From contig JAAWGF010000004.1 of the NCBI GenBank assembly GCA_022795155.1, positions 1,322-65,321 of the forward strand: a stretch of DNA of 64,000 bases, in the 5' to 3' direction. Below the pieces are notes generated by a model that was given only the letters and a program-made list of their open reading frames with translations, made no database searches and had not been told where the DNA came from. The position numbers and the translations under genes were made by a program. Numbering within the stretch: position 1 is the stretch's first letter; each line of letters opens with the position of its first letter. The stretch comes from Bacilli bacterium (lineage in GTDB: Bacteria; Bacillota_I; Bacilli_A; RF39; UBA660). This document shows, piece after piece, positions 1 through 64,000 of this stretch.

Positions 1-1323
1 AGCTCCATCACCAATAAAATATATATTGTAGTTATCCAATTTAAAATGATTATTTGTTGTAATTTCATTACTAAAAAATTTGATTTCTGGCCCATATAGT
101 AATGTTTCATCATTGTTTATTCCTGGTACTATTTCATTTAATTTATCTAAACCCTCCAAAATATTTGTAACAATCCGGTAAGGAAGTACAAGAGCTAAAT
201 CGCCAGCCACACAATCCTTTAAAGTTGGCTCAATAAAACCTTTATTTATACGATGCCATTCTGATCGATGACCAGATTTTAAATCTTTTAGAGTTTGAAT
301 AATTGGTTTACCATCGCCCAATACATTAGCAATTCTAGCAATTGATTCGCCATATTCACGAGTATTAGTAACAGGCTGTGTTAAAGTTACTTTAGAAATA
401 AATGCAAAATTAGTATTATTAGATTTTTTTTCTTTTAATGCATGACCATTAACACAAATATAGCCATAATAATTTTCTTTGGCCACAAAGCCCTGTGGAT
501 TTGTACAAAATGTTCTAATTTCATCATTATAAGTTGGTGTTTTAATGAAAATGGTTGGGTCGTAAATAATATTGCATAAATCTTCCATAATCTCTTTTCT
601 AACCTCGACTCTTACACCGATTTCGATACTTTGTGAAATGTAAGGAATTTTATATTTATCTGCTAGCTCTTGAACCCATTTTGCTCCAGTTCTACCTGGC
701 GCTACAATAACATTTTCTGCACTTATTGTTTCTTCATTTTTTCCAATTTTATATGTAATTATATTATTATCGTCTTTACTTGAGATATCAGTTACATTAG
801 CATTTTCTAATAGTTCGACACCATTATTTTGAAGGAACTCAGAAAACTTAATAATATGTTCTGGTAATTTATCACTACCTAAATGCTTTTGCTTTATTAA
901 TAGTAACCTGGCTCCAGTAAGTGCTATTCTCTTTTTTATTTTTTCAGCATCATCCGAATTGCTTGGATAAGTTTTACTATCCATATTAAATTTATTAAAA
1001 ATCTGTTCAGTATCATCAATTAATTGATAAGCCTCATCGCTAGACATGTATTTAAATAAATCAGATTTCCCAATCTTAGGAATAAAGTTTAATTTCCCAT
1101 CAGAGAAAGTTCCTGCACCCCCGAAGCCTGATAATATTTGGCATGGGTTACAATTAGTACAAACCGCTTTATTTTTATTCATTGGACATGCTCTCTTTGT
1201 AGCTAAGAGACCCTTATCAAGTAGTAGGATTTTTAAATCATTTTGTTTTGTAGTTAACTCATAAGCCGCAAATAAACCAGCTGGCCCCGCTCCTACAATT
1301 ACTACATCATAATGCTTCATCAT
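1..1323 (-). CDS. FAD-dependent oxidoreductase (COG2509-like); 3' end runs off the window
   Basis: Not in the ORF track because there is no stop inside the window. Reverse-strand translation from ATG 1323/1320 reads MMKHYDVVIVGAGPAGLFAAYEL (GxGxxG fold) ...KRACPMNKNKAVCTNCNPCQILSGFGGAGTFSDGKL. The far end (pos 1-60, ...NYNIYFIGDGA) is open in the same frame. The middle was not hand-translated. Confidence 0.65.
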   Translation of the reverse strand, partial: MMKHYDVVIVGAGPAGLFAAYELTTKQNDLKILLLDKGLLATKRACPMNKNKAVCTNCNPCQILSGFGGAGTFSDGKLNFIPKIGKSDLFKYMSSDEAYQLIDDTEQIFNKFNMDSKTYPSNSDDAEKIKKRIALTGARLLLIKQKHLGSDKLPEHIIKFSEFLQNNGVELLENANVTDISSKDDNNIITYKIGKNEETISAENVIVAPGRTGAKWVQELADKYKIPYISQSIEIGVRVEVRKEIMEDLCNIIYDPTIFIKTPTYNDEIRTFCTNPQGFVAKENYYGYICVNGHALKEKKSNNTNFAFISKVTLTQPVTNTREYGESIARIANVLGDGKPIIQTLKDLKSGHRSEWHRINKGFIEPTLKDCVAGDLALVLPYRIVTNILEGLDKLNEIVPGINNDETLLYGPEIKFFSNEITTNNHFKLDNYNIYFIGDGA

Positions 1324-1427
1324 AATACCTCTTTCTATATTTATTGTAACATAGTTTAAATCTATCTACAATATAAGTAATTATAATATTAAATAATATT
1401 ACATATAATTATATGAGGATAGATATA

Positions 1428-2264
1428 ATGAAAGCAAAAATAGTTTTAATATTTAAAGGAATTGTTGTGGGGTTAGGAAAGATAATTCCTGGAGTAAGTG
1501 GTGCAATGTTAGCAATAACACTAGGTATATATGATAAATGTGTATATGCAATTAGTAATTTTAACAAAAACCTTAAAGATAATATGAATTTATTATTTTA
1601 TATTGGAATAGGTCTTGTTATATCGATTGGATCATTTAGTAATCTGGTAATATTTTTGCTAAATAATTATTATTATGTTACAATGTGCTTTTTTGTTGGA
1701 TTAATTATAGGTGGCATACCAAAATTGTATAATGAAAGCAAAATAAATGTTAAAGAATTAAGTAATATGGCGCTTGTCATCATTTCTTTTTTAATTATTT
1801 TAATATTAAATTCTTTTAATCCTGAGCATACAGTTAAGACGGAAGCAAGTTTCCTGACATTAATATATATAGGCTTTTTAGAATCATTCGCTATGATTGT
1901 ACCAGGGATTAGTGGGACAGCATTACTGATGCTAGTTGGATATTATGATATAGTTATTTTTCGCTTTAGTCAAATCTTTAATCTTTTATCTTTGTTTGAT
2001 ACTATTAAATTTTTTATACCCTTTAATATAGGAATGTTAATTGGTGTCATAATTATGTCAAAGATTATAAATATTTGTTTTAAAAAGTATCCAGTTAAAA
2101 CTTACTGTGTTATTTTTGGATTAATCTTATCATCATTATATATATTAATAACTGATATTTTTAAAATTACATTGGATTTTAAATTATATTCATATTGCCT
2201 TATTTTTATAATTATAGGATTTTTAATCTCTTATCTGCTAGAACATGTAATGAGTAATAAATAG
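1428..2264 (+). CDS. DUF368 family polytopic membrane protein (PopT-type putative undecaprenyl-phosphate transporter family)
   Basis: ORF track 1413..2264. GAGGA 8 nt upstream favours ATG 1428. The duplicated motif IPGVSGAMLAITLGIY / VPGISGTALLMLVGYY is the DUF368 signature, and the protein has many TM segments. Confidence 0.75.
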   Translation: MKAKIVLIFKGIVVGLGKIIPGVSGAMLAITLGIYDKCVYAISNFNKNLKDNMNLLFYIGIGLVISIGSFSNLVIFLLNNYYYVTMCFFVGLIIGGIPKLYNESKINVKELSNMALVIISFLIILILNSFNPEHTVKTEASFLTLIYIGFLESFAMIVPGISGTALLMLVGYYDIVIFRFSQIFNLLSLFDTIKFFIPFNIGMLIGVIIMSKIINICFKKYPVKTYCVIFGLILSSLYILITDIFKITLDFKLYSYCLIFIIIGFLISYLLEHVMSNK

Positions 2265-2309
2265 TTTATTAATTAATTATATCGCATATATTTAAATGAG
2301 GTGAAAGAT

Positions 2310-2645
2310 ATGGATAAAAAATTGCCAGGAATTTTTGCTAATAAAATTGAAAAGGGCGTAGATAATAATGCTAATGTTTATTATTCAGCAAGTAATGAAA
2401 GAATAGAGAATTTACCAAATGATAACAAAGATAACAATAAAAAAATAGATTCAAGTTTAAATGTAAATCAAAAAATAAACAAAATATTTAGTTCAACAAA
2501 ATATGTGTATAAAGCAGATGTCCGTATACAATTAAAAAATGAACAAGTTGATTGTCGCATTATTGGCAAGAATGCCACACATTTGATAACTATGGATAAT
2601 AAGTTAATTCCAATTAGTGATATAATAGACATAAATTTTTTATAA
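2310..2645 (+). CDS. hypothetical protein (N/K-rich N-terminus, small beta-rich C-terminal domain)
   Basis: ORF track 2301..2645. GAGGTGA precedes ATG 2310. I recognise no family motif. Confidence 0.5.
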   Translation: MDKKLPGIFANKIEKGVDNNANVYYSASNERIENLPNDNKDNNKKIDSSLNVNQKINKIFSSTKYVYKADVRIQLKNEQVDCRIIGKNATHLITMDNKLIPISDIIDINFL

Positions 2646-2710
2646 AAATAAGATTGACCAATAGGTCTTTTTTATAAAAAAAATATATCATCGATATATT
2701 AAAAAATTTT

Positions 2711-3667
2711 TTACCTAGGCATTTTTAAACCTTTTATTTTTAACTTTATGGTTTCACAATGTTTACTAACTGATATACTATCTTTTATTAATAGTTTGTT
2801 CAAATTAACTTGCGAATAATAATCTTTATAAAATTGTATTTCAATTCTAATAGCACTAGGAACGGGTTCTTTTTTTAGATCTCGCATATCACTTAATGAA
2901 GGAACATTAATAATATAATTAGATTTAATATTTTTTTGGACCATAAATGGAGAATGATAATGGCCCTGCAAAACTAAATCATTGTGTAAAATTGTTTCTG
3001 ATACAATTTTATCATAATCTTTTTGATATTTATGATTAAATTTATGCATTAGAACAATTTTACCTTTTTTGATGTTTATTTCTCCTAAACCAAAACCAAT
3101 TGGTACAATGTCATGCCTGTAGTTTTTAAGTGTAGTTGCTAAATTTTGCGATGTTTCTTTTAAGACACTATAATCATGGTCACCTAGTATTGCACAATTT
3201 AGTATTGAATGATCGAATGGATAATTATTTAATAAAAATTCAATTTGTTCTTCGGTATTTTTGATAAGTTTCTCTCCGCCATAAGTTCCATCAATTAAGT
3301 CGCCACATATGAATATGATATGAATTCCTTCCTTCACACAATATTCATATACCTTATTGATAGCATCTAATCTTTGATCTTTACTTCCAATATGTAAATC
3401 TGATATAGCAACAGCAGTAAATTTATCAGGATTTTCAGCTATAATATTCATATACCTTTTTTGTGAGCTTATGTCGATCATAGTTTTAGGTGTATAAACG
3501 ATATTACCATTATCATAGTATTGTCGACTAAATTCGAAACCTTTATTTTCCATCATACGTAAAATGTTATATATTTGTCTATTAGATAAACTAAGCACTT
3601 CACATATTTCAGCAATAGTTAATTTTTGCTTTATAAGTTCAAATAATTTTTCTGACATATCACGCAT
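2711..3667 (-). CDS. metallophosphoesterase with N-terminal winged-HTH domain
   Basis: Calcineurin-like motifs are SDLHIG, CGDLIDG, LGDHD and QGHYH. The N-terminus LTIAEICEVLSLSNRQIYNILRMMENKGF looks like a wHTH. The AGGGGG RBS supports ATG 3667 (MRDMSEKL), not the longer track start at 3769. Confidence 0.7.
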   Translation of the reverse strand: MRDMSEKLFELIKQKLTIAEICEVLSLSNRQIYNILRMMENKGFEFSRQYYDNGNIVYTPKTMIDISSQKRYMNIIAENPDKFTAVAISDLHIGSKDQRLDAINKVYEYCVKEGIHIIFICGDLIDGTYGGEKLIKNTEEQIEFLLNNYPFDHSILNCAILGDHDYSVLKETSQNLATTLKNYRHDIVPIGFGLGEINIKKGKIVLMHKFNHKYQKDYDKIVSETILHNDLVLQGHYHSPFMVQKNIKSNYIINVPSLSDMRDLKKEPVPSAIRIEIQFYKDYYSQVNLNKLLIKDSISVSKHCETIKLKIKGLKMPR

Positions 3668-3741
3668 AAAAAACCCCCTATAAAATATAGAGCTTATTAT
3701 AATATTAAAAAATATATATGTCAATAAAAAAGACAGAATAA

Positions 3742-5013
3742 TTAATTTATTCTGCCACAAATAGGACAAATTCTTTCATCATCACCTAATTCAGTGCTAC
3801 AAAATTGGCAAGTTCGTCCAAGCGTCATTGGAATATTACGCTTTGTTAACTTTTTAAGAGGCTCTTCCTCTTTCTTGTCTTTTTTCTTGGGGATATTTTT
3901 TTCATTAATTTTGATATCGCTTGGATTAAGTGCCATAAATTCTGGTTTTGGTTTATCTTCTACTTGGACATTATTTACCATAATATTTTGGTCGTTTAAA
4001 GATAAATCGGGTATCTCATTATCCAAACCCTGATTGTTAATTGCTCCTACTTCTCTATTATTTATTTCAGTAATCTCATTTGCCATAGTATATTTATCAT
4101 CATCATTTTGTATATTATTTGGCTCTACATGATCCTCATCTATAATTTCTTCAAAAAAATCGTCATCATCTTTATAATCATATTCTTCAATTTCATCTAA
4201 TAATTCATCATTTTCATCAAGCATACTAATCTCACTGTCATCAGTAATTTTTTCATTCTCATTGGCTATAATATTTTTTGCTTCTGAGTTAAAATCATTA
4301 TCAAAGCTATCATTTTCAATATTTTCAGCTATGCTAACATTATCGCTATTTTCTACATTATTATCGGTCGTAATATTAATATTCTCGATATTTTTACCAT
4401 TTTCATTATTAATCTCTAACATTTCATCAGTTTGTTCAATACTTATAGTTTCATTACTTTCAATTATGTTGTCTTGTTCATTACGTATATTGCTTTTATT
4501 TAAAATATCTGAAATTGGTATTTGCTCTTCATAATTTAGAATTATATCTTCTTCATTAATATTTTGTGGTTCATTAACTTCAAGGTTAATATCTACTTCT
4601 TCCTCATGATTAATAATGTTAATCTCTTCTTTTCTATTATTCATTGTAAATAGACCACCAATTATATTAATAATTAAACCAACTGGATATAAAATAAAAG
4701 CAATTCCATAACTAAAATCAGCACTTGATTTTATTATACTTAATCCATCAATATTCAATATTTTATATATACCATAGGCAATTATTATTAAATTTAATAT
4801 AGTTGGTATTAACGATATTTTATATTTTTTCATTGTCACTAATACCAAATTAATCGTTGATAAGATTATAATGGCGAATGATAGATAAAAAAACTCATCA
4901 ATAAAGGCAAATGATTGATTATTAAATTTAATAATTGGTACAATTGTTGCTACAATTAACAATAAGCTTCCTATATAACTTAAAATAAAAAATTTTTTTC
5001 TTATAGATTCCAT
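3742..5013 (-). CDS. membrane protein with long acidic low-complexity region and C-terminal zinc ribbon
   Basis: About 4 N-terminal hydrophobic helices are followed by roughly 230 aa rich in N/E/D/I. The C-terminus is CQFCSTELGDDERICPICG (CxxC-x10-CxxC). GAAAGGG RBS precedes ATG 5013. Confidence 0.6.
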   Translation of the reverse strand: MESIRKKFFILSYIGSLLLIVATIVPIIKFNNQSFAFIDEFFYLSFAIIILSTINLVLVTMKKYKISLIPTILNLIIIAYGIYKILNIDGLSIIKSSADFSYGIAFILYPVGLIINIIGGLFTMNNRKEEINIINHEEEVDINLEVNEPQNINEEDIILNYEEQIPISDILNKSNIRNEQDNIIESNETISIEQTDEMLEINNENGKNIENINITTDNNVENSDNVSIAENIENDSFDNDFNSEAKNIIANENEKITDDSEISMLDENDELLDEIEEYDYKDDDDFFEEIIDEDHVEPNNIQNDDDKYTMANEITEINNREVGAINNQGLDNEIPDLSLNDQNIMVNNVQVEDKPKPEFMALNPSDIKINEKNIPKKKDKKEEEPLKKLTKRNIPMTLGRTCQFCSTELGDDERICPICGRIN

Positions 5014-5089
5014 ATTAGTCAACCCTTTCAATATAAGTATATCATAATTTTTTAAACTTTAATATTTTTTTTAAACAATCTTAAAAAAT

Positions 5090-5120
5090 AAAAAAAATCT
5101 ACACACATTAATGTGTAGAT
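5090..5120 (-). terminator. rho-independent terminator downstream of the cotY-like gene
   Basis: A 9-bp stem ATCTACACA/TGTGTAGAT (5097-5105 / 5112-5120) is preceded on the + strand by an A-run, which is a U-tract on the - strand. Confidence 0.6.
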
Positions 5121-5130
5121 TCTTTTTATA

Positions 5131-5568
5131 CTATAAACATTCTACAAAAGTATCTTGTAAACATCTTAAATTACAAACACAATTAAGATTTGTTGTAAAG
5201 AAAGAATTAGTTGCTACATATGGAATAGTTGCTGCTTGAGTTGTGTCTGGATTTGGAGCTAGAACTCTAAAAGTTGCACAACAACCATCAATTTTTTCTA
5301 CTCTAAATACTGGTGAAGTTGTTGTACCAAAAACATCTTCTTTAGATGTTGGCATAGCTAGTGGTGTACCAGCATTAGCGCAACAAGTATAAAGCATTAT
5401 AGGTCTTGTATTGCATCCAAGAGTTGTTGCTGAGCACCCTAGAAATCCACGATCACAAGTATCTAAACAAGCATCAGAACAGCAGCTAGCATTTTGTTGT
5501 AAGATAGAAATAACAGTTAAAATTTCAGCAATGCATTGACAATTATTGTTTTCATTATTATTACACAT
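5131..5568 (-). CDS. CotY/CotZ/ExsY-family cysteine-rich spore coat/exosporium protein
   Basis: 17 Cys residues. Blocks NTRPIMLYT, SPVFRVEKIDGCCATFRVL and NLNCVCNLRCLQD align with Bacillus CotY/ExsY (NTRPFILYT, SPIFRVESVDDDSCAVLRVL, DLSCFCAIQCLRD, recalled from memory). The GGGGTGG RBS favours ATG 5568 (MCNNNENNNC...) over the GTG at 5577. Confidence 0.75.
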   Translation of the reverse strand: MCNNNENNNCQCIAEILTVISILQQNASCCSDACLDTCDRGFLGCSATTLGCNTRPIMLYTCCANAGTPLAMPTSKEDVFGTTTSPVFRVEKIDGCCATFRVLAPNPDTTQAATIPYVATNSFFTTNLNCVCNLRCLQDTFVECL

Positions 5569-5669
5569 ATAATCCACCCCTTCATATTATTTTCAATATA
5601 ACATATTCAAAAAAAATAAATTAGTGTAAACTATTACCTATAAATGATTAATAATCAATGATATAAGTT

Positions 5670-5696
5670 ACCTAAAATAGATATTTACATATAATA
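5670..5696 (+). promoter_or_regulatory. candidate promoter of the LysM gene (sigma-K-like AC-16nt-CATATAATA; also contains TATAAT)
   Basis: AC at 5670-5671, a 16-nt spacer, then CATATAATA at 5688-5696 fits the Bacillus sigma-K -10 pattern CATAnnnTA. It could equally be a weak sigma-A promoter. Confidence 0.3.
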
Positions 5697-5711
5697 AAGC
5701 GAGGTGAAATA

Positions 5712-6158
5712 ATGTATAGTATATATCAAATTCAGGTTGGTGATACCTTGGATACTATTGCGCAGAAAGTAGGTACAACGAAACAAATTCTTTTAACAAT
5801 AAATGGTTTAACTGATACAAATTTAATTCCAGGTAATTATATTGTTATACCTATGAATGTAAATTTGCCGTTTGCAACTTACACAGTTAAAAAGGGTGAT
5901 AATATTTACGAAATTGCTCGTCGCTATGGTGTTGATTATGAAACATTATTAGAAATAAATGGATTAAACGCTGATGATTATATTTATCCAGATCAAGAGA
6001 TAATCATTCCTAATCAAAATTTCAATGTATATGTAACTCGTGAAAATGATTCTCTAGCTACAGTTGCAGCCAAATTGGGGGCTAATCAAGGAGAAATAAT
6101 TAGAGATAATGCAACGATTTATTTGTTACCAGAACAATTAATTTTATATCGTAAGTAA
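5712..6158 (+). CDS. 3xLysM domain protein
   Basis: Three LysM repeats: YQIQVGDTLDTIAQKVG..., YTVKKGDNIYEIARRYGVDYETLLEINGL..., YVTRENDSLATVAAKLG.... It has no signal peptide and is divergent from the cotY-like gene. Confidence 0.8.
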   Translation: MYSIYQIQVGDTLDTIAQKVGTTKQILLTINGLTDTNLIPGNYIVIPMNVNLPFATYTVKKGDNIYEIARRYGVDYETLLEINGLNADDYIYPDQEIIIPNQNFNVYVTRENDSLATVAAKLGANQGEIIRDNATIYLLPEQLILYRK

Positions 6159-6164
6159 AACTTA

Positions 6165-6189
6165 AAAAGAGAAAAACTCTTTTTTTTTA
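6165..6189 (+). terminator. rho-independent terminator
   Basis: AAAAGAG-aaaaa-CTCTTTT hairpin followed by a T-run. Confidence 0.55.
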
Positions 6190-6236
6190 TTAAATTATAT
6201 TATATAATATTATTATAATTAGAGGGGAAGTGGATT

Positions 6237-6650
6237 ATGAAAAAAATATTTTTATTCATTATGGTTTTATTACCTTTTTTTGTGGGATGTGGGTCAAAAT
6301 TAACTACATATGAGGAAATTGGATATGATGAATTTATAAAGAAAATCGAAAACAAGGACGATTTTGTACTTTTTATCGGTTCGGCTACTTGTCAACATTG
6401 TGATGCTTTTAAAAAAACAATTAAAAGTGTTGTAAAAAACTATCAAGTAAAAATATATTATATTGATACACATAAATTTAGCGAACAGCAAGCAAATAAG
6501 TTTAAAACTTATATTAATTTTAGTGCAACGCCAACAACCGTTTTTATATATGATGGTGCGGAGAAAACAACATATAATCGTATAAATGGAAATTTAAGTT
6601 ACGATAAAGTTATTTCTAAATTAACTAAAGCAGGTTTTATAAAAGAATAG
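6237..6650 (+). CDS. thioredoxin-fold lipoprotein (CxxC)
   Basis: Signal peptide with lipobox FFVGC, a thioredoxin-like active site GSATCQHCDAF, and about 120 aa of mature domain. Confidence 0.7.
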   Translation: MKKIFLFIMVLLPFFVGCGSKLTTYEEIGYDEFIKKIENKDDFVLFIGSATCQHCDAFKKTIKSVVKNYQVKIYYIDTHKFSEQQANKFKTYINFSATPTTVFIYDGAEKTTYNRINGNLSYDKVISKLTKAGFIKE

Positions 6651-6659
6651 GGGATAAAA

Positions 6660-7691
6660 ATGGAAGAAAATAATATCGAATTTTTAGATGAGCTAGATAA
6701 TGATACTGGAGATACTCAAACTGCACCTGATATTACAGGAATTAAATTTAGTGTTTTAGATAATTATGGAGAGGACTTGACTGCAAAAACATATATAACA
6801 AACCCTGCAATAGCGCGAGAAAGTGAATTAAAAAAACTAATGATTGTTTTATTAACTCCAGAAAAATCTGGGTTATTAATAGGTAAAGCAGGTATTGGTA
6901 AAACTGCCATTGTCGAAGGCTTAGCCTATTTAATTCAAAGAAAAGAAGTGCCTGATGCCTTATTAGGATATCGTGTCATTAAATTTAACTCAACCTCGTT
7001 AGTCGGTAAAGTTACATTAGATGGTGAAGAGCGTCTAGTTATGGGACTTTTAGTTGATGAGCTAAAGGTTACTGGAAAAACAATCGTTTTTATAGATGAA
7101 ATTCATACTTTAATAGGTGGAAAGGGTTCTGGTCCTATGGATTTGGCCAATATGTTAAAACCAGGCCTGGATCGTGGTACAATAAAAGCAATAGGTGCGA
7201 CAACAACAATTGAATATGATACATATGTTATTCGTGACCGCGCCTTTTTAAGACGTTTTGACCGCATTGATGTTTTAGAACCAGATGAGTCAACAACTGT
7301 CAAAATTTTGATGGGTACATTACCAAAAATTGAAAAACAAACAGGTGTTAAATTTAAATATAATGATTATGTGGCTGAAAAGTTGATTACATCGATTGTA
7401 AGTGCTACATCTGAATTTAAAAGAATATATGGTCTTGCAGCCATGTATCCGGATGTTTCATTATCAGTCTTGACGCAAGCCTTTTCTCATGCATTATATA
7501 ATAACAATTCTGTTGTAACAGTTTTAGATGTATATAACGCGATAAAAACTAGTAAAAGAATTTATCCAGATAGTATTGTAAAGGAACTTGCCTTATTTAG
7601 GGATAAATTCAAAAAATTATGTGAAGATGAAGGAATTGTCTTGCCAGTTGTAACAAAAGAGGAAATTGAAAGTATGCAAGAGGATTACTAA
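6660..7691 (+). CDS. stand-alone Clp/Hsp100 D1-like AAA+ ATPase (no N-domain, M-domain or D2)
   Basis: LIGKAGIGKTAIVEGLAYLI (Walker A), IVFIDEIHTLIGG (Walker B), LKPGLDRGTIKAIGATT and DRAFLRRFDRIDVLEP align colinearly with ClpC/ClpB D1. The protein is only 343 aa. Confidence 0.7.
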   Translation: MEENNIEFLDELDNDTGDTQTAPDITGIKFSVLDNYGEDLTAKTYITNPAIARESELKKLMIVLLTPEKSGLLIGKAGIGKTAIVEGLAYLIQRKEVPDALLGYRVIKFNSTSLVGKVTLDGEERLVMGLLVDELKVTGKTIVFIDEIHTLIGGKGSGPMDLANMLKPGLDRGTIKAIGATTTIEYDTYVIRDRAFLRRFDRIDVLEPDESTTVKILMGTLPKIEKQTGVKFKYNDYVAEKLITSIVSATSEFKRIYGLAAMYPDVSLSVLTQAFSHALYNNNSVVTVLDVYNAIKTSKRIYPDSIVKELALFRDKFKKLCEDEGIVLPVVTKEEIESMQEDY

Positions 7692-7725
7692 TAATTATAA
7701 TATATTAATAAAAGAATAAATTAAC

Positions 7726-7754
7726 TTGCAAAAAAATTACTTAATTGGTATAAT
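7726..7754 (+). promoter_or_regulatory. sigma-A-type promoter (TTGCAA-17-TATAAT with TGn extension)
   Basis: TTGCAA 7726-7731, 17-nt spacer, TGGTATAAT ending at 7754. Confidence 0.45.
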
Positions 7755-7769
7755 TATTTGGGTGATTTA

Positions 7770-8120
7770 ATGAGTGAAGACCGAGAACAAGCCATTCAGT
7801 TAATTAAGGATAAATTATGTAATAAAAGTTTACTGTCATATGTCGATATAGCCAGACTTACTAATTATCATCCTAAATATATCTTAAAATTAAAAAAGGA
7901 TATTATAAATGATAACATAAATTATATTCATGGAAATAAAAATAAAAAACCAGCTAATACAATTCCTCTACTAGAAGAACAGAAAATTGTTAATTTATAT
8001 AAGCGTAGTAATGCAAGTATTAGAAGATTTTGCAAGTTCTATGGAAAAAGAAGTTATTCATGCATATATAATGTTTTAAAAAGAAATGGTTTATTAAATG
8101 ATGATAAAAAGCCTTTATAA
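7770..8120 (+). CDS. HTH protein resembling the N-terminal region of ISNCY/ISLre2-type transposases (no DDE domain)
   Basis: IHGNKNKKPANTIPLLEEQKIVNLYKR resembles the HGNxGxKPxNxIxxE...LY block of those transposase N-termini (from memory). The ORF stops at 8120 with no catalytic domain downstream. Confidence 0.4.
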   Translation: MSEDREQAIQLIKDKLCNKSLLSYVDIARLTNYHPKYILKLKKDIINDNINYIHGNKNKKPANTIPLLEEQKIVNLYKRSNASIRRFCKFYGKRSYSCIYNVLKRNGLLNDDKKPL

Positions 8121-8198
8121 TATTAAAGGTTTTTTTGTCGATTAAAAAAGTGTCTATAAATATATTTATCTTTATATAGTTATATGGGAGGAATAACT

Positions 8199-10829
8199 AT
8201 GGAAAGAAATGTAGAAGGATTAACAGAAGAACAAGTATTAGAAAATAGAAAACAATATGGTAGTAATAGAATAACAACATTAAAAAAAGAAACATTTTTT
8301 AACTTATTTATGGAATCTTTTAGTGATCCAATGATTAGGATTCTTTTAATTGCTCTAGGAATAAAAACAATTTTTTTAATTAAAGATTTTGATTGGTATG
8401 AAACAGTAGGAATAGTTATTGCTATATTTATTGCGTCTTTTATTTCTTCTATATCAGAATATGGTAGCCAAAAAGCTTTTGAAAGATTACAAGATGAAGC
8501 TTCAAAAATAAAATGTAAAGTAAAAAGAAATGGTAAAGTAAAAGAATTAGATGTTGATGATGTAGTTAAGGGGGATATTATTATTCTACAATCAGGAGAC
8601 CGAATACCATCAGATGGAATTATTGTTCAGGGTAATATTAGCGTTGATGAATCATCACTTAATGGAGAAGCAAAGGAACAATATAAGTATCCTATAAATA
8701 ATATTAATATAAAACCAGAAAAATCAAACGAGGTTTATCGTGGAACTGTTGTCTATAATGGCGAGGCTATTATGTTAACAACTAGTGTCGGTGATAAAAC
8801 GTTCTATGGCTCAATTGCTAAAGAATTGCAAGAAAAACAACCGGAAAGCCCTATGAAGATACGCCTTAGACATTTAGCCAAAATTATTAGTAAAATAGGT
8901 TATATATGTGCATTTTTGGTAGCCTTTTCATATCTTTTTTCAGTTATTGTAATCCATAATAATTTTAATTTAGGTGCTATTAAACATACTATTACTAATT
9001 TCCCATTAATGTCGGGATATATTTTATATGCGTTAACTTTAATGGTAACAGTTATTGTTGTTGCCGTTCCTGAGGGTTTACCTATGATGATTACCTTAGT
9101 TTTATCATCAAATATGAAAAGAATGCTAAAAGATAATGTTTTGGTTAGAAAATTAGTTGGAATAGAAACAGCAGGAAGTCTAAATATTTTATTTTCTGAC
9201 AAAACGGGAACTTTAACTAAGGGAAGGCTAGAAGTAGTTGGAATCTTAAATGGAGTTGGAAAGATATATTATAGTAAAATAGAATTGGAAAAAAATCCTA
9301 AATATTACGATTTAGTTAGAGTTTCTCTCCTATATAATAATGCTAGTTATTATGATGAAACGACTAAAAAAATTGTTGGTGGAAATATTACTGATCGTGC
9401 ATTATTAGAATTTATTAACGATAATAGTGGCAAAAATTTAAAAATATTATCTAATGTTCCTTTTGATAGTAAAAATAAATATTCTATTACTGTAATCGAT
9501 AAAAATGGTAAATTGAATTTAATTAAGGGAGCTCCAGAAAAAATTTTACCATATTGCCGGTATTATTATACAGAGAATGGCGAGCGTAAAATGCTTTTTG
9601 ATAAAAACAGGCTGACATCTAGTATACAAAATATAACTAAAAGAGGTATTAGAGTTTTAACTATTGCTACTTCTAATTCTCATGAACCATCCAAATTTTT
9701 TGATTTAACATTAGTAGGGTTTATCTATATTAAAGATGAGGTACGAAAAGAAGCAATTGAGGGTGTAAAACTTGTCAAAGATGCACATATACAGACCGTT
9801 ATGATAACAGGTGATAATAAAGATACGGCTTATGCGATTGGAGAAGAAGTCGGGCTAATTGATCAAAACTCGATTATTTTGACATCAAGTGAATTAAATC
9901 AAAAAGATGATGCGGAATTAAAGAATATTTTGCCAAACCTTAGAATTGTTGCAAGAGCCTTACCACAGGATAAAAGTAGACTGGTTAGAATTTCACAAGA
10001 ATTAGGGTTGGTTGTTGGAATGACGGGTGATGGTGTTAACGATGCTCCCGCCTTAAAAAAAGCCGATGTAGGGTTTGCCATGGGGAGCGGAACAGAAGTT
10101 GCTAAGGAAGCTAGTGATATAGTAATTTTAGATGATAATTTTAAATCTATTACAAAGGCTATTTTATTTGGAAGAACAATATTCAAAAGTATTAGAAAAT
10201 TTATTATATTTCAACTTACCGTTAATTTGTGCGCTGTATCATTATCAATAATTGGACCATTTATTGGCGTTGATACACCAGTTACTGTTATTCAAATGCT
10301 ATGGATTAATATGGTTATGGATACTTTGGCGGGTTTAGCATTCTCATTTGAACCACCACTATTAGAATATATGGCAGAATTACCAAAGAGAAAAGATGAG
10401 CCGATTATTAATAAATACATGGCTGGGGAAATATTGTTTACAGGACTATATTCATCACTTTTATGTGTTATATTTTTAAAATTACCTTTTATAAAAAACT
10501 TTTTTAGAATGGATAATAATAATTTATATTTAATGACTGCATTTTTTGGATTGTTTATTTTTATGACAATATTTAACAGTTTTAATGCACGAACAAATCG
10601 TCTAAATTTACTAGCTAATATTTTGAGGAATAAAATCTTTCTTTTAATTATTTTATTTATTCTAGTTGTGCAAATTGTTTTAATTTATTACGGAGGAAAT
10701 TTATTTAGAACAGCTGGTTTAACCTATACAGAATTTTTGCTGATGCTTTTATTATCTGCTACCGTGATTCCCGTTGATTGGTTACGTAAATGTTACCTTA
10801 GAAAGATGGGGCAAGTTGGAGGAGTTTAA
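8199..10829 (+). CDS. P-type cation (Ca2+-type, P2) transporting ATPase
   Basis: DKTGTLT phosphorylation site, PEGLP in TM4, TGDN, GDGVNDAPALKKADVG, and about 10 TM segments. GGGAGG RBS precedes ATG 8199. Confidence 0.9.
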   Translation: MERNVEGLTEEQVLENRKQYGSNRITTLKKETFFNLFMESFSDPMIRILLIALGIKTIFLIKDFDWYETVGIVIAIFIASFISSISEYGSQKAFERLQDEASKIKCKVKRNGKVKELDVDDVVKGDIIILQSGDRIPSDGIIVQGNISVDESSLNGEAKEQYKYPINNINIKPEKSNEVYRGTVVYNGEAIMLTTSVGDKTFYGSIAKELQEKQPESPMKIRLRHLAKIISKIGYICAFLVAFSYLFSVIVIHNNFNLGAIKHTITNFPLMSGYILYALTLMVTVIVVAVPEGLPMMITLVLSSNMKRMLKDNVLVRKLVGIETAGSLNILFSDKTGTLTKGRLEVVGILNGVGKIYYSKIELEKNPKYYDLVRVSLLYNNASYYDETTKKIVGGNITDRALLEFINDNSGKNLKILSNVPFDSKNKYSITVIDKNGKLNLIKGAPEKILPYCRYYYTENGERKMLFDKNRLTSSIQNITKRGIRVLTIATSNSHEPSKFFDLTLVGFIYIKDEVRKEAIEGVKLVKDAHIQTVMITGDNKDTAYAIGEEVGLIDQNSIILTSSELNQKDDAELKNILPNLRIVARALPQDKSRLVRISQELGLVVGMTGDGVNDAPALKKADVGFAMGSGTEVAKEASDIVILDDNFKSITKAILFGRTIFKSIRKFIIFQLTVNLCAVSLSIIGPFIGVDTPVTVIQMLWINMVMDTLAGLAFSFEPPLLEYMAELPKRKDEPIINKYMAGEILFTGLYSSLLCVIFLKLPFIKNFFRMDNNNLYLMTAFFGLFIFMTIFNSFNARTNRLNLLANILRNKIFLLIILFILVVQIVLIYYGGNLFRTAGLTYTEFLLMLLLSATVIPVDWLRKCYLRKMGQVGGV

Positions 10830-10871
10830 AGAAAAATGCACGAAATGCATTTTTTCGTGCTTGAAATCTGA

Positions 10872-10900
10872 TTGCAAAAACTGTCAAAATATGGTAATAT
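10872..10900 (+). promoter_or_regulatory. candidate sigma-A promoter for the LytTR regulator/kinase operon
   Basis: TTGCAA 10872-10877, 17-nt spacer, TAATAT 10895-10900. It follows a GCACGAAA/TTTCGTGC hairpin after the ATPase gene. Confidence 0.4.
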
Positions 10901-10959
10901 TTACTAGTATAGGCCAAGGTTTGCTGGATGCAATTTTTTTATTTAATAGGAGTGATTAT

Positions 10960-11661
10960 ATGATTAATTTTATTGTTTGTGATGATAACAAAAAGTTACT
11001 AGATGATGTTGTAGAGCTTATTAATAAGCAGATGATGAAGAATCGACATGAGTATAAAGTTCATGCTTTTACAGATTATAATGATAAATTTATGGATGTA
11101 ATGAATGAAAAACTATCATGTAAAATATATATTTTAGATGTTGAGGTACCTAGTCAATCTGGGATTGATATTGCTAGACAGATAAGAGATAAAGATGTTG
11201 ATAGTGCTATAATCTTTTTAACATTACATAATGAAGTAGGACCAGTTTTATTAAAAGAAGAAATAATGTTTTTAACTTTTATTTGTAAATTTGATAATGC
11301 TAATCGGAGATTACAATCAGCTATCAGTAAAGCTTTAGAACTTGTTGGTAAAAAATTATCGGTTAGATTTGAAGACCAAGGAGCAATTTATACGTTGCCA
11401 GTTAAAGACATTATTTATATTTTAACTGATACAATGGAAAGAAAAATTGTTATTAAAACTGATTATGCACAATTTAGAGTATCCAAGACCCTTGTGGAAA
11501 TGGAAAATTTATTACCACATCAATTCAAACATTCTCACAGAGCCTGTATTGTAAATGTTGATCGCATTAGAATGATTGATAAAAGAAATAATACCATTAT
11601 TTTTGATAATGACGATATGGTCGATTTATTATCAAAAAGTTGTAGAAAGGAATTGGTGTAA
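10960..11661 (+). CDS. agrA: LytTR-family response regulator (AgrA-like)
   Basis: Receiver domain (MINFIVCDDN..., ILDVEVPSQSG) plus a C-terminal LytTR domain (...HRACIVNVDRIRMID...). AGGAGTG RBS precedes ATG 10960. The track start at 10774 overlaps the ATPase gene and is rejected. Confidence 0.85.
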   Translation: MINFIVCDDNKKLLDDVVELINKQMMKNRHEYKVHAFTDYNDKFMDVMNEKLSCKIYILDVEVPSQSGIDIARQIRDKDVDSAIIFLTLHNEVGPVLLKEEIMFLTFICKFDNANRRLQSAISKALELVGKKLSVRFEDQGAIYTLPVKDIIYILTDTMERKIVIKTDYAQFRVSKTLVEMENLLPHQFKHSHRACIVNVDRIRMIDKRNNTIIFDNDDMVDLLSKSCRKELV

Positions 11662-12957
11662 ATGAAATTGTTGTTTGACTTTTTGGGTGCGCTAATTTTA
11701 TCTATATCAGCTATTTATACTATTGGTAAAATAATGTCTTTCTCTATTACCAAAGTAGGAACTGTTAGATACATAATAGCGATATTAACTCTATCAGTTT
11801 ATTTAATTATAAGTTATCATAGTACTATGATTTTTTTAAGATACCTATTGTTTATCTTTGTAATACCTCTAATTCCTATATTCATTATGAAAAAGTTCTT
11901 TAAAGAATCATTTATTGCTAGTTTTTTTGCTTTTATTTTAATAGCTATATCTGAATTATTATTTGCAATCTTTGTATCATTTATATTAAAAACAGATATT
12001 GAAAATTTTTATGGTGTTTTAATTGGGAATGTTGGAGTAGCTGTAATATTATTTACTTTAATAAATATTCCTAAATTATTAGAATTATTACATAATTGGC
12101 TTGAAAAAATATCAGCCTCTAAAAGGTACTATTTAATCGCATTAATTGTTACATTATGCTTTTCAATTAGTATAGTTGTATATATAAATTACTTTGATAC
12201 AACTACAAGAATAAGATTTGTTTTAAGTTTTATTGTAATCATTACTTATACAGTTATAACATTAGTCTTATTTAACGAAAAGAATAATAGTAGTAAGATT
12301 CAATATGAATATGAGAATGTTTTAAATAACCTAAATGAATATGAAAAAATGCTTGATTTTCAAAAAGTTGCTAATCATGAAAATAAAAATCAATTATTAG
12401 TCATAAAAGGAATGATTGATAAAAAGGATTCTAAAATTAATGAGTATATTGATAGTATTGTATTAGAAAAAAGTGAGGATAATGAAGATTTTTTATATCG
12501 CACTAACATTATTCCATCTGGTGGCTTACGAGGATTAGTTTATTACAAATTATTATCAATGAAAGAAAAAGGTATTAATATTAATTTGAATATTTCTAGC
12601 AAAGTGCGAAAAATAGAGCTGGAAAAAATGGGAGTAGGCTTAAATAAAGATTTATGTAAAATTATGGGTGTTATATTAGATAACGCTAGACAAGCTGTCG
12701 AAGATTTAGAACAAAAAAATATCGATATAGAAATGAATCATATCGACAATCAGTTTGTTATAGTTGTAGCAAATAATTTTGAAGGTAATTTAGATTTAAG
12801 CGAAATGGATAACATAGGTTATACAACCAAAGGTAGTGGTCATGGCTATGGACTAGCTTTAATGAAGCAATTAATTGATAAAAATGAGCGATTATATAAT
12901 CAAAAAAATATATATGGTCAAAAATTTGTTCAAAAAGTGGTATTAAGTATAAAATAA
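11662..12957 (+). CDS. agrC: AgrC-like (HPK10) membrane sensor histidine kinase
   Basis: About 6-7 N-terminal TM helices, H-box region VANHENKNQLL, and GHKL ATPase motifs NARQA and GYTTKGSGHGYGLALM. It abuts the regulator gene (stop/start 11661/11662). Confidence 0.85.
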   Translation: MKLLFDFLGALILSISAIYTIGKIMSFSITKVGTVRYIIAILTLSVYLIISYHSTMIFLRYLLFIFVIPLIPIFIMKKFFKESFIASFFAFILIAISELLFAIFVSFILKTDIENFYGVLIGNVGVAVILFTLINIPKLLELLHNWLEKISASKRYYLIALIVTLCFSISIVVYINYFDTTTRIRFVLSFIVIITYTVITLVLFNEKNNSSKIQYEYENVLNNLNEYEKMLDFQKVANHENKNQLLVIKGMIDKKDSKINEYIDSIVLEKSEDNEDFLYRTNIIPSGGLRGLVYYKLLSMKEKGININLNISSKVRKIELEKMGVGLNKDLCKIMGVILDNARQAVEDLEQKNIDIEMNHIDNQFVIVVANNFEGNLDLSEMDNIGYTTKGSGHGYGLALMKQLIDKNERLYNQKNIYGQKFVQKVVLSIK

Positions 12958-12981
12958 AAAACTGCAATTTTGCAGTTTTTA
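12952..12981. terminator. bidirectional terminator between convergent agrC and agrD
   Basis: ACTGCA-atttt-TGCAGT hairpin (12961-12976) flanked by an A-run and a T-run, so it is usable on both strands. Confidence 0.6.
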
Positions 12982-13101
12982 TTATTTTATAAGTGATTTT
13001 GGACATTCTGGTTCATCAATTACAAAAACGAAACAAGCACTACTTCCTAAAGAGGCAACAAATCCAGCTATAGAAGCAATTATTGAAGTTATAAATGACA
13101 T
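12982..13101 (-). CDS. agrD: AgrD-type autoinducing-peptide precursor (39 aa)
   Basis: Not in the ORF track. GGGAGGAGG RBS precedes ATG 13101. Translation is MSFITSIIASIAGFVASLGSSACFVFVIDEPECPKSLIK: an amphipathic leader, a single core Cys, and an acidic DEPExPKSL recognition tail. It lies immediately downstream of agrB. Confidence 0.8.
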   Translation of the reverse strand: MSFITSIIASIAGFVASLGSSACFVFVIDEPECPKSLIK

Positions 13102-13151
13102 ATTAAATACCTCCTCCCTTTTATTCTATGTTTAAATAAATTTAAACCATA

Positions 13152-13745
13152 CTATTGATAATTCTTATAATTATTATACGGTAATTTAAAAAGATGGTAA
13201 ATTGTAGGGGATATCATGAAACACTGTAAAATAATTGCAACTAATAAAGAATTTGCCAAAAACTGATTTTTTATAAATAGAGAAGCAATAATCATACAAA
13301 GGGCTGTGATGCTTGATATGATTTTTAAAAATAATCTTCTTTTTTTACTTATAATCGGTCTTTTATATGTATCAGCTGGCGCATTTTTCATAATGAACGC
13401 CAAACCTATTAATCCCATTATTATTTTTAAATAAAACGAAATTTGAATAACCTTACATCCAAATGGTAAAATTATAAAAACTAATAATGATGATACTAAG
13501 CAAATCCAACTTTTGGTTGCATGCAAGCCAAATGATGGCATTCTTATAAAATTATAGCATATAAGAAAAATTAATGTTTCCTTTATTAACCCTAATAAAT
13601 ATGAAACTGTCAAAATAACAATCATTTTTGTTATGAGAATATAAATTGATTCTAAACCATATTTTATAATCTCTAATTTTTCTTTATCAAAATGATTATA
13701 CTTTTGAATAATTCTCAGTTGTTTACCTATGATAAAATTCCTCAT
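13152..13745 (-). CDS. agrB: AgrB-type membrane peptidase (AIP maturation)
   Basis: Polytopic 197 aa protein. RMPSFGLHATKSWIC carries the catalytic His and Cys with the 7-residue spacing of S. aureus AgrB H77/C84. AAGGGG RBS. Confidence 0.85.
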   Translation of the reverse strand: MRNFIIGKQLRIIQKYNHFDKEKLEIIKYGLESIYILITKMIVILTVSYLLGLIKETLIFLICYNFIRMPSFGLHATKSWICLVSSLLVFIILPFGCKVIQISFYLKIIMGLIGLAFIMKNAPADTYKRPIISKKRRLFLKIISSITALCMIIASLFIKNQFLANSLLVAIILQCFMISPTIYHLFKLPYNNYKNYQ

Positions 13746-14071
13746 ACACTACCCCTTACCCTAATAACAATATCATCATAGGCTCTTATTTGATGTCAGA
13801 CAATTTGCGACACGGCAATAATTCTGCTCAAAATTAATAAATGATAATAAATTATTAATAATATAAATATTCGGACGTAAAAATGGACAATACAAACACG
13901 ATTCTCAAAATAACTTATGAAAGTTTGATAAAATCTAAAGTAAAAATTAGTATGATTCCTTTTAAAACAATGCAGATAATGTCGGTTTTTGAAGGCTTGA
14001 TTTTATTGAAAACCTATAGTCTAAACGGTATATTTATATTGTAAGCGAATTTTACAAGAAGGAGGATTTTT

Positions 14072-14284
14072 ATGAAAGGTAAAGTAAAATGGTTTAACAA
14101 CGATAAAGGATATGGATTTATCGAATATAAGGATGGGGAAGATATCTTTGTTCATTATAGTACAATTTTATCAGATGGATATAAAACATTAGTTGAAGGT
14201 CAATATGTTGAATTCGAATTGGTTAGAACCGACAAAGGTCTACAAGCAAAAAATGTTGTCGAAATTAAAACTGCTCTTGTATAG
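14072..14284 (+). CDS. cold-shock protein (CspA family)
   Basis: [19 protein letters not shown]...IFVHYS carries the RNP1/RNP2 motifs. 70 aa, strong AGGAGG RBS, and a 5' intergenic region of over 300 nt. Confidence 0.95.
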
Positions 14285-14342
14285 TGGTTTTTTTTGTAAT
14301 TTAATAAAAAAGGTGATATAATTAATATAGGAGGATGATATT

Positions 14343-14876
14343 ATGAAATTTAATATTAGAGGACAAAAAATAGAAGTTACGCCAGCTATAAAGGAATATG
14401 CTGAAAAAAAGATAGGAAAATTAAATAAATACTTTTCTAACGCTGATGAATTAGTCGCTAGTATATTACTAAAAATTAGAGGGAAAGAACAGATAGTAGA
14501 AGTAACCATTCCAATAAAGAAAATTGTTTTAAGGGCTGAAGAGACCAATAAAGATTTGTATGCAGCTATTGATTTAGTATCAGAAAAATTGGAACGCCAA
14601 ATTAGAAAAAACAAGACGAGAATAACTCAAAGAAAAAATAAAACAAATGATATAGAAATAAATGTTGACTTTGATAATTCCGAAATAGAAGAGGCAAAGG
14701 ACAAAGTTGTTAAAAGAAAACAAATGGATACTAAGCCAATGAGTGAAGAGGAAGCAATTTTACAAATGAATATGCTTGGACATGAATTTTTCATTTATAA
14801 AGATGCTGAAAGTGGTAATACCTGCATATTATATAAAAGAAAAGACGGAGATTTAGGAATAATTGAAACAAAATAG
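14343..14876 (+). CDS. hpf: ribosome hibernation promoting factor, long form
   Basis: MKFNIRGQKIEVTPAIKEYAEKKIGKLNKYF... plus the C-terminal dimerisation domain (KPMSEEEAILQMNMLGHEFFIY). It sits upstream of secA, as in Bacillus. Confidence 0.9.
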   Translation: MKFNIRGQKIEVTPAIKEYAEKKIGKLNKYFSNADELVASILLKIRGKEQIVEVTIPIKKIVLRAEETNKDLYAAIDLVSEKLERQIRKNKTRITQRKNKTNDIEINVDFDNSEIEEAKDKVVKRKQMDTKPMSEEEAILQMNMLGHEFFIYKDAESGNTCILYKRKDGDLGIIETK

Positions 14877-14897
14877 GATGTTTATCATCCTTTTTTT
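14875..14897 (+). terminator. rho-independent terminator after hpf
   Basis: AGGATG-tttat-CATCCT followed by TTTTTT. Confidence 0.6.
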
Positions 14898-14967
14898 CTT
14901 CTTATTATAATAAAAAACTATTATTTTCTCTTCTTTTTTGATAAAATATAGATTAGGAGTTGATTAT

Positions 14968-17463
14968 ATGAAATTTTTTAAAAAAATATTTGATCATGAG
15001 TATAAAGAACTTGAAAGATTTAAAAGTATTGCTGATAAAATAGAAGCATTAGATTCAAAAATGTCAAAAATGCAAGATGCTGATTTAAAAAAGCAAACAG
15101 AACTTTTTAAAGAGAGATTATCTAAAGGCGAAACATTAGATGATATTTTAGTGGAAGCTTTTGCAACGGCCAGAGAAGTTGCTTATAGGGTATTAGGAGA
15201 GAAGCCCTTTTATTCTCAACTTTTAGGCGCAATAGCAATTCATGAAGGAAATATTGCTGAGTTAAAAACAGGAGAAGGTAAGACCTTAACAACTACATTA
15301 CCAGCTTATTTAAATGCTTTAGAAGGAAAGGGTGTACATGTTATTACTGTTAATGAATACTTAACGGAAAGAAATGCTGATTGGATGCGCGGAATTTATG
15401 AATTTTTAGGCATTACAGTTGGTATAAATAAACATGATTTATCACCAAAAGAAAAAAAAGAAGCGTTTGATTGTGACATAACATATACAACTAACAATGA
15501 AATTGGTTTCGATTACTTAAGGGATAATATGGTGGTAAAAGCTGAAAATCGTGTTTGTAGGGGATTAAATTACGCAATAATTGATGAGGTAGACTCGATT
15601 TTAATTGATGAAGCAAGGACACCACTAATTATTTCTGGTGGGGTTATGCAATCGGCTAATTTATATGTTCAAGCTGATAATTTTGTTAAACACTTAAAAG
15701 AAAATTTTGGTTATGTATATGATGAAAAGACGAAAGCTGTTGTCCTAGATGAAAAGGGAATTGCCGAAGCCGAAAAGAGCTTTAATATTTCTAACCTTTA
15801 CGATATTCAAAATACTAATTTAGTTCATTATATAAATCAGGCGTTGCGAGCTAATTATAGTATGAAAAGGGATATTGACTATGTTGTCGCTGACGGAAAA
15901 GTTGTCATTGTAGACCCTTTTACTGGGCGTTTGATGCAAGGTAGGACATATTCTGATGGATTGCATCAAGCGATTGAAGCAAAGGAAGGTGTAAGCATTC
16001 AACAGGAAACTAAAACTTTAGCAACAATTACTTTTCAGAATTTATTTAGAATGTATAATAAATTATCAGGTATGACTGGAACAGCTAAAACAGAAGAAGA
16101 GGAATTTAGAGATATTTATAATATGTATGTCATTTGTATTCCAACAAACAAACCTGTTATTCGTGAAGACTGTAAAGATTTAATCTTTGCAACCAAAGAT
16201 GGTAAATATAAAGCGATTGCTAAAGAAATAAAAGAAAGATATGATAATGGACAACCAGTTTTGGTTGGTACAATCGCTGTTGAAACTAGTGAATTAATTA
16301 GTAAAATGCTTAGTAAAATGCATATTCCACATGAGGTTTTAAATGCTAAGAATCATGCTAGGGAAGCGGAAATTATTGCTAAAGCTGGAGAAAAAAAGGC
16401 CGTTACAATCGCAACGAATATGGCTGGCCGTGGAACTGATATTAAATTAGGCGATGGCGTAAAAGAACTTGGTGGTTTATGTGTAATTGGAACTGAAAGA
16501 CATGAATCACGAAGAATTGATAATCAGTTAAGAGGACGTTCGGGACGTCAAGGAGACCCAGGATTAACACAATTCTGCGTATCATTTGAAGATGAATTAA
16601 TGGTACGATTTGGAACTGATAGGGTGAAACCAATGCTTCAAAGACTAGGATTTGATGGCGAAGCATCCATTCATAATAAAATGTTATCTAGTTCTATTGA
16701 ATCAGCTCAAAAACGTGTTGAAGGTAATAACTTTGATGTTCGTAAACAATTATTACAATATGATGATGTTATTAATCAACAAAGGAAAATAATCTATGAA
16801 AAAAGAAATATTATTCTAGATAGTGAATCAATTCATGATGTGATTCTAGAAAGTTTTAAAAATCATGTTAGTGATTTAGTTTATGCCCATGTTAATAGCG
16901 ATAATGATAAAATGAGTGACAATGATTTGAGTGAAATGTTAGAATCGATAAATGAGCAATTTTTAAGTGTTGCTATATCCAAAGAAGGACTAGAAGATAA
17001 AAATATAGATGAAATCATTGATTATATTTATGGTCGTTTAGTTGATGAATATGAACAAAAGTTATCAACAGTTCCTGAAGAAATTACAAGAGAATTCGAA
17101 AAGGCAATTGCCCTTAGAGTTATTGATACTCACTGGATGGAACATATTAATACAATGTCACATTTAAGAGAAGGAATTCATTTAAGGGGTTATGCACAAG
17201 AAAATCCATTACGGGCTTATACAAAAGAAGGATATGATTTATTTGATCAATTACTTATGACAATTGACAGAGAAACAACAGTTTACTTAATGAAAGCTGA
17301 AATACGTCAGAATGTAGAAAGAAAACAAGTAATTAAGGGTGAAGCGGTTTCAAATAAAGAAAAAGAAACAAAATCATCACCAAAAAGAGTTCAAAAGGTT
17401 GGAAGAAATGAACTATGTCCTTGTGGTTCGGGTAAAAAGTACAAACAATGCTGTGGTAAATAA
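14968..17463 (+). CDS. secA: preprotein translocase ATPase SecA
   Basis: Walker A KTGEGKTLT, DEVDSILIDEARTPLIISG, GRQGDPG, and the C-terminal zinc motif CPCGSGKKYKQCCGK. GGAG RBS precedes ATG 14968. Confidence 0.97.
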   Translation: MKFFKKIFDHEYKELERFKSIADKIEALDSKMSKMQDADLKKQTELFKERLSKGETLDDILVEAFATAREVAYRVLGEKPFYSQLLGAIAIHEGNIAELKTGEGKTLTTTLPAYLNALEGKGVHVITVNEYLTERNADWMRGIYEFLGITVGINKHDLSPKEKKEAFDCDITYTTNNEIGFDYLRDNMVVKAENRVCRGLNYAIIDEVDSILIDEARTPLIISGGVMQSANLYVQADNFVKHLKENFGYVYDEKTKAVVLDEKGIAEAEKSFNISNLYDIQNTNLVHYINQALRANYSMKRDIDYVVADGKVVIVDPFTGRLMQGRTYSDGLHQAIEAKEGVSIQQETKTLATITFQNLFRMYNKLSGMTGTAKTEEEEFRDIYNMYVICIPTNKPVIREDCKDLIFATKDGKYKAIAKEIKERYDNGQPVLVGTIAVETSELISKMLSKMHIPHEVLNAKNHAREAEIIAKAGEKKAVTIATNMAGRGTDIKLGDGVKELGGLCVIGTERHESRRIDNQLRGRSGRQGDPGLTQFCVSFEDELMVRFGTDRVKPMLQRLGFDGEASIHNKMLSSSIESAQKRVEGNNFDVRKQLLQYDDVINQQRKIIYEKRNIILDSESIHDVILESFKNHVSDLVYAHVNSDNDKMSDNDLSEMLESINEQFLSVAISKEGLEDKNIDEIIDYIYGRLVDEYEQKLSTVPEEITREFEKAIALRVIDTHWMEHINTMSHLREGIHLRGYAQENPLRAYTKEGYDLFDQLLMTIDRETTVYLMKAEIRQNVERKQVIKGEAVSNKEKETKSSPKRVQKVGRNELCPCGSGKKYKQCCGK

Positions 17464-17563
17464 TTATAAAATATATATTTATTACACTTTTAGCATAGAC
17501 GAAAGAGTTAACAAATTCAAATTTGTATACAACAAATAATAAAAACTAGTTTAAGATAAAAAT

Positions 17564-17599
17564 AAAGGATGCAAACATAAAATATGTGAGCATCCTTTT
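17564..17599 (+). terminator. candidate terminator about 100 nt downstream of secA
   Basis: AAAGGATGC ... GCATCCTTT stem with a 17-nt loop, then TTT. Confidence 0.4.
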
Positions 17600-17884
17600 G
17601 AAATTCACTAGAGTGAGATAAGATTTATTAGAAAAGTCGATATAACAGAATAAATAATTGGTAAAGAAAGTATCGATGAAAATAAACTGATAATCAATTA
17701 AGTATTATTATTAAGTTTTGGTACTTTTATTAATGTATAATAGAATAGTTTAAAGAAGTAGATGATAAAAAACTTAACATAAAAAGATATATTATAAGTA
17801 TAGCGTGAGATTTTTAAATGTGATACAATAAATTAGAAAGGGTTAAGTTTTATTTTAAAAACCAAGAGAAAATGGGTAATATAT

Positions 17885-18301
17885 ATGGACAAAATCATTT
17901 TAGAAGAAAAAATTAATTATGATGAATTTTTAGATATAATAGAATCAGTTGGTTTTAAAACATATTCTAAAGAACAAGTGGAAAAAGCTTTAGAAAATAC
18001 CATGTATATGGTTAAAGCACTAGTAGATGATAAAGTTGTTGGTATAGGTAGAGTAGTTGGAGATTTCAGTATAGTTTGCTGTTTAACAGATATATGTGTT
18101 AGACCAGAATATCAAGGAAGAGGAATAGGGTTAAAAATAGTAGACAAGTTAAAATCCATGATTGAAAATGGTGTAAACAATGGCGAGAAAATGCAAGTTG
18201 AATTAGTTCCTACTGCAGGGAATGTTGAATTTTATAAAAAAGCGGGATTTAAATACAATCCAGATGTAATTACAGGTATGTATTTATGGATAAAAAAATA
18301 A
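17885..18301 (+). CDS. GNAT family N-acetyltransferase
   Basis: Motif A ICVRPEYQGRGIGLKIVDKL in a 138 aa protein. Confidence 0.8.
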   Translation: MDKIILEEKINYDEFLDIIESVGFKTYSKEQVEKALENTMYMVKALVDDKVVGIGRVVGDFSIVCCLTDICVRPEYQGRGIGLKIVDKLKSMIENGVNNGEKMQVELVPTAGNVEFYKKAGFKYNPDVITGMYLWIKK

Positions 18302-18337
18302 TAATTTTTAATTTACTTTATTTCTTTGAGGTGAAAT

Positions 18338-19078
18338 ATGGATAATAATTTATTTATAAAAAAAGTAATTTTCGATAGAGAGAAAGTTGATAACTTTGAT
18401 AAATATCCATTTAATATAGATATTATTAAAAATTTAGATGAGTTAACTTTTGATTCGCCCGTAACATTTTTAGTAGGTGAAAATGGAGTTGGTAAATCAA
18501 CTTTTATCGAATCATTAGCTATATCAATTGGCTTAAATGCTGAAGGCGGTACACAAAATTTTGATTTTCATACGAAAGATACACATTCTAGCCTTTCTAG
18601 ATATATAACAGTTGCAAAATATGGTAAGCCAAAAACAAAATTTTTTTTACGAGCTGAAAGTTTTTATAATTTTCAAACTGAAATGCAACGGTTGGTTGAG
18701 GAAGATTCCTTTTATTCATTATATAATGCATATGGTGGAAACCTACATGAATGTTCACATGGAGAATCATTTTTAAAATTAATTAAAAATAGATTTACTG
18801 ATCATGGCCTATATATTTTAGATGAACCGGAGGCAGCATTATCGCCACAAAGACAAATGAGCTTATTATGTTTAATTGATGACTTAGTGAAAAATGGATC
18901 CCAGTTTATTATTGCAACGCATTCACCAATTTTGATTTCTTATATTAATGGCAAAATTTTAGATTTGAATGATGAATTTAAGGAAATAAAATATGAAGAA
19001 ACAGATATATATAAAATATATAAATTATACTTAGATAATGCTTATAGTATGCAAGAAAAATTATTTAAAGATATTTAG
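18338..19078 (+). CDS. stand-alone ABC/SMC-like P-loop ATPase (COG3910-type)
   Basis: Walker A GENGVGKST, Walker B LYILDEPEAALSP, H-loop ATHSP. It has no membrane partner. Confidence 0.7.
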   Translation: MDNNLFIKKVIFDREKVDNFDKYPFNIDIIKNLDELTFDSPVTFLVGENGVGKSTFIESLAISIGLNAEGGTQNFDFHTKDTHSSLSRYITVAKYGKPKTKFFLRAESFYNFQTEMQRLVEEDSFYSLYNAYGGNLHECSHGESFLKLIKNRFTDHGLYILDEPEAALSPQRQMSLLCLIDDLVKNGSQFIIATHSPILISYINGKILDLNDEFKEIKYEETDIYKIYKLYLDNAYSMQEKLFKDI

Positions 19079-19108
19079 TATTTGAATACTAAGCAAATAG
19101 GAGGAATT

Positions 19109-20595
19109 ATGAGTAAATTAGATGAATTATTGAACTTTCAAAATGGAATATCAAATCTTCAATATACACTTAACATTTTAATGTGAGAATTGCAAATAAC
19201 AGCTCCAAACCAATCTAAAGAGACATAATCAATTTGATAACCCATTATGAAAATAAATTATTTGAAATGCAAACATTAGGACAATATGGTTCATTATTAG
19301 AAAATTTAATAGATAGTGACGAATTTTCAAAACTTGAGGACGATGAACAAAGATATATTAACAATCTATTACGTCATTATAAAGATGATATCAAAGTCCC
19401 ACAGGATTTTTATATTCGTTATTCAAAATTAAAAATCAATCTAATTTAGCATTGGATTAAGGCTAAAGAAAATAATGATTATGAGATATTTAAGCCATAT
19501 TTAAAATCAATCATTGAGATGACGAAAACCTACTGTAGGTATATTGATAATACCAACCCTAATTTGTATGATATAATGCTAAATAAATTTGAAATTGGTA
19601 TTACAAGTGAAATAATTGATAAACTTTTTGGAGACTTAAAAAGTGCATTAATTCCGCTAATTATGAATGTAAATTGTGACAGAATCACTATTACAAAAGA
19701 TTATACAGATTCTGAATTACTGGATTGTGCCACTTTTTTATTAGATCATATTGGCTTCGATATGAATAGAGGTGCGCTTGGAATTTATCCACATGGTTTT
19801 ACTGTGACAGTCGGACAAAATGATATCAGAATAGCCTTTAAACATACTCATAATCCATTGGATTTTGTGTCAACAATTATTCATGAAGGAGGCCATGGTA
19901 TTTTTGAACAGAATGTTTCAGAAAAATTATCAAAATATGAAAATGTAGGAGTAGATAATTTGTATGCTCTACATGAAAGCCAATCAAGATTTTATGAAAA
20001 TATCTTGGGAAGAAATATAAACTTTTGGATTCCTATTTATAATAAAGTAAAAGAAAAACTAAATTTAGATATGAATTTAGAAGAATTTGTGGATAAATTA
20101 AATCAACCCCAACGAGGATTAATTAGAACTGAAGCTGATGAACTTACTTATTGCTTACATATAATTTTAAGATATGAAATTGAAAGAGATTTGTTTAATG
20201 ATAAAATAGATTTAAATGATCTTCCGACAATATGGAATATGAAAATGAAAGAATATTTAGGTGTTGATGTTGAAAATGATGCCGATGGTCTAATGCAGGA
20301 TGTTCATTGGTCAGAAGGAGAATCTGGATACTTTCCCTCTTATTTATTGGGTACAATATATGATGGTATGCTTCTTGAGGCAATCGAAAAGGATTTAGGA
20401 AATATCGATGAATTATTAAGAAGTGGCAAAATTAGAAAAATTACTAACTATTTAATAGATAAAATTTATAAGTATGGTGGGGCCTATAATTCATTAGAAG
20501 TAATGGACAATATTGGAAAAAAAGAATTGTCAGTAAAGCCAATAGTTACCTATTTTGAAAAAAAATATGGTGTAAAATCTTTATTAAAAAAATAA
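19109..20595 (+). pseudogene. M32 (Taq-type) carboxypeptidase, disrupted
   Basis: From ATG 19109 the sequence is ...LNILM, then TGA (19184-19186) at the conserved Trp position. TAA at 19226-19228 follows, and continuity is only restored by a frame shift (...KET / IINLITHYENKLFEMQT). An in-frame TAG lies at 19447-19449 (KINLI*HWIKAKENNDYEIFKPYL). The remaining 358 codons keep the HEGGHG zinc site, HESQS and QDVHWS motifs. Confidence 0.85.
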
Positions 20596-20718
20596 TAATG
20601 AATATTATTCTTAAATTGTGCTCCTGTTTAGCAATTATAAATTATTGTTGATTTAATAATAACGGACATGATATAATAAATTAACCCAATTTTTATTTTG
20701 GTGACTGTGAGGAATTAT

Positions 20719-21174
20719 ATGAAAAATTCAGTTTATAATATGGTTAAATCATTTAAAGATAAATATCCAATGACGATTTGTTGGCGATTAAAGGCTCATT
20801 CAAAGGTTATTGAGAAACATTTAAATAGTGACGAAGAAATAGAGTATGTTTTTGCTGCTCAAAAGAATGCGAATCCGCTAGATATCATTACTACTTATAT
20901 AGTAGTTATAACTGACAAAAGAATTCTTTTAGGACAAAAAAGACTGCTATTTGGCTATATGTTTACATCTATAACCCCAGATATGTTTAATGACTTAAAA
21001 GTTCAGACAGGGCTTGTTTGGGGAAAAGTATTTATTGATACAGTAAAAGAATTTATCGCACTTTCTAATATTGATAAGAGTGCCTTATCAGAAATAGAAA
21101 CAAATGTAACTACTTATGTGATGGAAGAAAAGAAAAAATATGCTTTACAAAATCAAAAAATAGAAAAAATTTAA
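20719..21174 (+). CDS. bacterial PH-domain (bPH) protein
   Basis: The EEIEYVFAAQKN...YIVVITDKRILLGQKR pattern is typical of YokE-like bPH domains. GTGAGGA RBS precedes ATG 20719. Confidence 0.5.
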   Translation: MKNSVYNMVKSFKDKYPMTICWRLKAHSKVIEKHLNSDEEIEYVFAAQKNANPLDIITTYIVVITDKRILLGQKRLLFGYMFTSITPDMFNDLKVQTGLVWGKVFIDTVKEFIALSNIDKSALSEIETNVTTYVMEEKKKYALQNQKIEKI

Positions 21175-21294
21175 ATAGGAATTAAATTTTCTATTTTTTT
21201 CGTATACAATTAAAATTAATAACCAATATAAATATATAATAAAATATTGAATTTTGTCGATTAATTATATATAATCAATGTAGGAGGTAATGAT

Positions 21295-22575
21295 ATGAAA
21301 AGAGTAGTTCAAATATTAATTTTACTTTTTGTATTTTATTATTTGATCCAATTTATCTTTAGTTTTTTTGATAAGGGATATGAAATTACTTATACAAAGA
21401 ATATTGAAGATAAAGAAATAAGCATTAAAGAGGTATATAGCGCTAATAAAAAGGGTGAACGAAATAATTATTATTTTGAAGTAAAGGTTGATGACAATGT
21501 TTTTTATTTAAAGACTTATGAAAACTTTAAAAAAATGAAAAATGTTATTAGCGATATAAAATATTTTAAATCGGGTGATTATACTTGTATATTGCCTATT
21601 TATAAAGGAAATAAAATACTAAGTGATATCATTTGCCAGACAAATCAAACAACAACTTATTATCATAATATTAAAGGCACTAATTCACAGCTTGATAGCT
21701 TTGCTAATAATATCGAAGGATACAATATAAATAATTGGATTGATAACGAAACAGATACTAGCAGATTAGGAAATGTATATGTTTATAAAAATAATTTAGA
21801 TAGTAATTTATACTTAGGATTAACTAATTATAAAGGCTTATATAAAATTAATGAAAATGTTTCTAATAAAATTATTTCGATTGATGTTTTTAGAAATGAT
21901 ATTTATAATCCCAAAATTAATACACAGATTAGTCACTATTATTTAGTTGCTGACTATGATGAAAATTATGAGTTTAATAAATTTTATTTAATTGATTTTT
22001 TAAAAAAGGAAACAGAGACAATTGAAAGTAAACATAAAATATCATTAAATAGTTATATACAAGGAGTTGTGGGCAATAGCGTGTATTTAATTGATATTGA
22101 TAATAAAAAACAATATGAAATTGATATTAAGTCAAAAAAGGTAATTGAAATAGGCAATAGTGATACGAATGCTAAATTTTATAGTGCAGGTGAATGGGAA
22201 GAGCGAAACATGTTTGAAATTATAAAATCAGAGGAGAAGTTTGTTTATCAAAATATTGATTTAACAAAATTTGCTATTCAATATGATCGTATTGACCAAA
22301 TTGGGAGTGAAAATTCTGGCTATTATTATCTATATCAAAGAAGTGGTAATGATTATACTGTATATAAGGCCCTAGTTGAACAACCGAATAGCCCAATTTT
22401 TCTATTTAAAATAAGTGGCATAGATAATATTAAATATATTGACGACAAAATCTTGTTTGTAGATAAAAACTTCATTAAGATTTATAGTGATGAAAATGGT
22501 GTTAAAAATTTAATAAAATATGATGAGTTAGAATTTAATAAAAACTTAAGTATCTTTGGTTATTATCAAAGCTAA
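21295..22575 (+). CDS. hypothetical membrane-anchored protein
   Basis: One N-terminal TM helix and a 400-aa Y/N/K-rich extracytoplasmic part. AGGAGG RBS. No family recognised. Confidence 0.55.
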   Translation: MKRVVQILILLFVFYYLIQFIFSFFDKGYEITYTKNIEDKEISIKEVYSANKKGERNNYYFEVKVDDNVFYLKTYENFKKMKNVISDIKYFKSGDYTCILPIYKGNKILSDIICQTNQTTTYYHNIKGTNSQLDSFANNIEGYNINNWIDNETDTSRLGNVYVYKNNLDSNLYLGLTNYKGLYKINENVSNKIISIDVFRNDIYNPKINTQISHYYLVADYDENYEFNKFYLIDFLKKETETIESKHKISLNSYIQGVVGNSVYLIDIDNKKQYEIDIKSKKVIEIGNSDTNAKFYSAGEWEERNMFEIIKSEEKFVYQNIDLTKFAIQYDRIDQIGSENSGYYYLYQRSGNDYTVYKALVEQPNSPIFLFKISGIDNIKYIDDKILFVDKNFIKIYSDENGVKNLIKYDELEFNKNLSIFGYYQS

Positions 22576-22665
22576 GATGAAATTTATAAAAAAACTTTTA
22601 AAAATGTTGAAAAAAAAGTTTTTTTTAGTTATAATATTTAATAGAATAAAAAGGAGGCTGATACT

Positions 22666-23457
22666 ATGGAAAAAATAGTAATTTTAAATGCTAATAATGA
22701 AAGTATGCAAGTCGATGTTGTTAGGTATTTTAGTGAAAGTAATAATAAATATTTTGTTTTCTCATTACACGAAATAGATGATCAAGGCCATATGAATATA
22801 TATGTTACAAAAACAGTTGATCAAAATGGCTCGTTAATTGGGACCAATATTATTGATGATGTAGAATGGACAAATTTAAAAACGAATTTGCAACGGATTA
22901 TTAAAGAAAATAGGACAAATGGCAATGCTATTGTTAATGATTTACCATATAAAGTTTTGGATGGAATTAAGGTTGCTGACCGAAGAGCTTTAAAACTACT
23001 TGCAACATCTGTTGATATGTTAAACTTAGGTTATAATCCACAAGATGATAGCGTTACACAACCTAGTAATCAAAGTTTTGCACAACCAAATGTTCAAAAC
23101 CAATCACCAAATATAGATATTCAACAGGTAAACACTACTAGCAATCTTGATATTTTTGGGAGTAATTTGCAAAATGTGCCTAATAGTACTCCAAATATAA
23201 ATGAGAATGCTCAAACTGTATCGAATAATGTTCAAAACTCGTCAATAGATGTTCAAAACAACATGAATAACAATAATATTGAACAGCAAACTGTGCAAAA
23301 ACCTGTTGATAACTCTATTTCTGAAAACTATAAAGAACTATACTTTCATGAAAAAGAAAATACAGCTCAATTAACTGAAGAAAATAATCGATTAATAAAT
23401 GAACTAAATAATTGTAAAATGATTATATCTGACATTAAAAATATCTTATCTAGATAA
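22666..23457 (+). CDS. hypothetical protein with Q/N-rich linker and C-terminal coiled coil
   Basis: AAGGAGG RBS. A structured N-terminal region of about 120 aa is followed by the low-complexity stretch NVQNQSPNIDIQQ...NNVQNSSIDVQNN, and the protein ends in ENNRLINELNNCKMIISDIK. Confidence 0.55.
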   Translation: MEKIVILNANNESMQVDVVRYFSESNNKYFVFSLHEIDDQGHMNIYVTKTVDQNGSLIGTNIIDDVEWTNLKTNLQRIIKENRTNGNAIVNDLPYKVLDGIKVADRRALKLLATSVDMLNLGYNPQDDSVTQPSNQSFAQPNVQNQSPNIDIQQVNTTSNLDIFGSNLQNVPNSTPNINENAQTVSNNVQNSSIDVQNNMNNNNIEQQTVQKPVDNSISENYKELYFHEKENTAQLTEENNRLINELNNCKMIISDIKNILSR

Positions 23458-23506
23458 TAGATGGGATATTTTTTTACTGGTTGCATAAAATTAATTGGGT
23501 GGATAT

Positions 23507-24412
23507 ATGAAGAATGCAATCAACTACTATTATAATTTATATCCAATTAATATTTATCAAAACGATAGATTATATAAGTTTTCTATTGAGAGTGTAGAAT
23601 ACTATCTAGTACCTTACAATAATGATTTAAGAACCTTAACAACTATTTATGAATTAACTAAAGCACTTAAACAATATAATATATATTGCCACGAAATAGT
23701 GGAAAATAATAAAAAGGAATTAGCAATCAATATAAACAATAAGCAATATGTATTATTAAAAACTGCACAATATAATGACGAAAAATTGAACTTTGATAAT
23801 TTAATGTATTACCCATTAGTAACATCAGCACTACATCTTGAAAATATAATACATCCTAAAAATTGGCGCAATTTATGGATGGAGAAAATCGATTATTTCG
23901 AATATCAAGTTTCTAATTTTAAAAAAAAATTTCCATTAATAAGGGAAACTTCAAGTTATTATATTGGTTTAGCTGAAAACGGAATTCAGATGTTATTAGA
24001 CATACCTAACTCTCATGATTATTGTATATCTCATTATCGAATAAAAAACTATTATACTTTATTTGATTTATATAATCCGCTTGAGTTTACTGTTGACTCT
24101 AAAATAAGGGATATAACAGAGTATTGTAAAGAAGAATTCTTTTATAATACTATATCTATAGATTCTATTATATATTATATTGATAACAATATCTTTAATA
24201 AAGAACAAGCTATTTTATTTTTTAGTAGATTATTATATCCATCATACTATTTTGATTTATGTGATGAAATTATTTACAATAATTTAAATGAGAATATTTT
24301 ATCCAATATAATTAATAAAAATTATGAATATGAACAGTTTTTATCAAGAATACTTACTTACCTGCATATTAAATATCAAGTGCCAGAAATCGAATGGTTA
24401 AAAAAAAGTTAG
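23507..24412 (+). CDS. CotS/YutH-like spore-coat-associated kinase-fold protein
   Basis: The N-terminal pattern YYYNLYPINIY...YKF...YYLVPY...L...YEL...L and the block KQYVLLK resemble YutH/CotS family N-lobes (from memory). It is adjacent to a NifU-like gene, as yutH-yutI are in B. subtilis. Confidence 0.4.
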   Translation: MKNAINYYYNLYPINIYQNDRLYKFSIESVEYYLVPYNNDLRTLTTIYELTKALKQYNIYCHEIVENNKKELAININNKQYVLLKTAQYNDEKLNFDNLMYYPLVTSALHLENIIHPKNWRNLWMEKIDYFEYQVSNFKKKFPLIRETSSYYIGLAENGIQMLLDIPNSHDYCISHYRIKNYYTLFDLYNPLEFTVDSKIRDITEYCKEEFFYNTISIDSIIYYIDNNIFNKEQAILFFSRLLYPSYYFDLCDEIIYNNLNENILSNIINKNYEYEQFLSRILTYLHIKYQVPEIEWLKKS

Positions 24413-24642
24413 ATACTTCTAACCTCTTTTACTTCTGGAATTTCTTCCATGATAGTTGCGCCAATTAAATCATTTAGTGTAATATCTAGCATACCACAAT
24501 TTTGGCATGCCCCTAAAATTTTAATATAAACAATATTGTCTTCATACTTAATAAATTCAACGTTTCCACCATCTGCTATTAAAAATGGTTGGATTTGTTC
24601 AATCAATTCTTTAATTTTTTCTTCTTGAGTATCCATAATCAA
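24409..24642 (-). CDS. NifU C-terminal-domain (Nfu/YutI-like) Fe-S scaffold protein
   Basis: IQPFLIADGGNVEFIKYEDNIVYIKILGACQNCGM (CxxC motif), 77 aa. Confidence 0.85.
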   Translation of the reverse strand: MIMDTQEEKIKELIEQIQPFLIADGGNVEFIKYEDNIVYIKILGACQNCGMLDITLNDLIGATIMEEIPEVKEVRSI

Positions 24643-24734
24643 TCACCAAATATATTATATAATAAAATAAAACTAAAGTAAACTTCTTTTAAACTTAGAT
24701 AATATATGGTATAATCTAAGTTAGAGGTGTTTCA

Positions 24735-25100
24735 ATGCCAAAGTATCAAAAAGGAAAAATTGTTGAAGGAATTGTAAGTGGAATTGAGTCTTATGGTATT
24801 TTTGTATCGTTTGACGAATTTTATAGCGGGTTAATACATATATCCGAAGTATCTAGGAATTTTGTTAAAGATTTACATGATTTTGTAGAAATTGGGGAAA
24901 ATATATATGTTGAGATTTTAGATATTGATGAAAATCAAAATAAACTTAAATTAAGTATCAAAAATATTAATTATAAAAAAACTAAAAGAAAAGCAAAAAG
25001 AAAAATTATTGAAACAGTATCTGGATTTAATACACTAGCTTATAAATTGCCAACATGGATAAAAGAAAATTTAGAAAAAAGTAAAAATGTTACCAAATAA
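24735..25100 (+). CDS. S1 RNA-binding domain protein (GSP13/CvfD-like)
   Basis: GKIVEGIVSGIESYGIFVSF...GLIHISEVS is an S1 fold, followed by a basic tail KKTKRKAKRK. Confidence 0.8.
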   Translation: MPKYQKGKIVEGIVSGIESYGIFVSFDEFYSGLIHISEVSRNFVKDLHDFVEIGENIYVEILDIDENQNKLKLSIKNINYKKTKRKAKRKIIETVSGFNTLAYKLPTWIKENLEKSKNVTK

Positions 25101-25113
25101 TGTATAAAATATA

Positions 25114-25142
25114 TTGACAAACTTCTCTTCAGATGGTATCAT
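25114..25142 (+). promoter_or_regulatory. sigma-A promoter of tRNA array 1
   Basis: TTGACA 25114-25119, 17-nt spacer, TATCAT 25137-25142, about 24 nt before the first tRNA. Confidence 0.55.
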
Positions 25143-25165
25143 TAAAGACGTCTAGTGAGTTTATC

Positions 25166-25242
25166 GGGCGATTAGCTCAGTTGGTTAGAGCACCTGCCTT
25201 ACAAGCAGGGGGTCATAGGTTCGAGTCCTATATCGCCCACCA
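25166..25242 (+). tRNA. tRNA-Val (anticodon TAC)
   Basis: Cloverleaf folded by hand: acceptor GGGCGAT/ATCGCCC, anticodon arm CCTGC-CTTACAA-GCAGG, T-loop TTCGAGT, encoded CCA. Confidence 0.9.
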
Positions 25243-25246
25243 TTAT

Positions 25247-25322
<76 letters not shown>

Positions 25323-25330
25323 TTTTTTAT

Positions 25331-25414
25331 GGAGGGATAGCGAAGTGGTCAAACGCGGCAGACTGTAAATCTGTTCCTTCGGGTTCGATGGTTCAAATCC
25401 ATCTCCCTCCACCA
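25331..25414 (+). tRNA. tRNA-Tyr (anticodon GTA), long variable arm
   Basis: Acceptor GGAGGGA/TCCCTCC, anticodon loop CTGTAAA, class II variable arm, encoded CCA. Confidence 0.9.
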
Positions 25415-25428
25415 TCTGTTTGTGTTAT

Positions 25429-25504
25429 TGCCTCGTAGCCAAGCGGTAAGGCACCACACTTTGACTGTGGCATTGCGCTAGTTCGAATCTAGCCGAGGCA
25501 GCCA
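25429..25504 (+). tRNA. tRNA-Gln (anticodon TTG)
   Basis: Acceptor TGCCTCG/CGAGGCA, anticodon arm CCACA-CTTTGAC-TGTGG, encoded CCA. Confidence 0.85.
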
Positions 25505-25516
25505 TCTTATTTTTAT

Positions 25517-25592
25517 GTCCCGTTAGCTCAGCAGGTAGAGCATTTGACTTTTAATCAAAGGGTCGGCGATTCGAGTTCGCCACGGGACACCA
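25517..25592 (+). tRNA. tRNA-Lys (anticodon TTT)
   Basis: Acceptor GTCCCGT/ACGGGAC, anticodon loop CTTTTAA, encoded CCA. Confidence 0.9.
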
Positions 25593-25602
25593 TTTAGAAA
25601 TT

Positions 25603-25630
25603 AAGCTTTTACAATTGTAAAAGCTTTTTT
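25603..25630 (+). terminator. rho-independent terminator of tRNA array 1
   Basis: AAGCTTTTACA / TGTAAAAGCTT palindrome followed by TTTT. Confidence 0.7.
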
Positions 25631-25920
25631 GTATATTTTAATATCTAGAATGTTTTATTAACTCGTCAATAGATGTACGCTATCCTAAGGTTACAAAGTT
25701 ATTATCCGTATATAAACTATAAATGTAGATACTAATTTTAGAATGGTTGATTTGTAGAAACATCAAGTTAATCTTTATAAAAAAATAGGCTATGATTTAA
25801 CCTATAAGGATATTAAAAAAAGAGATTAATAAATATAATTAAACTTTGTAAAAAAATACCATGAAATTACTTGCCACTTGCATTTGAAAATTTTGAGAAT
25901 AAATATATATTATAAGCAAG

Positions 25921-27156
25921 CTAGTGTCTAAATTTAACTCTTCTTCTTTTTTTAAATGTTTTTTTAATTATTAATAAACTAATGAATAAAATAGTTATTA
26001 TGATAGGATATATCAATTTTGTTTGCATTAAAAAACTTATTAAACTAAAATTAATTTTGGAATTAAGATAAATATCGATAGTGTCCATTAGTTGATTGTT
26101 GTATATAATATCAACAGTACCTAGTTTTTCACCTATAACATTATTATAGGAAATTGCATTAACCCCATTATATTTATATTCAATTTTACTAGTATCAAAT
26201 GAGTTATCTAAAAACTTAGTAATTGATATAGGTGAGTTTATTTCATATTTTTTTTCTTTAGAATAATTAATTTTTATAGTTGTTATATAATCGTTTGCAT
26301 TAATTAAAGTTTTATAACTGTAATTTTCATCAAAATAACTATATATCTTGATTGCATCTAATAATTGTCTAGGTGTATTACCATGATAATCAGCGCCAGC
26401 TGTAATTAATAGATAATTAACGTCACTATAATTAGCGATACTAGACATGCAAAGCCCCGCCTCGTCGGTATAACCTGTCTTTGACCCTTGAATATGTGAA
26501 ACGTCAATTGTATAACCATTTGATATCTTTTTCAACGTACTACTAAATTTTAAATTATTAGTTGTAGTATATTCTCTAGTTGTATATATTTCTTTGAAAG
26601 TATCGTTTTTTAGGGAATAAATCAATAATGTTGCAATATCCTGAACTGTTGAATAATGACCCATGGCTTCTAATCCTGTTGTATTGATAAAATTGGTATT
26701 GGATAAATTTAGTTCCTTAGCTTTAGTATTCATTAATTTGACAAATGCTTCTTCACTACCAACAATATTTATAGCAAGTGCTCTCGTAGCATCAGCACCA
26801 GATGGTAACATAGCTCCCATCAACAAATCTCTATATGAGACATTATCACCATATTTAAAACCAGCTACTGATGCCTGTGCTTCAACTAAACCATAAAAAA
26901 CATCCTTTCCTAATGTTACTTTAGTATCAAGATTTTCAATGTTTTCAATAGCAACAATACATGTCATAATTTTAGTTAGGCTAGCAATAGAAGTTATTTC
27001 GTTAGAATTGTATTCATACAATACTTCATTAGTATCCATATTATATATAATTGCATATTTTGAATCAATATTTAAATTTTCGGCATAAACACTATTCAAA
27101 TTGAATAAAAATAAGATAGGAATAATTAATATTCCAGATAAAAAAATTTTTTTCAT
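25921..27156 (-). CDS. serine-type D-Ala-D-Ala carboxypeptidase (PBP5/DacB-DacF class)
   Basis: Signal peptide, SxxK (SLTKIMT), SxN-region (LPSGAD), KTG (SKTGYT), and a C-terminal TM anchor with basic tail. Confidence 0.85.
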   Translation of the reverse strand: MKKIFLSGILIIPILFLFNLNSVYAENLNIDSKYAIIYNMDTNEVLYEYNSNEITSIASLTKIMTCIVAIENIENLDTKVTLGKDVFYGLVEAQASVAGFKYGDNVSYRDLLMGAMLPSGADATRALAINIVGSEEAFVKLMNTKAKELNLSNTNFINTTGLEAMGHYSTVQDIATLLIYSLKNDTFKEIYTTREYTTTNNLKFSSTLKKISNGYTIDVSHIQGSKTGYTDEAGLCMSSIANYSDVNYLLITAGADYHGNTPRQLLDAIKIYSYFDENYSYKTLINANDYITTIKINYSKEKKYEINSPISITKFLDNSFDTSKIEYKYNGVNAISYNNVIGEKLGTVDIIYNNQLMDTIDIYLNSKINFSLISFLMQTKLIYPIIITILFISLLIIKKTFKKRRRVKFRH

Positions 27157-27254
27157 AATAACACATCCTATTGTATAAATTATAACATAAACTAATTAAA
27201 TTAAGTTGAATTTATTATTATTTAACAAAAAAGTAAAAAAAAATGAAAAAATTG

Positions 27255-27283
27255 TTGCAAAAACCTATTTTTTATTATATAAT
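27255..27283 (+). promoter_or_regulatory. sigma-A promoter of tRNA array 2
   Basis: TTGCAA 27255-27260, 17-nt spacer, TATAAT 27278-27283. Confidence 0.5.
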
Positions 27284-27345
27284 GAAGTAGTCAATTTGAT
27301 TGCTGCCTTTAGCTTATAAAGAAATGGACAATTAAGTGATATTAT

Positions 27346-27434
27346 GCCTGAGTGGCGAAATTGGTAGACGCACAGGACTTAAAATCCTGCGGGAGTCAAA
27401 TCCCGTGCCGGTTCAAGTCCGGCCTTAGGCACCA
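27346..27434 (+). tRNA. tRNA-Leu (anticodon TAA)
   Basis: Acceptor GCCTGAG/CTTAGGC, anticodon arm CAGGA-CTTAAAA-TCCTG, long variable arm, encoded CCA. Confidence 0.9.
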
Positions 27435-27443
27435 TCTTTTTTT

Positions 27444-27534
27444 GGAGAAATACCCAAGTCTGGTTGAAGGGACTGGTCTTGAAAACCAGGAGGTCGGCGA
27501 CGGCGCGGGGGTTCGAATCCCTCTTTCTCCGCCA
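27444..27534 (+). tRNA. tRNA-Ser (anticodon TGA)
   Basis: Acceptor GGAGAAA/TTTCTCC, anticodon arm CTGGT-CTTGAAA-ACCAG, long GC-rich variable arm, encoded CCA. Confidence 0.9.
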
Positions 27535-27548
27535 TAAAAATATAACAT

Positions 27549-27625
<77 letters not shown>

Positions 27626-27626
27626 T

Positions 27627-27702
27627 GGTTCCGTAGTGTAGCGGTTATCACGTCTGCCTGTCACGCAGAAGATCGCGAGTTCAATTCTCGTCGGAACCGC
27701 CA
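27627..27702 (+). tRNA. tRNA-Asp (anticodon GTC)
   Basis: Acceptor GGTTCCG/CGGAACC, anticodon loop CTGTCAC, encoded CCA. Confidence 0.9.
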
Positions 27703-27710
27703 TTTATTTT

Positions 27711-27786
27711 GGCTCTATAGCTCAGTCGGCAGAGCACAAGACTGAAAATCTTGGTGTCGGTGGTTCAATTCCACCTGGAGCCACCA
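27711..27786 (+). tRNA. tRNA-Phe (anticodon GAA)
   Basis: Acceptor GGCTCTA/TGGAGCC, anticodon loop CTGAAAA, encoded CCA. Confidence 0.9.
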
Positions 27787-27810
27787 TCTATAAATTGCAA
27801 ATAACTAAGT

Positions 27811-27887
27811 GCGCTCGTAGATCAATTGGATAGATCGTTTGACTACGGATCAAAAGGCTATGGGTTCGACTCCTATCGGGCGCACCA
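27811..27887 (+). tRNA. tRNA-Arg (anticodon ACG)
   Basis: Acceptor GCGCTCG/CGGGCGC, anticodon arm TTTGA-CTACGGA-TCAAA, encoded CCA. Confidence 0.9.
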
Positions 27888-27890
27888 CTT

Positions 27891-27967
27891 CGGGAAATAG
27901 CACAACTTGGTAGTGCACTTGGTTTGGGACCAAGGGGTTGCAGGTTCAAATCCTGTTTTCCCGACCA
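27891..27967 (+). tRNA. tRNA-Pro (anticodon TGG)
   Basis: Acceptor CGGGAAA/TTTCCCG, anticodon arm CTTGG-TTTGGGA-CCAAG, encoded CCA. Confidence 0.9.
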
Positions 27968-27975
27968 TCTAATAT

Positions 27976-28051
27976 GGGGAATTAGCTCAGCTGGGAGAGC
28001 GCCACGTTTGCACCGTGGAGGTCAGGAGTTCGATCCTCCTATTCTCCACCA
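27976..28051 (+). tRNA. tRNA-Ala (anticodon TGC)
   Basis: Acceptor GGGGAAT/ATTCTCC with the G3:U70 identity pair, anticodon loop TTTGCAC, encoded CCA. Confidence 0.9.
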
Positions 28052-28062
28052 TATAGAATTTA

Positions 28063-28092
28063 ACCGTTGATTTTCAACGGTTTTTGTTTTTT
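28063..28092 (+). terminator. rho-independent terminator of tRNA array 2
   Basis: ACCGTTGA-ttt-TCAACGGT stem followed by TTTTGTTTTTTT. Confidence 0.75.
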
Positions 28093-28182
28093 TAGGTACT
28101 ATTTAGGTACTAAAATTTATAAATTATCTAATAAATCGACAATTTGTTTTTTATATGCTATTATATATATGGAGGTTTTATT

Positions 28183-28470
28183 ATGAGCCCAGATCAAAGA
28201 AGAATAATTAACAGAAAAATAAAAAAATATTATAAACAACTTAAGACGGCCAATTCTGATTATTTAATTAGTGTAGCATCAGATATTCTAATCTTTTTAA
28301 TAATGGCTCATCAAATTAAACGAGGAACTACGACACACATAGAAATCTTCTTTTTAATAGGTGCTGTTAGCTTTATTTTTACAATGCTTAATATTTCTAG
28401 AAAATCTATTTTAGAAATTCGAATTATTCAACTTAAAGAACAATTGAATTTAAATAGATATAAAAAATAA
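28183..28470 (+). CDS. small hypothetical membrane protein
   Basis: GGAGG RBS precedes ATG 28183. Basic N-terminus (SPDQRRIINRKIKKYYK), two hydrophobic helices, bracketed by terminators. Confidence 0.5.
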   Translation: MSPDQRRIINRKIKKYYKQLKTANSDYLISVASDILIFLIMAHQIKRGTTTHIEIFFLIGAVSFIFTMLNISRKSILEIRIIQLKEQLNLNRYKK

Positions 28471-28506
28471 TCTTATATTTATATATAATTATAATAAATA
28501 AAATTT

Positions 28507-28536
28507 AATCGTTGATACGCAACGATTTTTTCTTTT
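28507..28536 (+). terminator. rho-independent terminator
   Basis: AATCGTTG-atacg-CAACGATT followed by TTTTTCTTTT. Confidence 0.65.
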
Positions 28537-28650
28537 ATCAATATTGTCGAAAAATGTCCAAACTTGTCGCTTAAAATAAAATAAACATAGCAACTGTCGA
28601 TGTTATAATAAAGGCGTAAACTGCACCTAATTATGAATAAGGAGGTAACT

Positions 28651-29088
28651 ATGAAATTTTTAAAATATTTAACAGGAATTTTTGCGCTAACTTTACTTTT
28701 AAATTGTATTGGTGTAAATGCGTCAAATTATTTAATTTTAAATAATGTTGCTGTACCTATGAAACAGCAACCTAGCCCAGCTGTTACTGGTAAGGATGAA
28801 ATATCAGAACAATATGTACAAAACACTACAACATCTCATAATAGAGCTTTTCAGGCCCAAGTACTTGGTAAAAATATTTTTGGGGATACATGCTCAACAT
28901 CATACAAAAATTTACCAAAAAATACTTGGACTACCCATGGAAATTACTCTACTGATGGATGTGGATTAGAACCAGTTGGTGATAAAGCATTTTTGAATAT
29001 CAGAACATCATCAAGTTATAATGATACAACGTTCTTTTGGGGAACTTGGATTACTACTAAATCACTATATAACACTATGACAAAATAG
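28651..29088 (+). CDS. secreted protein of unknown function (first gene of ABC operon)
   Basis: AAGGAGG RBS precedes ATG 28651. Sec signal MKFLKYLTGIFALTLLLNCIGVNA/SN. The mature protein is about 120 aa, T/S/N/W-rich, with two Cys (GDTCSTSY, TDGCGLEP). No family recognised. Confidence 0.6.
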   Translation: MKFLKYLTGIFALTLLLNCIGVNASNYLILNNVAVPMKQQPSPAVTGKDEISEQYVQNTTTSHNRAFQAQVLGKNIFGDTCSTSYKNLPKNTWTTHGNYSTDGCGLEPVGDKAFLNIRTSSSYNDTTFFWGTWITTKSLYNTMTK

Positions 29089-29134
29089 AAAGAAGCTATC
29101 ATAATTGTGCAGTTTACATTATTAGGAGTTAAAT

Positions 29135-30037
29135 ATGAAGAAAATTGTAAAAAAACATAAATTTTTGATAGTAATAATTCTATTATTATGTCTTTATTTT
29201 TTATATTGTGCTATAAAGTATAACATAAGTTATAATAAAATGGTTAGTGATGTTAATAGAATTATTGTAGGCATTGCAGATGGAACATTAGAACCGTTAG
29301 GTAATAATTTTAATCCTCAGATACCAGTTAAGACTGATGCTATTTCGTTATTTTTTTCAATATTGAATAGTGACTTTCGTTTTTTAATCTCAATATTACC
29401 ACTATTTATATTATTGCCAAGTTGCTACAATTTTTACCAAAAAATGAAATCGGGAATTATCCGTAGTGAAATATTGCGCCAAAATTATAATCAATATATT
29501 AAGCAAAATATTATTGAGACATATAGAAGTATATTAATTATTCCTATATTTTTAATAATTAGTTTTTTAATTAGTTTTTTAGTTTGTGGGAGATTAGATA
29601 TATGGAATAAATATGATAATATTTTTGCTTACCAAATGGAGAACCCATTAGACCAGGAATATATTTTACTATTGCCAGTTTTTTGGATACTTTATATAAT
29701 TAATCACATTTTGTTATCAGGATATTATATTAATTTAACGTTAGTATTTATAAGAAAAAAAATGCCATATTTAGTCAGTTGTGTCGCGTCTTTTTTAGTC
29801 ATTTTAGGTATATCGGTGTTTTTAGAAATTGTTATTGGTAAGTGGTTATTAGAACTTTTATTTGGCATTAAGGGAATGAATGCAACATTTAATAGTTTTT
29901 GCTTTTGGATACCTGGAGACCATTCTAATATATATATTCAATTTTTAATATCACTATTCTTGTTTATAGCCTCTAGTTTTTTAGTTCATATTTATTATAA
30001 AAATAAAGAAAAGGTGTTAATTGAAAATGAATTATAA
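29135..30037 (+). CDS. polytopic membrane protein (putative ABC-associated permease subunit 1)
   Basis: 300 aa with at least 6 hydrophobic helices. Its 3' end overlaps the next gene. Confidence 0.55.
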   Translation: MKKIVKKHKFLIVIILLLCLYFLYCAIKYNISYNKMVSDVNRIIVGIADGTLEPLGNNFNPQIPVKTDAISLFFSILNSDFRFLISILPLFILLPSCYNFYQKMKSGIIRSEILRQNYNQYIKQNIIETYRSILIIPIFLIISFLISFLVCGRLDIWNKYDNIFAYQMENPLDQEYILLLPVFWILYIINHILLSGYYINLTLVFIRKKMPYLVSCVASFLVILGISVFLEIVIGKWLLELLFGIKGMNATFNSFCFWIPGDHSNIYIQFLISLFLFIASSFLVHIYYKNKEKVLIENEL

Positions 30038-30785
30038 AAATATAAGTAGTAATATAAAAAATTTTATAAATACACCAATATTTAAGGTATTATATATAAT
30101 ATCACTTGTTATAACTTTTTGCATTTTACTTGGGACTAAACAATCATTGCCAGAATTATCATATTTTGAATTATACTATGTCTTACTTACTAATCCATCT
30201 TTTATTTTATTTAATTATTTTCTTATCTCTTTAATCGCAAGTATTAGTTTCTTTTATAATATTAATAAACGATATTCATATATCATACGCTTAAAATTAA
30301 AAAAGGAATATCTGATTTATTTACTAAAAAATATTTGGATAATAAATATCTTTATTTTTATTATAATCACTCTTAGTTGTTTAATATTACTAAATCTATT
30401 TGGAAATAATTTTAGTCTATCGATGTTTGTTAACTACAATATCCCAAATATTATCTATATTATTTATATTTTAGTTCGACTATTACTTTTATGTGGTTTT
30501 TTATCAGTTATTAGTGTTTTGCTTTTATTATTAATTAATAATAAGATTGTTATTATTGCTAATTTATTGTTATATGGGATGATTAAAGAACAACCAATTC
30601 GTTTTAATTTAAGGACAAGCTTAATGGATTTTACTTTTTGGATAGGAAATTATGTTATTCCAGATATATATAGCTCATTTTTGCTAGATATATGTTGCAC
30701 AAGCCTATTTTTAGTTATCATAACTATCATAACCATTATTATTTTTAATGTTGTTCTGAAAAATATGAAACAAGTGGGTGATTAG
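30027..30785 (+). CDS. polytopic membrane protein (putative permease subunit 2)
   Basis: About 250 aa, extremely I/L/F-rich, about 6 TM helices. AAGGTG lies upstream, and ATG 30027 overlaps the previous stop. Confidence 0.55.
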   Translation: MNYKNISSNIKNFINTPIFKVLYIISLVITFCILLGTKQSLPELSYFELYYVLLTNPSFILFNYFLISLIASISFFYNINKRYSYIIRLKLKKEYLIYLLKNIWIINIFIFIIITLSCLILLNLFGNNFSLSMFVNYNIPNIIYIIYILVRLLLLCGFLSVISVLLLLLINNKIVIIANLLLYGMIKEQPIRFNLRTSLMDFTFWIGNYVIPDIYSSFLLDICCTSLFLVIITIITIIIFNVVLKNMKQVGD

Positions 30786-30786
30786 A

Positions 30787-31470
30787 ATGTTTATAATGAA
30801 AAAAGATTTAAGTAAATTTTTTAAGAAAAATTATAAAATAATTTTATTTATATTATCAGTTATTACTATCTTTTGTATATACGCCAAAAAAAATTATTCA
30901 GATGTGAAAGAATTGTTTATGATTACATTAGGGTTAACAGTATACCCAAATAGTTTTCCTATTGATTATATTATTTTTGTTTTTCATATTGGTATTAATT
31001 TATATATTACCCTATATATATTTTATAGCCTATTTAAGAATGATATCGAAACAATATTTTTAAGATTACCTATCACTACATGGTTTCTATATAAGGAAAT
31101 CTCTATTATGATTATATTATTTATTATTAAATTAGTTTTATATTTTATTACATCATTAATTAGCCAATATAAAAGCATTGGCAATATTATTAAATTTTTA
31201 TTAATAGATAATCTGTTAACTTTTAATATTGGTTTATTAGCCCTATTATTATTAATGTTGTTATATAAAAACAAGATATTGTCAATTATAAGTTTAATAA
31301 TAATTATAGCGATAATTACCATTTTTAAGATACCTTTAATAGTTTCAGGGTGTATGAATTTATGGATTTATTTCATTTTTATTTATATTTTAATATTTTT
31401 ACTACTTACGAAACTTATCAAAAATCAATATATAACATTATTTGAAAGGAGTATAAAGAAATGCGAATAG
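30787..31470 (+). CDS. polytopic membrane protein (putative permease subunit 3)
   Basis: About 227 aa, about 6 TM helices. The start is 1-2 nt after the previous stop, and the 3' end overlaps the ABC ATPase start. Confidence 0.55.
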   Translation: MFIMKKDLSKFFKKNYKIILFILSVITIFCIYAKKNYSDVKELFMITLGLTVYPNSFPIDYIIFVFHIGINLYITLYIFYSLFKNDIETIFLRLPITTWFLYKEISIMIILFIIKLVLYFITSLISQYKSIGNIIKFLLIDNLLTFNIGLLALLLLMLLYKNKILSIISLIIIIAIITIFKIPLIVSGCMNLWIYFIFIYILIFLLLTKLIKNQYITLFERSIKKCE

Positions 31471-32105
31471 ATGTTAAAAATGTGACAAAAGCATTTAAGC
31501 AAATTACCATACTGGAAAATATAAATATGACATTTGAGAGTGGTAAGATATATGGGTTAATTGGGAGAAATGGTAGTGGAAAAAGCGTTTTCCTAAAAAT
31601 GCTTTGTGGTTTTTATTCACCTACTAATGGCGAAATACTATTTGATAATATTAATTGTATAAAACAACAAATATTTCCTCCCAATACCAGAGCTTTAATT
31701 GAGAAGCCCGATTTTATATCGGATTTAAGCGGTTATGAAAATTTAGAACTTTTAGCAAAAATTCAAAATAAAATTGGTAGAGATGAAATTATTGAAGCTT
31801 TAAAGAAGGTAAATTTGTTAGAAGACATGGATAAAAAATTTAGTAAGTATTCATTAGGAATGAAACAAAAATTAGGCATTGCTCAAGTCTTGATGGAAAA
31901 TCCTGAAGTTATGATTTTGGATGAACCATTTAATGGGATAGAGGATGATACGGTTGATTTTTTGAGGGACTTATTAATAAAGGAGAAAAAAAATGGTAAA
32001 ATTATTATTTTAGCTACCCATATTAAAGACGACGTCTTAAAGATTGTCGATGAATTATATAAATTTGATAAAAAGAATGTAACAAAATTAGAAAATTTTA
32101 AGTAA
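31461..32105 (+). CDS. ABC transporter ATP-binding protein (ABC-2/immunity-type)
   Basis: Walker A GRNGSGKS, signature-like YSLGMKQKL, Walker B MILDEPFNG, H-loop LATH. AAGGAG RBS. Confidence 0.9.
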   Translation: MRIDVKNVTKAFKQITILENINMTFESGKIYGLIGRNGSGKSVFLKMLCGFYSPTNGEILFDNINCIKQQIFPPNTRALIEKPDFISDLSGYENLELLAKIQNKIGRDEIIEALKKVNLLEDMDKKFSKYSLGMKQKLGIAQVLMENPEVMILDEPFNGIEDDTVDFLRDLLIKEKKNGKIIILATHIKDDVLKIVDELYKFDKKNVTKLENFK

Positions 32106-32387
32106 ATTGTTGATATTTATTCTAAAATATTAAGAAATATAAACAAAATAGCTTTTTATAAAAATACATTATGCTGTATTTTTTTATATATTAGGAAAGC
32201 AATCCAAAAAATGGAAAAGTATTGTACTATGAACATATATATATTATAATATTTTTATAAACAAAGTGATAGCATTATAATAAATATAGCTCATAAATTT
32301 AGAATAGTATTATTGCTAAAATTTTTAATGGCGGAATAATTGTCAAACTATCATAAAAAAATAGGCATATTTTTATAGGAGGACCAT

Positions 32388-32936
32388 ATGAGATGTATAA
32401 AGACGATTAAAGATGAAGAACTTGGATTTAATAGTATACCATTTAAAGAAGAATCAAGACGCTTTGGTTCAAGAGGAATTATATTAAATGACAATGATGA
32501 AATCGCCATGTTGTATATGAGGCATAAAGGCGTATATAAGTTAATTGGGGGCGGAATTGAAAAAGGAGAACAACCCCAAGATGCTTTTAAAAGAGAAGTT
32601 CTAGAAGAAACAGGATATAAGATAGAAATTGATGAATATATAGGAACCATCGACGAATTTAAATCCCAGATTAATTTTAAGCAAACTTCATATGTCTATA
32701 TTTCTCATATAATAGAAAATATTGGTTATACAAATTTAACAGAACAAGAAATAGATTCAGGATCAGAACTTTTATGGCTTAATGTAGACAATGCTATAGA
32801 GGCAATTATAAATAGTGAAGAATCGCTAGAATATTTAGAATTAGAAGAAGCATATCATCTTAAATTTATAGTTAAAAGGGACTATGAGATATTGCGTTAT
32901 TATAAGGATAATTATAGACATTTTTTAAAAAAATAG
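32388..32936 (+). CDS. NUDIX hydrolase
   Basis: Nudix box GGGIEKGEQPQDAFKREVLEETGY. Confidence 0.85.
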   Translation: MRCIKTIKDEELGFNSIPFKEESRRFGSRGIILNDNDEIAMLYMRHKGVYKLIGGGIEKGEQPQDAFKREVLEETGYKIEIDEYIGTIDEFKSQINFKQTSYVYISHIIENIGYTNLTEQEIDSGSELLWLNVDNAIEAIINSEESLEYLELEEAYHLKFIVKRDYEILRYYKDNYRHFLKK

Positions 32937-32999
32937 ATGCTCTATTTTTATTGACTATTATGATTAAACTGGTTATAATAGCTACAAAAGGGTGATATT

Positions 33000-33665
33000 A
33001 TGCATCTAATAAAAAATTTAATATATAATGAAAAGATTTTATTAAAAGATAATTTCCAATTTAAAACTTGCAATCAAGGACTTTATTTATCCAGACATAC
33101 ATGCCAAAATGATATAAATGATAGATATTATTTAAATATCAAATTATTAGAAGATAATAATTTGATTAATCAAGGGTATTTATATTTTTATATAGATTTT
33201 AATAAATTACAAAGTGAACTTATTGGTGTTGGTATTGAACCAGAATATAGGAATTATGGTCTTGCCTCATTGTTAATATCAAGTTGGATAAAATTATGTA
33301 TAGAACAGGGGATTAATAATTTACAAACAATTCCAAAACAAAGAAAACCATTTTTATTGTATCTTTTAAAAAAGTATAGATTTGAACTTGAAAATACGGG
33401 AATTTATGAGACATCTTCAAGAATGGTTTATATTTGTCGAGAGAATGGGAGCAATGATAAATTAATTATGTTTAAAGATGAACGAGAAAAAAGATTATTT
33501 AATAATAGTAATATCATGAAAACTGATAATTACAGGATAATTGATACATTAACAGCTGATATAGAGATTGTTGATAAAGTAGTTTTGTATTTTCCATATT
33601 TTTTACAAGATAATGAATTTGCATATCAGAAATCATTGAGTATTTATAATAAACATAAGATATAA
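33000..33665 (+). CDS. GNAT-like acetyltransferase-fold protein
   Basis: IGVGIEPEYRNYGLASLLISSWIKLCIEQG resembles GNAT motif A. The rest is unrecognised. Confidence 0.45.
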   Translation: MHLIKNLIYNEKILLKDNFQFKTCNQGLYLSRHTCQNDINDRYYLNIKLLEDNNLINQGYLYFYIDFNKLQSELIGVGIEPEYRNYGLASLLISSWIKLCIEQGINNLQTIPKQRKPFLLYLLKKYRFELENTGIYETSSRMVYICRENGSNDKLIMFKDEREKRLFNNSNIMKTDNYRIIDTLTADIEIVDKVVLYFPYFLQDNEFAYQKSLSIYNKHKI

Positions 33666-33679
33666 AAATATATTGAATA

Positions 33680-34045
33680 ATGTTATTACAGATTGGTGAG
33701 TTTTCTAAAAAAAGCGGTACATCTATTAGGACATTACGATATTATGATAAAATAGATTTATTTACAGGATATATATAGTAATGAACAAATAAATGATTTA
33801 GGACTTATAAATAAATTAAAATCTATAGGTTTTTGTTTAGCCGAAATAAAAAATATTTGAATAAATTTAACAACGAAATTATGTTACAAAAGCAACAAGA
33901 ACTGAAAGAACAATTAAAAAATTTAAATAAAAACATTAAGGAATTGGATTATTTACGAAGTCATATCATAAATGGGAAAATAATTGATAAATTGCCATCT
34001 GAATCGCATAAAATTAAATCACTATATAAGGAGGAAAATAGATGA
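33680..34045 (+). pseudogene. MerR-family transcriptional regulator, frameshifted
   Basis: Frame 1 reads MLLQIGEFSKKSGTSIRTLRYYDKIDLFTGYI then TAG (33776-33778). The next frame reads YSNEQINDLGLINKLKSIGFCLAEIKNI then stop. A third frame, entered in the A-run at 33848-33853, reads ...KYLNKFNNEIMLQKQQELKEQLKNLNKNIKELDYL (coiled coil). All three pieces are colinear with a MerR HTH plus dimerisation helix. Confidence 0.8.
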
Positions 34046-35106
34046 AAGATACAAATTTGATTATTGGTAAAAAAAATACAGGAAAAACGAGGAATATATT
34101 ATTTAAAGAGATAAATCAGTTAATAAGACAAAATGATAATTTACTAATTTATGATAATAGGGATGAATATTATCTAATGTTTTCAGAAAAATTAAAGGAA
34201 AACAATTATAATATTATTACGCTAAATTTACTTGATACTACAAAAACAAATGGCTATAACCCCCTTTTACTACCATATTTGTTATATAAGGAAAACACTA
34301 TTGATAAAGCGATGGGTATGATAAATGATTTAGCACTCGAAATTTTTAAATCAGATAACTCAAATATAGATCCATTTTGGGAAAATATGAGTGCTAATTA
34401 TTTTACAGGACTTGTTTTAATATTATTTAATGAAGCCAATAAAGAGGAAATTAATATTGGTAGTATACAAGTATTAATGAATCAAGGGGAGCTAAAACTA
34501 GATAATAGAACATATTTACAAAAATATTTGGAGGATATCGATGTTACAAACACAATTTATTCTTTATTATCACCAATAGTATTTGCACCATTTGATACAA
34601 AAGGAAGCATTATATCATTTGCTAAACAAAAATTAAATAATTATTTAATTCGTGAGCAATTATTAAATTTATTAAATACAAATGAGATAAATTTGCAAGA
34701 AATAAAGGAGAAAACTGCTATCTATATATTAGGAAACGAATCGATAAATCCTATTGCTAATATTTTTATTAATCAAATAATACAAAATGTTAATATTCCA
34801 TTTACGTTTGTTTTAGACAATTTTGATTCTTTAAAAAGATTGTCTAATTTTGATTATTTAATTAAAAATGCTAGTTATCTTCATCATAAAGTATATGTGG
34901 CTATTCATAATGAAAGTGAATTTAAAGAAAAATATGGTAAATATGTAATAGATAATTTTGAGAATATTATTAATTTAAATGAAGATCTTAATTTATCACA
35001 GGAATCAATTGATTTAGAAATAATTGGTAATGGTTATATATATCCAAAATTAAAACTTCAAAAACATAAATATTTTAATTTTAAATTATTTATTGATAGT
35101 AATTAA
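34042..35106 (+). CDS. VirD4/TraG (type IV coupling protein)-like P-loop NTPase, soluble and possibly degenerate
   Basis: GKKNTGKT (Walker A), NLLIYDNRDEYY..., ITLNLLDTTKTNGYNPL, DPFWENMSANYFTGL and FVLDNFDSL (Walker B position reads DNF rather than DEF) follow T4CP motif order. It has no TM domain. The start overlaps the MerR pseudogene stop (ATGA). Confidence 0.45.
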   Translation: MKDTNLIIGKKNTGKTRNILFKEINQLIRQNDNLLIYDNRDEYYLMFSEKLKENNYNIITLNLLDTTKTNGYNPLLLPYLLYKENTIDKAMGMINDLALEIFKSDNSNIDPFWENMSANYFTGLVLILFNEANKEEINIGSIQVLMNQGELKLDNRTYLQKYLEDIDVTNTIYSLLSPIVFAPFDTKGSIISFAKQKLNNYLIREQLLNLLNTNEINLQEIKEKTAIYILGNESINPIANIFINQIIQNVNIPFTFVLDNFDSLKRLSNFDYLIKNASYLHHKVYVAIHNESEFKEKYGKYVIDNFENIINLNEDLNLSQESIDLEIIGNGYIYPKLKLQKHKYFNFKLFIDSN

Positions 35107-35113
35107 AATTTAA

Positions 35114-35142
35114 AAGAATAAGATTTCCATCTTATTCTTTTT
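35114..35142 (+). terminator. strong rho-independent terminator
   Basis: 11-bp stem AAGAATAAGAT-ttcc-ATCTTATTCTT followed by TTT. Confidence 0.8.
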
Positions 35143-35232
35143 GATAATGATAGATAGGTAGTGTTTATCTATTTTAGCAATTATGTTAAAATAATTATAA
35201 TTGAATTATTTGTAAATGAGAGGAGAAAATAT

Positions 35233-36090
35233 ATGCTGATTTATAAAAATACTTTTGACAATATAAAAACAAAAGATTTACAATTTTCGGTAGAAGATCA
35301 GTATTATGCTAACGCTAATGAGGCTATCGTAGTTGATGGTATTACTAGGGACCCAATTGGGCTTGATGATTTTAAAGTTTATTCCGCATCTGAATTTTTA
35401 AAATTTTATCCACGTCCTAGTGGTGCAGAACTAGCAGCCAAAAAAATTGTAGAAACATTCAAAAATAGTTCTGGTAGTCTTCAACAAAGATTAATAAAGT
35501 GTAATCAAATGGTGAAAGAGCTAAATATAAAAAGTATCTCTAGATGTGATTTTTTACAAAATGATTATTTTGGAGCGGTCGCATCTTGTATACAAATACA
35601 AAATAATATTTTAAACTACGGTTTTATTTGCGACTGTGGTATAATTGTCTACGACTATATGGGCAAAATTAAATTTCAAACTGAAGATGAAAAAGAACTT
35701 TATAGTGACTACTATATAAATAAAGCGATGAAAGAACTGGGTATCTCATGGAATTTGCCTGAAGCTAGAGTAATGGTGCGAAGGGATTTTAGAAATAATA
35801 TAGATAATATTCAAGATGGTAGATGTGTTTCCTATGGAGCTCTTACAGGTGAAGAAAGTGCCAATAGATTTATAAGAACAGGTTCTATTAAATTAGATGA
35901 ATCTGACATAGTTATTGTTTATAGTGATGGCTTTTCTAACTTTTTGCATACTACCGCCTTTATAGAACAAATATTAAATTTTGAAAAAGAAAAATTTGAA
36001 CAATATGTAAATACGACTTCTATATCTGATTATGATAAATATGGTAAAGAAAAAACATTAGTCATTTTCAAAAATAATATATTAAATTAA
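35233..36090 (+). CDS. PP2C/SpoIIE-like phosphatase-fold protein (tentative)
   Basis: ANEAIVVDGITRD and DIVIVYSDGFSNFL resemble the first and last metal-binding Asp motifs of PP2C_2 proteins. AGGAG RBS precedes ATG 35233. Confidence 0.35.
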   Translation: MLIYKNTFDNIKTKDLQFSVEDQYYANANEAIVVDGITRDPIGLDDFKVYSASEFLKFYPRPSGAELAAKKIVETFKNSSGSLQQRLIKCNQMVKELNIKSISRCDFLQNDYFGAVASCIQIQNNILNYGFICDCGIIVYDYMGKIKFQTEDEKELYSDYYINKAMKELGISWNLPEARVMVRRDFRNNIDNIQDGRCVSYGALTGEESANRFIRTGSIKLDESDIVIVYSDGFSNFLHTTAFIEQILNFEKEKFEQYVNTTSISDYDKYGKEKTLVIFKNNILN

Positions 36091-36125
36091 TAAATTTTAT
36101 CTAAATATTATAAGGAGGATTAAAA

Positions 36126-36755
36126 ATGGAATATCTGGATATTTATGATGAAGATGGAAATCACTTGGGACATGAAAGCAGAGATGTGGTTCATAGAGAT
36201 GCTTTATGGCACAACACTGTCCATTGCTGGTTATATGATAAGGAAGGTAATATTTATTTTCAAATAAGTAAAGATGAACAAAAACTATATACAACAGCAT
36301 CTGGTCATGTTAAAGCTGGCGAAACTATCAAGGAAGCATTTGGTAGAGAGGTAAAGGAAGAAATTGGAATTAATATTAACTATGATAAGGCAATTTTTGT
36401 GAATGTATATAAATTTATTATGGACAAGAATAAAAATGATGGTACTTTATTTAGAGATCGAGCATTCTCTAATATTTATGTTTGTGTTTTTGATGGCGAG
36501 AATAATAATTTTTCATTTGATGATAATGAATTATCGGGGTTAGTCAAAATTAATGCTAAAGAAACATTGAATATTTTAAAGAATGAAAAGGGAAAACTAA
36601 ATGCCACAATTATTCAAAGTGAAAATAATGGTATTGTTGAGCATGAAAAACAAATTGAATTTAATGACTTTTTAGTTAATTATGGTGAAACAGCAATTAG
36701 CAAATATGGTGATGCATTAAGAAAAGTTATTGAGCTTACAAGTATTAATAATTAG
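36126..36755 (+). CDS. NUDIX hydrolase (YfcD-like)
   Basis: Nudix box ASGHVKAGETIKEAFGREVKEEIGI. AAGGAGG RBS. Confidence 0.85.
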   Translation: MEYLDIYDEDGNHLGHESRDVVHRDALWHNTVHCWLYDKEGNIYFQISKDEQKLYTTASGHVKAGETIKEAFGREVKEEIGININYDKAIFVNVYKFIMDKNKNDGTLFRDRAFSNIYVCVFDGENNNFSFDDNELSGLVKINAKETLNILKNEKGKLNATIIQSENNGIVEHEKQIEFNDFLVNYGETAISKYGDALRKVIELTSINN

Positions 36756-36809
36756 TATGTGTTGTGTTAATTAAGCAAAAGTATTATAATGTAATAAAGT
36801 GGGTGTATT

Positions 36810-37502
36810 ATGGATTTTAGAATATATTTTATGCTTTTTATTGTGTACGCATTAATTGGTTGGATTGTAGAAGTAGTGGGAATTTTAATCCAAGAAAAAA
36901 AGTTTGTCAATCGAGGTTTTTTAATTGGCCCATATTGTCCAATATATGGTGTTGGCGGAATAACGATTATTCTCTTATTAAATAAATATATGGAAGACCC
37001 AATTATTTTATTTGTTATGGCTATTGTTATATGTTCGTTGCTAGAATATTTTACAAGTTATATAATGGAAAAATTATTTAAAACCAGATGGTGGGATTAT
37101 TCTAATTTTAAATTTAATATTAATGGGCGTATCTGTTTAGAAACAATGTGGGCTTTTGGAGCTTTAGCATGCTTTGTGATATATGTAATTAATCCTCCTT
37201 TAATTAATCTTTTAAAATCGTTGCCCAATATTGTTTTTAGCATAATTTCCTATTCAATAATGGTACTATTTTTAGTAGATAACATTATTTCATTTAAGAT
37301 AATTTCAAATGTAAAAGTAACAGCTAAAAATGTAAAGAAAGATAATACTGAAGAGATGACAAGATATGTTCGAGATGCGCTAAGCAAAAAATCATTGTTA
37401 AATAAACGTCTAATTAATGCATTTCCTAATTTACAGGCATGTATAAAAAATATAAAAAATGGTCTAAAAAGAGGACTAAATAATAATGGGAAAAAGAAAT
37501 AA
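36810..37502 (+). CDS. DUF1113 / putative ABC-transporter type IV (CmpB-like) membrane protein
   Basis: IGWIVEVVGILIQEKKFVNRGFLIGPYCPIYGVGG and LEYFTSYIMEKLFKTRWWDYS match the family signature from memory. Confidence 0.6.
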   Translation: MDFRIYFMLFIVYALIGWIVEVVGILIQEKKFVNRGFLIGPYCPIYGVGGITIILLLNKYMEDPIILFVMAIVICSLLEYFTSYIMEKLFKTRWWDYSNFKFNINGRICLETMWAFGALACFVIYVINPPLINLLKSLPNIVFSIISYSIMVLFLVDNIISFKIISNVKVTAKNVKKDNTEEMTRYVRDALSKKSLLNKRLINAFPNLQACIKNIKNGLKRGLNNNGKKK

Positions 37503-37535
37503 TTGTCATCAATTATTCTTTTTTTTTACTTATTT

Positions 37536-37544
37536 TGGTATAAT
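37536..37544 (+). promoter_or_regulatory. extended -10 element (TGGTATAAT) upstream of the TerB_N/ATPase/helicase operon
   Basis: TGnTATAAT lies 26 nt before ATG 37570. No good -35 is present, consistent with an extended -10 promoter. Confidence 0.4.
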
Positions 37545-37569
37545 AAGTTAAGAATGATTGGTGAGGTAT

Positions 37570-39348
37570 ATGAAATTTATTTCAATAATTGTTGGTATTA
37601 TCTTTTTTGTAATGCTTATTAAGGGATCAGTTGAAAATGGTCCTTGGACTATCTTAGTTTTATCGTTCATTATCGCAAGTATGATAAAAGATAAAAAGAA
37701 AAAAAGACGAAAGAAGTCAAAAACAAAAAAAATGCCTAATAAACGAACTAATTCTATAGAAAAGATAAACAATATTAAATTTAAGGATATGGAATTAAAT
37801 CCTAGTGATTATAAAAATTCTTATACAGCAGAACCAATAAATCAAACGGAGCAATTTTTAAAGGATAAAAAAGTTTTAAGCCAAATAAGGCAAATGAAAA
37901 CTATGTCTATAAGTAACCTTAATACTACATCTACACAAGAAAAGGCGTCTAAACTATTTTATCTTCAAGGGACATTTGTTGACGATCTTACTGATAACTA
38001 TAATATAAATATTCCTTGCGAATTTCATACACCGACTTATAATTCGCTAAATATTTATCAATTAAGAAGCTACTTTTCATGGCGAACTTTTATAAGAGAA
38101 GGTGATTTTAGGCCAACCGAAATTAGCTATATATACTTGTATATTTATGAATTGCTTAATGGTATAGGGATAAATAATAGTATTGATGGTTTAAACAAAT
38201 TATTAGAAATTTGGCATTACTATAGAAAATATGCCTCAAAGATGGATTTATATTTACCTAATTGGCTTAAAGATTATTACATAATTAATGATATAAAGAT
38301 TCCTTATCAAGATTTAGAAGTTGAATATCCAATTAAACCGAAAAATGCTCAAGCATTAATTAATGAAATAATACTTGGCAATTATGAAAATAAATTAAAA
38401 TTTTATGATTGTGAATCTGAATACCATATCCTAAAAAGTAAAATAATGGAACATAAATATAGTTTTATTATTGAAATGGTTATTCCTACTATTTTTGCCA
38501 ATTTGGATAAGCATTTTAATATGTACGGTTATGCATTTAATGAAATTCTTTTTGGTAGTATTAAGCGAATTGATTGGGAGCCTTTTAAAGGCGCGATTTA
38601 TTATCATAATCCTACTATTAGAGACTTTAATGTTTCTTTAAATGAAAATGAAAAATATTTTAAAATTCAAAATAAATATTATAAAGAGATTTTCGTTAAA
38701 TCGTCATATTATAATTCGCTAATGGGATATATTTTGAAAAATATTGATATAACCCTTCGTGAATGCTTTAAGATGTCCAGAAATTTGAAAATAAATAATA
38801 ATATGCTCGATGATGTTTTTAAAAACGATAAAAAACTATATGAATTTTTAACAAATGGAAAAATTATCGATATCATAAATATAACAATAAAAAAATATTT
38901 AATTGAGAATAAAACAGAGATTAATAATATTATTACTGAACAAAGGAAAAAAAATATTATTATAGATTCGAATAAATTTAATAATATTAGAGAGTCATCA
39001 AACCGTGTTCAAGAAAAATTAATTATTGAAGAAGAGGGAGAAATAAAATCGATATTTAAAGAGCCCGAAGAAATTGTTAATGGATCAAATGATATTTTTG
39101 AAAATTTAATCGCTAGTTTAAATAAAGCTGAATTAGAATTCGTCAAAAAAATAGTTGCTTTAGATAATAGAGATAATTTAATTAATTATTGTAAAGAAAA
39201 TAATATACTATATGAAGTTATGCTTGAAAATATTAATAGTAAGGCTCTAGAAACGATTGGTGACAATTTAATTGAAGATTATGGTGATGAAATAATTATA
39301 TATGCTGAATATATCGAATCGGTAAGCCAAGAATTAGGAGGTAATTAA
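37570..39348 (+). CDS. membrane-anchored TerB_N / TerB_C domain protein (Shango SngA-like)
   Basis: Two N-terminal TM helices plus the polybasic tract KDKKKKRRKKSKTKK. TPTYNSLNIYQLRSYFSWRTFIREGDFRPTEISYIYLYIYELLNGIG fits the TerB_N core (YxxL..QL..Y..WR......SYvFLYiYEL.N). The C-terminus IIIDSNKFNNIRESSNRVQEKL ... ILYEVMLENINSKALETIGDNLIEDYGDEIII fits TerB_C. GGTGAGG RBS. Confidence 0.7.
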   Translation: MKFISIIVGIIFFVMLIKGSVENGPWTILVLSFIIASMIKDKKKKRRKKSKTKKMPNKRTNSIEKINNIKFKDMELNPSDYKNSYTAEPINQTEQFLKDKKVLSQIRQMKTMSISNLNTTSTQEKASKLFYLQGTFVDDLTDNYNINIPCEFHTPTYNSLNIYQLRSYFSWRTFIREGDFRPTEISYIYLYIYELLNGIGINNSIDGLNKLLEIWHYYRKYASKMDLYLPNWLKDYYIINDIKIPYQDLEVEYPIKPKNAQALINEIILGNYENKLKFYDCESEYHILKSKIMEHKYSFIIEMVIPTIFANLDKHFNMYGYAFNEILFGSIKRIDWEPFKGAIYYHNPTIRDFNVSLNENEKYFKIQNKYYKEIFVKSSYYNSLMGYILKNIDITLRECFKMSRNLKINNNMLDDVFKNDKKLYEFLTNGKIIDIINITIKKYLIENKTEINNIITEQRKKNIIIDSNKFNNIRESSNRVQEKLIIEEEGEIKSIFKEPEEIVNGSNDIFENLIASLNKAELEFVKKIVALDNRDNLINYCKENNILYEVMLENINSKALETIGDNLIEDYGDEIIIYAEYIESVSQELGGN

Positions 39349-39349
39349 A

Positions 39350-40672
39350 ATGGGAGAAGTTGTACCTAAAAGAATAGCAACCATGCTTATGAATGCTTTA
39401 AAAGGAGGCGTTGTGCCAAGAACGGGATTAGGATATATTGCGGTAGGACGTGAAAATGAAATTAACGCTTTATTAAATGATGTATCAATTATTGAAGATG
39501 GTGGAGCAACATTTCGTTTTGTTGTTGGTAAATATGGTAGTGGCAAAAGTTTTTTATTACAAACAATTAGATCACATGTTATGGAAAAAGGTTTTGTGGT
39601 TATTGACGCTGACCTTTCACCAGATCGCCGATTAGTTGGAAATAAAGGTCAAGGTTTGGCAACCTACCAGGAATTAATTCAAAATATGTCGACAAAGACA
39701 CGACCTGATGGCGGTGCTTTACCACTTATCTTAGAGCGTTGGATAGCTAGTGTTCAAAATGAGGTTTTAGAGGAATATCATATTACACCAAGTGATATTA
39801 AATTTAGTAGTTTGATGGAAACAAAAATATATGAAAAAACTAGTTGTATTGATGGTTTGGTTCATGGGTTTGAATTTGCTAAGGTCATAAATATTTATTT
39901 TAGCGGTTATTTAGATTCTAATGATGAACAGAAAAATAGAGCTTTAAAATGGCTTAGGGGAGAATATAATAATAAAACTGAAGCTAAAAATGAACTAGGC
40001 ATTAATCTAATTATATCTGATGAAGATTGGTATGAATATATTAAAATATTTGCACAGTTTATGGTTATGGCTGGATATAAGGGTATGATGTTATTAATTG
40101 ATGAATTAGTTAATATCTATAAAATCCCTAATCAAATAGCTAGACAGTATAATTATGAAAAAATTTTAACTTTATATAATGATACTTTACAAGGTAAGGC
40201 TAAATATTTGGGGATTATTATGAGTGGTACTATTCAATGTGTTGAAGATACTAAAAGAGGAATTTTTAGTTATGAGGCTTTAAAGTCTCGTTTAGAGGAT
40301 AGTCGTTTTGCCAATAATTCATGCCGTGATTTTTTGGCTCCAATTATTAGATTAGAAGCCCTAACACCTGAAGAGATGACTATCTTGGTAGAAAAATTAA
40401 CTAATATTCATTGTGATTTATATAATTATCAAACTTCTATTACGGAACAGGATATGATAGAATTTATTAAAGCGGAATATGCGAGAATTGGTGCTGATAG
40501 CCATATTACACCAAGAGAAGTAATTAGAGATTATATAGAGTTATTAAATACTTTGTATCAATATCCTGATAAAAAACTATTAGAAATTATCAATGGTGAA
40601 GATTTTAAATATTCTATTTCTACAACTAATGATGAAGAGATTAACATGGAATTTGCGGATTTTGAATTATGA
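39350..40672 (+). CDS. DUF2791 (BrxC/BrxD-type) P-loop ATPase (Shango SngB-like)
   Basis: RTGLGYIAVGRENEI...FRFVVGKYGSGKSFLLQ (Walker A), GMMLLIDELVNIY (Walker B). It starts 1 nt after the upstream stop with GGAGG in the upstream gene's end. Confidence 0.7.
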   Translation: MGEVVPKRIATMLMNALKGGVVPRTGLGYIAVGRENEINALLNDVSIIEDGGATFRFVVGKYGSGKSFLLQTIRSHVMEKGFVVIDADLSPDRRLVGNKGQGLATYQELIQNMSTKTRPDGGALPLILERWIASVQNEVLEEYHITPSDIKFSSLMETKIYEKTSCIDGLVHGFEFAKVINIYFSGYLDSNDEQKNRALKWLRGEYNNKTEAKNELGINLIISDEDWYEYIKIFAQFMVMAGYKGMMLLIDELVNIYKIPNQIARQYNYEKILTLYNDTLQGKAKYLGIIMSGTIQCVEDTKRGIFSYEALKSRLEDSRFANNSCRDFLAPIIRLEALTPEEMTILVEKLTNIHCDLYNYQTSITEQDMIEFIKAEYARIGADSHITPREVIRDYIELLNTLYQYPDKKLLEIINGEDFKYSISTTNDEEINMEFADFEL

Positions 40673-42801
40673 AAACTAATACTTTTTCTAAGTTAGCGCC
40701 ATTCATTCAAGATTATATTTATAAAAATAATTGGACTGATTTAAGAGATATCCAAGTTGCTAGCTGTGATGTTATCTTTAATAGTGATGCCAATTTATTA
40801 TTAACTTCATCAACGGCGTCTGGAAAAACAGAGGCAGCCTTTTTGCCCGTCCTTACCGATATATATAATAATCCAGCAAAGTCTGTTAGCATTTTATATA
40901 TTAGTCCTTTAAAAGCTTTAATTAACGATCAATTTACCAGACTAAAAGATCTTTTAGAAGAAGCAGAATTATCTGTTACTAAATGGCATGGAGATTCTAG
41001 TCAAAATAAAAAAGATAAAATTCTTATTAATCCCAATGGTATCATTCAAATAACACCTGAATCATTAGAAGCATTAATTATGAATAAACCAAATGATGTA
41101 TATACAATTTTTAATGATTTAAGATATATTATAATTGATGAAGTTCATTACTTTATTGGAACTGAACGTGGTATTCAGTTGGAATCATGTCTTACCAGAT
41201 TATCAAGAATTATAAATAAGATTCCAAGAAGAGTTGGGCTTTCTGCTACGCTTGGTGACTATAAAGAGGTCGAAAAATGGCTAAATAGTGGAACAAATCG
41301 TGAATGTATAACCCCAATTGTGGCTAGTGGTAAGCGAACTATTAGTTTAGCAATTGAAAGTTTTGATGATAAAGCAGACTTTTATAATTCATTATATACA
41401 TCATCATTAAACCAAAAATGCATAATTTTTTCCAATTCTCGATCTAATGTTGAAGAAAATATTTCTTCATTAAAAGAAATAGCCAAAGAAAAAAAGACCG
41501 ATGACATCTATTATACACATCATGGAAGCGTTAATACCTCTCTAAGGGAACAAACAGAAGATTTAATGAAAAATACGGATAAAAAAATTGTTACTGGTGC
41601 TACACTAACTTTAGAACTAGGTATTGATTTAGGAAATTTAGATAGAATTATTCAGACTTCGACGCCATTTAGTGTTTCTAGTTTTGTTCAAAGGTTGGGG
41701 CGGACTGGAAGACGTGGCAATAAAGCAATTATGCAGTTTTTATTTGATAAAAGTGAAAAAGAAAAAAGTGAAAATTTTTATGAGAATATTGATTTTGATA
41801 TTATTATGTGTATTGCTATTATTGAAATATATTTAAAAGAAAAATGGGTTGAACCAATGCTTATTCCTAAATATCCATATGAAATCTTGTATCATCAAAC
41901 ATTGAGTTATATAACATCAATCCAAAGTATTCAACCCAAAAAATTAGCTGAGTATATGCTTACTATTGATATATTTAAAGATATTACTAAAGAAGATTAT
42001 AAAATGCTTTTAAATCATTTATTAGAAATAGGGCATTTAGCTCTTACAGATTCTCAGGAGCTAATAATTGGTAGTGATATTGATAAAATGATTAATAATT
42101 ATAAATTTTTTTCAGTATTTCAAAATAAGTTAGAATATATTGTTTATGGTGATTCAAAACAAATAGGAACAATTACTGAAAGTATAAAAGTTGGCGAAAA
42201 ATTAAAATTAGCTGGTCGAACTTGGGAAGTAACAAGTATTGATAATGATAAATTTAAAATATATACTAAATTAAGTAGCGGTACTTCTAATAATATTTGG
42301 AAATCAGATGCTGAAACTAATATTGATTTTAAAATAATTCATAAAATATATGAAATATTAAATGGTAATGAAGAATATATCTATTTGCAAGATAATGTAA
42401 AGTCATTATTAAAAACTAATCGTGAAATTTTTAGTAAAAATAAGTTAAATAATAAAATGCTAGTTTCTTGTGGTGATGATAAAATTATTTTTCCATGGCT
42501 TGGGACAAAATCTTTACTGACATTATCATATATTTTAAAGAGTGAAGGTATTAATAATAATATTTTAAAATGTAATGGGATACCTATAGGTTTAAAAATA
42601 GACAATTTAATAACAGAGATTTGGTTAAAAAAGATTGTCGAGAAAATATTAAATAATAAAATTACAATTGATGAAATTAAACTAAATGATTTTAATATAA
42701 ATAAAAAATATAGTGAATTTATTCCTGATGAACTAAAAGAAAAGGAATTTAGATATGACTATCTAGATTTAGAAAAATTAAAAGAAGAAATAAATCTTTA
42801 A
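40669..42801 (+). CDS. Lhr-like DEAD/DEAH-box SF2 helicase (Shango SngC-like)
   Basis: DLRDIQ (Q-motif), SSTASGKTEAAFLP (I), YISPLKALINDQ (Ia), IIDEVHYF (II), GLSATLG (III), QRLGRTGRRG (VI), and a C-terminal extension of about 300 aa. ATGA start/stop overlap with the ATPase gene. Confidence 0.8.
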   Translation: MKTNTFSKLAPFIQDYIYKNNWTDLRDIQVASCDVIFNSDANLLLTSSTASGKTEAAFLPVLTDIYNNPAKSVSILYISPLKALINDQFTRLKDLLEEAELSVTKWHGDSSQNKKDKILINPNGIIQITPESLEALIMNKPNDVYTIFNDLRYIIIDEVHYFIGTERGIQLESCLTRLSRIINKIPRRVGLSATLGDYKEVEKWLNSGTNRECITPIVASGKRTISLAIESFDDKADFYNSLYTSSLNQKCIIFSNSRSNVEENISSLKEIAKEKKTDDIYYTHHGSVNTSLREQTEDLMKNTDKKIVTGATLTLELGIDLGNLDRIIQTSTPFSVSSFVQRLGRTGRRGNKAIMQFLFDKSEKEKSENFYENIDFDIIMCIAIIEIYLKEKWVEPMLIPKYPYEILYHQTLSYITSIQSIQPKKLAEYMLTIDIFKDITKEDYKMLLNHLLEIGHLALTDSQELIIGSDIDKMINNYKFFSVFQNKLEYIVYGDSKQIGTITESIKVGEKLKLAGRTWEVTSIDNDKFKIYTKLSSGTSNNIWKSDAETNIDFKIIHKIYEILNGNEEYIYLQDNVKSLLKTNREIFSKNKLNNKMLVSCGDDKIIFPWLGTKSLLTLSYILKSEGINNNILKCNGIPIGLKIDNLITEIWLKKIVEKILNNKITIDEIKLNDFNINKKYSEFIPDELKEKEFRYDYLDLEKLKEEINL

Positions 42802-42934
42802 GGCAACTTAAAGATTTAATTATTATTGAAAAGATATATGTTTAATAGTGTAAAATGCATTAATATTTGAAGTAAAACCATTGATATAAAATATTTTTAA
42901 TGATAAAATATAGCGAGTTAGAAGTGGTGAATTT

Positions 42935-44872
42935 ATGATGTATATTCCAAAAATTGTTGGCCCATGTAACGGTTCAAAAAAAGCCATAGATATAATATAC
43001 AATTTATATGAACGTGAAAGAAAGAAAAAAAATCCTAAACGAATTGTTATATATAAAGAAATTCTTCATAATAAAAATATAATCGAAGATCTAAAAAATA
43101 AAAAGATAGAATGCATTAATTCATTACAAGAAATAGATAAAAATACTATTGTCATAATACGGGCTCATGGTGAAAGTGAGGATATATATAATTATTTAAA
43201 AGAAAATGTGATTGAGTATTATGATGCCACTTGTGTTAATGTTTTACAAACACATGATATTATCTGCCAAAAATATTACCAAAACTATGATATTGTTATA
43301 ATTGGCGAAAAGTTAAAAGATGGTGGCTATCATCTAGAAGTCATGGGTTCAAACGGCTGGTGTCAATATAATGCCAAAATAATTTCTAATTTATTTGAAG
43401 TTGACAATTTGGATATTGTCAAAAATGATATCTTAGTTGTTTGTCAAACAACATTTAATGAAAATGATGCATTATTAATTGCAGACAAAATAAAGAAAAT
43501 ATATCATAAAAAAAATATTGAATTTATTAATACAACTTGTAAAGGACCCAAATTAATTCAAAAATATGCTTTAGAAATTGCCAAAAAATGTGACTACATG
43601 GTTATAATTGGTGGCAAAAATAGTCATAATACAAATGAATTATATAAGCTTTGTAATGAGGTAACACCGAGTATTAAAATATTCAATTTGGGCGAGTTAT
43701 ATGAATGGCTAAATAAAACCGATATTAATGAATCTACCAATATTGGAATAACAGGTGGGGCTTCTGTACAAGAGAAAGAAATTCAAGAATGTAGGCAACT
43801 CATAGAATTTTATCTTTTTTATAAAAAGGAAAAAGCTATTATAGAAAAATATATTAATGACTATAATAAAAAATTTTTAGATAAAAAAGATAATTCAATA
43901 GTCCAGGACGCAATAAAAAAATTTATTAAGGTCAATACATCAGGCAAATATTTGCGTTCCATTTTATTAAGTTTAGGATATAAAATTGCAAGTGGCCAAA
44001 ATGATGATTTTTATATTCCATTAGCAATGGCATGCGAAACTTTTCAAACATCGATTTTAATTCATGATGATATTATTGATAACGCTACTAAAAGACGTGG
44101 TATGGATACTATTCCCACAGTCTACAAACATCAGTTTAAAAGTAAAAATGGTAAGAAAAGTAATATTGTTGCAAATTCACTTGGCATTTGTATTGGTGAT
44201 TTAGGATTATATTTAGCTAATGATATTATTTTAAAGAATTATCAACATAATGCCAATTTATGTAAAATATTAGAATACTATAATAAAGTAATTGTTAATA
44301 CCATCAAAGGAGAAATTATTGATGTAAAATTACCTTATAATCTACAATATGAAAAGGTTAAGACTTGCAAAGAATCGGATATAATGGAAATGTATTATTT
44401 AAAAACAGCTTGGTATACAACAATTGGCCCCTTTTGTTTAGGATGCCTATTAGCTGATAATAATAGAATAGAAATAGACGAATATGAGATTATATTTAAA
44501 AACTTGGGGGTTGCTTTTCAAATAAAAGATGATATAATTGGTATTTATGGTGACTCAAATTATATAGGGAAACCGACTAATTCAGATATCAGTGAATTCA
44601 AGCAAACAATCCTTTATTCTTATGTTTATAATCATAAAGGAAAATATTTGAAAAATTTACATAAGTTTTATGGCAAAGCCAATGTCACAGAAAGTGATGT
44701 TGAGGAGGTCAAAAAAATTTTTATTGAATCTGGTGCTTTAGAATATGCTAGAGAAAAAATGGATAATTTATTTGATGAAAGTATTAAGCAAATAAAAAAG
44801 TTTAATAATTTAGGTAAATATCAAAATATTCTTTTAGGATTGATTAATTATCTTAGAATTAGACAAAAATAA
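42935..44872 (+). CDS. ispH: fusion protein: IspH (HMBPP reductase) domain + trans-polyprenyl diphosphate synthase domain
   Basis: N-terminal half: three IspH cluster cysteines in context (VGPCNGS, YDATCVNV, NTTCKGP), plus ILHN, RAHGES, YHLEVMG, VCQTT, GGKNSHNTNEL. C-terminal half: FARM LIHDDIIDNATKRRG and SARM FQIKDDIIGIYGD. It is a single uninterrupted 645-codon ORF. Confidence 0.75.
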   Translation: MMYIPKIVGPCNGSKKAIDIIYNLYERERKKKNPKRIVIYKEILHNKNIIEDLKNKKIECINSLQEIDKNTIVIIRAHGESEDIYNYLKENVIEYYDATCVNVLQTHDIICQKYYQNYDIVIIGEKLKDGGYHLEVMGSNGWCQYNAKIISNLFEVDNLDIVKNDILVVCQTTFNENDALLIADKIKKIYHKKNIEFINTTCKGPKLIQKYALEIAKKCDYMVIIGGKNSHNTNELYKLCNEVTPSIKIFNLGELYEWLNKTDINESTNIGITGGASVQEKEIQECRQLIEFYLFYKKEKAIIEKYINDYNKKFLDKKDNSIVQDAIKKFIKVNTSGKYLRSILLSLGYKIASGQNDDFYIPLAMACETFQTSILIHDDIIDNATKRRGMDTIPTVYKHQFKSKNGKKSNIVANSLGICIGDLGLYLANDIILKNYQHNANLCKILEYYNKVIVNTIKGEIIDVKLPYNLQYEKVKTCKESDIMEMYYLKTAWYTTIGPFCLGCLLADNNRIEIDEYEIIFKNLGVAFQIKDDIIGIYGDSNYIGKPTNSDISEFKQTILYSYVYNHKGKYLKNLHKFYGKANVTESDVEEVKKIFIESGALEYAREKMDNLFDESIKQIKKFNNLGKYQNILLGLINYLRIRQK

Positions 44873-44888
44873 ATAAGGAAGTGTATTT

Positions 44889-45923
44889 ATGGGAAAAAAG
44901 CGTAAAAAAAATAATTATAATCAAAATAATTGCAATTATAATCAAAAAAAGGAAATATCATCACCAAAAAAAGATATATCTTTAAAGCAAAATTTTACTT
45001 CAAATGATGTTGAAATACAGAAAAATTTGCAACAGAAAAATCCAAATAAGAATTTGGATAAACAATTTAAAAACAGCGAAAAAAGTGCGATAGAATTATC
45101 TAAAAATACTACTTTAGATAATAAATTAATTTTAGAAGAAAATAAAAAAAATGATATTGAGAAAATTTTTGATGTAAATAAAAATAAGACGATTGCCAAA
45201 AAAACAAATGGTAGTATAGGTTTAATAATTTTTTTGATATTAGTTATTATATGTCTAATTGCTATACTATTAATTAATATGAATAACCCTAAGCAAGGTG
45301 ATTGCCAAATTGATGAATGCCCTATTGAAAATAATAATCCAAAAGATGATGATAAAAATAATAATTCTAAAGAAGAAACATATTTATTTTTAGGAGATTC
45401 TATTTTCTATCAATATAATACTGGTGATTATTTTAGAGATTACAATACTATTAATACTGGTGTAAATGGCATAACTGCTTTAAAAACTTTAGAAAGATTA
45501 GAAGAAAGTGTGTATCAATATAATCCAACGACTATTTTTATTTTGTTAGGTACTAATGATTTATATTATGATTATACACCAGAAGAGACATTTGAACATT
45601 TAAAACAATTAATAGATAAAATCCATTTAGATAAACCAGAAATTACTATCAATGTTCTTTCAATTCTCCCAATTAATAAATCAGATAATCCTAAGGTTTC
45701 AAAAGAGGCTAATGGTAATAAGACCAACGAACAAATTAATCAAGTTAATGATAATTTATATAAATATTGTAAAGACAATAAATTAAATTATATTAATGTT
45801 CACGATTTATTACTCGATAGTAATAATGAATTAAATTTGGCTTATTCCTATGAAGGTTTACATATAACAGAATTAGGTTATCATCATATTACAATGGAAC
45901 TATTGAAATATATGCAAAAATAG
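44889..45923 (+). CDS. membrane-anchored SGNH/GDSL hydrolase
   Basis: K/N-rich N-terminus, one TM helix (GLIIFLILVIICLIAILLI), block I FLGDSIF, GTNDL, and a C-terminal GLHITELGYHHI (His block). Confidence 0.75.
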   Translation: MGKKRKKNNYNQNNCNYNQKKEISSPKKDISLKQNFTSNDVEIQKNLQQKNPNKNLDKQFKNSEKSAIELSKNTTLDNKLILEENKKNDIEKIFDVNKNKTIAKKTNGSIGLIIFLILVIICLIAILLINMNNPKQGDCQIDECPIENNNPKDDDKNNNSKEETYLFLGDSIFYQYNTGDYFRDYNTINTGVNGITALKTLERLEESVYQYNPTTIFILLGTNDLYYDYTPEETFEHLKQLIDKIHLDKPEITINVLSILPINKSDNPKVSKEANGNKTNEQINQVNDNLYKYCKDNKLNYINVHDLLLDSNNELNLAYSYEGLHITELGYHHITMELLKYMQK

Positions 45924-45957
45924 GCTAAAATAATAGTAATTAAAAAATGGAGGATAT

Positions 45958-46911
45958 ATGAAAAAAATATTAAAGAATTTGTCCCTAATTGTTATCGTTT
46001 TAACCTTGTTTTTAGCTGGTTGTCAAAAGAAAGAAGTCGTGAAGGACGATAAAACAAATGTTGAAAATACAACACCACTTTTTTATAGAATAAGTAAAGA
46101 AGACTCTGATATTAATATTTATTTACTTGGTTCAATTCATGCAGCTGATAAGGGTATTTATCCCTTGAATGATACTATAATGTCTTCATACAATAAAAGT
46201 GACTATTTAGCTGTTGAAGTTGATACAGTTGCTTTAACAAGTGATTTTGATTTGCAAGTTTCACTAGCTCAGAAAATGCTTTATACAGATGGAACTACAA
46301 TAAAAGATCATATTGGAGAAGAATTGTATACCAAAATGGTTGCTAAATTAAAAGAAAAAGGCTCATACAATTCTATGTATGATAATTATAAGCCAGCTTT
46401 TTTTGAGTCATTATTTGAAAACGCAATTATTGTTGATGCTGATATGGATGCTAATGCAGGAATCGATATGCATTTTTTGAAACTTGCTAAAAAAGAAAAT
46501 AAAAATATCCTTGAAATTGAAACAGCTGCATCTCAATATGATTTACTATTAAATAATCCTATTGAATTAGACAAAATGATGCTTGAAGGCTATGTTGAAA
46601 GTTATGATGAAAGCATTTCAGAGATGAAGGATTTATATAATGCATGGAAAAAAGGGGATGCAAACGAATTAGAACAAAAATTAATGCCTACATCTAGTGA
46701 AGGTTTATCACAAACGGAAATAGAGATGATAGAAAATTACAATAATACTTTAATCAATAAGCGAAATTATATTATGACTGATGCTCTAGAAAAATATTAT
46801 GCTGAAGAAAAAAATGTATTTTGTGTTGTTGGTGTAGGTCATGTTGTTGGTGACCAAGGAATTATATTCTTAATGGAACAAAGAGGATATAATGTCGAGA
46901 AGTTAAACTAA
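45958..46911 (+). CDS. TraB/GumN family lipoprotein
   Basis: Lipobox LFLAGC. IYLLGSIHAADKGIYPL and the C-terminal VVGVGHVVG are TraB/GumN signatures. Confidence 0.7.
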   Translation: MKKILKNLSLIVIVLTLFLAGCQKKEVVKDDKTNVENTTPLFYRISKEDSDINIYLLGSIHAADKGIYPLNDTIMSSYNKSDYLAVEVDTVALTSDFDLQVSLAQKMLYTDGTTIKDHIGEELYTKMVAKLKEKGSYNSMYDNYKPAFFESLFENAIIVDADMDANAGIDMHFLKLAKKENKNILEIETAASQYDLLLNNPIELDKMMLEGYVESYDESISEMKDLYNAWKKGDANELEQKLMPTSSEGLSQTEIEMIENYNNTLINKRNYIMTDALEKYYAEEKNVFCVVGVGHVVGDQGIIFLMEQRGYNVEKLN

Positions 46912-46912
46912 T

Positions 46913-47902
46913 ATGAAAAAAATAATATCTGTTTTATCACTATTATTGATTTTATTAACTTGTGGGTGTCATAAAGAATTACAAACCGAAAAGAACGACT
47001 TAGTAAGTTATAACGGCAACTTGCAAGTCAACGGTATAAATTTACAAAATCAATACGGCGAAAACTTTCGTCTAAAAGGCATTAGTTCTCATAACCTTTA
47101 TTGGTTTGGGGACTTAATTAGTTATGATACTTTAAAAGAACTACGTGATAATTGGAATATAAATGTATTTAGAATTGCTATGTATACAGAAGAAGAAGGA
47201 TACATTAACAATAATAATATAAAATACAAAGTAGTTAATATCATTAATGCTGCCATTAAACTTGATATGTATGTCATTGTTGACTGGCATATTTTATCTG
47301 ATAATGACCCTAATATTTATATAGAAGAGGCCAAAGAATTTTTCAGCGAAATAGCTACATTATACAAAGATAAGCCAAATATTATTTACGAGATATGTAA
47401 TGAGCCTAATGGGGAAGATATTACTTGGAACAATGATATTAAGCCATATGCTGAAACGCTTATTTCTACAATTAGAGAAATTGATGAAGACGCAATAATT
47501 ATTGTTGGCACACCAAATTATTGTCAAGATTTTGATGAAGTTGTTACCAACCCAGTATATTATAAAAATATTATGTATGCTCTTCACTTTTATACAGGAA
47601 CACATAAAGATAAATTAATTGAGCATATAAGATTTGTTTTAGGGGCTAATATTCCGATATTTGTAAGTGAATGGGGGACAAGTACAGCTAATGGAAATGA
47701 TGGTGTCTTTTTTGAGGAATCAAATAAATGGCTTGAATTTTTAGATATATATAATATTAGTTGGATAAATTGGTCGCTAAGTGATAAAAATGAAAGTTCG
47801 GCAATTCTTCAACCTGACACAGGAATTTTAGGAATATTTGATGACAACTATTTATCAACTAGTGGTAAATATATTAAAAACAAGTTAAAAAAGAAATCAT
47901 AA
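46913..47902 (+). CDS. glycoside hydrolase family 5 endoglucanase (probable lipoprotein)
   Basis: NVFRIAMY, VIVDWHIL, IYEICNEPNG (acid/base Glu), ALHFYTGTH, FVSEWGTS (nucleophile Glu), and an N-terminal signal ending LLTCGC. Confidence 0.85.
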   Translation: MKKIISVLSLLLILLTCGCHKELQTEKNDLVSYNGNLQVNGINLQNQYGENFRLKGISSHNLYWFGDLISYDTLKELRDNWNINVFRIAMYTEEEGYINNNNIKYKVVNIINAAIKLDMYVIVDWHILSDNDPNIYIEEAKEFFSEIATLYKDKPNIIYEICNEPNGEDITWNNDIKPYAETLISTIREIDEDAIIIVGTPNYCQDFDEVVTNPVYYKNIMYALHFYTGTHKDKLIEHIRFVLGANIPIFVSEWGTSTANGNDGVFFEESNKWLEFLDIYNISWINWSLSDKNESSAILQPDTGILGIFDDNYLSTSGKYIKNKLKKKS

Positions 47903-48042
47903 TAATTTAAGATACACAATCGTGTATTTTTTTCTATATTAACATATGATATATTATCGTGTATAAATATGAAATAAAAATAGATATATTTACACGAAAT
48001 TTTTAGAGTGTTATAATAATTATAAATACTGGGGGGTATACG

Positions 48043-48699
48043 ATGTTACGAGTATCTCAAATCGATCGGCTAAAATTTGAAAAATCTTTAGCTAGTGGCT
48101 ATATTGACTACTTTAATACTGGTAAGTATTATGAGTTTTTAATAGATAATGATTTGCTAGCTTATGATGATGCGATTAATTGCTTTAAAAATAAAGGCTA
48201 TACAAATGCTAAGAAATTTAGATTGGTCTTATCCAAGAGTTTGAAAAACAAATATTCAAATATTGTAAATCCTAATTTATTATGTAAAATGACATCACTT
48301 ATCAATCCTAAAGAGATTGACAAACATGATAAAGAAAATATTGAAGATGATAAATTAAATGTCATCGCACTAATAGGTTTTCTTTATTTTGAAGAAATCG
48401 ATAGTAGTTTAGATTTAGAAAGCTTTATGGACAAATTTGCTATCCTAAAATATTTTGCACAACAACAATTATATAATAATCAAAATAGATTAGAAATAAG
48501 TATTAATGATTATCAGTATTTAAAAAATTATCCTAAACTTTTTTGTAATACTACTGAAAATAAACTTATGTATAAATCAAAAGAAGACATAGTAAATATT
48601 ATTGATAAGATAAGGCAAGTGACGGCTGTTACCGCCTTTAGTGAAGCTTGTTCTATTTATGAACAACAAATTTTTGGTAATTCATACAAAAAGATATAG
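48043..48699 (+). CDS. hypothetical protein
   Basis: GGGGGG RBS, 218 aa, no motif recognised. Confidence 0.5.
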   Translation: MLRVSQIDRLKFEKSLASGYIDYFNTGKYYEFLIDNDLLAYDDAINCFKNKGYTNAKKFRLVLSKSLKNKYSNIVNPNLLCKMTSLINPKEIDKHDKENIEDDKLNVIALIGFLYFEEIDSSLDLESFMDKFAILKYFAQQQLYNNQNRLEISINDYQYLKNYPKLFCNTTENKLMYKSKEDIVNIIDKIRQVTAVTAFSEACSIYEQQIFGNSYKKI

Positions 48700-48700
48700 A

Positions 48701-51700
48701 TTATGGCTCTATATCTTTTAATTTATTATCTAATATTGAATAAAGATAAATATTAACTCTTTTCTTTGCTTTTTTTTCAATATAATCTTTATATCCTAAC
48801 AATTGCTTATGATAAGCTATATCATCAATATTTTTAAATTTATAATCAATTATATCAATATAATCATCACGTTCAATCATTAAGTCAATTATCCCATGTC
48901 TCTTTATTCCGTCACAAATTTCCATAAATTCATACTCTTTATAAATAGTAGCCTTATCTAAATTATTAAAAATATCTAAATTAAGAAAATTTATAATATG
49001 TTGCTTATAAAAACTATCTATTTCATAATTATCTATATCTTTCTTTTTAAAATCAATGTTTTCTAATATATAATGTAAATAAGTACCCATGTGCATTTTC
49101 TTCTGTTCTTGTTTAGAAATAAAATGTGTATTTACCTTTGAATAAGTATCTTTTTTTTCTATCGCTTTATTAATTCTTAATTCAGTCATCATAAGTGGTT
49201 CTTTATTGGTTATAAATTTATTTAAATCAGTTATTTTTTTATTTAAATTATACCCATGTGAAAGATAAATGCTATTAAAATCAATTAATTTTTGATAAGG
49301 TCTTAAATCATCATTTAAAAAATTCAACATATCTAAAAATGAACGGAATTTTATTTTATCCTTTTTTATTAAACAATTATCATTTAACTCAGCTACTAAA
49401 ATCATTTGTTCTTTAGCTCTTGTTAATGCAACATAAAACAATCTAATTTTCTCGGATATTTCTTCCTCTATATACTTATTTTTTAATAGATACTTAAAAA
49501 TAGTTTTACCAATTCCTTCTTTAAAATAAGGTGTAATAATTCCATAATCTTTATCAAATAGAAATTTTTCATTTAAGTCTCTTAAATTAAATTCTTTATA
49601 TAATAAAGGGAAATAGCACAAACTAAATTCTAATCCCTTAGAGGCATGAATCGTCATTATTTGAACACTGTTAGGACTTTCTTTAGAAAGAGAAAATCTA
49701 ATATTATAATCATTTTTAATTAATTCATTTAAATAATTACTAAATTTCTCAATTGTGAAGCCTAATCCATCTAAATTGTTAGCTAAATCACATAAATAAT
49801 CAATTCTAATCATTCTATTTTGAACATAACCTAATTTAATCAAATTGTCAAAGAAATTAAAACTGCTTAATATCTCATTTATCAACATACTATTTGTATA
49901 AGTATCTAGATGTTTACTTAAAACTCTTAATTTTATATATAAATCATTATCCATAAAATTATCATTGTTAAACATCTCAAAAATAACATCATCAGTATAT
50001 GCCACAACAAAGCTACGAGCAATACTTGTAAATAAATATTTAAATTCAGTATCAAAAACATTATCTCTAATTTTAATTATTAACTTAATAATATTTTTAA
50101 TAACGACTATTTCTGTTCCACTATTTAAATTTTCGTCTTTATAAATTGTTAAAGGAATTTTCATAAACTCAAATATTTTTTTAAATAAATCAAAATTAGT
50201 TGCTCGATCAACTAAGATAGCAAAATCTTTGAATGTGCAGTCCCTTAACATAGAAGTTTCTTTATCAACAACTTGATATTTATTTTTTAGTTTATATAGA
50301 ATGTCATTAGCTATGATGAATACTTCTAATTCATCTTTAGTAAATCCCATATCCTTATCATAATTATAATTTAAAATATTCATATTATAATTTTTATTAC
50401 CTAACATTTTATCATAATTTTTATTACCATAGACCATCTCATGACCATTATTATAATTAGCCCCACCTAATGACGCTGTCATTAATTTTGAAAAGAGTAA
50501 ATTTATATTATTTAGGACTTCTTCTCTAGAACGGAAGTTTTTATTTAAGTCTATTTTAAGACTAAATTTATCTTTAGAATAGTTATCATATTTTCTTTTA
50601 AATAAATATGGATTAGCATTTCTAAAACGATAAATTGATTGCTTTATATCACCGACCATATAGACATTATTATCGCTAATTAAAGCAATTATTTTCTCTT
50701 GTATATCATTGGTATCTTGATACTCATCAATCATAATTTCTTGGTATTGCTTTTTAATTTCTAAACAAATATCTGGATTATTTTCTAAAATATTTATAAG
50801 TAACATTGATATATCATTAAATTCAAAAAGATTATATGTTCTTTTATAAATATCTAATTCTTTATCTAATCTTAAAATAATTTTAATAATGATTTTAGTA
50901 TAATCTTCTGTTGACAAAATAGATTCTCTAATTTCTTCTATATTATCATATATACTAATTTCTTGAATATCTTTTATTATTTCACTAATATTTTCTTTTA
51001 GATATTTTAAATCGCCATCGCTATTTTTAGGTAAATTAGCAAGCCTCAATTGTAAATTTTGTTTTATTTCATCATAATTATGAGCTTCCAATAGAGGAGA
51101 TAAAGTTTCATTTAATTTTATATAATAATCATAATCAATATTAGAGATATCTTCTAAGTAATTAGATATTTGGCCATTTTTAGATATAATTAAATCCTCA
51201 AATATTTTAATACTTTTATTAATATAATCATCTTTAAAAAACTTATTTATATAATTATCTAAATAGTCTTTTTTATTTATTAATAAGCTAACATTATGAT
51301 AAATCGACAAAATACCGGTTTTTAAGTCATTATCATCTTTAACACAAAAATCATTAACCAATTTGATAAAATTAGGCTCTTTATCTTTATATAAGTCTTC
51401 AAAAATGTTTTCTATAATTTCTTTACTTTGTAAGAAAATTAAGCTATCATCGGCAATGTCAATATGCTTTGGGAGATTTAATAAATAATGATATTTTTTT
51501 AAAATAGAAAGGGCAAAACTATCGAATGTGGTAATATAAGCTTGATTGATTAATGTTAATTGTTTTTTTAATTCAGGATATCCTTTAAGAGCTTTTCTAA
51601 TTCTTTCACGCATTTCATTAGCCGCTTTATTTGTAAATGTCAAAATTAATAATTCATTAATATTAACGCCAGCTTTTATTTTCCGAATGACTCTTTCAGT

Positions 51701-51805
51701 TAAGACGGCCGTTTTACCACTACCAGCCCCGGCACTTACAATAATTGATTTTTTATCTTCATTTATGGCCGTTAATTGCTCACTAGTCCATTTCATTTTT
51801 TTCAC
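48701..51805 (-). CDS. addA: ATP-dependent helicase/nuclease AddA
   Basis: UvrD-type motifs WTSEQLTAIN, VSAGAGSGKTAVLTERV, MIDEYQDTN, and a C-terminal RecB nuclease GIIDLMIERDDYIDIIDYK. It is downstream of addB with overlap. Confidence 0.9.
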   Translation of the reverse strand: MKKMKWTSEQLTAINEDKKSIIVSAGAGSGKTAVLTERVIRKIKAGVNINELLILTFTNKAANEMRERIRKALKGYPELKKQLTLINQAYITTFDSFALSILKKYHYLLNLPKHIDIADDSLIFLQSKEIIENIFEDLYKDKEPNFIKLVNDFCVKDDNDLKTGILSIYHNVSLLINKKDYLDNYINKFFKDDYINKSIKIFEDLIISKNGQISNYLEDISNIDYDYYIKLNETLSPLLEAHNYDEIKQNLQLRLANLPKNSDGDLKYLKENISEIIKDIQEISIYDNIEEIRESILSTEDYTKIIIKIILRLDKELDIYKRTYNLFEFNDISMLLINILENNPDICLEIKKQYQEIMIDEYQDTNDIQEKIIALISDNNVYMVGDIKQSIYRFRNANPYLFKRKYDNYSKDKFSLKIDLNKNFRSREEVLNNINLLFSKLMTASLGGANYNNGHEMVYGNKNYDKMLGNKNYNMNILNYNYDKDMGFTKDELEVFIIANDILYKLKNKYQVVDKETSMLRDCTFKDFAILVDRATNFDLFKKIFEFMKIPLTIYKDENLNSGTEIVVIKNIIKLIIKIRDNVFDTEFKYLFTSIARSFVVAYTDDVIFEMFNNDNFMDNDLYIKLRVLSKHLDTYTNSMLINEILSSFNFFDNLIKLGYVQNRMIRIDYLCDLANNLDGLGFTIEKFSNYLNELIKNDYNIRFSLSKESPNSVQIMTIHASKGLEFSLCYFPLLYKEFNLRDLNEKFLFDKDYGIITPYFKEGIGKTIFKYLLKNKYIEEEISEKIRLFYVALTRAKEQMILVAELNDNCLIKKDKIKFRSFLDMLNFLNDDLRPYQKLIDFNSIYLSHGYNLNKKITDLNKFITNKEPLMMTELRINKAIEKKDTYSKVNTHFISKQEQKKMHMGTYLHYILENIDFKKKDIDNYEIDSFYKQHIINFLNLDIFNNLDKATIYKEYEFMEICDGIKRHGIIDLMIERDDYIDIIDYKFKNIDDIAYHKQLLGYKDYIEKKAKKRVNIYLYSILDNKLKDIEP

Positions 51806-54179
51806 CTTCTAAAAATTCTAGGTTTTTATATTCTATTAAATTTACAATATCATCATCTGTCATGAAACATAACTCTTTATATTTACAGTATTGACAACCA
51901 ATTAAATTTTTAATACCGATTTTTTTGGGATTGATAAAAAATTCTCTATTCAAAATTTTATCTCGGGCTTCCGTAACTTTTTTATCAACTATCTTAAGCA
52001 ATCTATCGAGCATCTCTTGACTAAAAATTTTACTATTGGCATGAAAACCTTTAGAACAAAGTCTTAATCCTTTAATTAATTTACTATCTTGATAACTATT
52101 ATCAAATTGTTTTAGAATAACCTCATTATCGATACTATAACCTTGTAATTTTAGATTTTCTGATTTTAAAGTCAGATAATCTTTTTTTGGCGTAATATTA
52201 ATTTCTTTATTTAAAATTTTCTGAAGATAAATACCTACTAATTTAGGATTTTCAAACGCTTCCATTTTGGAACATAAATATGCATAAATACATAATTGCA
52301 TTTCTAAACCATAAATAATATTATTTAAATTAAGGCTAGGATTACCAGTCTTATAATCAATTATAGAAATTAATGTTTGTTCATTATCTTTTTTATACAT
52401 TATTTTGTCAATAATACCCTTAAAAACAACTTCAAAATCATCAGTTGATAAATCAATTTCGCCTTTCTTTTCAAATAAATAATTTGTTAAAGATGTATAT
52501 TGCTCTTGTTCCTTAATAGTATTAATAATAAAATCTAATTCTCTTTTTAATTTCTGAATAAAAAATTCTTCTTTATAGCTAGATACTTGATAATTATCAT
52601 TTATATATTGGTTAAAACTTGTTTCAAAATTAAAGTTATCATTATACATTATAGATAATATATAATGAAAAAGTTTGCCTATAAATAAAGTAAAATCATT
52701 ATCGAACATACTTAGTTTTAATACATTTTCGCAATAATATCGAAAACCGCAACGATAAAAATTATCAATGGTTGAATAAGATAATGAAAGTTTTCTTTTC
52801 TGATAATTTTTGAATGCTTCTTCTTTAATTATCGTATATTGATTATTATATTTTTTATAGGGTAGATTAGAAAATGTATTATAAAGAACTGGCAAATTAT
52901 GATTTGCTACTCCGTATTTTAAATATTCATCAATGTATTTAGCCAGAATCAGCTGATCATTTAATTTTGAATAATGAAAATTTTGTTTTGGATTTTTCAC
53001 AATTTGAAATCCCTGATTGTCAATAACTTCTGATTTATAATAAACATTAAATGGCGTTTTTAATTTATATGAAATACTTAAATTTTTAATTTTGCTGATT
53101 TTTTCAATTAAGCATCTATATGAAATTTCATTTTTTTCTGATGTTACTTCAAGATTAAGCAATTTTTTTAAGGCATCATCTAAATATTCATCATCTTTAT
53201 ATACAAGTGGATAATTATTTTGATTAAAACCAACTATAAAAATAAATTCATCATCATTAAATATGTTATTTTCTAATGGGACAAATTCAATTTTTTGTTC
53301 AAGATTTTCATAGGCAATTTTTGTTCTCTTAAATTCTTCAATTAACAGATTTTCGATTTGTTTAAAATTATCACACCAATTATATTTATTGCAAATTTGA
53401 ACGATTTGATTATACTCTATAAGAGCTAATTCGTCGTTATTATCTAAGGTTTCTTTTAGGCTATTTAATGTTTCTTCAATATTTTCGCTTAAAAAATTAA
53501 AAAAATCGGCAACCATTTTTGTTGAAATAAGATAATCTGTCATTAAATTGAATGGAATTTTAAATATTGTAAAGGTACGTTTAATAATACTTAAATATTC
53601 ACTACTAGGATTGATAATTTTTATTTTGTTAATATCTGTGCCATCTGTAATAAGTTTACAAATTTGGCAAGCTAAAAAATTTACTTCATCCTCGATATTT
53701 TCAAATTCATAAATATCATGATTATAATTAGTCTGCTTAAAAGGAATTATTTCAAAATTTAAATCAGCAAGCATATTGTTAAAAAATTTGTCTATCCAAT
53801 CAAATCCATAAACGTATATCTTTCTTTTCGTTACATTAATTTTAAAGAAGGGGTCTATAATTAATAAGTTAGCAGTTATTAATTCTTGCTTTATCTCAAC
53901 TAAAAGGTCTAGTTTTGGATTTTCATAATTTTTAGAATTAATATAATATAAATTATTTATAATATCTAAACAAAAGTCATAAGAGAAATGATATTTTTGC
54001 ATTAAAAAATATATAGTTTCTGTTGTATAATCAAAGTAATATTTCTTTTTAAAATCATCTAAACTCATTAACTTAATATTAGTAAGTTTTTTGCTTTCAT
54101 TTAACTTTAATAATACTTTTTCTTTTAATTGGTTTGGTATAATAATAATTGAATTATTTTCTAAATTTTGAAAATCCAT
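51783..54179 (-). CDS. addB: helicase-nuclease subunit AddB/RexB (compact, 798 aa)
   Basis: C-terminal nuclease GIIDKIMY...IIDYKTG, and Fe-S cysteines CGFRYYC ... CQYCKYKELC. The N-terminus (MDFQNLENNSIIIIPNQL) has no Walker A. Confidence 0.8.
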   Translation of the reverse strand: MDFQNLENNSIIIIPNQLKEKVLLKLNESKKLTNIKLMSLDDFKKKYYFDYTTETIYFLMQKYHFSYDFCLDIINNLYYINSKNYENPKLDLLVEIKQELITANLLIIDPFFKINVTKRKIYVYGFDWIDKFFNNMLADLNFEIIPFKQTNYNHDIYEFENIEDEVNFLACQICKLITDGTDINKIKIINPSSEYLSIIKRTFTIFKIPFNLMTDYLISTKMVADFFNFLSENIEETLNSLKETLDNNDELALIEYNQIVQICNKYNWCDNFKQIENLLIEEFKRTKIAYENLEQKIEFVPLENNIFNDDEFIFIVGFNQNNYPLVYKDDEYLDDALKKLLNLEVTSEKNEISYRCLIEKISKIKNLSISYKLKTPFNVYYKSEVIDNQGFQIVKNPKQNFHYSKLNDQLILAKYIDEYLKYGVANHNLPVLYNTFSNLPYKKYNNQYTIIKEEAFKNYQKRKLSLSYSTIDNFYRCGFRYYCENVLKLSMFDNDFTLFIGKLFHYILSIMYNDNFNFETSFNQYINDNYQVSSYKEEFFIQKLKRELDFIINTIKEQEQYTSLTNYLFEKKGEIDLSTDDFEVVFKGIIDKIMYKKDNEQTLISIIDYKTGNPSLNLNNIIYGLEMQLCIYAYLCSKMEAFENPKLVGIYLQKILNKEINITPKKDYLTLKSENLKLQGYSIDNEVILKQFDNSYQDSKLIKGLRLCSKGFHANSKIFSQEMLDRLLKIVDKKVTEARDKILNREFFINPKKIGIKNLIGCQYCKYKELCFMTDDDIVNLIEYKNLEFLEGEKNEMD

Positions 54180-54358
54180 ATAACCACCTAAATTATTATA
54201 ACATATTCATCCTTAATTTTAATTAATTTATAGTAAAATTAAAGAAGAATTTAATTTATGACATATCACTTTTTAACTATAAACGATTTGACAAAATTAA
54301 TATTTTACGTTATTATATGCTTTAAAGTTTAGTTCATTAAATGAGCAAGGAGGAAAAA

Positions 54359-54823
54359 ATGGAAAATATAAAACCAAAGCCTTTTTTAAAAAGACTTAGT
54401 GAAGAACAATTAAAAGAGTTGATAATGTTATGTGGTAAGAAAGAAAATATAAGCGAATTTAAAAAAATTCCAAGTTTAGATTATATAAATTTGCAACTTC
54501 CTACCAAAAAAGAGGAATGGGATTTAGGAGAATATTTATATATTAATGTGCATATAGGACAAGACTTACCATTATTTCAAGAATATCAATTAAATGATTT
54601 TGAAATGTTAGAATGTAGTGGTTACTCTAAGGTAAAATATAATGAATTACTACGTGAGTATTTAACAATTCAATTTGGCGAAGAATATATTGAGTATTTG
54701 TTTAATAAACACGTTAGTGATGCGACAGAAGAAAAAGAAACATTAACTATCTATTATCAAGAACATAAAGAGGAGTTATTAACTTCAAACAAAGTTTATC
54801 GAAAGAGTACTTTTAATAAGTAA
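54359..54823 (+). CDS. hypothetical protein
   Basis: AAGGAGG RBS precedes ATG 54359. No motif recognised. Confidence 0.5.
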   Translation: MENIKPKPFLKRLSEEQLKELIMLCGKKENISEFKKIPSLDYINLQLPTKKEEWDLGEYLYINVHIGQDLPLFQEYQLNDFEMLECSGYSKVKYNELLREYLTIQFGEEYIEYLFNKHVSDATEEKETLTIYYQEHKEELLTSNKVYRKSTFNK

Positions 54824-54931
54824 TTATATTATTTATGACTTTAAATCGGAGAGAGTAAAAATCTCTGATTTTTAATTGATTTCCAAATGTTTGTATGATA
54901 AAATTAAATTAGAATGGAAGGTTGATATTAC

Positions 54932-55456
54932 ATGAAATCAAAAAATGTTAGTATACCTAGACGTAATTATATAATTTTCTTTATAATGGTTGTATTTACT
55001 ATCGCTTTAACACTCGTTTTTAGAAATTGGTATAATTTAAATAAGGATTTAAACAAAAAGAATACTATTATGTCAAAGTTTTTAGTTAGTGTTAATGAAG
55101 AAGAGTTTTCTAACTACATTATGGAAAATAACAATGTTTTAATTTATTTAGCTAGTAGTAAAGATGAAAGTTTAGAAGAGTTTGAGCTGCAGCTTAAAAA
55201 TATGCTGATAAAATATAACTTACAAGAACAAATTATTTTTATAGATTTAAGTCAAGTTGATAATACTTTTTTTACAAGTTTAACAGAAAATTATTTTTCA
55301 GATAATTTAAAGAATATTAAATTGTCAAATTTTAATAATATTTTGATAATGGAAAATGGAAAAATTAACGCTATTTTATATACTAAGCAAACTAAAATAA
55401 ATATTGAAGATGTTGATAAATTTTTTTATGATAGAGGAGTTATTGCACAAGCATGA
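54932..55456 (+). CDS. hypothetical membrane-anchored protein
   Basis: One N-terminal TM helix and a domain of about 130 aa lacking Cys. The stop overlaps the trmL start (ATGA). Confidence 0.5.
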   Translation: MKSKNVSIPRRNYIIFFIMVVFTIALTLVFRNWYNLNKDLNKKNTIMSKFLVSVNEEEFSNYIMENNNVLIYLASSKDESLEEFELQLKNMLIKYNLQEQIIFIDLSQVDNTFFTSLTENYFSDNLKNIKLSNFNNILIMENGKINAILYTKQTKINIEDVDKFFYDRGVIAQA

Positions 55457-55959
55457 TAAATGTTGTTTTATTTGAACCAGAAATTCCAGGCAATACTGGA
55501 AATATTATGCGGACATGTGCTGGCACTGGAACAAAATTACACCTTATAAAACCATTAGGGTTTTCTTTAGAAGATAAATATATAAAGCGTTCTGGTGTTA
55601 ATTATATTGATTATTGCGATTATACAGTTTATGAAAATTTCGAGGATTTTTTAAATAAAAATAAAGGAACTTATTATTTTTTAACGAGGTATGGCCATAA
55701 GCCACATGATTCATTCGACTATTCTAATGTTGACGAAAATATTTATTTAATTTTTGGCAAAGAAAGTACAGGTATTCCCAAAGAAATATTAAAAGAACAT
55801 TTGGATTATTGTATGCGGATTCCAATGAATTCAAATATTAGAGCATTAAATTTATCTAATTCTGTTGCGATTATGGTTTATGAAGTGTTAAGGCAACAAA
55901 ATTATCGAGATTTACTTAGAAATGAGCCATTTAAGGGCGAATATTATTTAGAAAGTTAG
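55453..55959 (+). CDS. trmL: tRNA (cytidine/uridine-34 2'-O)-methyltransferase TrmL (SpoU/TrmH class)
   Basis: MINVVLFEPEIPGNTGNIMRTCAGTGTKLHLI, YLIFGKESTGIP, LNLSNSVAIMVYE. Confidence 0.85.
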   Translation: MINVVLFEPEIPGNTGNIMRTCAGTGTKLHLIKPLGFSLEDKYIKRSGVNYIDYCDYTVYENFEDFLNKNKGTYYFLTRYGHKPHDSFDYSNVDENIYLIFGKESTGIPKEILKEHLDYCMRIPMNSNIRALNLSNSVAIMVYEVLRQQNYRDLLRNEPFKGEYYLES

Positions 55960-56018
55960 ACTTGTTAAACGAAACGAATCGTGGTATTATATTGAAAGAA
56001 TAAGAAAGGGTGCTTTTT

Positions 56019-57089
56019 ATGGATATAAATGCTTTTATAGTTGATAACTTTATTATAATTGTAGTTATAGCTATTGTTTTAATTATGACAATTATCGGAT
56101 TTATTGCTAAACAAACAGGGTTTGGGGGAAAGGTTTCATCGCGAAATCAACAAAATAATTTGGGTGATGATAGCGATATTGAACAATTAAACGAAATTGT
56201 TGAAAATTTTGATAATAGTAAAACTAACAATGAGGCATTAGATGCTTTGGATACAATAGCGCCAAATTTTAATGATGGTGGTTTAGTTATTGGTGATGTT
56301 AATCAAAATCCTGCTATAACTAATCAAGAGCTTGGTATATCGGAAGATTTATATGCACCATTTGGAGATGATACAAAATCTAAAGAGGTATCAATTGAAG
56401 ATTTGAAAATTGAAGATGTAGAAGAGTCTGATGATTTTAATATCATTGACAAAGATAATCTAAATAATGAAACGGTTGATGAATTAGTCATTGAGGATGT
56501 TAATCCAACTACTGGGACTTTTGATAACCAAGAACTCGAAAATTTACAAATTGAAGATGTAAATGCAACAGAAAATTCTGATAGCGAGATTTCTCAATCA
56601 GTTGACCCTGTTGTAGAAGAAATCAATAATTTAGTTGATAATACTTTTGTAATTAATGATGGGACTTCCGATTTTGATAAAAATGAAATTGCTGAAGAAA
56701 AAAACGAAGAGCAGGAAAGCGAACCAGTATCAGAGCCTTCTAAAGTAGAACAATTTGATATTGGTGAAGGTGAACTTGCAGATGAAGAAACAAATGATTT
56801 TGAAATCGAAGCTACTACTAATCTAAAGTTAGACGAAATTAATGAGAAAATAAAAAATTTGAAATTAGAGGATTTAGATAATCAAAATTTAGATGATGAT
56901 ATAGAAGAAGTAAAAAAGGCAAAAAAGAAAAAAACAGTTAGTGTTAAAAGTGTTGATGAAATAAAAAAAGATTCGTCAAGGGGAAAAAATGAGAATATAG
57001 ATGTTGTTGCAGACTTACCACTACCTAGTTTAAATGAAGTCGGTGATGATAAGGATATTAGTGAAGAAGACGATATTTGGAACTTTTAA
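56019..57089 (+). CDS. membrane-anchored hyper-acidic repeat protein
   Basis: N-terminal TM helix, then a D/E/N-rich sequence with the recurring motif xIEDV (LKIEDVEE, LVIEDVNP, LQIEDVNA). Confidence 0.55.
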   Translation: MDINAFIVDNFIIIVVIAIVLIMTIIGFIAKQTGFGGKVSSRNQQNNLGDDSDIEQLNEIVENFDNSKTNNEALDALDTIAPNFNDGGLVIGDVNQNPAITNQELGISEDLYAPFGDDTKSKEVSIEDLKIEDVEESDDFNIIDKDNLNNETVDELVIEDVNPTTGTFDNQELENLQIEDVNATENSDSEISQSVDPVVEEINNLVDNTFVINDGTSDFDKNEIAEEKNEEQESEPVSEPSKVEQFDIGEGELADEETNDFEIEATTNLKLDEINEKIKNLKLEDLDNQNLDDDIEEVKKAKKKKTVSVKSVDEIKKDSSRGKNENIDVVADLPLPSLNEVGDDKDISEEDDIWNF

Positions 57090-57238
57090 AGGCTAAAAAA
57101 TTATTTTTAGTTTTTTTCTTCTACAATTATCCAACAATAAAATTTAGACTTTTTAATTACTAAATTATACTCAATTAAAAAATATTGGTGTTTAGATTTA
57201 TTCGTGATATAATATATACATAATATTGGAGGTATGAC

Positions 57239-58057
57239 ATGACAATAGATGGAATATTAGATTTACTAAAAAAATTATTAGATGTACTGATTGTTTGGCT
57301 AGTATTGTATTATATATTAAAAAATTTAAGAAGAAATGTTAAAATGGTTCTTTTATTTAAAGGCGTTTTAGTCATTTTGATTTTAAAAATAATTAGTGAT
57401 ATTTTAAATTTAACAACTATTGGTTATTTACTAGACTATGTAATTACGTGGGGACCATTAGCTTTAATTGTTATCTTTCAACCAGAGATTCGTAATGTCT
57501 TAGAACAATTAGGCCGTAGCCAACTTCTAGGCCGTCATAAAGTTTTAACAGTTGATGAACGTGAAAAAGTTGTTTATGAAATTACAAGTGCTATGGATCA
57601 ACTTAGAAAAAACCGAATTGGAGCTTTAATGGTTATAGAAAGAGACCAAAGCCTTAATGAGTATATCTCTAAATCTAAAAAAATATATGCTGATATTTCT
57701 AGCGATTTATTAATTGCCATCTTTTTCCCAAATAATCCTCTTCATGATGGGGGGGTAATTATTCAAGGAGATAAAATTACTAGTGCAGGGGCTGTTTTCC
57801 CAACTAGTGACAATTTACGTATTAGCAAGAGGTTAGGAACTCGTCATAGGGCAGCCTTAGGCGTTGCTGAAGAAACAGATTGTATATCATTAATCGTCTC
57901 CGAGGAAACAGGAAGAGTTTCAATGGCTGTTAATTCTGAATTACATTATAACTTAACCATGGATGAATTAAAAATTCTCCTTTTAGAAGAATTAAGACCT
58001 AAAAAGGTTATTATACCTGATGATGAGGAGGAAACAAACAATGAAGAAAACAACTAA
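57239..58057 (+). CDS. cdaA: diadenylate cyclase CdaA (DacA)
   Basis: Three N-terminal TM helices and a DAC domain with PLHDGGVIIQG and GTRHRAALGVAEETD. Confidence 0.92.
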   Translation: MTIDGILDLLKKLLDVLIVWLVLYYILKNLRRNVKMVLLFKGVLVILILKIISDILNLTTIGYLLDYVITWGPLALIVIFQPEIRNVLEQLGRSQLLGRHKVLTVDEREKVVYEITSAMDQLRKNRIGALMVIERDQSLNEYISKSKKIYADISSDLLIAIFFPNNPLHDGGVIIQGDKITSAGAVFPTSDNLRISKRLGTRHRAALGVAEETDCISLIVSEETGRVSMAVNSELHYNLTMDELKILLLEELRPKKVIIPDDEEETNNEENN

Positions 58058-59390
58058 TAGTAATATTTTTCATAAAATTGGTTCTTTCCTAGACAGAAAG
58101 ATAATTATACCTATAACAAAATTAATTTTAAAAATAACTGAAAAATTTGATAAATCTAGCCGTAAATTTGAAAATTGGTTATCTAAAACAAGTACTCTAC
58201 TTTTTATATCTTTGATTATTGCAATAATTGTTTTTGTTGTCGTTGACCAAAAAATGCTACTCTTTTCAGAGAGTTCAGCAGAATTATTGAAAAGTCAACC
58301 TGTTCAAGTAATTATGAATGAAGAAGCTTATGTTGTTGAAGGATTGCCTGAGACAGTTGATATAACTTTGATAGGACGTAAAGCGGATTTGTATTTTGCT
58401 AAACAGTCACCATCCCATGATGTTGTCGTTGATTTAACTGGTTTAAAACCAGGTACACATAGAGTAAATATTAAATATAACCAAGCTCTTGCGTCAATTG
58501 ATTATAATGTAAATCCATCAACAGCAACAGTTATTATTTATCCTAAAATTTCTGAGACTAGGACGCTTACTTATGATTTATTAAATCAAGACAGTCTAGA
58601 TAGTCGATTAGTAATTGATGATGTCTCTATTAGTACTGATAAAGTTGTCATTAAAGGTGCCGAATATCAACTAAAAAAAGTTGCTACAGTCAAAGCTTTA
58701 ATTGATATTAACAATTTAGTCAAAAAAGAAGTCGGCGTCATTACTGTTAATGACATTCCATTAAAAGCTTATGATGAAAATGGTAATGTTGTAGATGTCG
58801 AAATTGTACCAGAAAAAATTAATGCTGATATTACCATTACATCCCCAAGTAAAGAATTACCTATCAAAGTCATCCCAGTCGGAACAGTATCATTTGGTAA
58901 AGCAATTAGTTCAATTGATACTAGTGAAACGAATGTAATCGTTTATGGTGATGAAGAAACTTTAAAATCACTTACATATATACCAGTTGAAATCGACGTT
59001 AATGATTTAAAGGGTAACAAGCAATACAAATTGGAACTTGAAAAACCAGTCGGTATTAGACATATGGATGTTAATAATATTACTGTTAATGTTGGATTAG
59101 ATAACTCAACCTCAAAAGAATTAACTGGTGTGGATATTAAATACCGAAATTTGGCAGATGGTTATACAGTTCAAGGAATTAGTGCTAATGATACAACTGT
59201 ATCTGTAACTTTAAAAGGTGTTGAGTCCGTTATTAAGAATATTAATAATGATGATGTAACTGCTTACTTAGATTTAACGGGTTATGGTGAAGGTGTTCAC
59301 GAGGTCGAAGTTTTAGTTACAGGCGATGACGTAAAAGTTGAATATGTCGCTAAGACAATGAAAGTTAATATTAGAATAACAAAAAAATAA
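58041..59390 (+). CDS. cdaR: CdaA regulatory protein CdaR (YbbR-domain repeats)
   Basis: It overlaps the cdaA 3' end. GAGGAGG RBS, one TM helix, and repeated YbbR-like beta domains (VxV, PxxVxVxxxG patterns). Confidence 0.8.
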   Translation: MKKTTNSNIFHKIGSFLDRKIIIPITKLILKITEKFDKSSRKFENWLSKTSTLLFISLIIAIIVFVVVDQKMLLFSESSAELLKSQPVQVIMNEEAYVVEGLPETVDITLIGRKADLYFAKQSPSHDVVVDLTGLKPGTHRVNIKYNQALASIDYNVNPSTATVIIYPKISETRTLTYDLLNQDSLDSRLVIDDVSISTDKVVIKGAEYQLKKVATVKALIDINNLVKKEVGVITVNDIPLKAYDENGNVVDVEIVPEKINADITITSPSKELPIKVIPVGTVSFGKAISSIDTSETNVIVYGDEETLKSLTYIPVEIDVNDLKGNKQYKLELEKPVGIRHMDVNNITVNVGLDNSTSKELTGVDIKYRNLADGYTVQGISANDTTVSVTLKGVESVIKNINNDDVTAYLDLTGYGEGVHEVEVLVTGDDVKVEYVAKTMKVNIRITKK

Positions 59391-59406
59391 AAAAGCTTAA
59401 GCTTTT
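59391..59406. terminator. short palindromic (AAAAGCTTAAGCTTTT) bidirectional terminator candidate
   Basis: Perfect 16-nt palindrome between the convergent cdaR and DUF378 genes. The stem is weak and AT-rich. Confidence 0.35.
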
Positions 59407-59607
59407 TTATTTTGACTCTATATGACTAAATAAAGTGTATATATTAATAATACCGGCAATACCTACAATCATATAGATTACACGCGTTAGCATACTGGTA
59501 TCTCCGAAGAGATTGGATACTAAATTGAAATCAAAAAAACCGATTAATCCCCAATTTATTGCCCCAATAACAGTAAATATAAGAGCAATTTTCTGTAATG
59601 TTTCCAT
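59407..59607 (-). CDS. DUF378 small membrane protein
   Basis: IALIFTVIGAINWGLIGFFDFNLV is the DUF378 signature. 66 aa. Confidence 0.8.
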   Translation of the reverse strand: METLQKIALIFTVIGAINWGLIGFFDFNLVSNLFGDTSMLTRVIYMIVGIAGIINIYTLFSHIESK

Positions 59608-59722
59608 AAAATCTCCTTTCTATAAACTATTAATATAATTTACCAAAAAAAGAAATTTATTCATTCATAATTATAATATTTATTCCATATAATTAAATGA
59701 AATTAATTATGAGGTGAAAAGA

Positions 59723-60727
59723 ATGAAAAAAATGTTTTTAGTAGGCATGTGTATACTTAGTATTTTCTTATTTTGTGGATGTGGTAAAAAAACAGAAAAG
59801 GATATTTTAAAAGAATTGACTAAAAAGATAGAAAATAGTAAAGGCTATCATATAGTTGGCGAATTAGAAATCATTAATTCTGAGTATGTATACGATTATG
59901 ATGTGGATGTAGCATATAAAGATGGGGATTTTTTTAGAGTCAGTTTAAAAAATAAAACCAATAATCATGAACAAATAATTTTAAAAAATAAAGAAGGTGT
60001 CTATGTCCTTACGCCATCTTTAAATAAAAGTTTCAAATTCCAAAGCGATTGGCCTTACAATAATTCCCAAAGTTACTTATTCCAAACACTATTAAAGGAT
60101 ATTAAAAATGATGAAGAAAAGTTATTTGAATCAAATGATAACGAATATATTTATATAACAAGTGTTAATTATTCAAATAATAAAGATTTGAAAAAACAAA
60201 AAATATATATAGATAAAGATATTAATATAACTAGAGTAGAAGTCTTGACAGAATCTGATGAAGTAAAAATGAAAATGAATTTTAATAATGTTGATATGGA
60301 TGCTAAATTCGATGATGATTACTTTGAATTGAAACAAAATATGACTGTATCGACAGCTGAAATAGAGGAAACGAAAACAACAAGCAAAATACAAGATATC
60401 ATTTATCCTATGTATATACCAGAAAATACTTATTTAACAGGTCAAAATGTCGTAAATAAAGATGATGGAGAACGTGTTATTCTAACTTTCTCAGGTGAAA
60501 AGCCATTCATTTTTGTTCAAGAGACAATCAGTTATGAAAATGAAATAAGTACGATACCAGTTTATGGTGAACCGCTTATATTGACTGATACAATTGGTGC
60601 CTTATCTGATAATTCAGCTAGCTGGGTTAGTAATAATATTGAATATTATATTGTATCCGATTCTTTGTCACAAGAAGAATTGGTTAGCGTGGTTCAATCA
60701 GTTAGTGTAATGCCAGTTTCAAAATAG
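59723..60727 (+). CDS. LolA-fold lipoprotein (YdcC-like)
   Basis: Signal/lipobox LFCGCGKK. GYHIVGELEIINSEYVYDYDVDVAYKDGDFFRVSLKN...KEGVYVLTPSLNKSFKF resembles LolA-like sporulation lipoprotein YdcC (from memory). Confidence 0.5.
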   Translation: MKKMFLVGMCILSIFLFCGCGKKTEKDILKELTKKIENSKGYHIVGELEIINSEYVYDYDVDVAYKDGDFFRVSLKNKTNNHEQIILKNKEGVYVLTPSLNKSFKFQSDWPYNNSQSYLFQTLLKDIKNDEEKLFESNDNEYIYITSVNYSNNKDLKKQKIYIDKDINITRVEVLTESDEVKMKMNFNNVDMDAKFDDDYFELKQNMTVSTAEIEETKTTSKIQDIIYPMYIPENTYLTGQNVVNKDDGERVILTFSGEKPFIFVQETISYENEISTIPVYGEPLILTDTIGALSDNSASWVSNNIEYYIVSDSLSQEELVSVVQSVSVMPVSK

Positions 60728-60856
60728 AATAGCCATATATTAGTATGGCTTTTATTTTTTATAAATATTAATTAAAGTGATTAATTTTTTTGATGATTAC
60801 TATATTGTAATTGATTTTAAAAATAAAAACAGTTATAATGATGTTTAGGTGATATA

Positions 60857-61360
60857 ATGAAAAAAAATAATAAAAGTAATAAAAATAATAATTCAGGAAT
60901 GGAAATGGGTAATTTATTTAAAATAGTTTTAGTAATTTTAATAGTTTTTGGTGCCTTCTATATTTTTACATATTATTTGCAAAAAAATAAACAAATGACA
61001 AATGTCGAAAATAAACCAAATACAATTACAACTATACAATATGATGAAATATTAATTGGTAATCTCTTAAATCAAAAAGAAGATAATTATTATGTATTGA
61101 TAGTTAATAAATCAGATTATAATGCTAGATATAAAGAATATTTATCAAAATTTAGTAGTAAAGGCAAATTTTATTATTCATTAATTGACAATGGATTAAA
61201 TAAAAAATATATAACAAATACTAGTAATCTAATTGTGGATAATATCCAGGACTTAAAAGTTAGTCAGACTTCTTTGCTGAAAATAAATAATGGGAAGATA
61301 GTTGAAACATATGATGGCAATTCATCAGTAATGGAAGCCTTTATAAAAATAGGAAAATAA
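60857..61360 (+). CDS. hypothetical membrane-anchored protein
   Basis: N/K-rich N-terminus, one TM helix, and a domain of about 110 aa. No motif recognised. Confidence 0.5.
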   Translation: MKKNNKSNKNNNSGMEMGNLFKIVLVILIVFGAFYIFTYYLQKNKQMTNVENKPNTITTIQYDEILIGNLLNQKEDNYYVLIVNKSDYNARYKEYLSKFSSKGKFYYSLIDNGLNKKYITNTSNLIVDNIQDLKVSQTSLLKINNGKIVETYDGNSSVMEAFIKIGK

Positions 61361-61378
61361 TGTCGAAAGGGAAAAAAT

Positions 61379-62608
61379 ATGCAGAAAGATAAAAAAGTAG
61401 CAGAGGGAAAAACAGAACATGAGTTAGTTGACAAATCAAAAAGTGAAGTTTTTGGTTTAAAAGAATTAATCGGCATAATTATTATTACAGCTGTAGTTAG
61501 TTTTATAATGGGCTTTTCTATTAAACAAAATAATAGAACAAAATCTTTAAGTCGGTATGAAGAAGAATTGCTTTCTAATTATGAATATATTTTAGAGAAT
61601 TATTATAAAAATATTGATGCTAGAGATTTAGTGGGTGTCGCAATAAGAGGCATGATAGATTATTTAGATGATCCTTATGCGGATTATATAAGCACTGATA
61701 ATGTAGACAATTTTAACATTATCATTAAAGGGGAATATGAAGGAATTGGTATTCAAATTGGTCATAATGATAAAGATGAACCGACTATAACATATGTTTT
61801 TCCAAATTCATCAGCTGATATTAATGGACTTAAAATAGGGGATATATTAATAAAAGTAGGAGAGACAGAAGTCATAAATAAAAATTTGGATGAAATAAAA
61901 GACTTAGTTGGATCATTTGGCGATGATGAATTTAAAATAGTTTATAAAAGAATGAATGAGGAACATAATACTAAATTAAAACGTGGCAAAATAGCTATTG
62001 AAAGTGTAGAAAAGAAAATTTACAATAAAGATGATAAAAAAATAGGATATTTAAAATTAAGCAATTTTGCTACAAATTCATATGAACAATTCAATGAAAA
62101 ATTACAAGAATTAGAGGAAGAGAGTATTTCGTCATTAATTGTAGACTTAAGAAATAATACAGGCGGCGAATTAGAAAGCGTTGACAGCATTGTATCATTA
62201 TTTATCCCTAAAGATGAAGTTATTTATCAAATGAAGGAAAAGGATAAGGTGACCAAATATTATTCAAAAAACGATGCAACTAGAGATTACAAAATTGTTG
62301 TTTTGGTTAATAAAAATAGTGCATCAGCCTCAGAACTAATGACAGGGGCTCTAAAAGAAATGTATGGGGCAACGATTATAGGCGTAAATACATTTGGTAA
62401 AGGAACGGCCCAACAAGTTATTACTTTAGATAATGGGGAACGATATAAATTCACAACGAGAGAATGGCTTACTGCTAATGGGAATTCAATTGAGGGCATT
62501 GGCATTGAACCGACAATTAAAGTTGAACAATCAGAGGAATATTACAATAATCCAATTGAAGAAAATGATAAACAATTGGCGGAGGCTTTAAAATATTTAT
62601 GTCAATAA
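61379..62608 (+). CDS. S41 C-terminal processing peptidase (Ctp)
   Basis: TM anchor, PDZ (YEGIGIQIG...GLKIGDILIKVG), LIVDLRNNTGGEL, catalytic Ser in NKNSASASE, and Lys in TFGKGTAQ. Confidence 0.9.
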   Translation: MQKDKKVAEGKTEHELVDKSKSEVFGLKELIGIIIITAVVSFIMGFSIKQNNRTKSLSRYEEELLSNYEYILENYYKNIDARDLVGVAIRGMIDYLDDPYADYISTDNVDNFNIIIKGEYEGIGIQIGHNDKDEPTITYVFPNSSADINGLKIGDILIKVGETEVINKNLDEIKDLVGSFGDDEFKIVYKRMNEEHNTKLKRGKIAIESVEKKIYNKDDKKIGYLKLSNFATNSYEQFNEKLQELEEESISSLIVDLRNNTGGELESVDSIVSLFIPKDEVIYQMKEKDKVTKYYSKNDATRDYKIVVLVNKNSASASELMTGALKEMYGATIIGVNTFGKGTAQQVITLDNGERYKFTTREWLTANGNSIEGIGIEPTIKVEQSEEYYNNPIEENDKQLAEALKYLCQ

Positions 62609-62680
62609 AGAGAATTATTTAAATTAATTCTCTTTATTTATTTGTAAAAACAAGATATAATCTTACTAGAGGTGATGTAA

Positions 62681-63232
62681 ATGCATAAAATGTATATAGG
62701 AGATAAATTACAAATTCAATGCTATAAACATAATGGTAAAATTCACCGCTCTTGGGATGAGGCTGTATTATTAGATATAAAAAAGGAATATTTAGTATTT
62801 GGTAACATGAAGACCTTAGTTACTGAGGCGGAAGGAAATACTTGGAGAACAAAGGAACCAGCTATAATGTATTTTTTTAAAGAAAAATGGTTTAATATAA
62901 TATGCCAGTTAAAAAAAGATGGAATATATTACTATTGCAATATTGCTACACCATTTATTATTGAGGAAAACACCATAAAATATATTGATTACGACTTAGA
63001 CTTAAGGATATTTCCAGATTTCAAATATAGAGTATTAGATAAAATGGAATATCAGTATCATAAGAAACTTATGAATTATTCATCCGATTTAGATAAAGCA
63101 ATAAAAAATGGTTTATCAGATTTAATTGATGAATACAAAAATAACGCGTGCTATTTTAATGAAAAATTGAATAAACAATATTGTTCACAATATATGGAAA
63201 TAAAAAAAGAAAAAAATAGTAATTATAGCTAA
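62681..63232 (+). CDS. DUF402 nucleoside tri/diphosphatase (Ntdp/YgaC-like)
   Basis: IQCYKHNGKIHRSWDEAVLL, YYYCNIATPF, IKYIDYDLDLRIFPD. Confidence 0.8.
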   Translation: MHKMYIGDKLQIQCYKHNGKIHRSWDEAVLLDIKKEYLVFGNMKTLVTEAEGNTWRTKEPAIMYFFKEKWFNIICQLKKDGIYYYCNIATPFIIEENTIKYIDYDLDLRIFPDFKYRVLDKMEYQYHKKLMNYSSDLDKAIKNGLSDLIDEYKNNACYFNEKLNKQYCSQYMEIKKEKNSNYS

Positions 63233-63320
63233 AAAAGTGAATATAATATCAATGTAGAGGCAAAAAAAGTTATATAAAATGTAAAATTAAACAAAAAATG
63301 AAAATAAAGTAAAAAAAGTG

Positions 63321-63349
63321 TTGACTTGAGTGAAAACATTTGATATATT
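63321..63349 (+). promoter_or_regulatory. rRNA operon promoter (TTGACT-17-TATATT)
   Basis: TTGACT 63321-63326, 17-nt spacer, TATATT 63344-63349, with an A-rich UP-like tract upstream. Confidence 0.55.
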
Positions 63350-63379
63350 AGTAGTGCTTTCACAAAAAAGGAAGCAGAA

Positions 63380-63393
63380 TGATCTTTGAAAAC
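63380..63393 (+). promoter_or_regulatory. boxA-like antitermination element in the rRNA leader
   Basis: TGATCTTTGAAAAC resembles the Firmicute rrn leader boxA (TGTTCTTTGAAAAC, from memory). Confidence 0.45.
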
Positions 63394-63452
63394 TGAGCAA
63401 AACGTTAATTCAAAGAGTTAAGGAAAATAAACAAACGAACAAAAATTATTTT

Positions 63453-64000
<548 letters not shown>

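Follow-up and report, generated by a model that had tools for sequence, protein, structure and literature searches.

The window, by which we mean the whole 64,000-nucleotide stretch of DNA analysed here, carries an agr-type locus of four genes, agrA and agrC on one strand and agrB and agrD on the other (Table 1). All four genes matched family models. Together with the catalytic residues and the conservation over 80 species-level relatives, these matches bear out the proposal of a first-pass annotation of the sequence that this is an agr-type locus in which a genuine AgrD is encoded along with a LytTR regulator and an AgrC-type kinase; the testable sequence statements of that annotation were all reproduced. 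The host is an uncultured gut bacterium of the Bacilli/'Mollicutes-like' kind with a genome of 1.43 Mb and 26% G+C. As this genome is a MAG and roughly 90% complete, a second agr locus or a further LytTR gene could be missing from it. The agr locus itself is complete, apparently intact and largely ordinary.

Table 1. Features of the agr locus, numbered by position in the window.
Feature	Position	Strand	Description
Direct repeat	10838-10867	+	GCACGAAAT-N12-GCTTGAAAT; LytTR-type, before the agrA promoter
Predicted agrAC promoter	10872-10900	+	-35 TTGCAA, 17-nt spacer, extended -10 TGgTAATAT; from sequence
agrA	10960-11661	+	233 aa; LytTR response regulator
agrC	11662-12957	+	Membrane histidine kinase; PF14501, motifs, structure matches
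Bidirectional intrinsic terminator	12957-12980	both	Hairpin AAAAACTGCA-N4-TGCAGTTTTT between A- and T-runs
agrD	12982-13101	-	39-aa autoinducer precursor; TIGR04223, conserved ORF
Shine-Dalgarno of agrD	13106-13114 (approximate)	-	GGGAGGAGG; from sequence; ends 7-8 nt before ATG
agrB	13152-13745	-	197 aa; membrane cysteine peptidase/cyclase; PF04647 and catalytic residues
Degenerate candidate LytTR repeat	13868-13897	-	GTTTGTATT-N12-GTCCGAATA; 152 nt upstream of the agrB start; weak evidence

Gene products and convergent layout

The HMM search proposed as a check on agrB returned the Pfam AgrB family (PF04647) at E = 1.9e-35 and 122.4 bits (cut-off 23), covering model positions 7-185 of 185. 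The catalytic H...C pair with 7-residue spacing recognised in the first pass corresponds to H75 and C82, which, like R68 and G73, are invariant in an alignment of nine relatives. R68, G73, H75 and C82 are the counterparts of R70, G75, H77 and C84, all of which S. aureus AgrB requires (PMC10196373). A PDB sequence search with AgrB found no solved relative. Cleavage of AgrD and formation of a thiolactone are the functions predicted for this protein from its sequence.

The true start of agrA is the ATG at 10960, and its length is the same in all relatives; the left edge assigned to the locus earlier, 10872, marks no gene start and falls on the -35 hexamer of the predicted agrA promoter. AgrA matched PF04397 (LytTR, E = 4.2e-14) and PF00072 (Response_reg, E = 7.3e-9) and possesses the acidic pair D8-D9 as well as D60, the predicted phospho-acceptor. 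Its best NCBIfam hit was quorum_RR_AgrA at 48 bits against a cut-off of 400, and it is not an equivalog of that model; among solved structures, ComE (4cbv) was the best match. No LytTR protein besides AgrA was found in the genome.

AgrC consists of a polytopic sensor of ~200 aa (residues 1-204) with 6-7 hydrophobic segments in the hydropathy profile, which is the most divergent part of the protein among relatives, and a kinase module with the H-box VANH(239)ENKNQL, the N-box ILDNA (339) and the G-box GSGHGYGL (391). The protein matched PF14501 (HATPase_c_5) at E = 1.9e-11 and the S. aureus AgrC kinase module 6e52 at E = 1.1e-11; 4bxi was matched as well. The score on NF046015, the staphylococcal AgrC equivalog, was 59 bits, below its cut-off of 500. 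On these matches, we regard the agrC product as an AgrC-like kinase and not as an orthologue of staphylococcal AgrC. Both domains and coordinates agree with the earlier description of a LytTR regulator and an HPK10 kinase encoded regulator-first on the strand opposite agrBD.

A 24-nt hairpin occupies the entire gap between agrC (stop codon 12955-12957) and agrD (stop codon 12982-12984). The terminator scan detected this hairpin on both strands, with a T-run on each, and folding of the two strands gave dG values of -15.7 and -15.6 kcal/mol (z = -5.4 and -7.0), with 0 of 200 shuffles as good. Coordinates, scan and folding thus agree with the claim that agrAC and agrBD converge on one shared bidirectional terminator. 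Equivalent agrC-agrD hairpins were found in L001, L005 and L091-L096. In the relatives with enough DNA downstream of agrB, agrC was always convergent, and agrA follows agrC on the same strand except in L026. The locus adjoins cspA-hpf-secA in the genus-level relatives L001-L008. In the 430-500-nt agrD-agrC spacer of L003-L006, which we inspected for an RNAIII-like element or an extra gene, we found only short AT-rich ORFs and no conservation.

The AgrD precursor and its predicted product

The agrD ORF translates as MSFITSIIASIAGFVASLGSSACFVFVIDEPECPKSLIK and is preceded by aagGGAGGAGGtatttaatATG; a comparable GGAGG lies upstream of agrD in relatives. The agrB stop and the agrD start are 50 nt apart, both genes are intact and both have strong ribosome-binding sites. 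No other ORF of the agrD kind was found in the genome. The precursor can be divided into an amphipathic leader, MSFITSIIASIAGFVASLGSSA (residues 1-22, with GSSA at its end), a core, C23-FVFVI-28, and an acidic follower, D29-EPECPKSLIK-39, and the leader-Cys-tail layout seen in the first pass is common to 71 relatives. These 71 species representatives were recovered by one motif pattern, and each of them (71/71) carries C-x5-DE in an ORF 36-47 aa long. The representatives conserve the end of the leader and the follower and are hypervariable at the five residues of the core, so that 65 different cores can be told apart. Two further relatives have Ser in place of the ring Cys. A TGA codon in the agrD core of L019 raised the question of TGA being recoded to Trp; its agrA and agrC contain no other in-frame TGA (tables 4 and 11), and recoding finds no support. 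The agrC of L019 is interrupted by an assembly gap.

An ORF as short as agrD may be suspected of being a chance open frame, in which case the locus would be agrB plus a two-component remnant lacking a signal gene. This suspicion is fed by the score on the Pfam staphylococcal AgrD model (PF05931), which at 22.4 bits was slightly under the cut-off of 22.7, and by agrD being reportedly missing from the annotation supplied with the sequence. Nevertheless, we see virtually no chance of it being correct, and conservation already refutes it: (i) the NCBIfam AgrD model TIGR04223 was passed at 34.6 bits (cut-off 19, E = 1.4e-8), (ii) the architecture is kept in frame across the 71 species representatives, a finding which with the TIGR04223 match upholds the original identification of the ORF as AgrD, (iii) substitutions are mostly synonymous (5 synonymous and 1 non-synonymous codon differences from L012) and the Shine-Dalgarno is strong, and (iv) gene callers predicted the ORF in every relative examined, and NCBI nr contains the exact AgrD sequence and names close relatives 'cyclic lactone autoinducer peptide'. 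With agrD accepted as the signal gene, the size of the ring is the next matter to be weighed. The first-pass annotation placed the mature thiolactone on CFVFV, which is probably one residue short; the ring is more likely CFVFVI, a six-membered thiolactone. We predict this size because C-x5-DE is invariant (71/71) and S. aureus AgrB cleaves immediately N-terminal to the essential pair D33-E34 (PMC10196373). A five-membered CFVFV ring, made by the same agr system with AgrB cutting between V27 and I28, has in its favour that among characterised AIPs no other ring size is nearly as common and that the Listeria ring A[CFMFV] closely resembles the AgrD core. We consider it unlikely, as the x5 distance to the D-E pair is fixed in all 71 relatives, and the essential D-E pair of S. 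aureus lies directly after the scissile bond. Furthermore, only hydrophobic residues precede D (I 31, L 14, V 11, F 6, W 5, A 3, M 1), which fits the expectation for a ring C-terminus, and AgrDs of the C. acetobutylicum type with equal spacing have been assigned six-membered rings. In C. acetobutylicum AgrD, the core CVLVTL is followed by YEPKMPEELLK, i.e., C-x5-(Y)EP spacing with the six-membered AIP [CVLVTL] (PMC12312760; PMC10301443).

The extra Cys in the tail (PECP) had been called unusual. It turned out to be the majority state of the lineage, as the follower position is occupied by C in 57 of the 71 species representatives, by M in 8, by T in 5 and by I in 1. As Cys is kept in ~80% of the 71 species and is retained in L069, in which the ring position is Ser, it might act as a second acyl acceptor or in a transient thioester relay while AgrB is at work, or define an alternative, larger macrocycle. 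We hold any such role to be very improbable; if true, it would represent AIP biosynthetic chemistry unseen in staphylococci or clostridia.

Promoter repeats and the predicted circuit

The direct repeat before the agrA promoter consists of 9-bp units with a 21-bp periodicity, and we read it as a candidate binding site of AgrA (LytTR) for the agrAC promoter. The repeat is kept in L001, L003-L008, L012 and L015, including cases in which another gene lies upstream, and a tgtcaaaatatggtaatat block at the agrAC promoter is conserved in many relatives. It is the only 18/18 match to the consensus in the genome; the 117 hits of a tolerant genome scan (at least 16 of 18 positions) appeared to be AT-rich noise. 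On a PWM, the repeat scored 28.7 bits and was the genome best by 9 bits, figures that are partly circular because the PWM was built from these sites. The genome search for LytTR direct repeats that had been suggested earlier therefore gave one clear PWM site, before agrA. The next-best PWM hits, which lay either within a putative rpsO (C6) or 170 nt ahead of uppS-cdsA (C32), were judged to be chance matches. We found no further credible AgrA sites in the genome-wide consensus and PWM scans, and claim no regulon. The first half of the repeat also base-pairs with 10853-10860; the resulting weak hairpin (dG -10.9 kcal/mol, z -2.2) follows the upstream ATPase gene and could simply be the terminator of that gene.

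The candidate repeat upstream of agrB is degenerate, with ~6-7 of 9 positions matched per half-site and no PWM score. Good copies of the agrA-upstream motif are present ~151-171 nt before agrB in relatives (19.2 bits in L003/L004, 14.9 in L005/L015 and 13.9 in L016). Given the degenerate repeat, signal production may lack autoinduction here, or the loop may be weak. If so, it is conceivable that the circuit is receiver-biased or decaying in this organism, with agrAC autoregulated, agrBD having lost its AgrA site and the signal made constitutively or at a low level, and that the cell listens mainly to the identical AIPs of sister species. In agreement with this possibility, no scoring repeat precedes agrB in the window, L012 and L001, and one does so, at an equal distance, in L003-L005, L015 and L016; besides, the window, L001 and L012 represent different species (AgrB 82-84% identical) and yet share the identical core CFVFVI. 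We nevertheless doubt this scenario strongly, since agrB, agrD and the catalytic residues are all intact, the ribosome-binding sites of the two genes are strong, degeneracy is common in LytTR sites, and no more than 14 half-sites went into the PWM.

We consider it very probable that the locus in the window is what it looks like, a functional agr circuit for peptide quorum sensing, of the two-operon type known from clostridia and the only one found in its genome. In such a circuit, agrB-agrD would be transcribed from the - strand, and AgrB (H75/C82) would recognise the conserved acidic follower DEPECPKSLIK of AgrD, cut between I28 and D29 and cyclise the new C-terminus onto Cys23, yielding the six-membered thiolactone C-F-V-F-V-I. 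The leader, ending in the conserved G-S-S-A, would be removed by another protease, so that the exocyclic tail of the mature signal, if there is one, would be no longer than two residues. The peptide would then build up outside the cell and bind the polytopic sensor of AgrC, which is predicted to autophosphorylate on His239 and to pass the phosphate to AgrA at Asp60. Phosphorylated AgrA would bind the 9-bp direct repeats, 21 bp apart, and activate agrAC, and may also act, less certainly, at the degenerate site before agrBD. Transcription of both convergent units is expected to terminate at the one bidirectional hairpin.

Relation to known agr systems and distribution in the lineage

The closest known system appears to be the agr of C. 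acetobutylicum. Like other clostridia, in which agrBD and agrCA have been described as separate operons, C. acetobutylicum has agrBD and agrCA as two transcription units (PMC12312760; PMC10301443). The AgrDs of the two systems share C-x5 followed by (Y/D)EPxxPxxL(L/I)K; a six-membered thiolactone without an exocyclic tail has been predicted or demonstrated, and no RNAIII-like effector is known. The C. acetobutylicum agr genes all point in one direction, whereas the units in the window converge with the regulator before the kinase (agrA-agrC). Moreover, the locus in the window has no adjoining homologue of the LanM-like CA_C0082, its AgrD is 39 aa (54 aa in C. acetobutylicum), stops right after SLIK and has Cys instead of Met in the follower, and the host is no Clostridium but an uncultured gut bacterium of ~1.4 Mb. 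By order alone, the locus can be likened to agr2 of C. difficile R20291, of which the chromosomal order agrA, agrC, agrD, agrB equals that on the + strand of the window and is the reverse of S. aureus agrBDCA (PMC3754575). C. difficile AgrD2, in contrast, gives a Ser-based lactone, NSA[SSWVA], with a five-membered ring and a tail (PMC12312760).

With S. aureus, the locus shares the four components, the R/G/H/C residues of AgrB, the D-E pair right after the (here predicted) scissile bond, the phospho-acceptor His (239 in the window AgrC) in an HDxxNxL-like box and, in the candidate AgrA site before agrA, 9-bp direct repeats with a 12-bp spacer. The single agrBDCA operon and the divergent RNAIII of S. 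aureus have no counterpart in the window, and the rings of S. aureus are five-membered with exocyclic tails. The Listeria monocytogenes AIP [CFMFV] likewise has a hydrophobic core near CFVFV-I and occurs in tail-less or one-residue-tail forms, but it is five-membered, is encoded in an agrBDCA operon and is conserved across the genus, unlike the 65 cores in 71 species of the lineage studied here. A literature search for agr in the RF39 or RFN20 lineages returned nothing relevant. Neither the layout nor the peptide is new, as the two-operon agr is known from clostridia and the exact AgrD was already deposited.

AgrB was found in 144 of the 201 genomes of the order (~72%), with genome sizes of 0.7-1.6 Mb, and the agr locus is kept in 75 of the 98 genera of the lineage. 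In sister species, we noticed a pherotype polymorphism resembling that of S. aureus and limited to the core of AgrD and the sensor of AgrC; AgrB is 100% identical between L003 and L004, and the cores of these sister pherotypes are CFILVI and CLVFMI. In S. aureus, the variable region extends into part of AgrB. The AgrD core co-varies with the AgrC sensor in the sister species, a pattern which shows the two to evolve, as far as can be read from sequence, as a pair of signal and receptor. The view that agr is an ancestral trait in ~70% of this uncultured gut family with its 0.7-1.6-Mb genomes, with pherotypes within species, has in our estimation better odds than the chemical role considered above for the follower Cys.

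The biology of agr gains little from these findings, as the components, the two-operon layout, the six-membered-ring spacing and pherotype polymorphism have all been described before. Their modest value is ecological and practical. The predicted cyclo-thiolactone CFVFVI is short, hydrophobic and easy to synthesise, which makes it a concrete candidate signal, and the 65 cores in 71 species, together with the intraspecific variants of AgrD and the AgrC sensor, constitute a natural set for studying the co-evolution of signal and receptor outside pathogens, in a genome-reduced, uncultured gut lineage that has retained agr.

Layout and proteins of the agr-type locus

The window carries a complete agr-type region, with all the parts that the first-pass annotation had described, and the observation was confirmed, with two corrections of coordinates. 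On the minus strand agrB comes first, followed by agrD after 50 nt. The agrAC and agrBD units converge, as had been proposed, on one bidirectional hairpin: the agrC and agrD stop codons are 24 nt apart, and the dG values of -15.7 and -15.6 kcal/mol on the two strands (z = -5.4 and -7.0) reflect a folding unmatched by any shuffle. The agrA start was placed at the ATG rather than at the upstream TTG of a longer ORF, and the resulting length matches that in all relatives. The interval originally delimited begins, at 10872, with the -35 hexamer of the predicted agrA promoter. In contigs L095 (4320-5090) and L096 (3113-3883), both from the species to which the window belongs, the regulator was called at 256 aa from an upstream start (233 aa elsewhere), the window equivalent of which falls inside the predicted agrAC promoter region.

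Features of the agr-type locus (window positions)
Feature	Position	Strand	Details
Direct repeat	10838-10867	+	GCACGAAAT-N12-GCTTGAAAT; immediately after upstream P-type ATPase gene
Predicted agrA promoter	10872-10900	+	TTGCAA-17-TGgTAATAT; between direct repeat and agrA
agrA, Response_reg/LytTR regulator	start ATG 10960	+	233 aa
agrC, kinase	11662-12957	+	431 aa
Shared hairpin	12957-12980	both	T-runs on both strands; fills whole agrC-agrD gap
agrD, 39-aa ORF	12982-13101	-	translation MSFITSIIASIAGFVASLGSSACFVFVIDEPECPKSLIK; preceded by GGGAGGAGG
agrB	13152-13745	-	197 aa; Pfam AgrB match, E=1.9e-35

Residues R68, G73, H75 and C82 of AgrB, invariant in a nine-sequence alignment, are the counterparts of R70, G75, H77 and C84 (each numbered two higher) of S. 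aureus AgrB, which are needed for proteolysis (PMC10196373). Besides 6-7 hydrophobic segments within its first ~200 residues, AgrC shows an N-box, a G-box and an H-box (VANH(239)ENKNQL); its cytoplasmic portion hits the kinase module of S. aureus AgrC whose structure is solved (6e52, E=1.1e-11). The His box was shifted in the HMMER alignment to 6e52; we infer H239 to be the phospho-acceptor because its distance to the conserved (I/L)(K/R)GL motif, 51 residues, is similar to the 54 in S. aureus. AgrA, the sole LytTR protein of the genome (a MAG ~90% complete), carries the acidic pair D8-D9, D60 and the LytTR domain. The three larger proteins all fell under the NCBIfam equivalog cut-offs for the staphylococcal proteins; judged by sequence, they are of the agr type without being orthologous to the S. 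aureus genes. A tblastn search of the same ~90% complete MAG detected no further copy of agrB, agrC or agrA.

The AgrD precursor and its predicted signal

The proposal that the 39-aa ORF encodes AgrD was borne out by NCBIfam TIGR04223 ('AgrD family cyclic lactone autoinducer peptide'; 34.6 bits, cut-off 19), the score against Pfam staphylococcal AgrD being just under threshold (22.4 vs 22.7 bits). Each of the ten metagenomic or MAG loci fetched (AgrB identity 57-84%) has a 39-40-aa gene called just downstream of agrB, as have six contigs from the species to which the window belongs. A single motif pattern applied to 80 species-representative genomes recovered 70 AgrDs, 71 with that of the window, and the same architecture recurs in 71/71: a leader ending in G-S-(Q/S)-A, the Cys, a variable stretch of exactly five residues and finally D-E-P-x-x-P-(K/E)-S-L-I-K. 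The variable stretch yields 65 different cores. A hypervariable core between conserved leader and follower is the hallmark of precursors of agr signals. Between the window and L012, from a different species, agrD shows five synonymous codon differences and one non-synonymous. Gene calls, conservation in the 71 and this synonymous bias together argue that the small ORF is a real gene. A six-frame motif search of the genome turned up no other AgrD-like ORF.

Among the ten genomes without a pattern match, six have less than ~135 nt of sequence after agrB and four carry variants. The ring position is Ser in L066 (EAS-LVVIF-DEEETP) and L069 (SAS-PIVIL-DEPTCP, retaining the follower Cys), which predicts lactone rather than thiolactone signals. 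L083 has a different tail. In L019 (about 4630-4750), the core that codes for the ring contains an in-frame TGA (CFT*WWDEEETPKSLIK), which may reflect a nonsense mutation, an error in the sequence or the reading of TGA as Trp. The agrA of L019 and the visible part of its agrC, which an assembly gap interrupts, have no TGA.

As for the ring, CFVFV had been put forward, and we favour a six-membered CFVFVI. S. aureus AgrB cuts AgrD between M32 and D33, and D33-E34 is essential for cleavage (PMC10196373); the invariant pair in the window AgrD is D29-E30, which would place the scissile bond after I28. The Cys is separated from D-E by five residues in 71/71 AgrDs, and a hydrophobic residue (I, L, V, F, W, A or M) invariably precedes D. 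The spacing is the same in C. acetobutylicum AgrD (…GKCVLVTLYEPKMPEELLK…; PMC10301443), whose AIP is listed as six-membered [CVLVTL] (PMC12312760), and six-membered rings are predicted for the whole group of such clostridial AgrDs (PMC10301443). The conserved G-S-S-A before Cys suggests a fixed leader-cleavage site, from which the mature signal would be tail-less or very short-tailed. Two or three CPBP (MroQ-family) proteases encoded elsewhere in the genome are candidates for leader removal.

The tail Cys (PECP), previously considered unusual, is the majority state: of the 71 species representatives, 57 have C, eight M, five T and one I between the E and P of the follower. C. acetobutylicum AgrD has M at the matching position (PMC10301443). 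The Cys is therefore the norm of the lineage at a position occupied mostly by hydrophobic residues, and no oddity of this gene. The main point of the first-pass annotation, an agr-type quorum-sensing locus with an AgrD, stands, while three details were wrong or overstated, namely the size of the ring, how rare the tail Cys is, and the novelty. With regard to the last, NCBI nr already contains the exact AgrD, which was seen on 33 contigs, and records of Acholeplasma sp. and Ca. Faecisoma sp. annotate AgrDs of the same family as 'cyclic lactone autoinducer peptide'. Clostridia, too, have been described with agrBD and agrCA in separate operons (PMC12312760, PMC10301443).

Putative AgrA sites

The 9-bp direct repeat with a 12-bp spacer before agrA has the architecture of LytTR sites (those of AgrA, ComE and PlnC). 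The repeats are retained at 21-bp periodicity in L001, L003-L008, L012 and L015, and stay with the promoter in L003-L006 and L015 although the upstream gene there differs from that of the window. The agrA repeat scores 28.7 bits, 9 bits above any other genome position, by a PWM built from 14 half-sites including the window's own, so that the score is partly circular. The agrAC unit is very probably autoregulated through this putative AgrA repeat. The motif also occurs ~151-171 nt upstream of agrB in L003/L004 (19.2 bits), L005/L015 (14.9) and L016 (13.9); at the equivalent place (13868-13897 in the window), the window, L012 and L001 have no more than a degenerate copy. Whether AgrA controls agrBD in this genome is uncertain.

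A hairpin (10838-10860; GCACGAAA-N7-TTTCGTGC; dG -10.9 kcal/mol, z -2.2) that involves the first half of the putative AgrA repeat lies just downstream of the P-type ATPase gene, whose terminator it may also be. Consensus and PWM scans of the genome gave no convincing further AgrA target. The best intergenic match after the agrA site (17.5 bits), at 8219-8250 of contig C32 of the same genome, is followed by a -10-like element, TGGTAATTT, and lies ~170 nt upstream of uppS-cdsA (identified by eye); it is probably a chance match.

Distribution and pherotype variation

The genome is a MAG of 1.43 Mb (45 contigs, 26.3% G+C). The same locus is carried by uncultured gut MAGs labelled Bacilli, Tenericutes, Mollicutes, 'Acholeplasma sp. 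CAG:878', Candidatus Faecisoma (Mycoplasmatota incertae sedis at NCBI), Ca. Pelethosoma and Ca. Coprosoma. AgrB was found in 144/201 sampled genomes and 75/98 genera of the order, all genomes being 0.7-1.6 Mb; several have 2-3 AgrB matches. Wherever a relative has enough sequence beyond the end of agrB, agrC converges on agrB; agrA then comes after agrC in the same orientation, the one exception being L026, whose best agrA match lies on the opposite strand. In C. difficile R20291, the chromosomal order is agrA-agrC-agrD-agrB (PMC3754575). L071 has two tandem agrC-like genes (5018-6099, 7029-8110) downstream of one agrBD pair. The locus adjoins cspA-hpf-secA in the genus-level relatives L001-L008; the other flank is a P-type ATPase in L001/L002 and L007/L008 and a hybrid histidine kinase in L003-L006. 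The agrD-agrC gap in L003 (4772-5234) and its equivalents in L004-L006 are AT-rich and 430-500 nt long, vs only the 24-nt hairpin in the window; this stretch contains no conserved ORF in L003-L006, and a small RNA is possible.

We found no paper on agr in the genome-reduced gut lineages carrying the locus, a silence that represents a gap in discussion and not a new kind of system.

The core CFVFVI is common to the window and two neighbouring species (L001 and L012), and the window's own species shows a single variant, CFFFVI (L091). Given flanks ~98% identical, contigs L003 and L004 belong to the same species, as do L005 and L015. Between L003 and L004, flanks are 98.5-98.7% identical, AgrB 100%, AgrA 99% and the AgrC kinase part 96-98%, and the AgrC sensor only 50%, with cores CFILVI vs CLVFMI. 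Between L005 and L015, AgrA is 99%, AgrB 94-99% and AgrC 30-53% identical, with cores CIAFII vs CVVLVV. In both pairs the polymorphic stretch is the agrD-agrC region, about 4650-6590 in locus coordinates. The pattern is like that of the S. aureus agr groups, and this within-species variation of AgrD core and AgrC sensor is, as read from the sequences, pherotype polymorphism in uncultured gut bacteria.

What the first reader, a model, noticed from the sequence alone, without database searches (positions are those of the whole stretch)
37536..42801. Three-gene TerB_N/TerB_C - DUF2791 ATPase - Lhr-like helicase operon (Shango-type anti-phage system), membrane-anchored variant
The three genes are translationally coupled, with a 1-nt gap between the first two and an ATGA overlap between the last two, and sit behind an extended -10 promoter. 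(1) The first is a 592-aa protein with two TM helices, a polybasic juxtamembrane tract, a TerB_N-like core (YQLRSYFSWRTF...ISYIYLYIYELLNGIG) and a TerB_C-like tail (NIRESSNRVQEKL ... MLENINSKALETIGDNLIEDYGDEIII). (2) The second is a P-loop ATPase of DUF2791/BrxC-BrxD type (GKYGSGKS; LLIDELV). (3) The third is a 710-aa SF2 helicase with all of motifs Q, I, Ia, II (DEVH), III and VI, plus a long C-terminal extension. This triad was predicted computationally as a TerB-associated DNA-processing/stress system (Anantharaman, Iyer and Aravind 2012). It was later shown to protect against phage as Shango, SngABC (Millman et al. 2022; Johnson et al. 2023), and its mechanism is still unknown. What stands out here is the explicit membrane anchoring of the TerB_N protein. 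I also could not recognise a central TerB core, only the TerB_N and TerB_C flanks. The host lineage is an AT-rich spore-former, far from the E. coli and Pseudomonas examples. The system is embedded between a decayed mobile-looking patch and an isoprenoid fusion gene.
Basis: partly seen in the sequence, partly recalled or inferred. Interest (0 to 1): 0.8.

Follow-up and report, generated by a model that had tools for sequence, protein, structure and literature searches.

The report
Ordinary Shango anti-phage operon, membrane-tethered
This is an intact copy of the already known three-gene Shango anti-phage system in an uncultured gut Bacilli bacterium.

Summary
The three genes exist exactly as described: sngA 37570-39348, sngB 39350-40672 and sngC 40669-42801, all on the + strand. 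They match the PADLOC SngA, SngB and SngC models nearly end to end (E = 1e-55, 7e-183, 5e-215), so this is a Shango system.

SngA has an N-terminal two-helix hydrophobic hairpin followed by a tract with 14 Lys/Arg in 23 residues. This is not a distinctive variant. Shango SngA from E. coli, Klebsiella, Cetobacterium and Bacillus cereus also starts with hydrophobic helices (the first three followed by a polybasic or basic tract; B. cereus has a Pfam TM2 domain). So do 20 of 150 diverse representatives.

The missing central TerB domain (PF05099) is real. It is the norm for the short Firmicutes-type SngA (0 of 65 representatives), whereas the Klebsiella and Cetobacterium proteins have it.

"Spore-former" is unverified. 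The source is a "Bacilli bacterium" metagenome-assembled genome (MAG).

The mildly unusual point is the setting. The operon is not in a defence island. It sits at one syntenic site, always just after a CmpB-family membrane-protein gene, across at least seven species. Its synonymous divergence equals that of its flanks, and it is under strong purifying selection.

The mechanism remains unknown. My best guess is that membrane-tethered SngA recruits an ORC/Cdc6-like loader (SngB) and an Lhr-like helicase (SngC) onto incoming DNA.

The parts
36810..37502 (+). CmpB-family (PF06541) membrane-protein gene. It is the conserved immediate upstream neighbour of Shango in this clade. It is not shown to be part of the system.
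   Evidence: Pfam 7e-51. It is adjacent to sngA in every clade locus that extends far enough upstream of sngA, even where the outer flanks differ. CmpB homologues of ~60% identity in other lineages have no Shango next to them. No PADLOC hit.
37494..37528 (+). Hairpin plus U-run, a likely intrinsic terminator of the CmpB gene. It marks the upstream boundary of the Shango transcription unit.
   Evidence: -5.5 kcal/mol, z = -2.6, followed by U9. The stem is kept through compensatory or wobble changes in related loci.
37536..37544 (+). Extended -10 promoter element TGGTATAAT.
   Evidence: Read from the sequence. TTTTG(G/A)TATAAT is conserved in all 10 aligned loci, including the most distant, L038 and L048. 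This is a consensus match plus conservation; no transcription data exist.
37560..37566 (+). Ribosome-binding site GGTGAGG for sngA.
   Evidence: It is conserved as GGTGAGG, GGTGAGA or GGTGATA in eight of the ten aligned loci; L038 has GGTGCAA and L048 has no clear match.
37570..39348 (+). sngA, 592 aa. Membrane-tethered TerB_N/TerB_C protein with no PF05099 TerB domain.
   Evidence: PADLOC SngA 1.4e-55, residues 95-587 against profile 68-525/528. Pfam TerB_N and TerB_C. AlphaFold2 mean pLDDT 79.
37573..37695 (+). N-terminal hydrophobic helical hairpin of SngA (residues 2-42).
   Evidence: Hydropathy peaks. AlphaFold2 helices 2-22 and 26-42. Conserved in all homologues of 53% identity or more and absent from Clostridia/Spirochaete SngA.
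37687..37755 (+). Polybasic juxtamembrane tract (residues 40-62; 14 K/R, 1 D/E), which starts a disordered linker running to about residue 90.
   Evidence: pLDDT is below 50 for residues 40-90.
37879..38295 (+). TerB_N domain (residues 104-242).
   Evidence: Pfam PF13208, 1e-22. Family-invariant residues R166, W171, R172, Y191 and E194.
38296..38934 (+). Central alpha/beta region of SngA (residues 243-455). No Pfam family and no structural relative were found.
   Evidence: No Pfam hit even at E <= 10. High pLDDT, with strands at 329-377. No Foldseek match at E below 0.9. R397 is invariant, and E393 is invariant or nearly so, across the family alignments.
38935..39324 (+). TerB_C domain (residues 456-585), ending in a winged-helix-like module (about residues 509-590).
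   Evidence: Pfam PF15615, 1.9e-13. Foldseek local matches to LysR/MarR DNA-binding domains, probability 0.8-0.98 and E about 0.4-1, so weak.
39336..39341 (+). AGGAGG ribosome-binding site for sngB, lying inside the 3' end of sngA.
39350..40672 (+). sngB, 440 aa. BrxC_BrxD/DUF2791 (ORC/Cdc6-type AAA+) ATPase with Walker A at residues 60-67 and Walker B near 247-255.
   Evidence: PADLOC SngB 7.1e-183; BrxD only 4.8e-42. Pfam PF10923 5.7e-159. Motifs. dN/dS 0.04-0.05.
40669..42801 (+). sngC, 710 aa. Lhr-like SF2 DExH helicase with a winged-helix domain and a BrxHI-like C-terminal region.
   Evidence: PADLOC SngC 4.9e-215; BrxHI 2.7e-124 end to end. Best PDB relatives are mycobacterial Lhr structures 5v9x and 7lhl. 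WH_Lhr scores 28.1 bits on the isolated C-terminal half.
42791..42818 (+). Stem-loop overlapping the sngC stop codon, a likely operon terminator.
   Evidence: -12 kcal/mol, z = -6.2, 0 of 200 shuffles as stable. It is followed by A/U-rich sequence rather than a clean U-run.

Best explanation
This is an intact, expressed-looking Shango (SngABC) system. It is a member of a known anti-phage family whose mechanism has not been solved.

What the sequence shows:
- One transcription unit with its own conserved extended -10 promoter, flanked by hairpin terminators.
- Three tightly coupled genes.
- SngA is a TerB_N/TerB_C protein. An N-terminal hydrophobic hairpin holds it at the inner face of the membrane, followed by a ~50-residue disordered basic linker. 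The positive-inside rule puts the rest of the protein in the cytoplasm.
- SngB is a stand-alone ORC/Cdc6-class AAA+ ATPase of the BrxD type.
- SngC is an Lhr-like 3'-5' DExH helicase with winged-helix and BrxHI-like C-terminal DNA-binding parts.

Inferred mechanism (about 35% confidence, no step tested):
1. SngA acts as the membrane-proximal sensor or scaffold. It evolves fastest of the three, consistent with contact with variable invader features.
2. On sensing DNA entry or an envelope perturbation, it licenses SngB.
3. SngB loads or activates SngC on incoming phage DNA, much as ORC/Cdc6 proteins load helicases.
4. SngC translocates and unwinds DNA or DNA:RNA intermediates. This blocks replication or circularisation, or exposes the DNA to host nucleases such as AddAB, which is encoded 6 kb away. 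None of the three proteins contains a recognisable nuclease.
For: Identity:
- PADLOC SngA, SngB and SngC hits at 1.4e-55, 7.1e-183 and 4.9e-215, each near full length and each the top hit.
- Matching Pfam domains.
- Gene order and coupling.
- The same triad appears in all 35 loci recovered with SngB, where the contig allows.

Functional maintenance:
- dN/dS is 0.04-0.05 for SngB, 0.07-0.09 for SngC and 0.14-0.23 for SngA.

Membrane tether:
-.
- It recurs in Shango of E. coli, Klebsiella, B. cereus and Cetobacterium, and in 20 of 150 representatives. The five TM-type representatives whose context I checked were all followed by SngB-like and helicase genes.

Loader and helicase idea:
- SngC is closest to Lhr in the PDB.
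- SngB and SngC also match BrxD and BrxHI.
- A 2026 comparative study classes BrxD as an ORC/Cdc6 AAA+ ATPase and proposes that it loads BrxHI (PMC12839542).

Membrane surveillance was already suggested for TerB systems (Millman preprint). Phage protection by Shango has been shown in P. aeruginosa and E. coli.
Against: - No experiment exists for this locus or for any Firmicutes-type Shango.
- The tested systems gave only modest protection, 10- to 100-fold.
- No effector domain was identified.
- The SngA core has no relative in the PDB or BFVD, so its sensing role is guesswork.
- About two dozen Clostridia/Spirochaete Shango systems have a soluble SngA, so a membrane tether cannot be essential to the core mechanism.
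- The locus is not in a defence island and behaves like a core gene block, which is atypical for defence genes.
- The hydrophobic helices are short (about 15 residues), and no TM predictor was run.
Confidence: 0.85

Rival explanations
1. In this gut Bacilli lineage the SngABC block, possibly together with the adjacent CmpB membrane protein, is a vertically inherited housekeeping or stress module. It would carry out membrane-coupled DNA processing or repair, as first proposed for TerB-associated triads, rather than act as a dedicated phage-defence system.
For: - The syntenic position is the same across seven GTDB species representatives and several metagenome contigs.
- dS of the sng genes (0.75-1.03) equals that of the flanking CmpB and IspH-IDS genes (0.66-1.05), and dN/dS is 0.04-0.23.
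- No empty site was found: 3 of 3 CmpB homologues at 64% identity or more, chosen without regard to Shango, have it downstream.
- The flanks hold no other defence systems.
Against: - Homologous systems restrict phage experimentally.
- In other taxa the system sits in defence islands or on plasmids, next to restriction-modification systems, AAA_15/21 ATPases, SNF2 helicases and toxin-antitoxin genes.
- The Clostridia relatives are not syntenic with this window's flanks.
- SngA evolves fastest, as expected of a defence sensor.
- Long retention of a defence system at one site is unusual but not impossible.
- Sampling of the clade is limited.
Confidence: 0.1
2. Shango works by abortive infection through the membrane. 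On activation, the SngA hairpin and polybasic region perturb the membrane, and the ATPase and helicase act only as sensors.
For: - N-terminal hydrophobic segments recur across Shango.
- Other TerB-containing systems (Bunzi, Dionysus) pair TerB with membrane or pore-forming parts.
- No nuclease effector was found.
Against: - One or two short helices with no pore-forming or oligomerisation domain make a poor effector.
- Many Shango systems have a fully soluble SngA.
- P. aeruginosa cultures carrying Shango were protected across a broad range of phage doses, which argues somewhat against pure abortive infection.
Confidence: 0.05
3. The locus is a remnant or sub-module of a type 2 BREX (Pgl) system, because SngB and SngC resemble BrxD and BrxHI.
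For: PADLOC BrxD at 4.8e-42 and BrxHI at 2.7e-124, the latter over the full length. NCBIfam BREX_BrxD scores 147 bits.
Against: - The Sng models score far higher: 607 against 143 bits, and 715 against 414 bits.
- NCBIfam BrxD is far below its 350-bit cut-off.
- No PglZ, PglX, BrxC or PglW lies in the scanned flanks, about 9 kb upstream and 5 kb downstream.
- A TerB_N/TerB_C gene precedes the pair, as Shango requires.
Confidence: 0.01

Closest known systems
Shango (SngABC) of E. coli and P. aeruginosa (Millman et al. 2022; Johnson et al. 2023), as modelled in PADLOC-DB 2.0
   Same: - The three genes are in the same order, and all three PADLOC models match near full length.
- SngA has TerB_N and TerB_C.
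- SngA has an N-terminal hydrophobic anchor followed by a polybasic tract, also present in E. coli and Klebsiella SngA.
- The genes show tight translational coupling.
   Different: - Sequence is distant: SngB is 38-39% and SngC 29-30% identical to the E. coli and Klebsiella proteins.
- SngA is shorter (592 against 769 aa) and lacks the PF05099 TerB domain found in the Klebsiella and Cetobacterium proteins.
- The anchor is a two-helix hairpin rather than one helix.
- The operon sits in a conserved core-like site rather than a defence island or plasmid.
- I could not check whether the exact experimentally tested proteins carry the anchor.
Firmicutes-type short Shango (Clostridia and Bacilli metagenome genomes; B. 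cereus plasmid p1)
   Same: - SngA has TerB_N and TerB_C and lacks PF05099 (0 of 65 representatives have it).
- SngB is 59-64% identical.
- The operon layout is the same.
   Different: - Clostridia and Spirochaete SngA is soluble. It starts with a short helix and a Y-x-DEPI motif.
- The window protein keeps that motif (YTAEPIN, residues 85-91) but has about 80 extra N-terminal residues (hairpin plus basic linker).
- B. cereus uses a different anchor, a Pfam TM2 domain.
BrxD-BrxHI dyad of type 2 BREX / Pgl
   Same: An ORC/Cdc6-type AAA+ ATPase sits next to an Lhr-like helicase with a winged-helix and an Lhr-like C-terminal domain. The literature proposes a loader-helicase relationship.
   Different: There is no methyltransferase, PglZ, BrxC or PglW. 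The partner is a TerB_N/TerB_C protein instead. The BREX-specific models score much lower.
Lhr / Lhr-core DNA repair helicases (e.g. Mycobacterium smegmatis Lhr, PDB 5v9x)
   Same: It is the best solved-structure relative of SngC (6e-32). SngC has a DExH core and a WH_Lhr domain.
   Different: Only the helicase core aligns at sequence level. The C-terminal 320 residues have no PDB sequence match. SngC scores far below the NCBIfam Lhr-type cut-offs and is encoded in a three-gene defence operon.
Other TerB-containing defence systems (Bunzi, Dionysus) and the ter tellurite-resistance operon
   Same: They share a link to the TerB domain superfamily and a suggested membrane association.
   Different: Those systems carry the TerB domain proper (PF05099), which is absent here. 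They have different partner genes, namely pore-forming or TM proteins and TerC/D/Z.

Membership tests
Shango (SngABC) | SngA: a protein with TerB_N and TerB_C domains that matches the SngA model | tested here: met
   PADLOC SngA 1.4e-55, 188 bits, residues 95-587 against profile 68-525/528. Pfam TerB_N 81 bits and TerB_C 51 bits, both above their gathering scores.
Shango (SngABC) | SngB: a DUF2791/BrxC_BrxD-family ATPase that matches the SngB model, with an intact Walker A and B | tested here: met
   PADLOC SngB 7.1e-183, 4-438 against 5-437/439. PF10923 530 bits. GKYGSGKS and LLIDE motifs present.
Shango (SngABC) | SngC: an SF2 DEAD/DEAH helicase that matches the SngC model | tested here: met
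   PADLOC SngC 4.9e-215, 1-706 against 1-715/720. DEAD and Helicase_C domains. Motifs I, II (DEVH), III and VI present.
Shango (SngABC) | The three genes are adjacent and co-oriented in the order A-B-C | tested here: met
   A 1-nt gap and a 4-nt overlap. The same order holds in related loci.
Shango (SngABC) | Protects cells against phage | not testable with these tools
   Shown only for P. aeruginosa PA14 and E. coli systems. No data exist for this lineage.
Long (enterobacterial/fusobacterial) SngA subtype | A central TerB domain (PF05099) between TerB_N and TerB_C | tested here: not met
   No PF05099 hit in the whole protein at E <= 0.1 or in the central region at E <= 10. No TerB fold among Foldseek hits. 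It is present in Klebsiella (31.7 bits) and Cetobacterium (26.3 bits) SngA and absent in 65 of 65 short-type representatives.
BREX type 2 (Pgl) | Core genes BrxC/PglY, PglX methyltransferase and PglZ, together with PglW, BrxD and BrxHI | tested here: not met
   Only BrxD-like and BrxHI-like similarity was found, weaker than to the Sng models. Flanking genes are CmpB, NUDIX, IspH-IDS, GDSL and TraB.
Lhr-core helicase family (for SngC) | A DExH SF2 core followed by the Lhr winged-helix domain | tested here: inconclusive
   The best PDB hits are Lhr. WH_Lhr scores 26.4 bits in the full protein, below the gathering score of 27, and 28.1 bits on the isolated C-terminal half. NCBIfam Lhr-type models are far below their cut-offs.
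Defence-island / mobile-element cargo | Variable presence between close relatives, neighbours that are other defence or mobility genes, and divergence out of step with the flanks | tested here: not met
   Synteny is conserved and dS equals that of the flanks. No empty site turned up in CmpB-anchored look-ups. The flanks have no convincing PADLOC systems. No close relative was found in viral contigs. Sampling is limited.

The most novel reading that the evidence does not exclude
In this uncultured gut Bacilli clade, Shango is not sporadic defence cargo. It is a lineage-fixed, vertically inherited block that always lies directly downstream of a CmpB-family membrane-protein gene, even where the genes on both outer sides have changed.

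The most novel reading is one of two things. Either CmpB is a fourth, membrane-embedded partner, such as a docking site or sensor for the SngA hairpin. Or Shango here has been taken over for a housekeeping role in membrane-coupled DNA processing.
Probability: 0.12. Interest if true: 0.55.

Novelty: new member of a known kind. Interest (0 to 1): 0.22.

Why it matters
As a discovery it matters little. Standard tools (PADLOC, DefenseFinder) would call this locus Shango.

Two by-products are useful for people working on the unsolved Shango mechanism.
1. An N-terminal membrane anchor is widespread in SngA across phyla, including E. coli; in the enterobacterial and Cetobacterium proteins, as here, a polybasic or basic tract follows it. 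The papers I could read do not mention it for Shango. This gives concrete support to the 'membrane surveillance' idea, and it is easy to test with truncation and localisation experiments.
2. This clade offers a natural case of long-term vertical retention of a defence system under strong purifying selection, next to one particular membrane-protein gene. That could point to a partner or to a non-defence role.

Tried and rejected
- Central TerB core: I scanned the whole protein and the isolated central region against Pfam, up to E = 10, and ran Foldseek on a confident AlphaFold2 model. Nothing was found.
- Solved-structure relatives of SngA, SngB and the SngC C-terminal half by sequence: none.
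- Foldseek of the SngA model against PDB and BFVD: only weak local winged-helix matches.
- Phage-borne relatives: a viral-contig scan with SngB found none.
- Empty-site search: a metagenome-contig scan with the IspH-IDS fusion returned one irrelevant locus. I replaced it with CmpB-anchored look-ups.
- BREX type 2 remnant and ter-operon readings: rejected on gene content and scores.
- Alternative genetic code: TGA is used once among 38 stop codons. I rejected code 4 because all long genes are intact under table 11 and SngB ends where the profile ends.
- CmpB co-transcribed with sngA: unlikely, given a conserved terminator hairpin and a conserved promoter between them.
- I did not model SngB or SngC, because no allowed homologue set was available for an alignment.

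Full report
**1.

The window has three co-oriented ORFs on the + strand:
- 37570-39348, 592 aa from the ATG. An in-frame TTG at 37558 would give 596 aa.
- 39350-40672, 440 aa.
- 40669-42801, 710 aa.

The first stop and second start are separated by one base, with a perfect AGGAGG 8 nt upstream of the second ATG. The second and third genes overlap in ATGA. TGGTATAAT lies at 37536-37544 and GGTGAGG at 37560-37566.

The quoted motifs are all present:
- GKYGSGKS at SngB residues 60-67, and MMLLIDE at 247.
- DEVH at SngC residue 157, SAT at 192 and QRLGRTGR at 341.

In SngA, two hydrophobic stretches (about residues 3-17 and 25-39) are followed by 14 Lys/Arg in residues 40-62. An AlphaFold2 model built from 41 homologues has mean pLDDT 79. 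It gives helices 2-22 and 26-42, then a disordered linker to about residue 90.

**2. What it is**

Profile searches leave little doubt.
- PADLOC gives SngA 1.4e-55, SngB 7.1e-183 and SngC 4.9e-215. Each is the best hit and each is near full length.
- Pfam gives TerB_N plus TerB_C for the first protein, BrxC_BrxD (530 bits) for the second, and DEAD, Helicase_C and a borderline WH_Lhr for the third.
- The closest solved structures to SngC are mycobacterial Lhr, 5v9x and 7lhl.
- SngB and SngC also match BrxD and BrxHI of type 2 BREX, but much more weakly, and no other BREX gene is nearby.

So the locus is a Shango system. Shango protects against phage in E. coli and P. aeruginosa. Its mechanism was still described as unknown in every paper I could find, up to 2026.

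**3. The transcription unit**

I aligned the CmpB-sngA spacer from ten related loci.
- A hairpin plus T-run sits just after the upstream gene. Its stem is kept by compensatory and wobble changes.
- The TTTTG(G/A)TATAAT box is invariant, and a GGTGAGG, GGTGAGA or GGTGATA ribosome-binding site is kept in eight of the ten loci.
- The window hairpin folds at -5.5 kcal/mol (z = -2.6) and is followed by nine U.
- A much stronger stem-loop overlaps the sngC stop codon: -12 kcal/mol, z = -6.2.

The three genes therefore look like a self-contained operon.

**4. The 'membrane-anchored variant' claim**

The anchor is real, and within this clade it is conserved. All 120 listed homologues down to 53% identity keep the hairpin and the basic tract.

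Among 35 genome loci recovered with SngB, only the close Bacilli MAG clade has it. About two dozen Clostridia and Spirochaete SngA proteins are soluble. An alignment shows that the hairpin and linker are an N-terminal addition of about 80 residues. They sit in front of a conserved Y-x-(D/E)-P-I motif, which the window protein retains as YTAEPIN.

The anchor is not peculiar to this locus, though.
- In a search of 1.84 billion representatives, 2249 proteins matched the SngA core. Of the best 150, 20 have N-terminal hydrophobic segments and 17 have two.
- I looked up the genomic context of five of these, and all are followed by SngB-like and helicase genes.
- A Klebsiella plasmid SngA is the strongest match to the PADLOC model that I found (350 bits). 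It starts MELLKFLAAIFVIYLLFFRKKKRKSPKS.
- An E. coli chromosomal SngA (WP_000424706.1) starts MELWIFIVAIYLIYILFFKKKKTKSAGS and lies next to a type I restriction gene.
- That gene family occurs in 445 of 5426 complete E. coli genomes.
- B. cereus SngA begins with a Pfam TM2 domain, and Cetobacterium SngA with a single hydrophobic helix.

A hydrophobic anchor is therefore a common, repeatedly used feature of Shango, including in the species where the system was defined. In the enterobacterial and Cetobacterium proteins, as here, a polybasic or basic tract follows it. The papers I read do not mention it for Shango. I could not check the exact proteins that were tested.

**5. The missing TerB core**

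- There is none in the full protein, and none in the isolated central region even at E <= 10.
- No TerB fold appears among the Foldseek matches of the model.

This is the norm for the short Firmicutes-type SngA. Of 65 diverse representatives, 65 have TerB_N, 63 have TerB_C and none has PF05099. The longer Klebsiella and Cetobacterium proteins do have it, between the central region and TerB_C.

The central alpha/beta region (residues about 243-455) is confidently modelled. It carries residues that are invariant or nearly so across the family (E393, R397), yet it has no relative in the PDB or BFVD. The C-terminal ~80 residues resemble a winged helix, though only weakly.

**6. Host and setting**

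The exact proteins come from MAGs labelled 'Bacilli bacterium' (MCI8777878-80). Related loci are labelled Bacilli, Bacillales or 'Tenericutes' MAGs.

The window is ordinary chromosome. It holds two tRNA clusters, the start of a 16S rRNA gene, SecA, a Ca-ATPase, AddAB and a Ctp protease. I saw no sporulation gene among those scanned, so 'spore-former' is unverified.

The flanks hold no convincing defence system.

The 'mobile-looking patch' is a 354-aa fragment of a type IV coupling protein, 2.4 kb upstream. It is present in some relatives and absent in others, while Shango stays.

**7. The one unusual feature**

Across seven GTDB species representatives and several metagenome contigs the order CmpB - SngA - SngB - SngC is kept in every locus that reaches far enough upstream, usually followed by IspH-IDS, GDSL and TraB.

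In more distant members (L038, L048, L049) both outer flanks differ, but CmpB-SngABC remains.

I chose CmpB homologues without regard to Shango.
- At 64-87% identity, 3 of 3 had Shango immediately downstream.
- At about 60% identity, in other lineages, 2 of 2 did not.

Synonymous divergence of the sng genes (0.75-1.03) equals that of CmpB and IspH-IDS (0.66-1.05). This argues for co-divergence rather than recent transfer.

dN/dS values are as follows:
- SngB 0.04-0.05
- SngC 0.07-0.09
- SngA 0.14-0.23
- CmpB 0.07-0.13
- IspH-IDS 0.11-0.25

SngB stays 82-94% identical where CmpB falls to 56% and SngA to 45%. A defence system that behaves like a core gene block is uncommon.

Whether CmpB is a partner is open. 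Conserved adjacency speaks for it. A conserved terminator and promoter between the genes speak against it, as does the absence of CmpB next to other TM-type Shango systems.

**8. Mechanism (inference)**

The positive-inside rule puts the SngA domains in the cytoplasm, tethered by a flexible basic linker.

SngB belongs to the BrxD class, described as a stand-alone ORC/Cdc6 AAA+ ATPase and proposed as a loader of the Lhr-like BrxHI helicase (PMC12839542). SngC is the BrxHI/Lhr-like partner.

My best guess, at about 35% confidence, runs as follows:
1. SngA acts as a membrane-proximal sensor or scaffold that licenses SngB.
2. SngB loads SngC on entering foreign DNA.
3. Unwinding blocks replication or circularisation, or feeds host nucleases. 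No nuclease is encoded in the operon, and AddAB is encoded nearby.

The existence of soluble SngA in many systems shows that tethering modulates the mechanism rather than defining it.

**9. Verdict**

The feature put forward as special is shared with the canonical systems. This is a new member of a known kind with low interest. It leaves a modest lead in the lineage-fixed CmpB-Shango block, and a useful general note that Shango SngA is often membrane-anchored.

Noticed in passing
window 36810-37502 (and L002-L006, L038, L044-L049): A CmpB-family (PF06541) membrane-protein gene always lies directly upstream of the TM-type Shango in this clade, even where the outer flanks differ. CmpB homologues of ~60% identity in other lineages are followed by a pseudouridine synthase instead.
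   Followed up: partly
window 42935-44872: A single 645-aa ORF fuses IspH/LytB (PF02401) with a polyprenyl synthase (PF00348). The fusion is conserved at 59-84% identity in related species.
   Followed up: partly
window 34042-35106: A 354-aa fragment of a type IV secretion coupling protein (T4SS-DNA_transf), preceded by a 70-aa ORF. It is present in L003 and absent in L002 and L044, so it looks like a variable remnant of a conjugative element that is unrelated to Shango.
   Followed up: partly
whole window: Among ORFs of 200 aa or more, the stop codons are TAA 26, TAG 11 and TGA 1. That single TGA is the sngB stop inside the ATGA overlap. Long genes are intact under table 11, so this is codon bias and not a recoded genome.
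   Followed up: partly
L005 14126-18150: In one related species, about 5 kb is inserted between sngC and IspH-IDS. It encodes a 1170-aa ResIII/DEAD helicase with eight HA (PF03457) repeats, plus a 150-aa HA-domain protein. There is a weak PADLOC match to a type IV methyl-directed restriction enzyme model. The site may be able to accept defence-like cargo.
   Followed up: partly
proteins P0294, P0301, P0141, P0134-P0147: The SngA family includes radical-SAM (PF04055)-TerB_N-TerB_C fusions, a 1385-aa member with HNH_repeat inserts, and many members of 900-1300 aa with long uncharacterised N-terminal regions.
   Followed up: no
L041 2672-5630; L049 6562-7864: There are examples of decaying or mis-assembled Shango. 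In L041 SngA is split into separate TerB_N and TerB_C ORFs and the helicase is fragmented. In L049 SngB is split in two. A Klebsiella plasmid (L054) keeps only sngB between transposases.
   Followed up: no
window 32388-32936 and 36126-36755: There are two NUDIX hydrolase genes within 4 kb upstream of the operon. Both give weak PADLOC PDC-S07 hits (1e-8 and 1e-5).
   Followed up: no
window 48701-54179 (- strand): AddA- and AddB-like helicase-nuclease genes lie 6 kb downstream of Shango. AddA scores 461 bits and AddB only 84 bits, both below the NCBIfam cut-offs, so they are divergent.
   Followed up: no
window 25166-25589, 27346-28048, 63453-64000: There are two tRNA gene clusters (5 and 8 tRNAs), and the 5' 506 positions of a 16S rRNA gene at the window's end. 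The 16S piece could be used to place the organism taxonomically.
   Followed up: no
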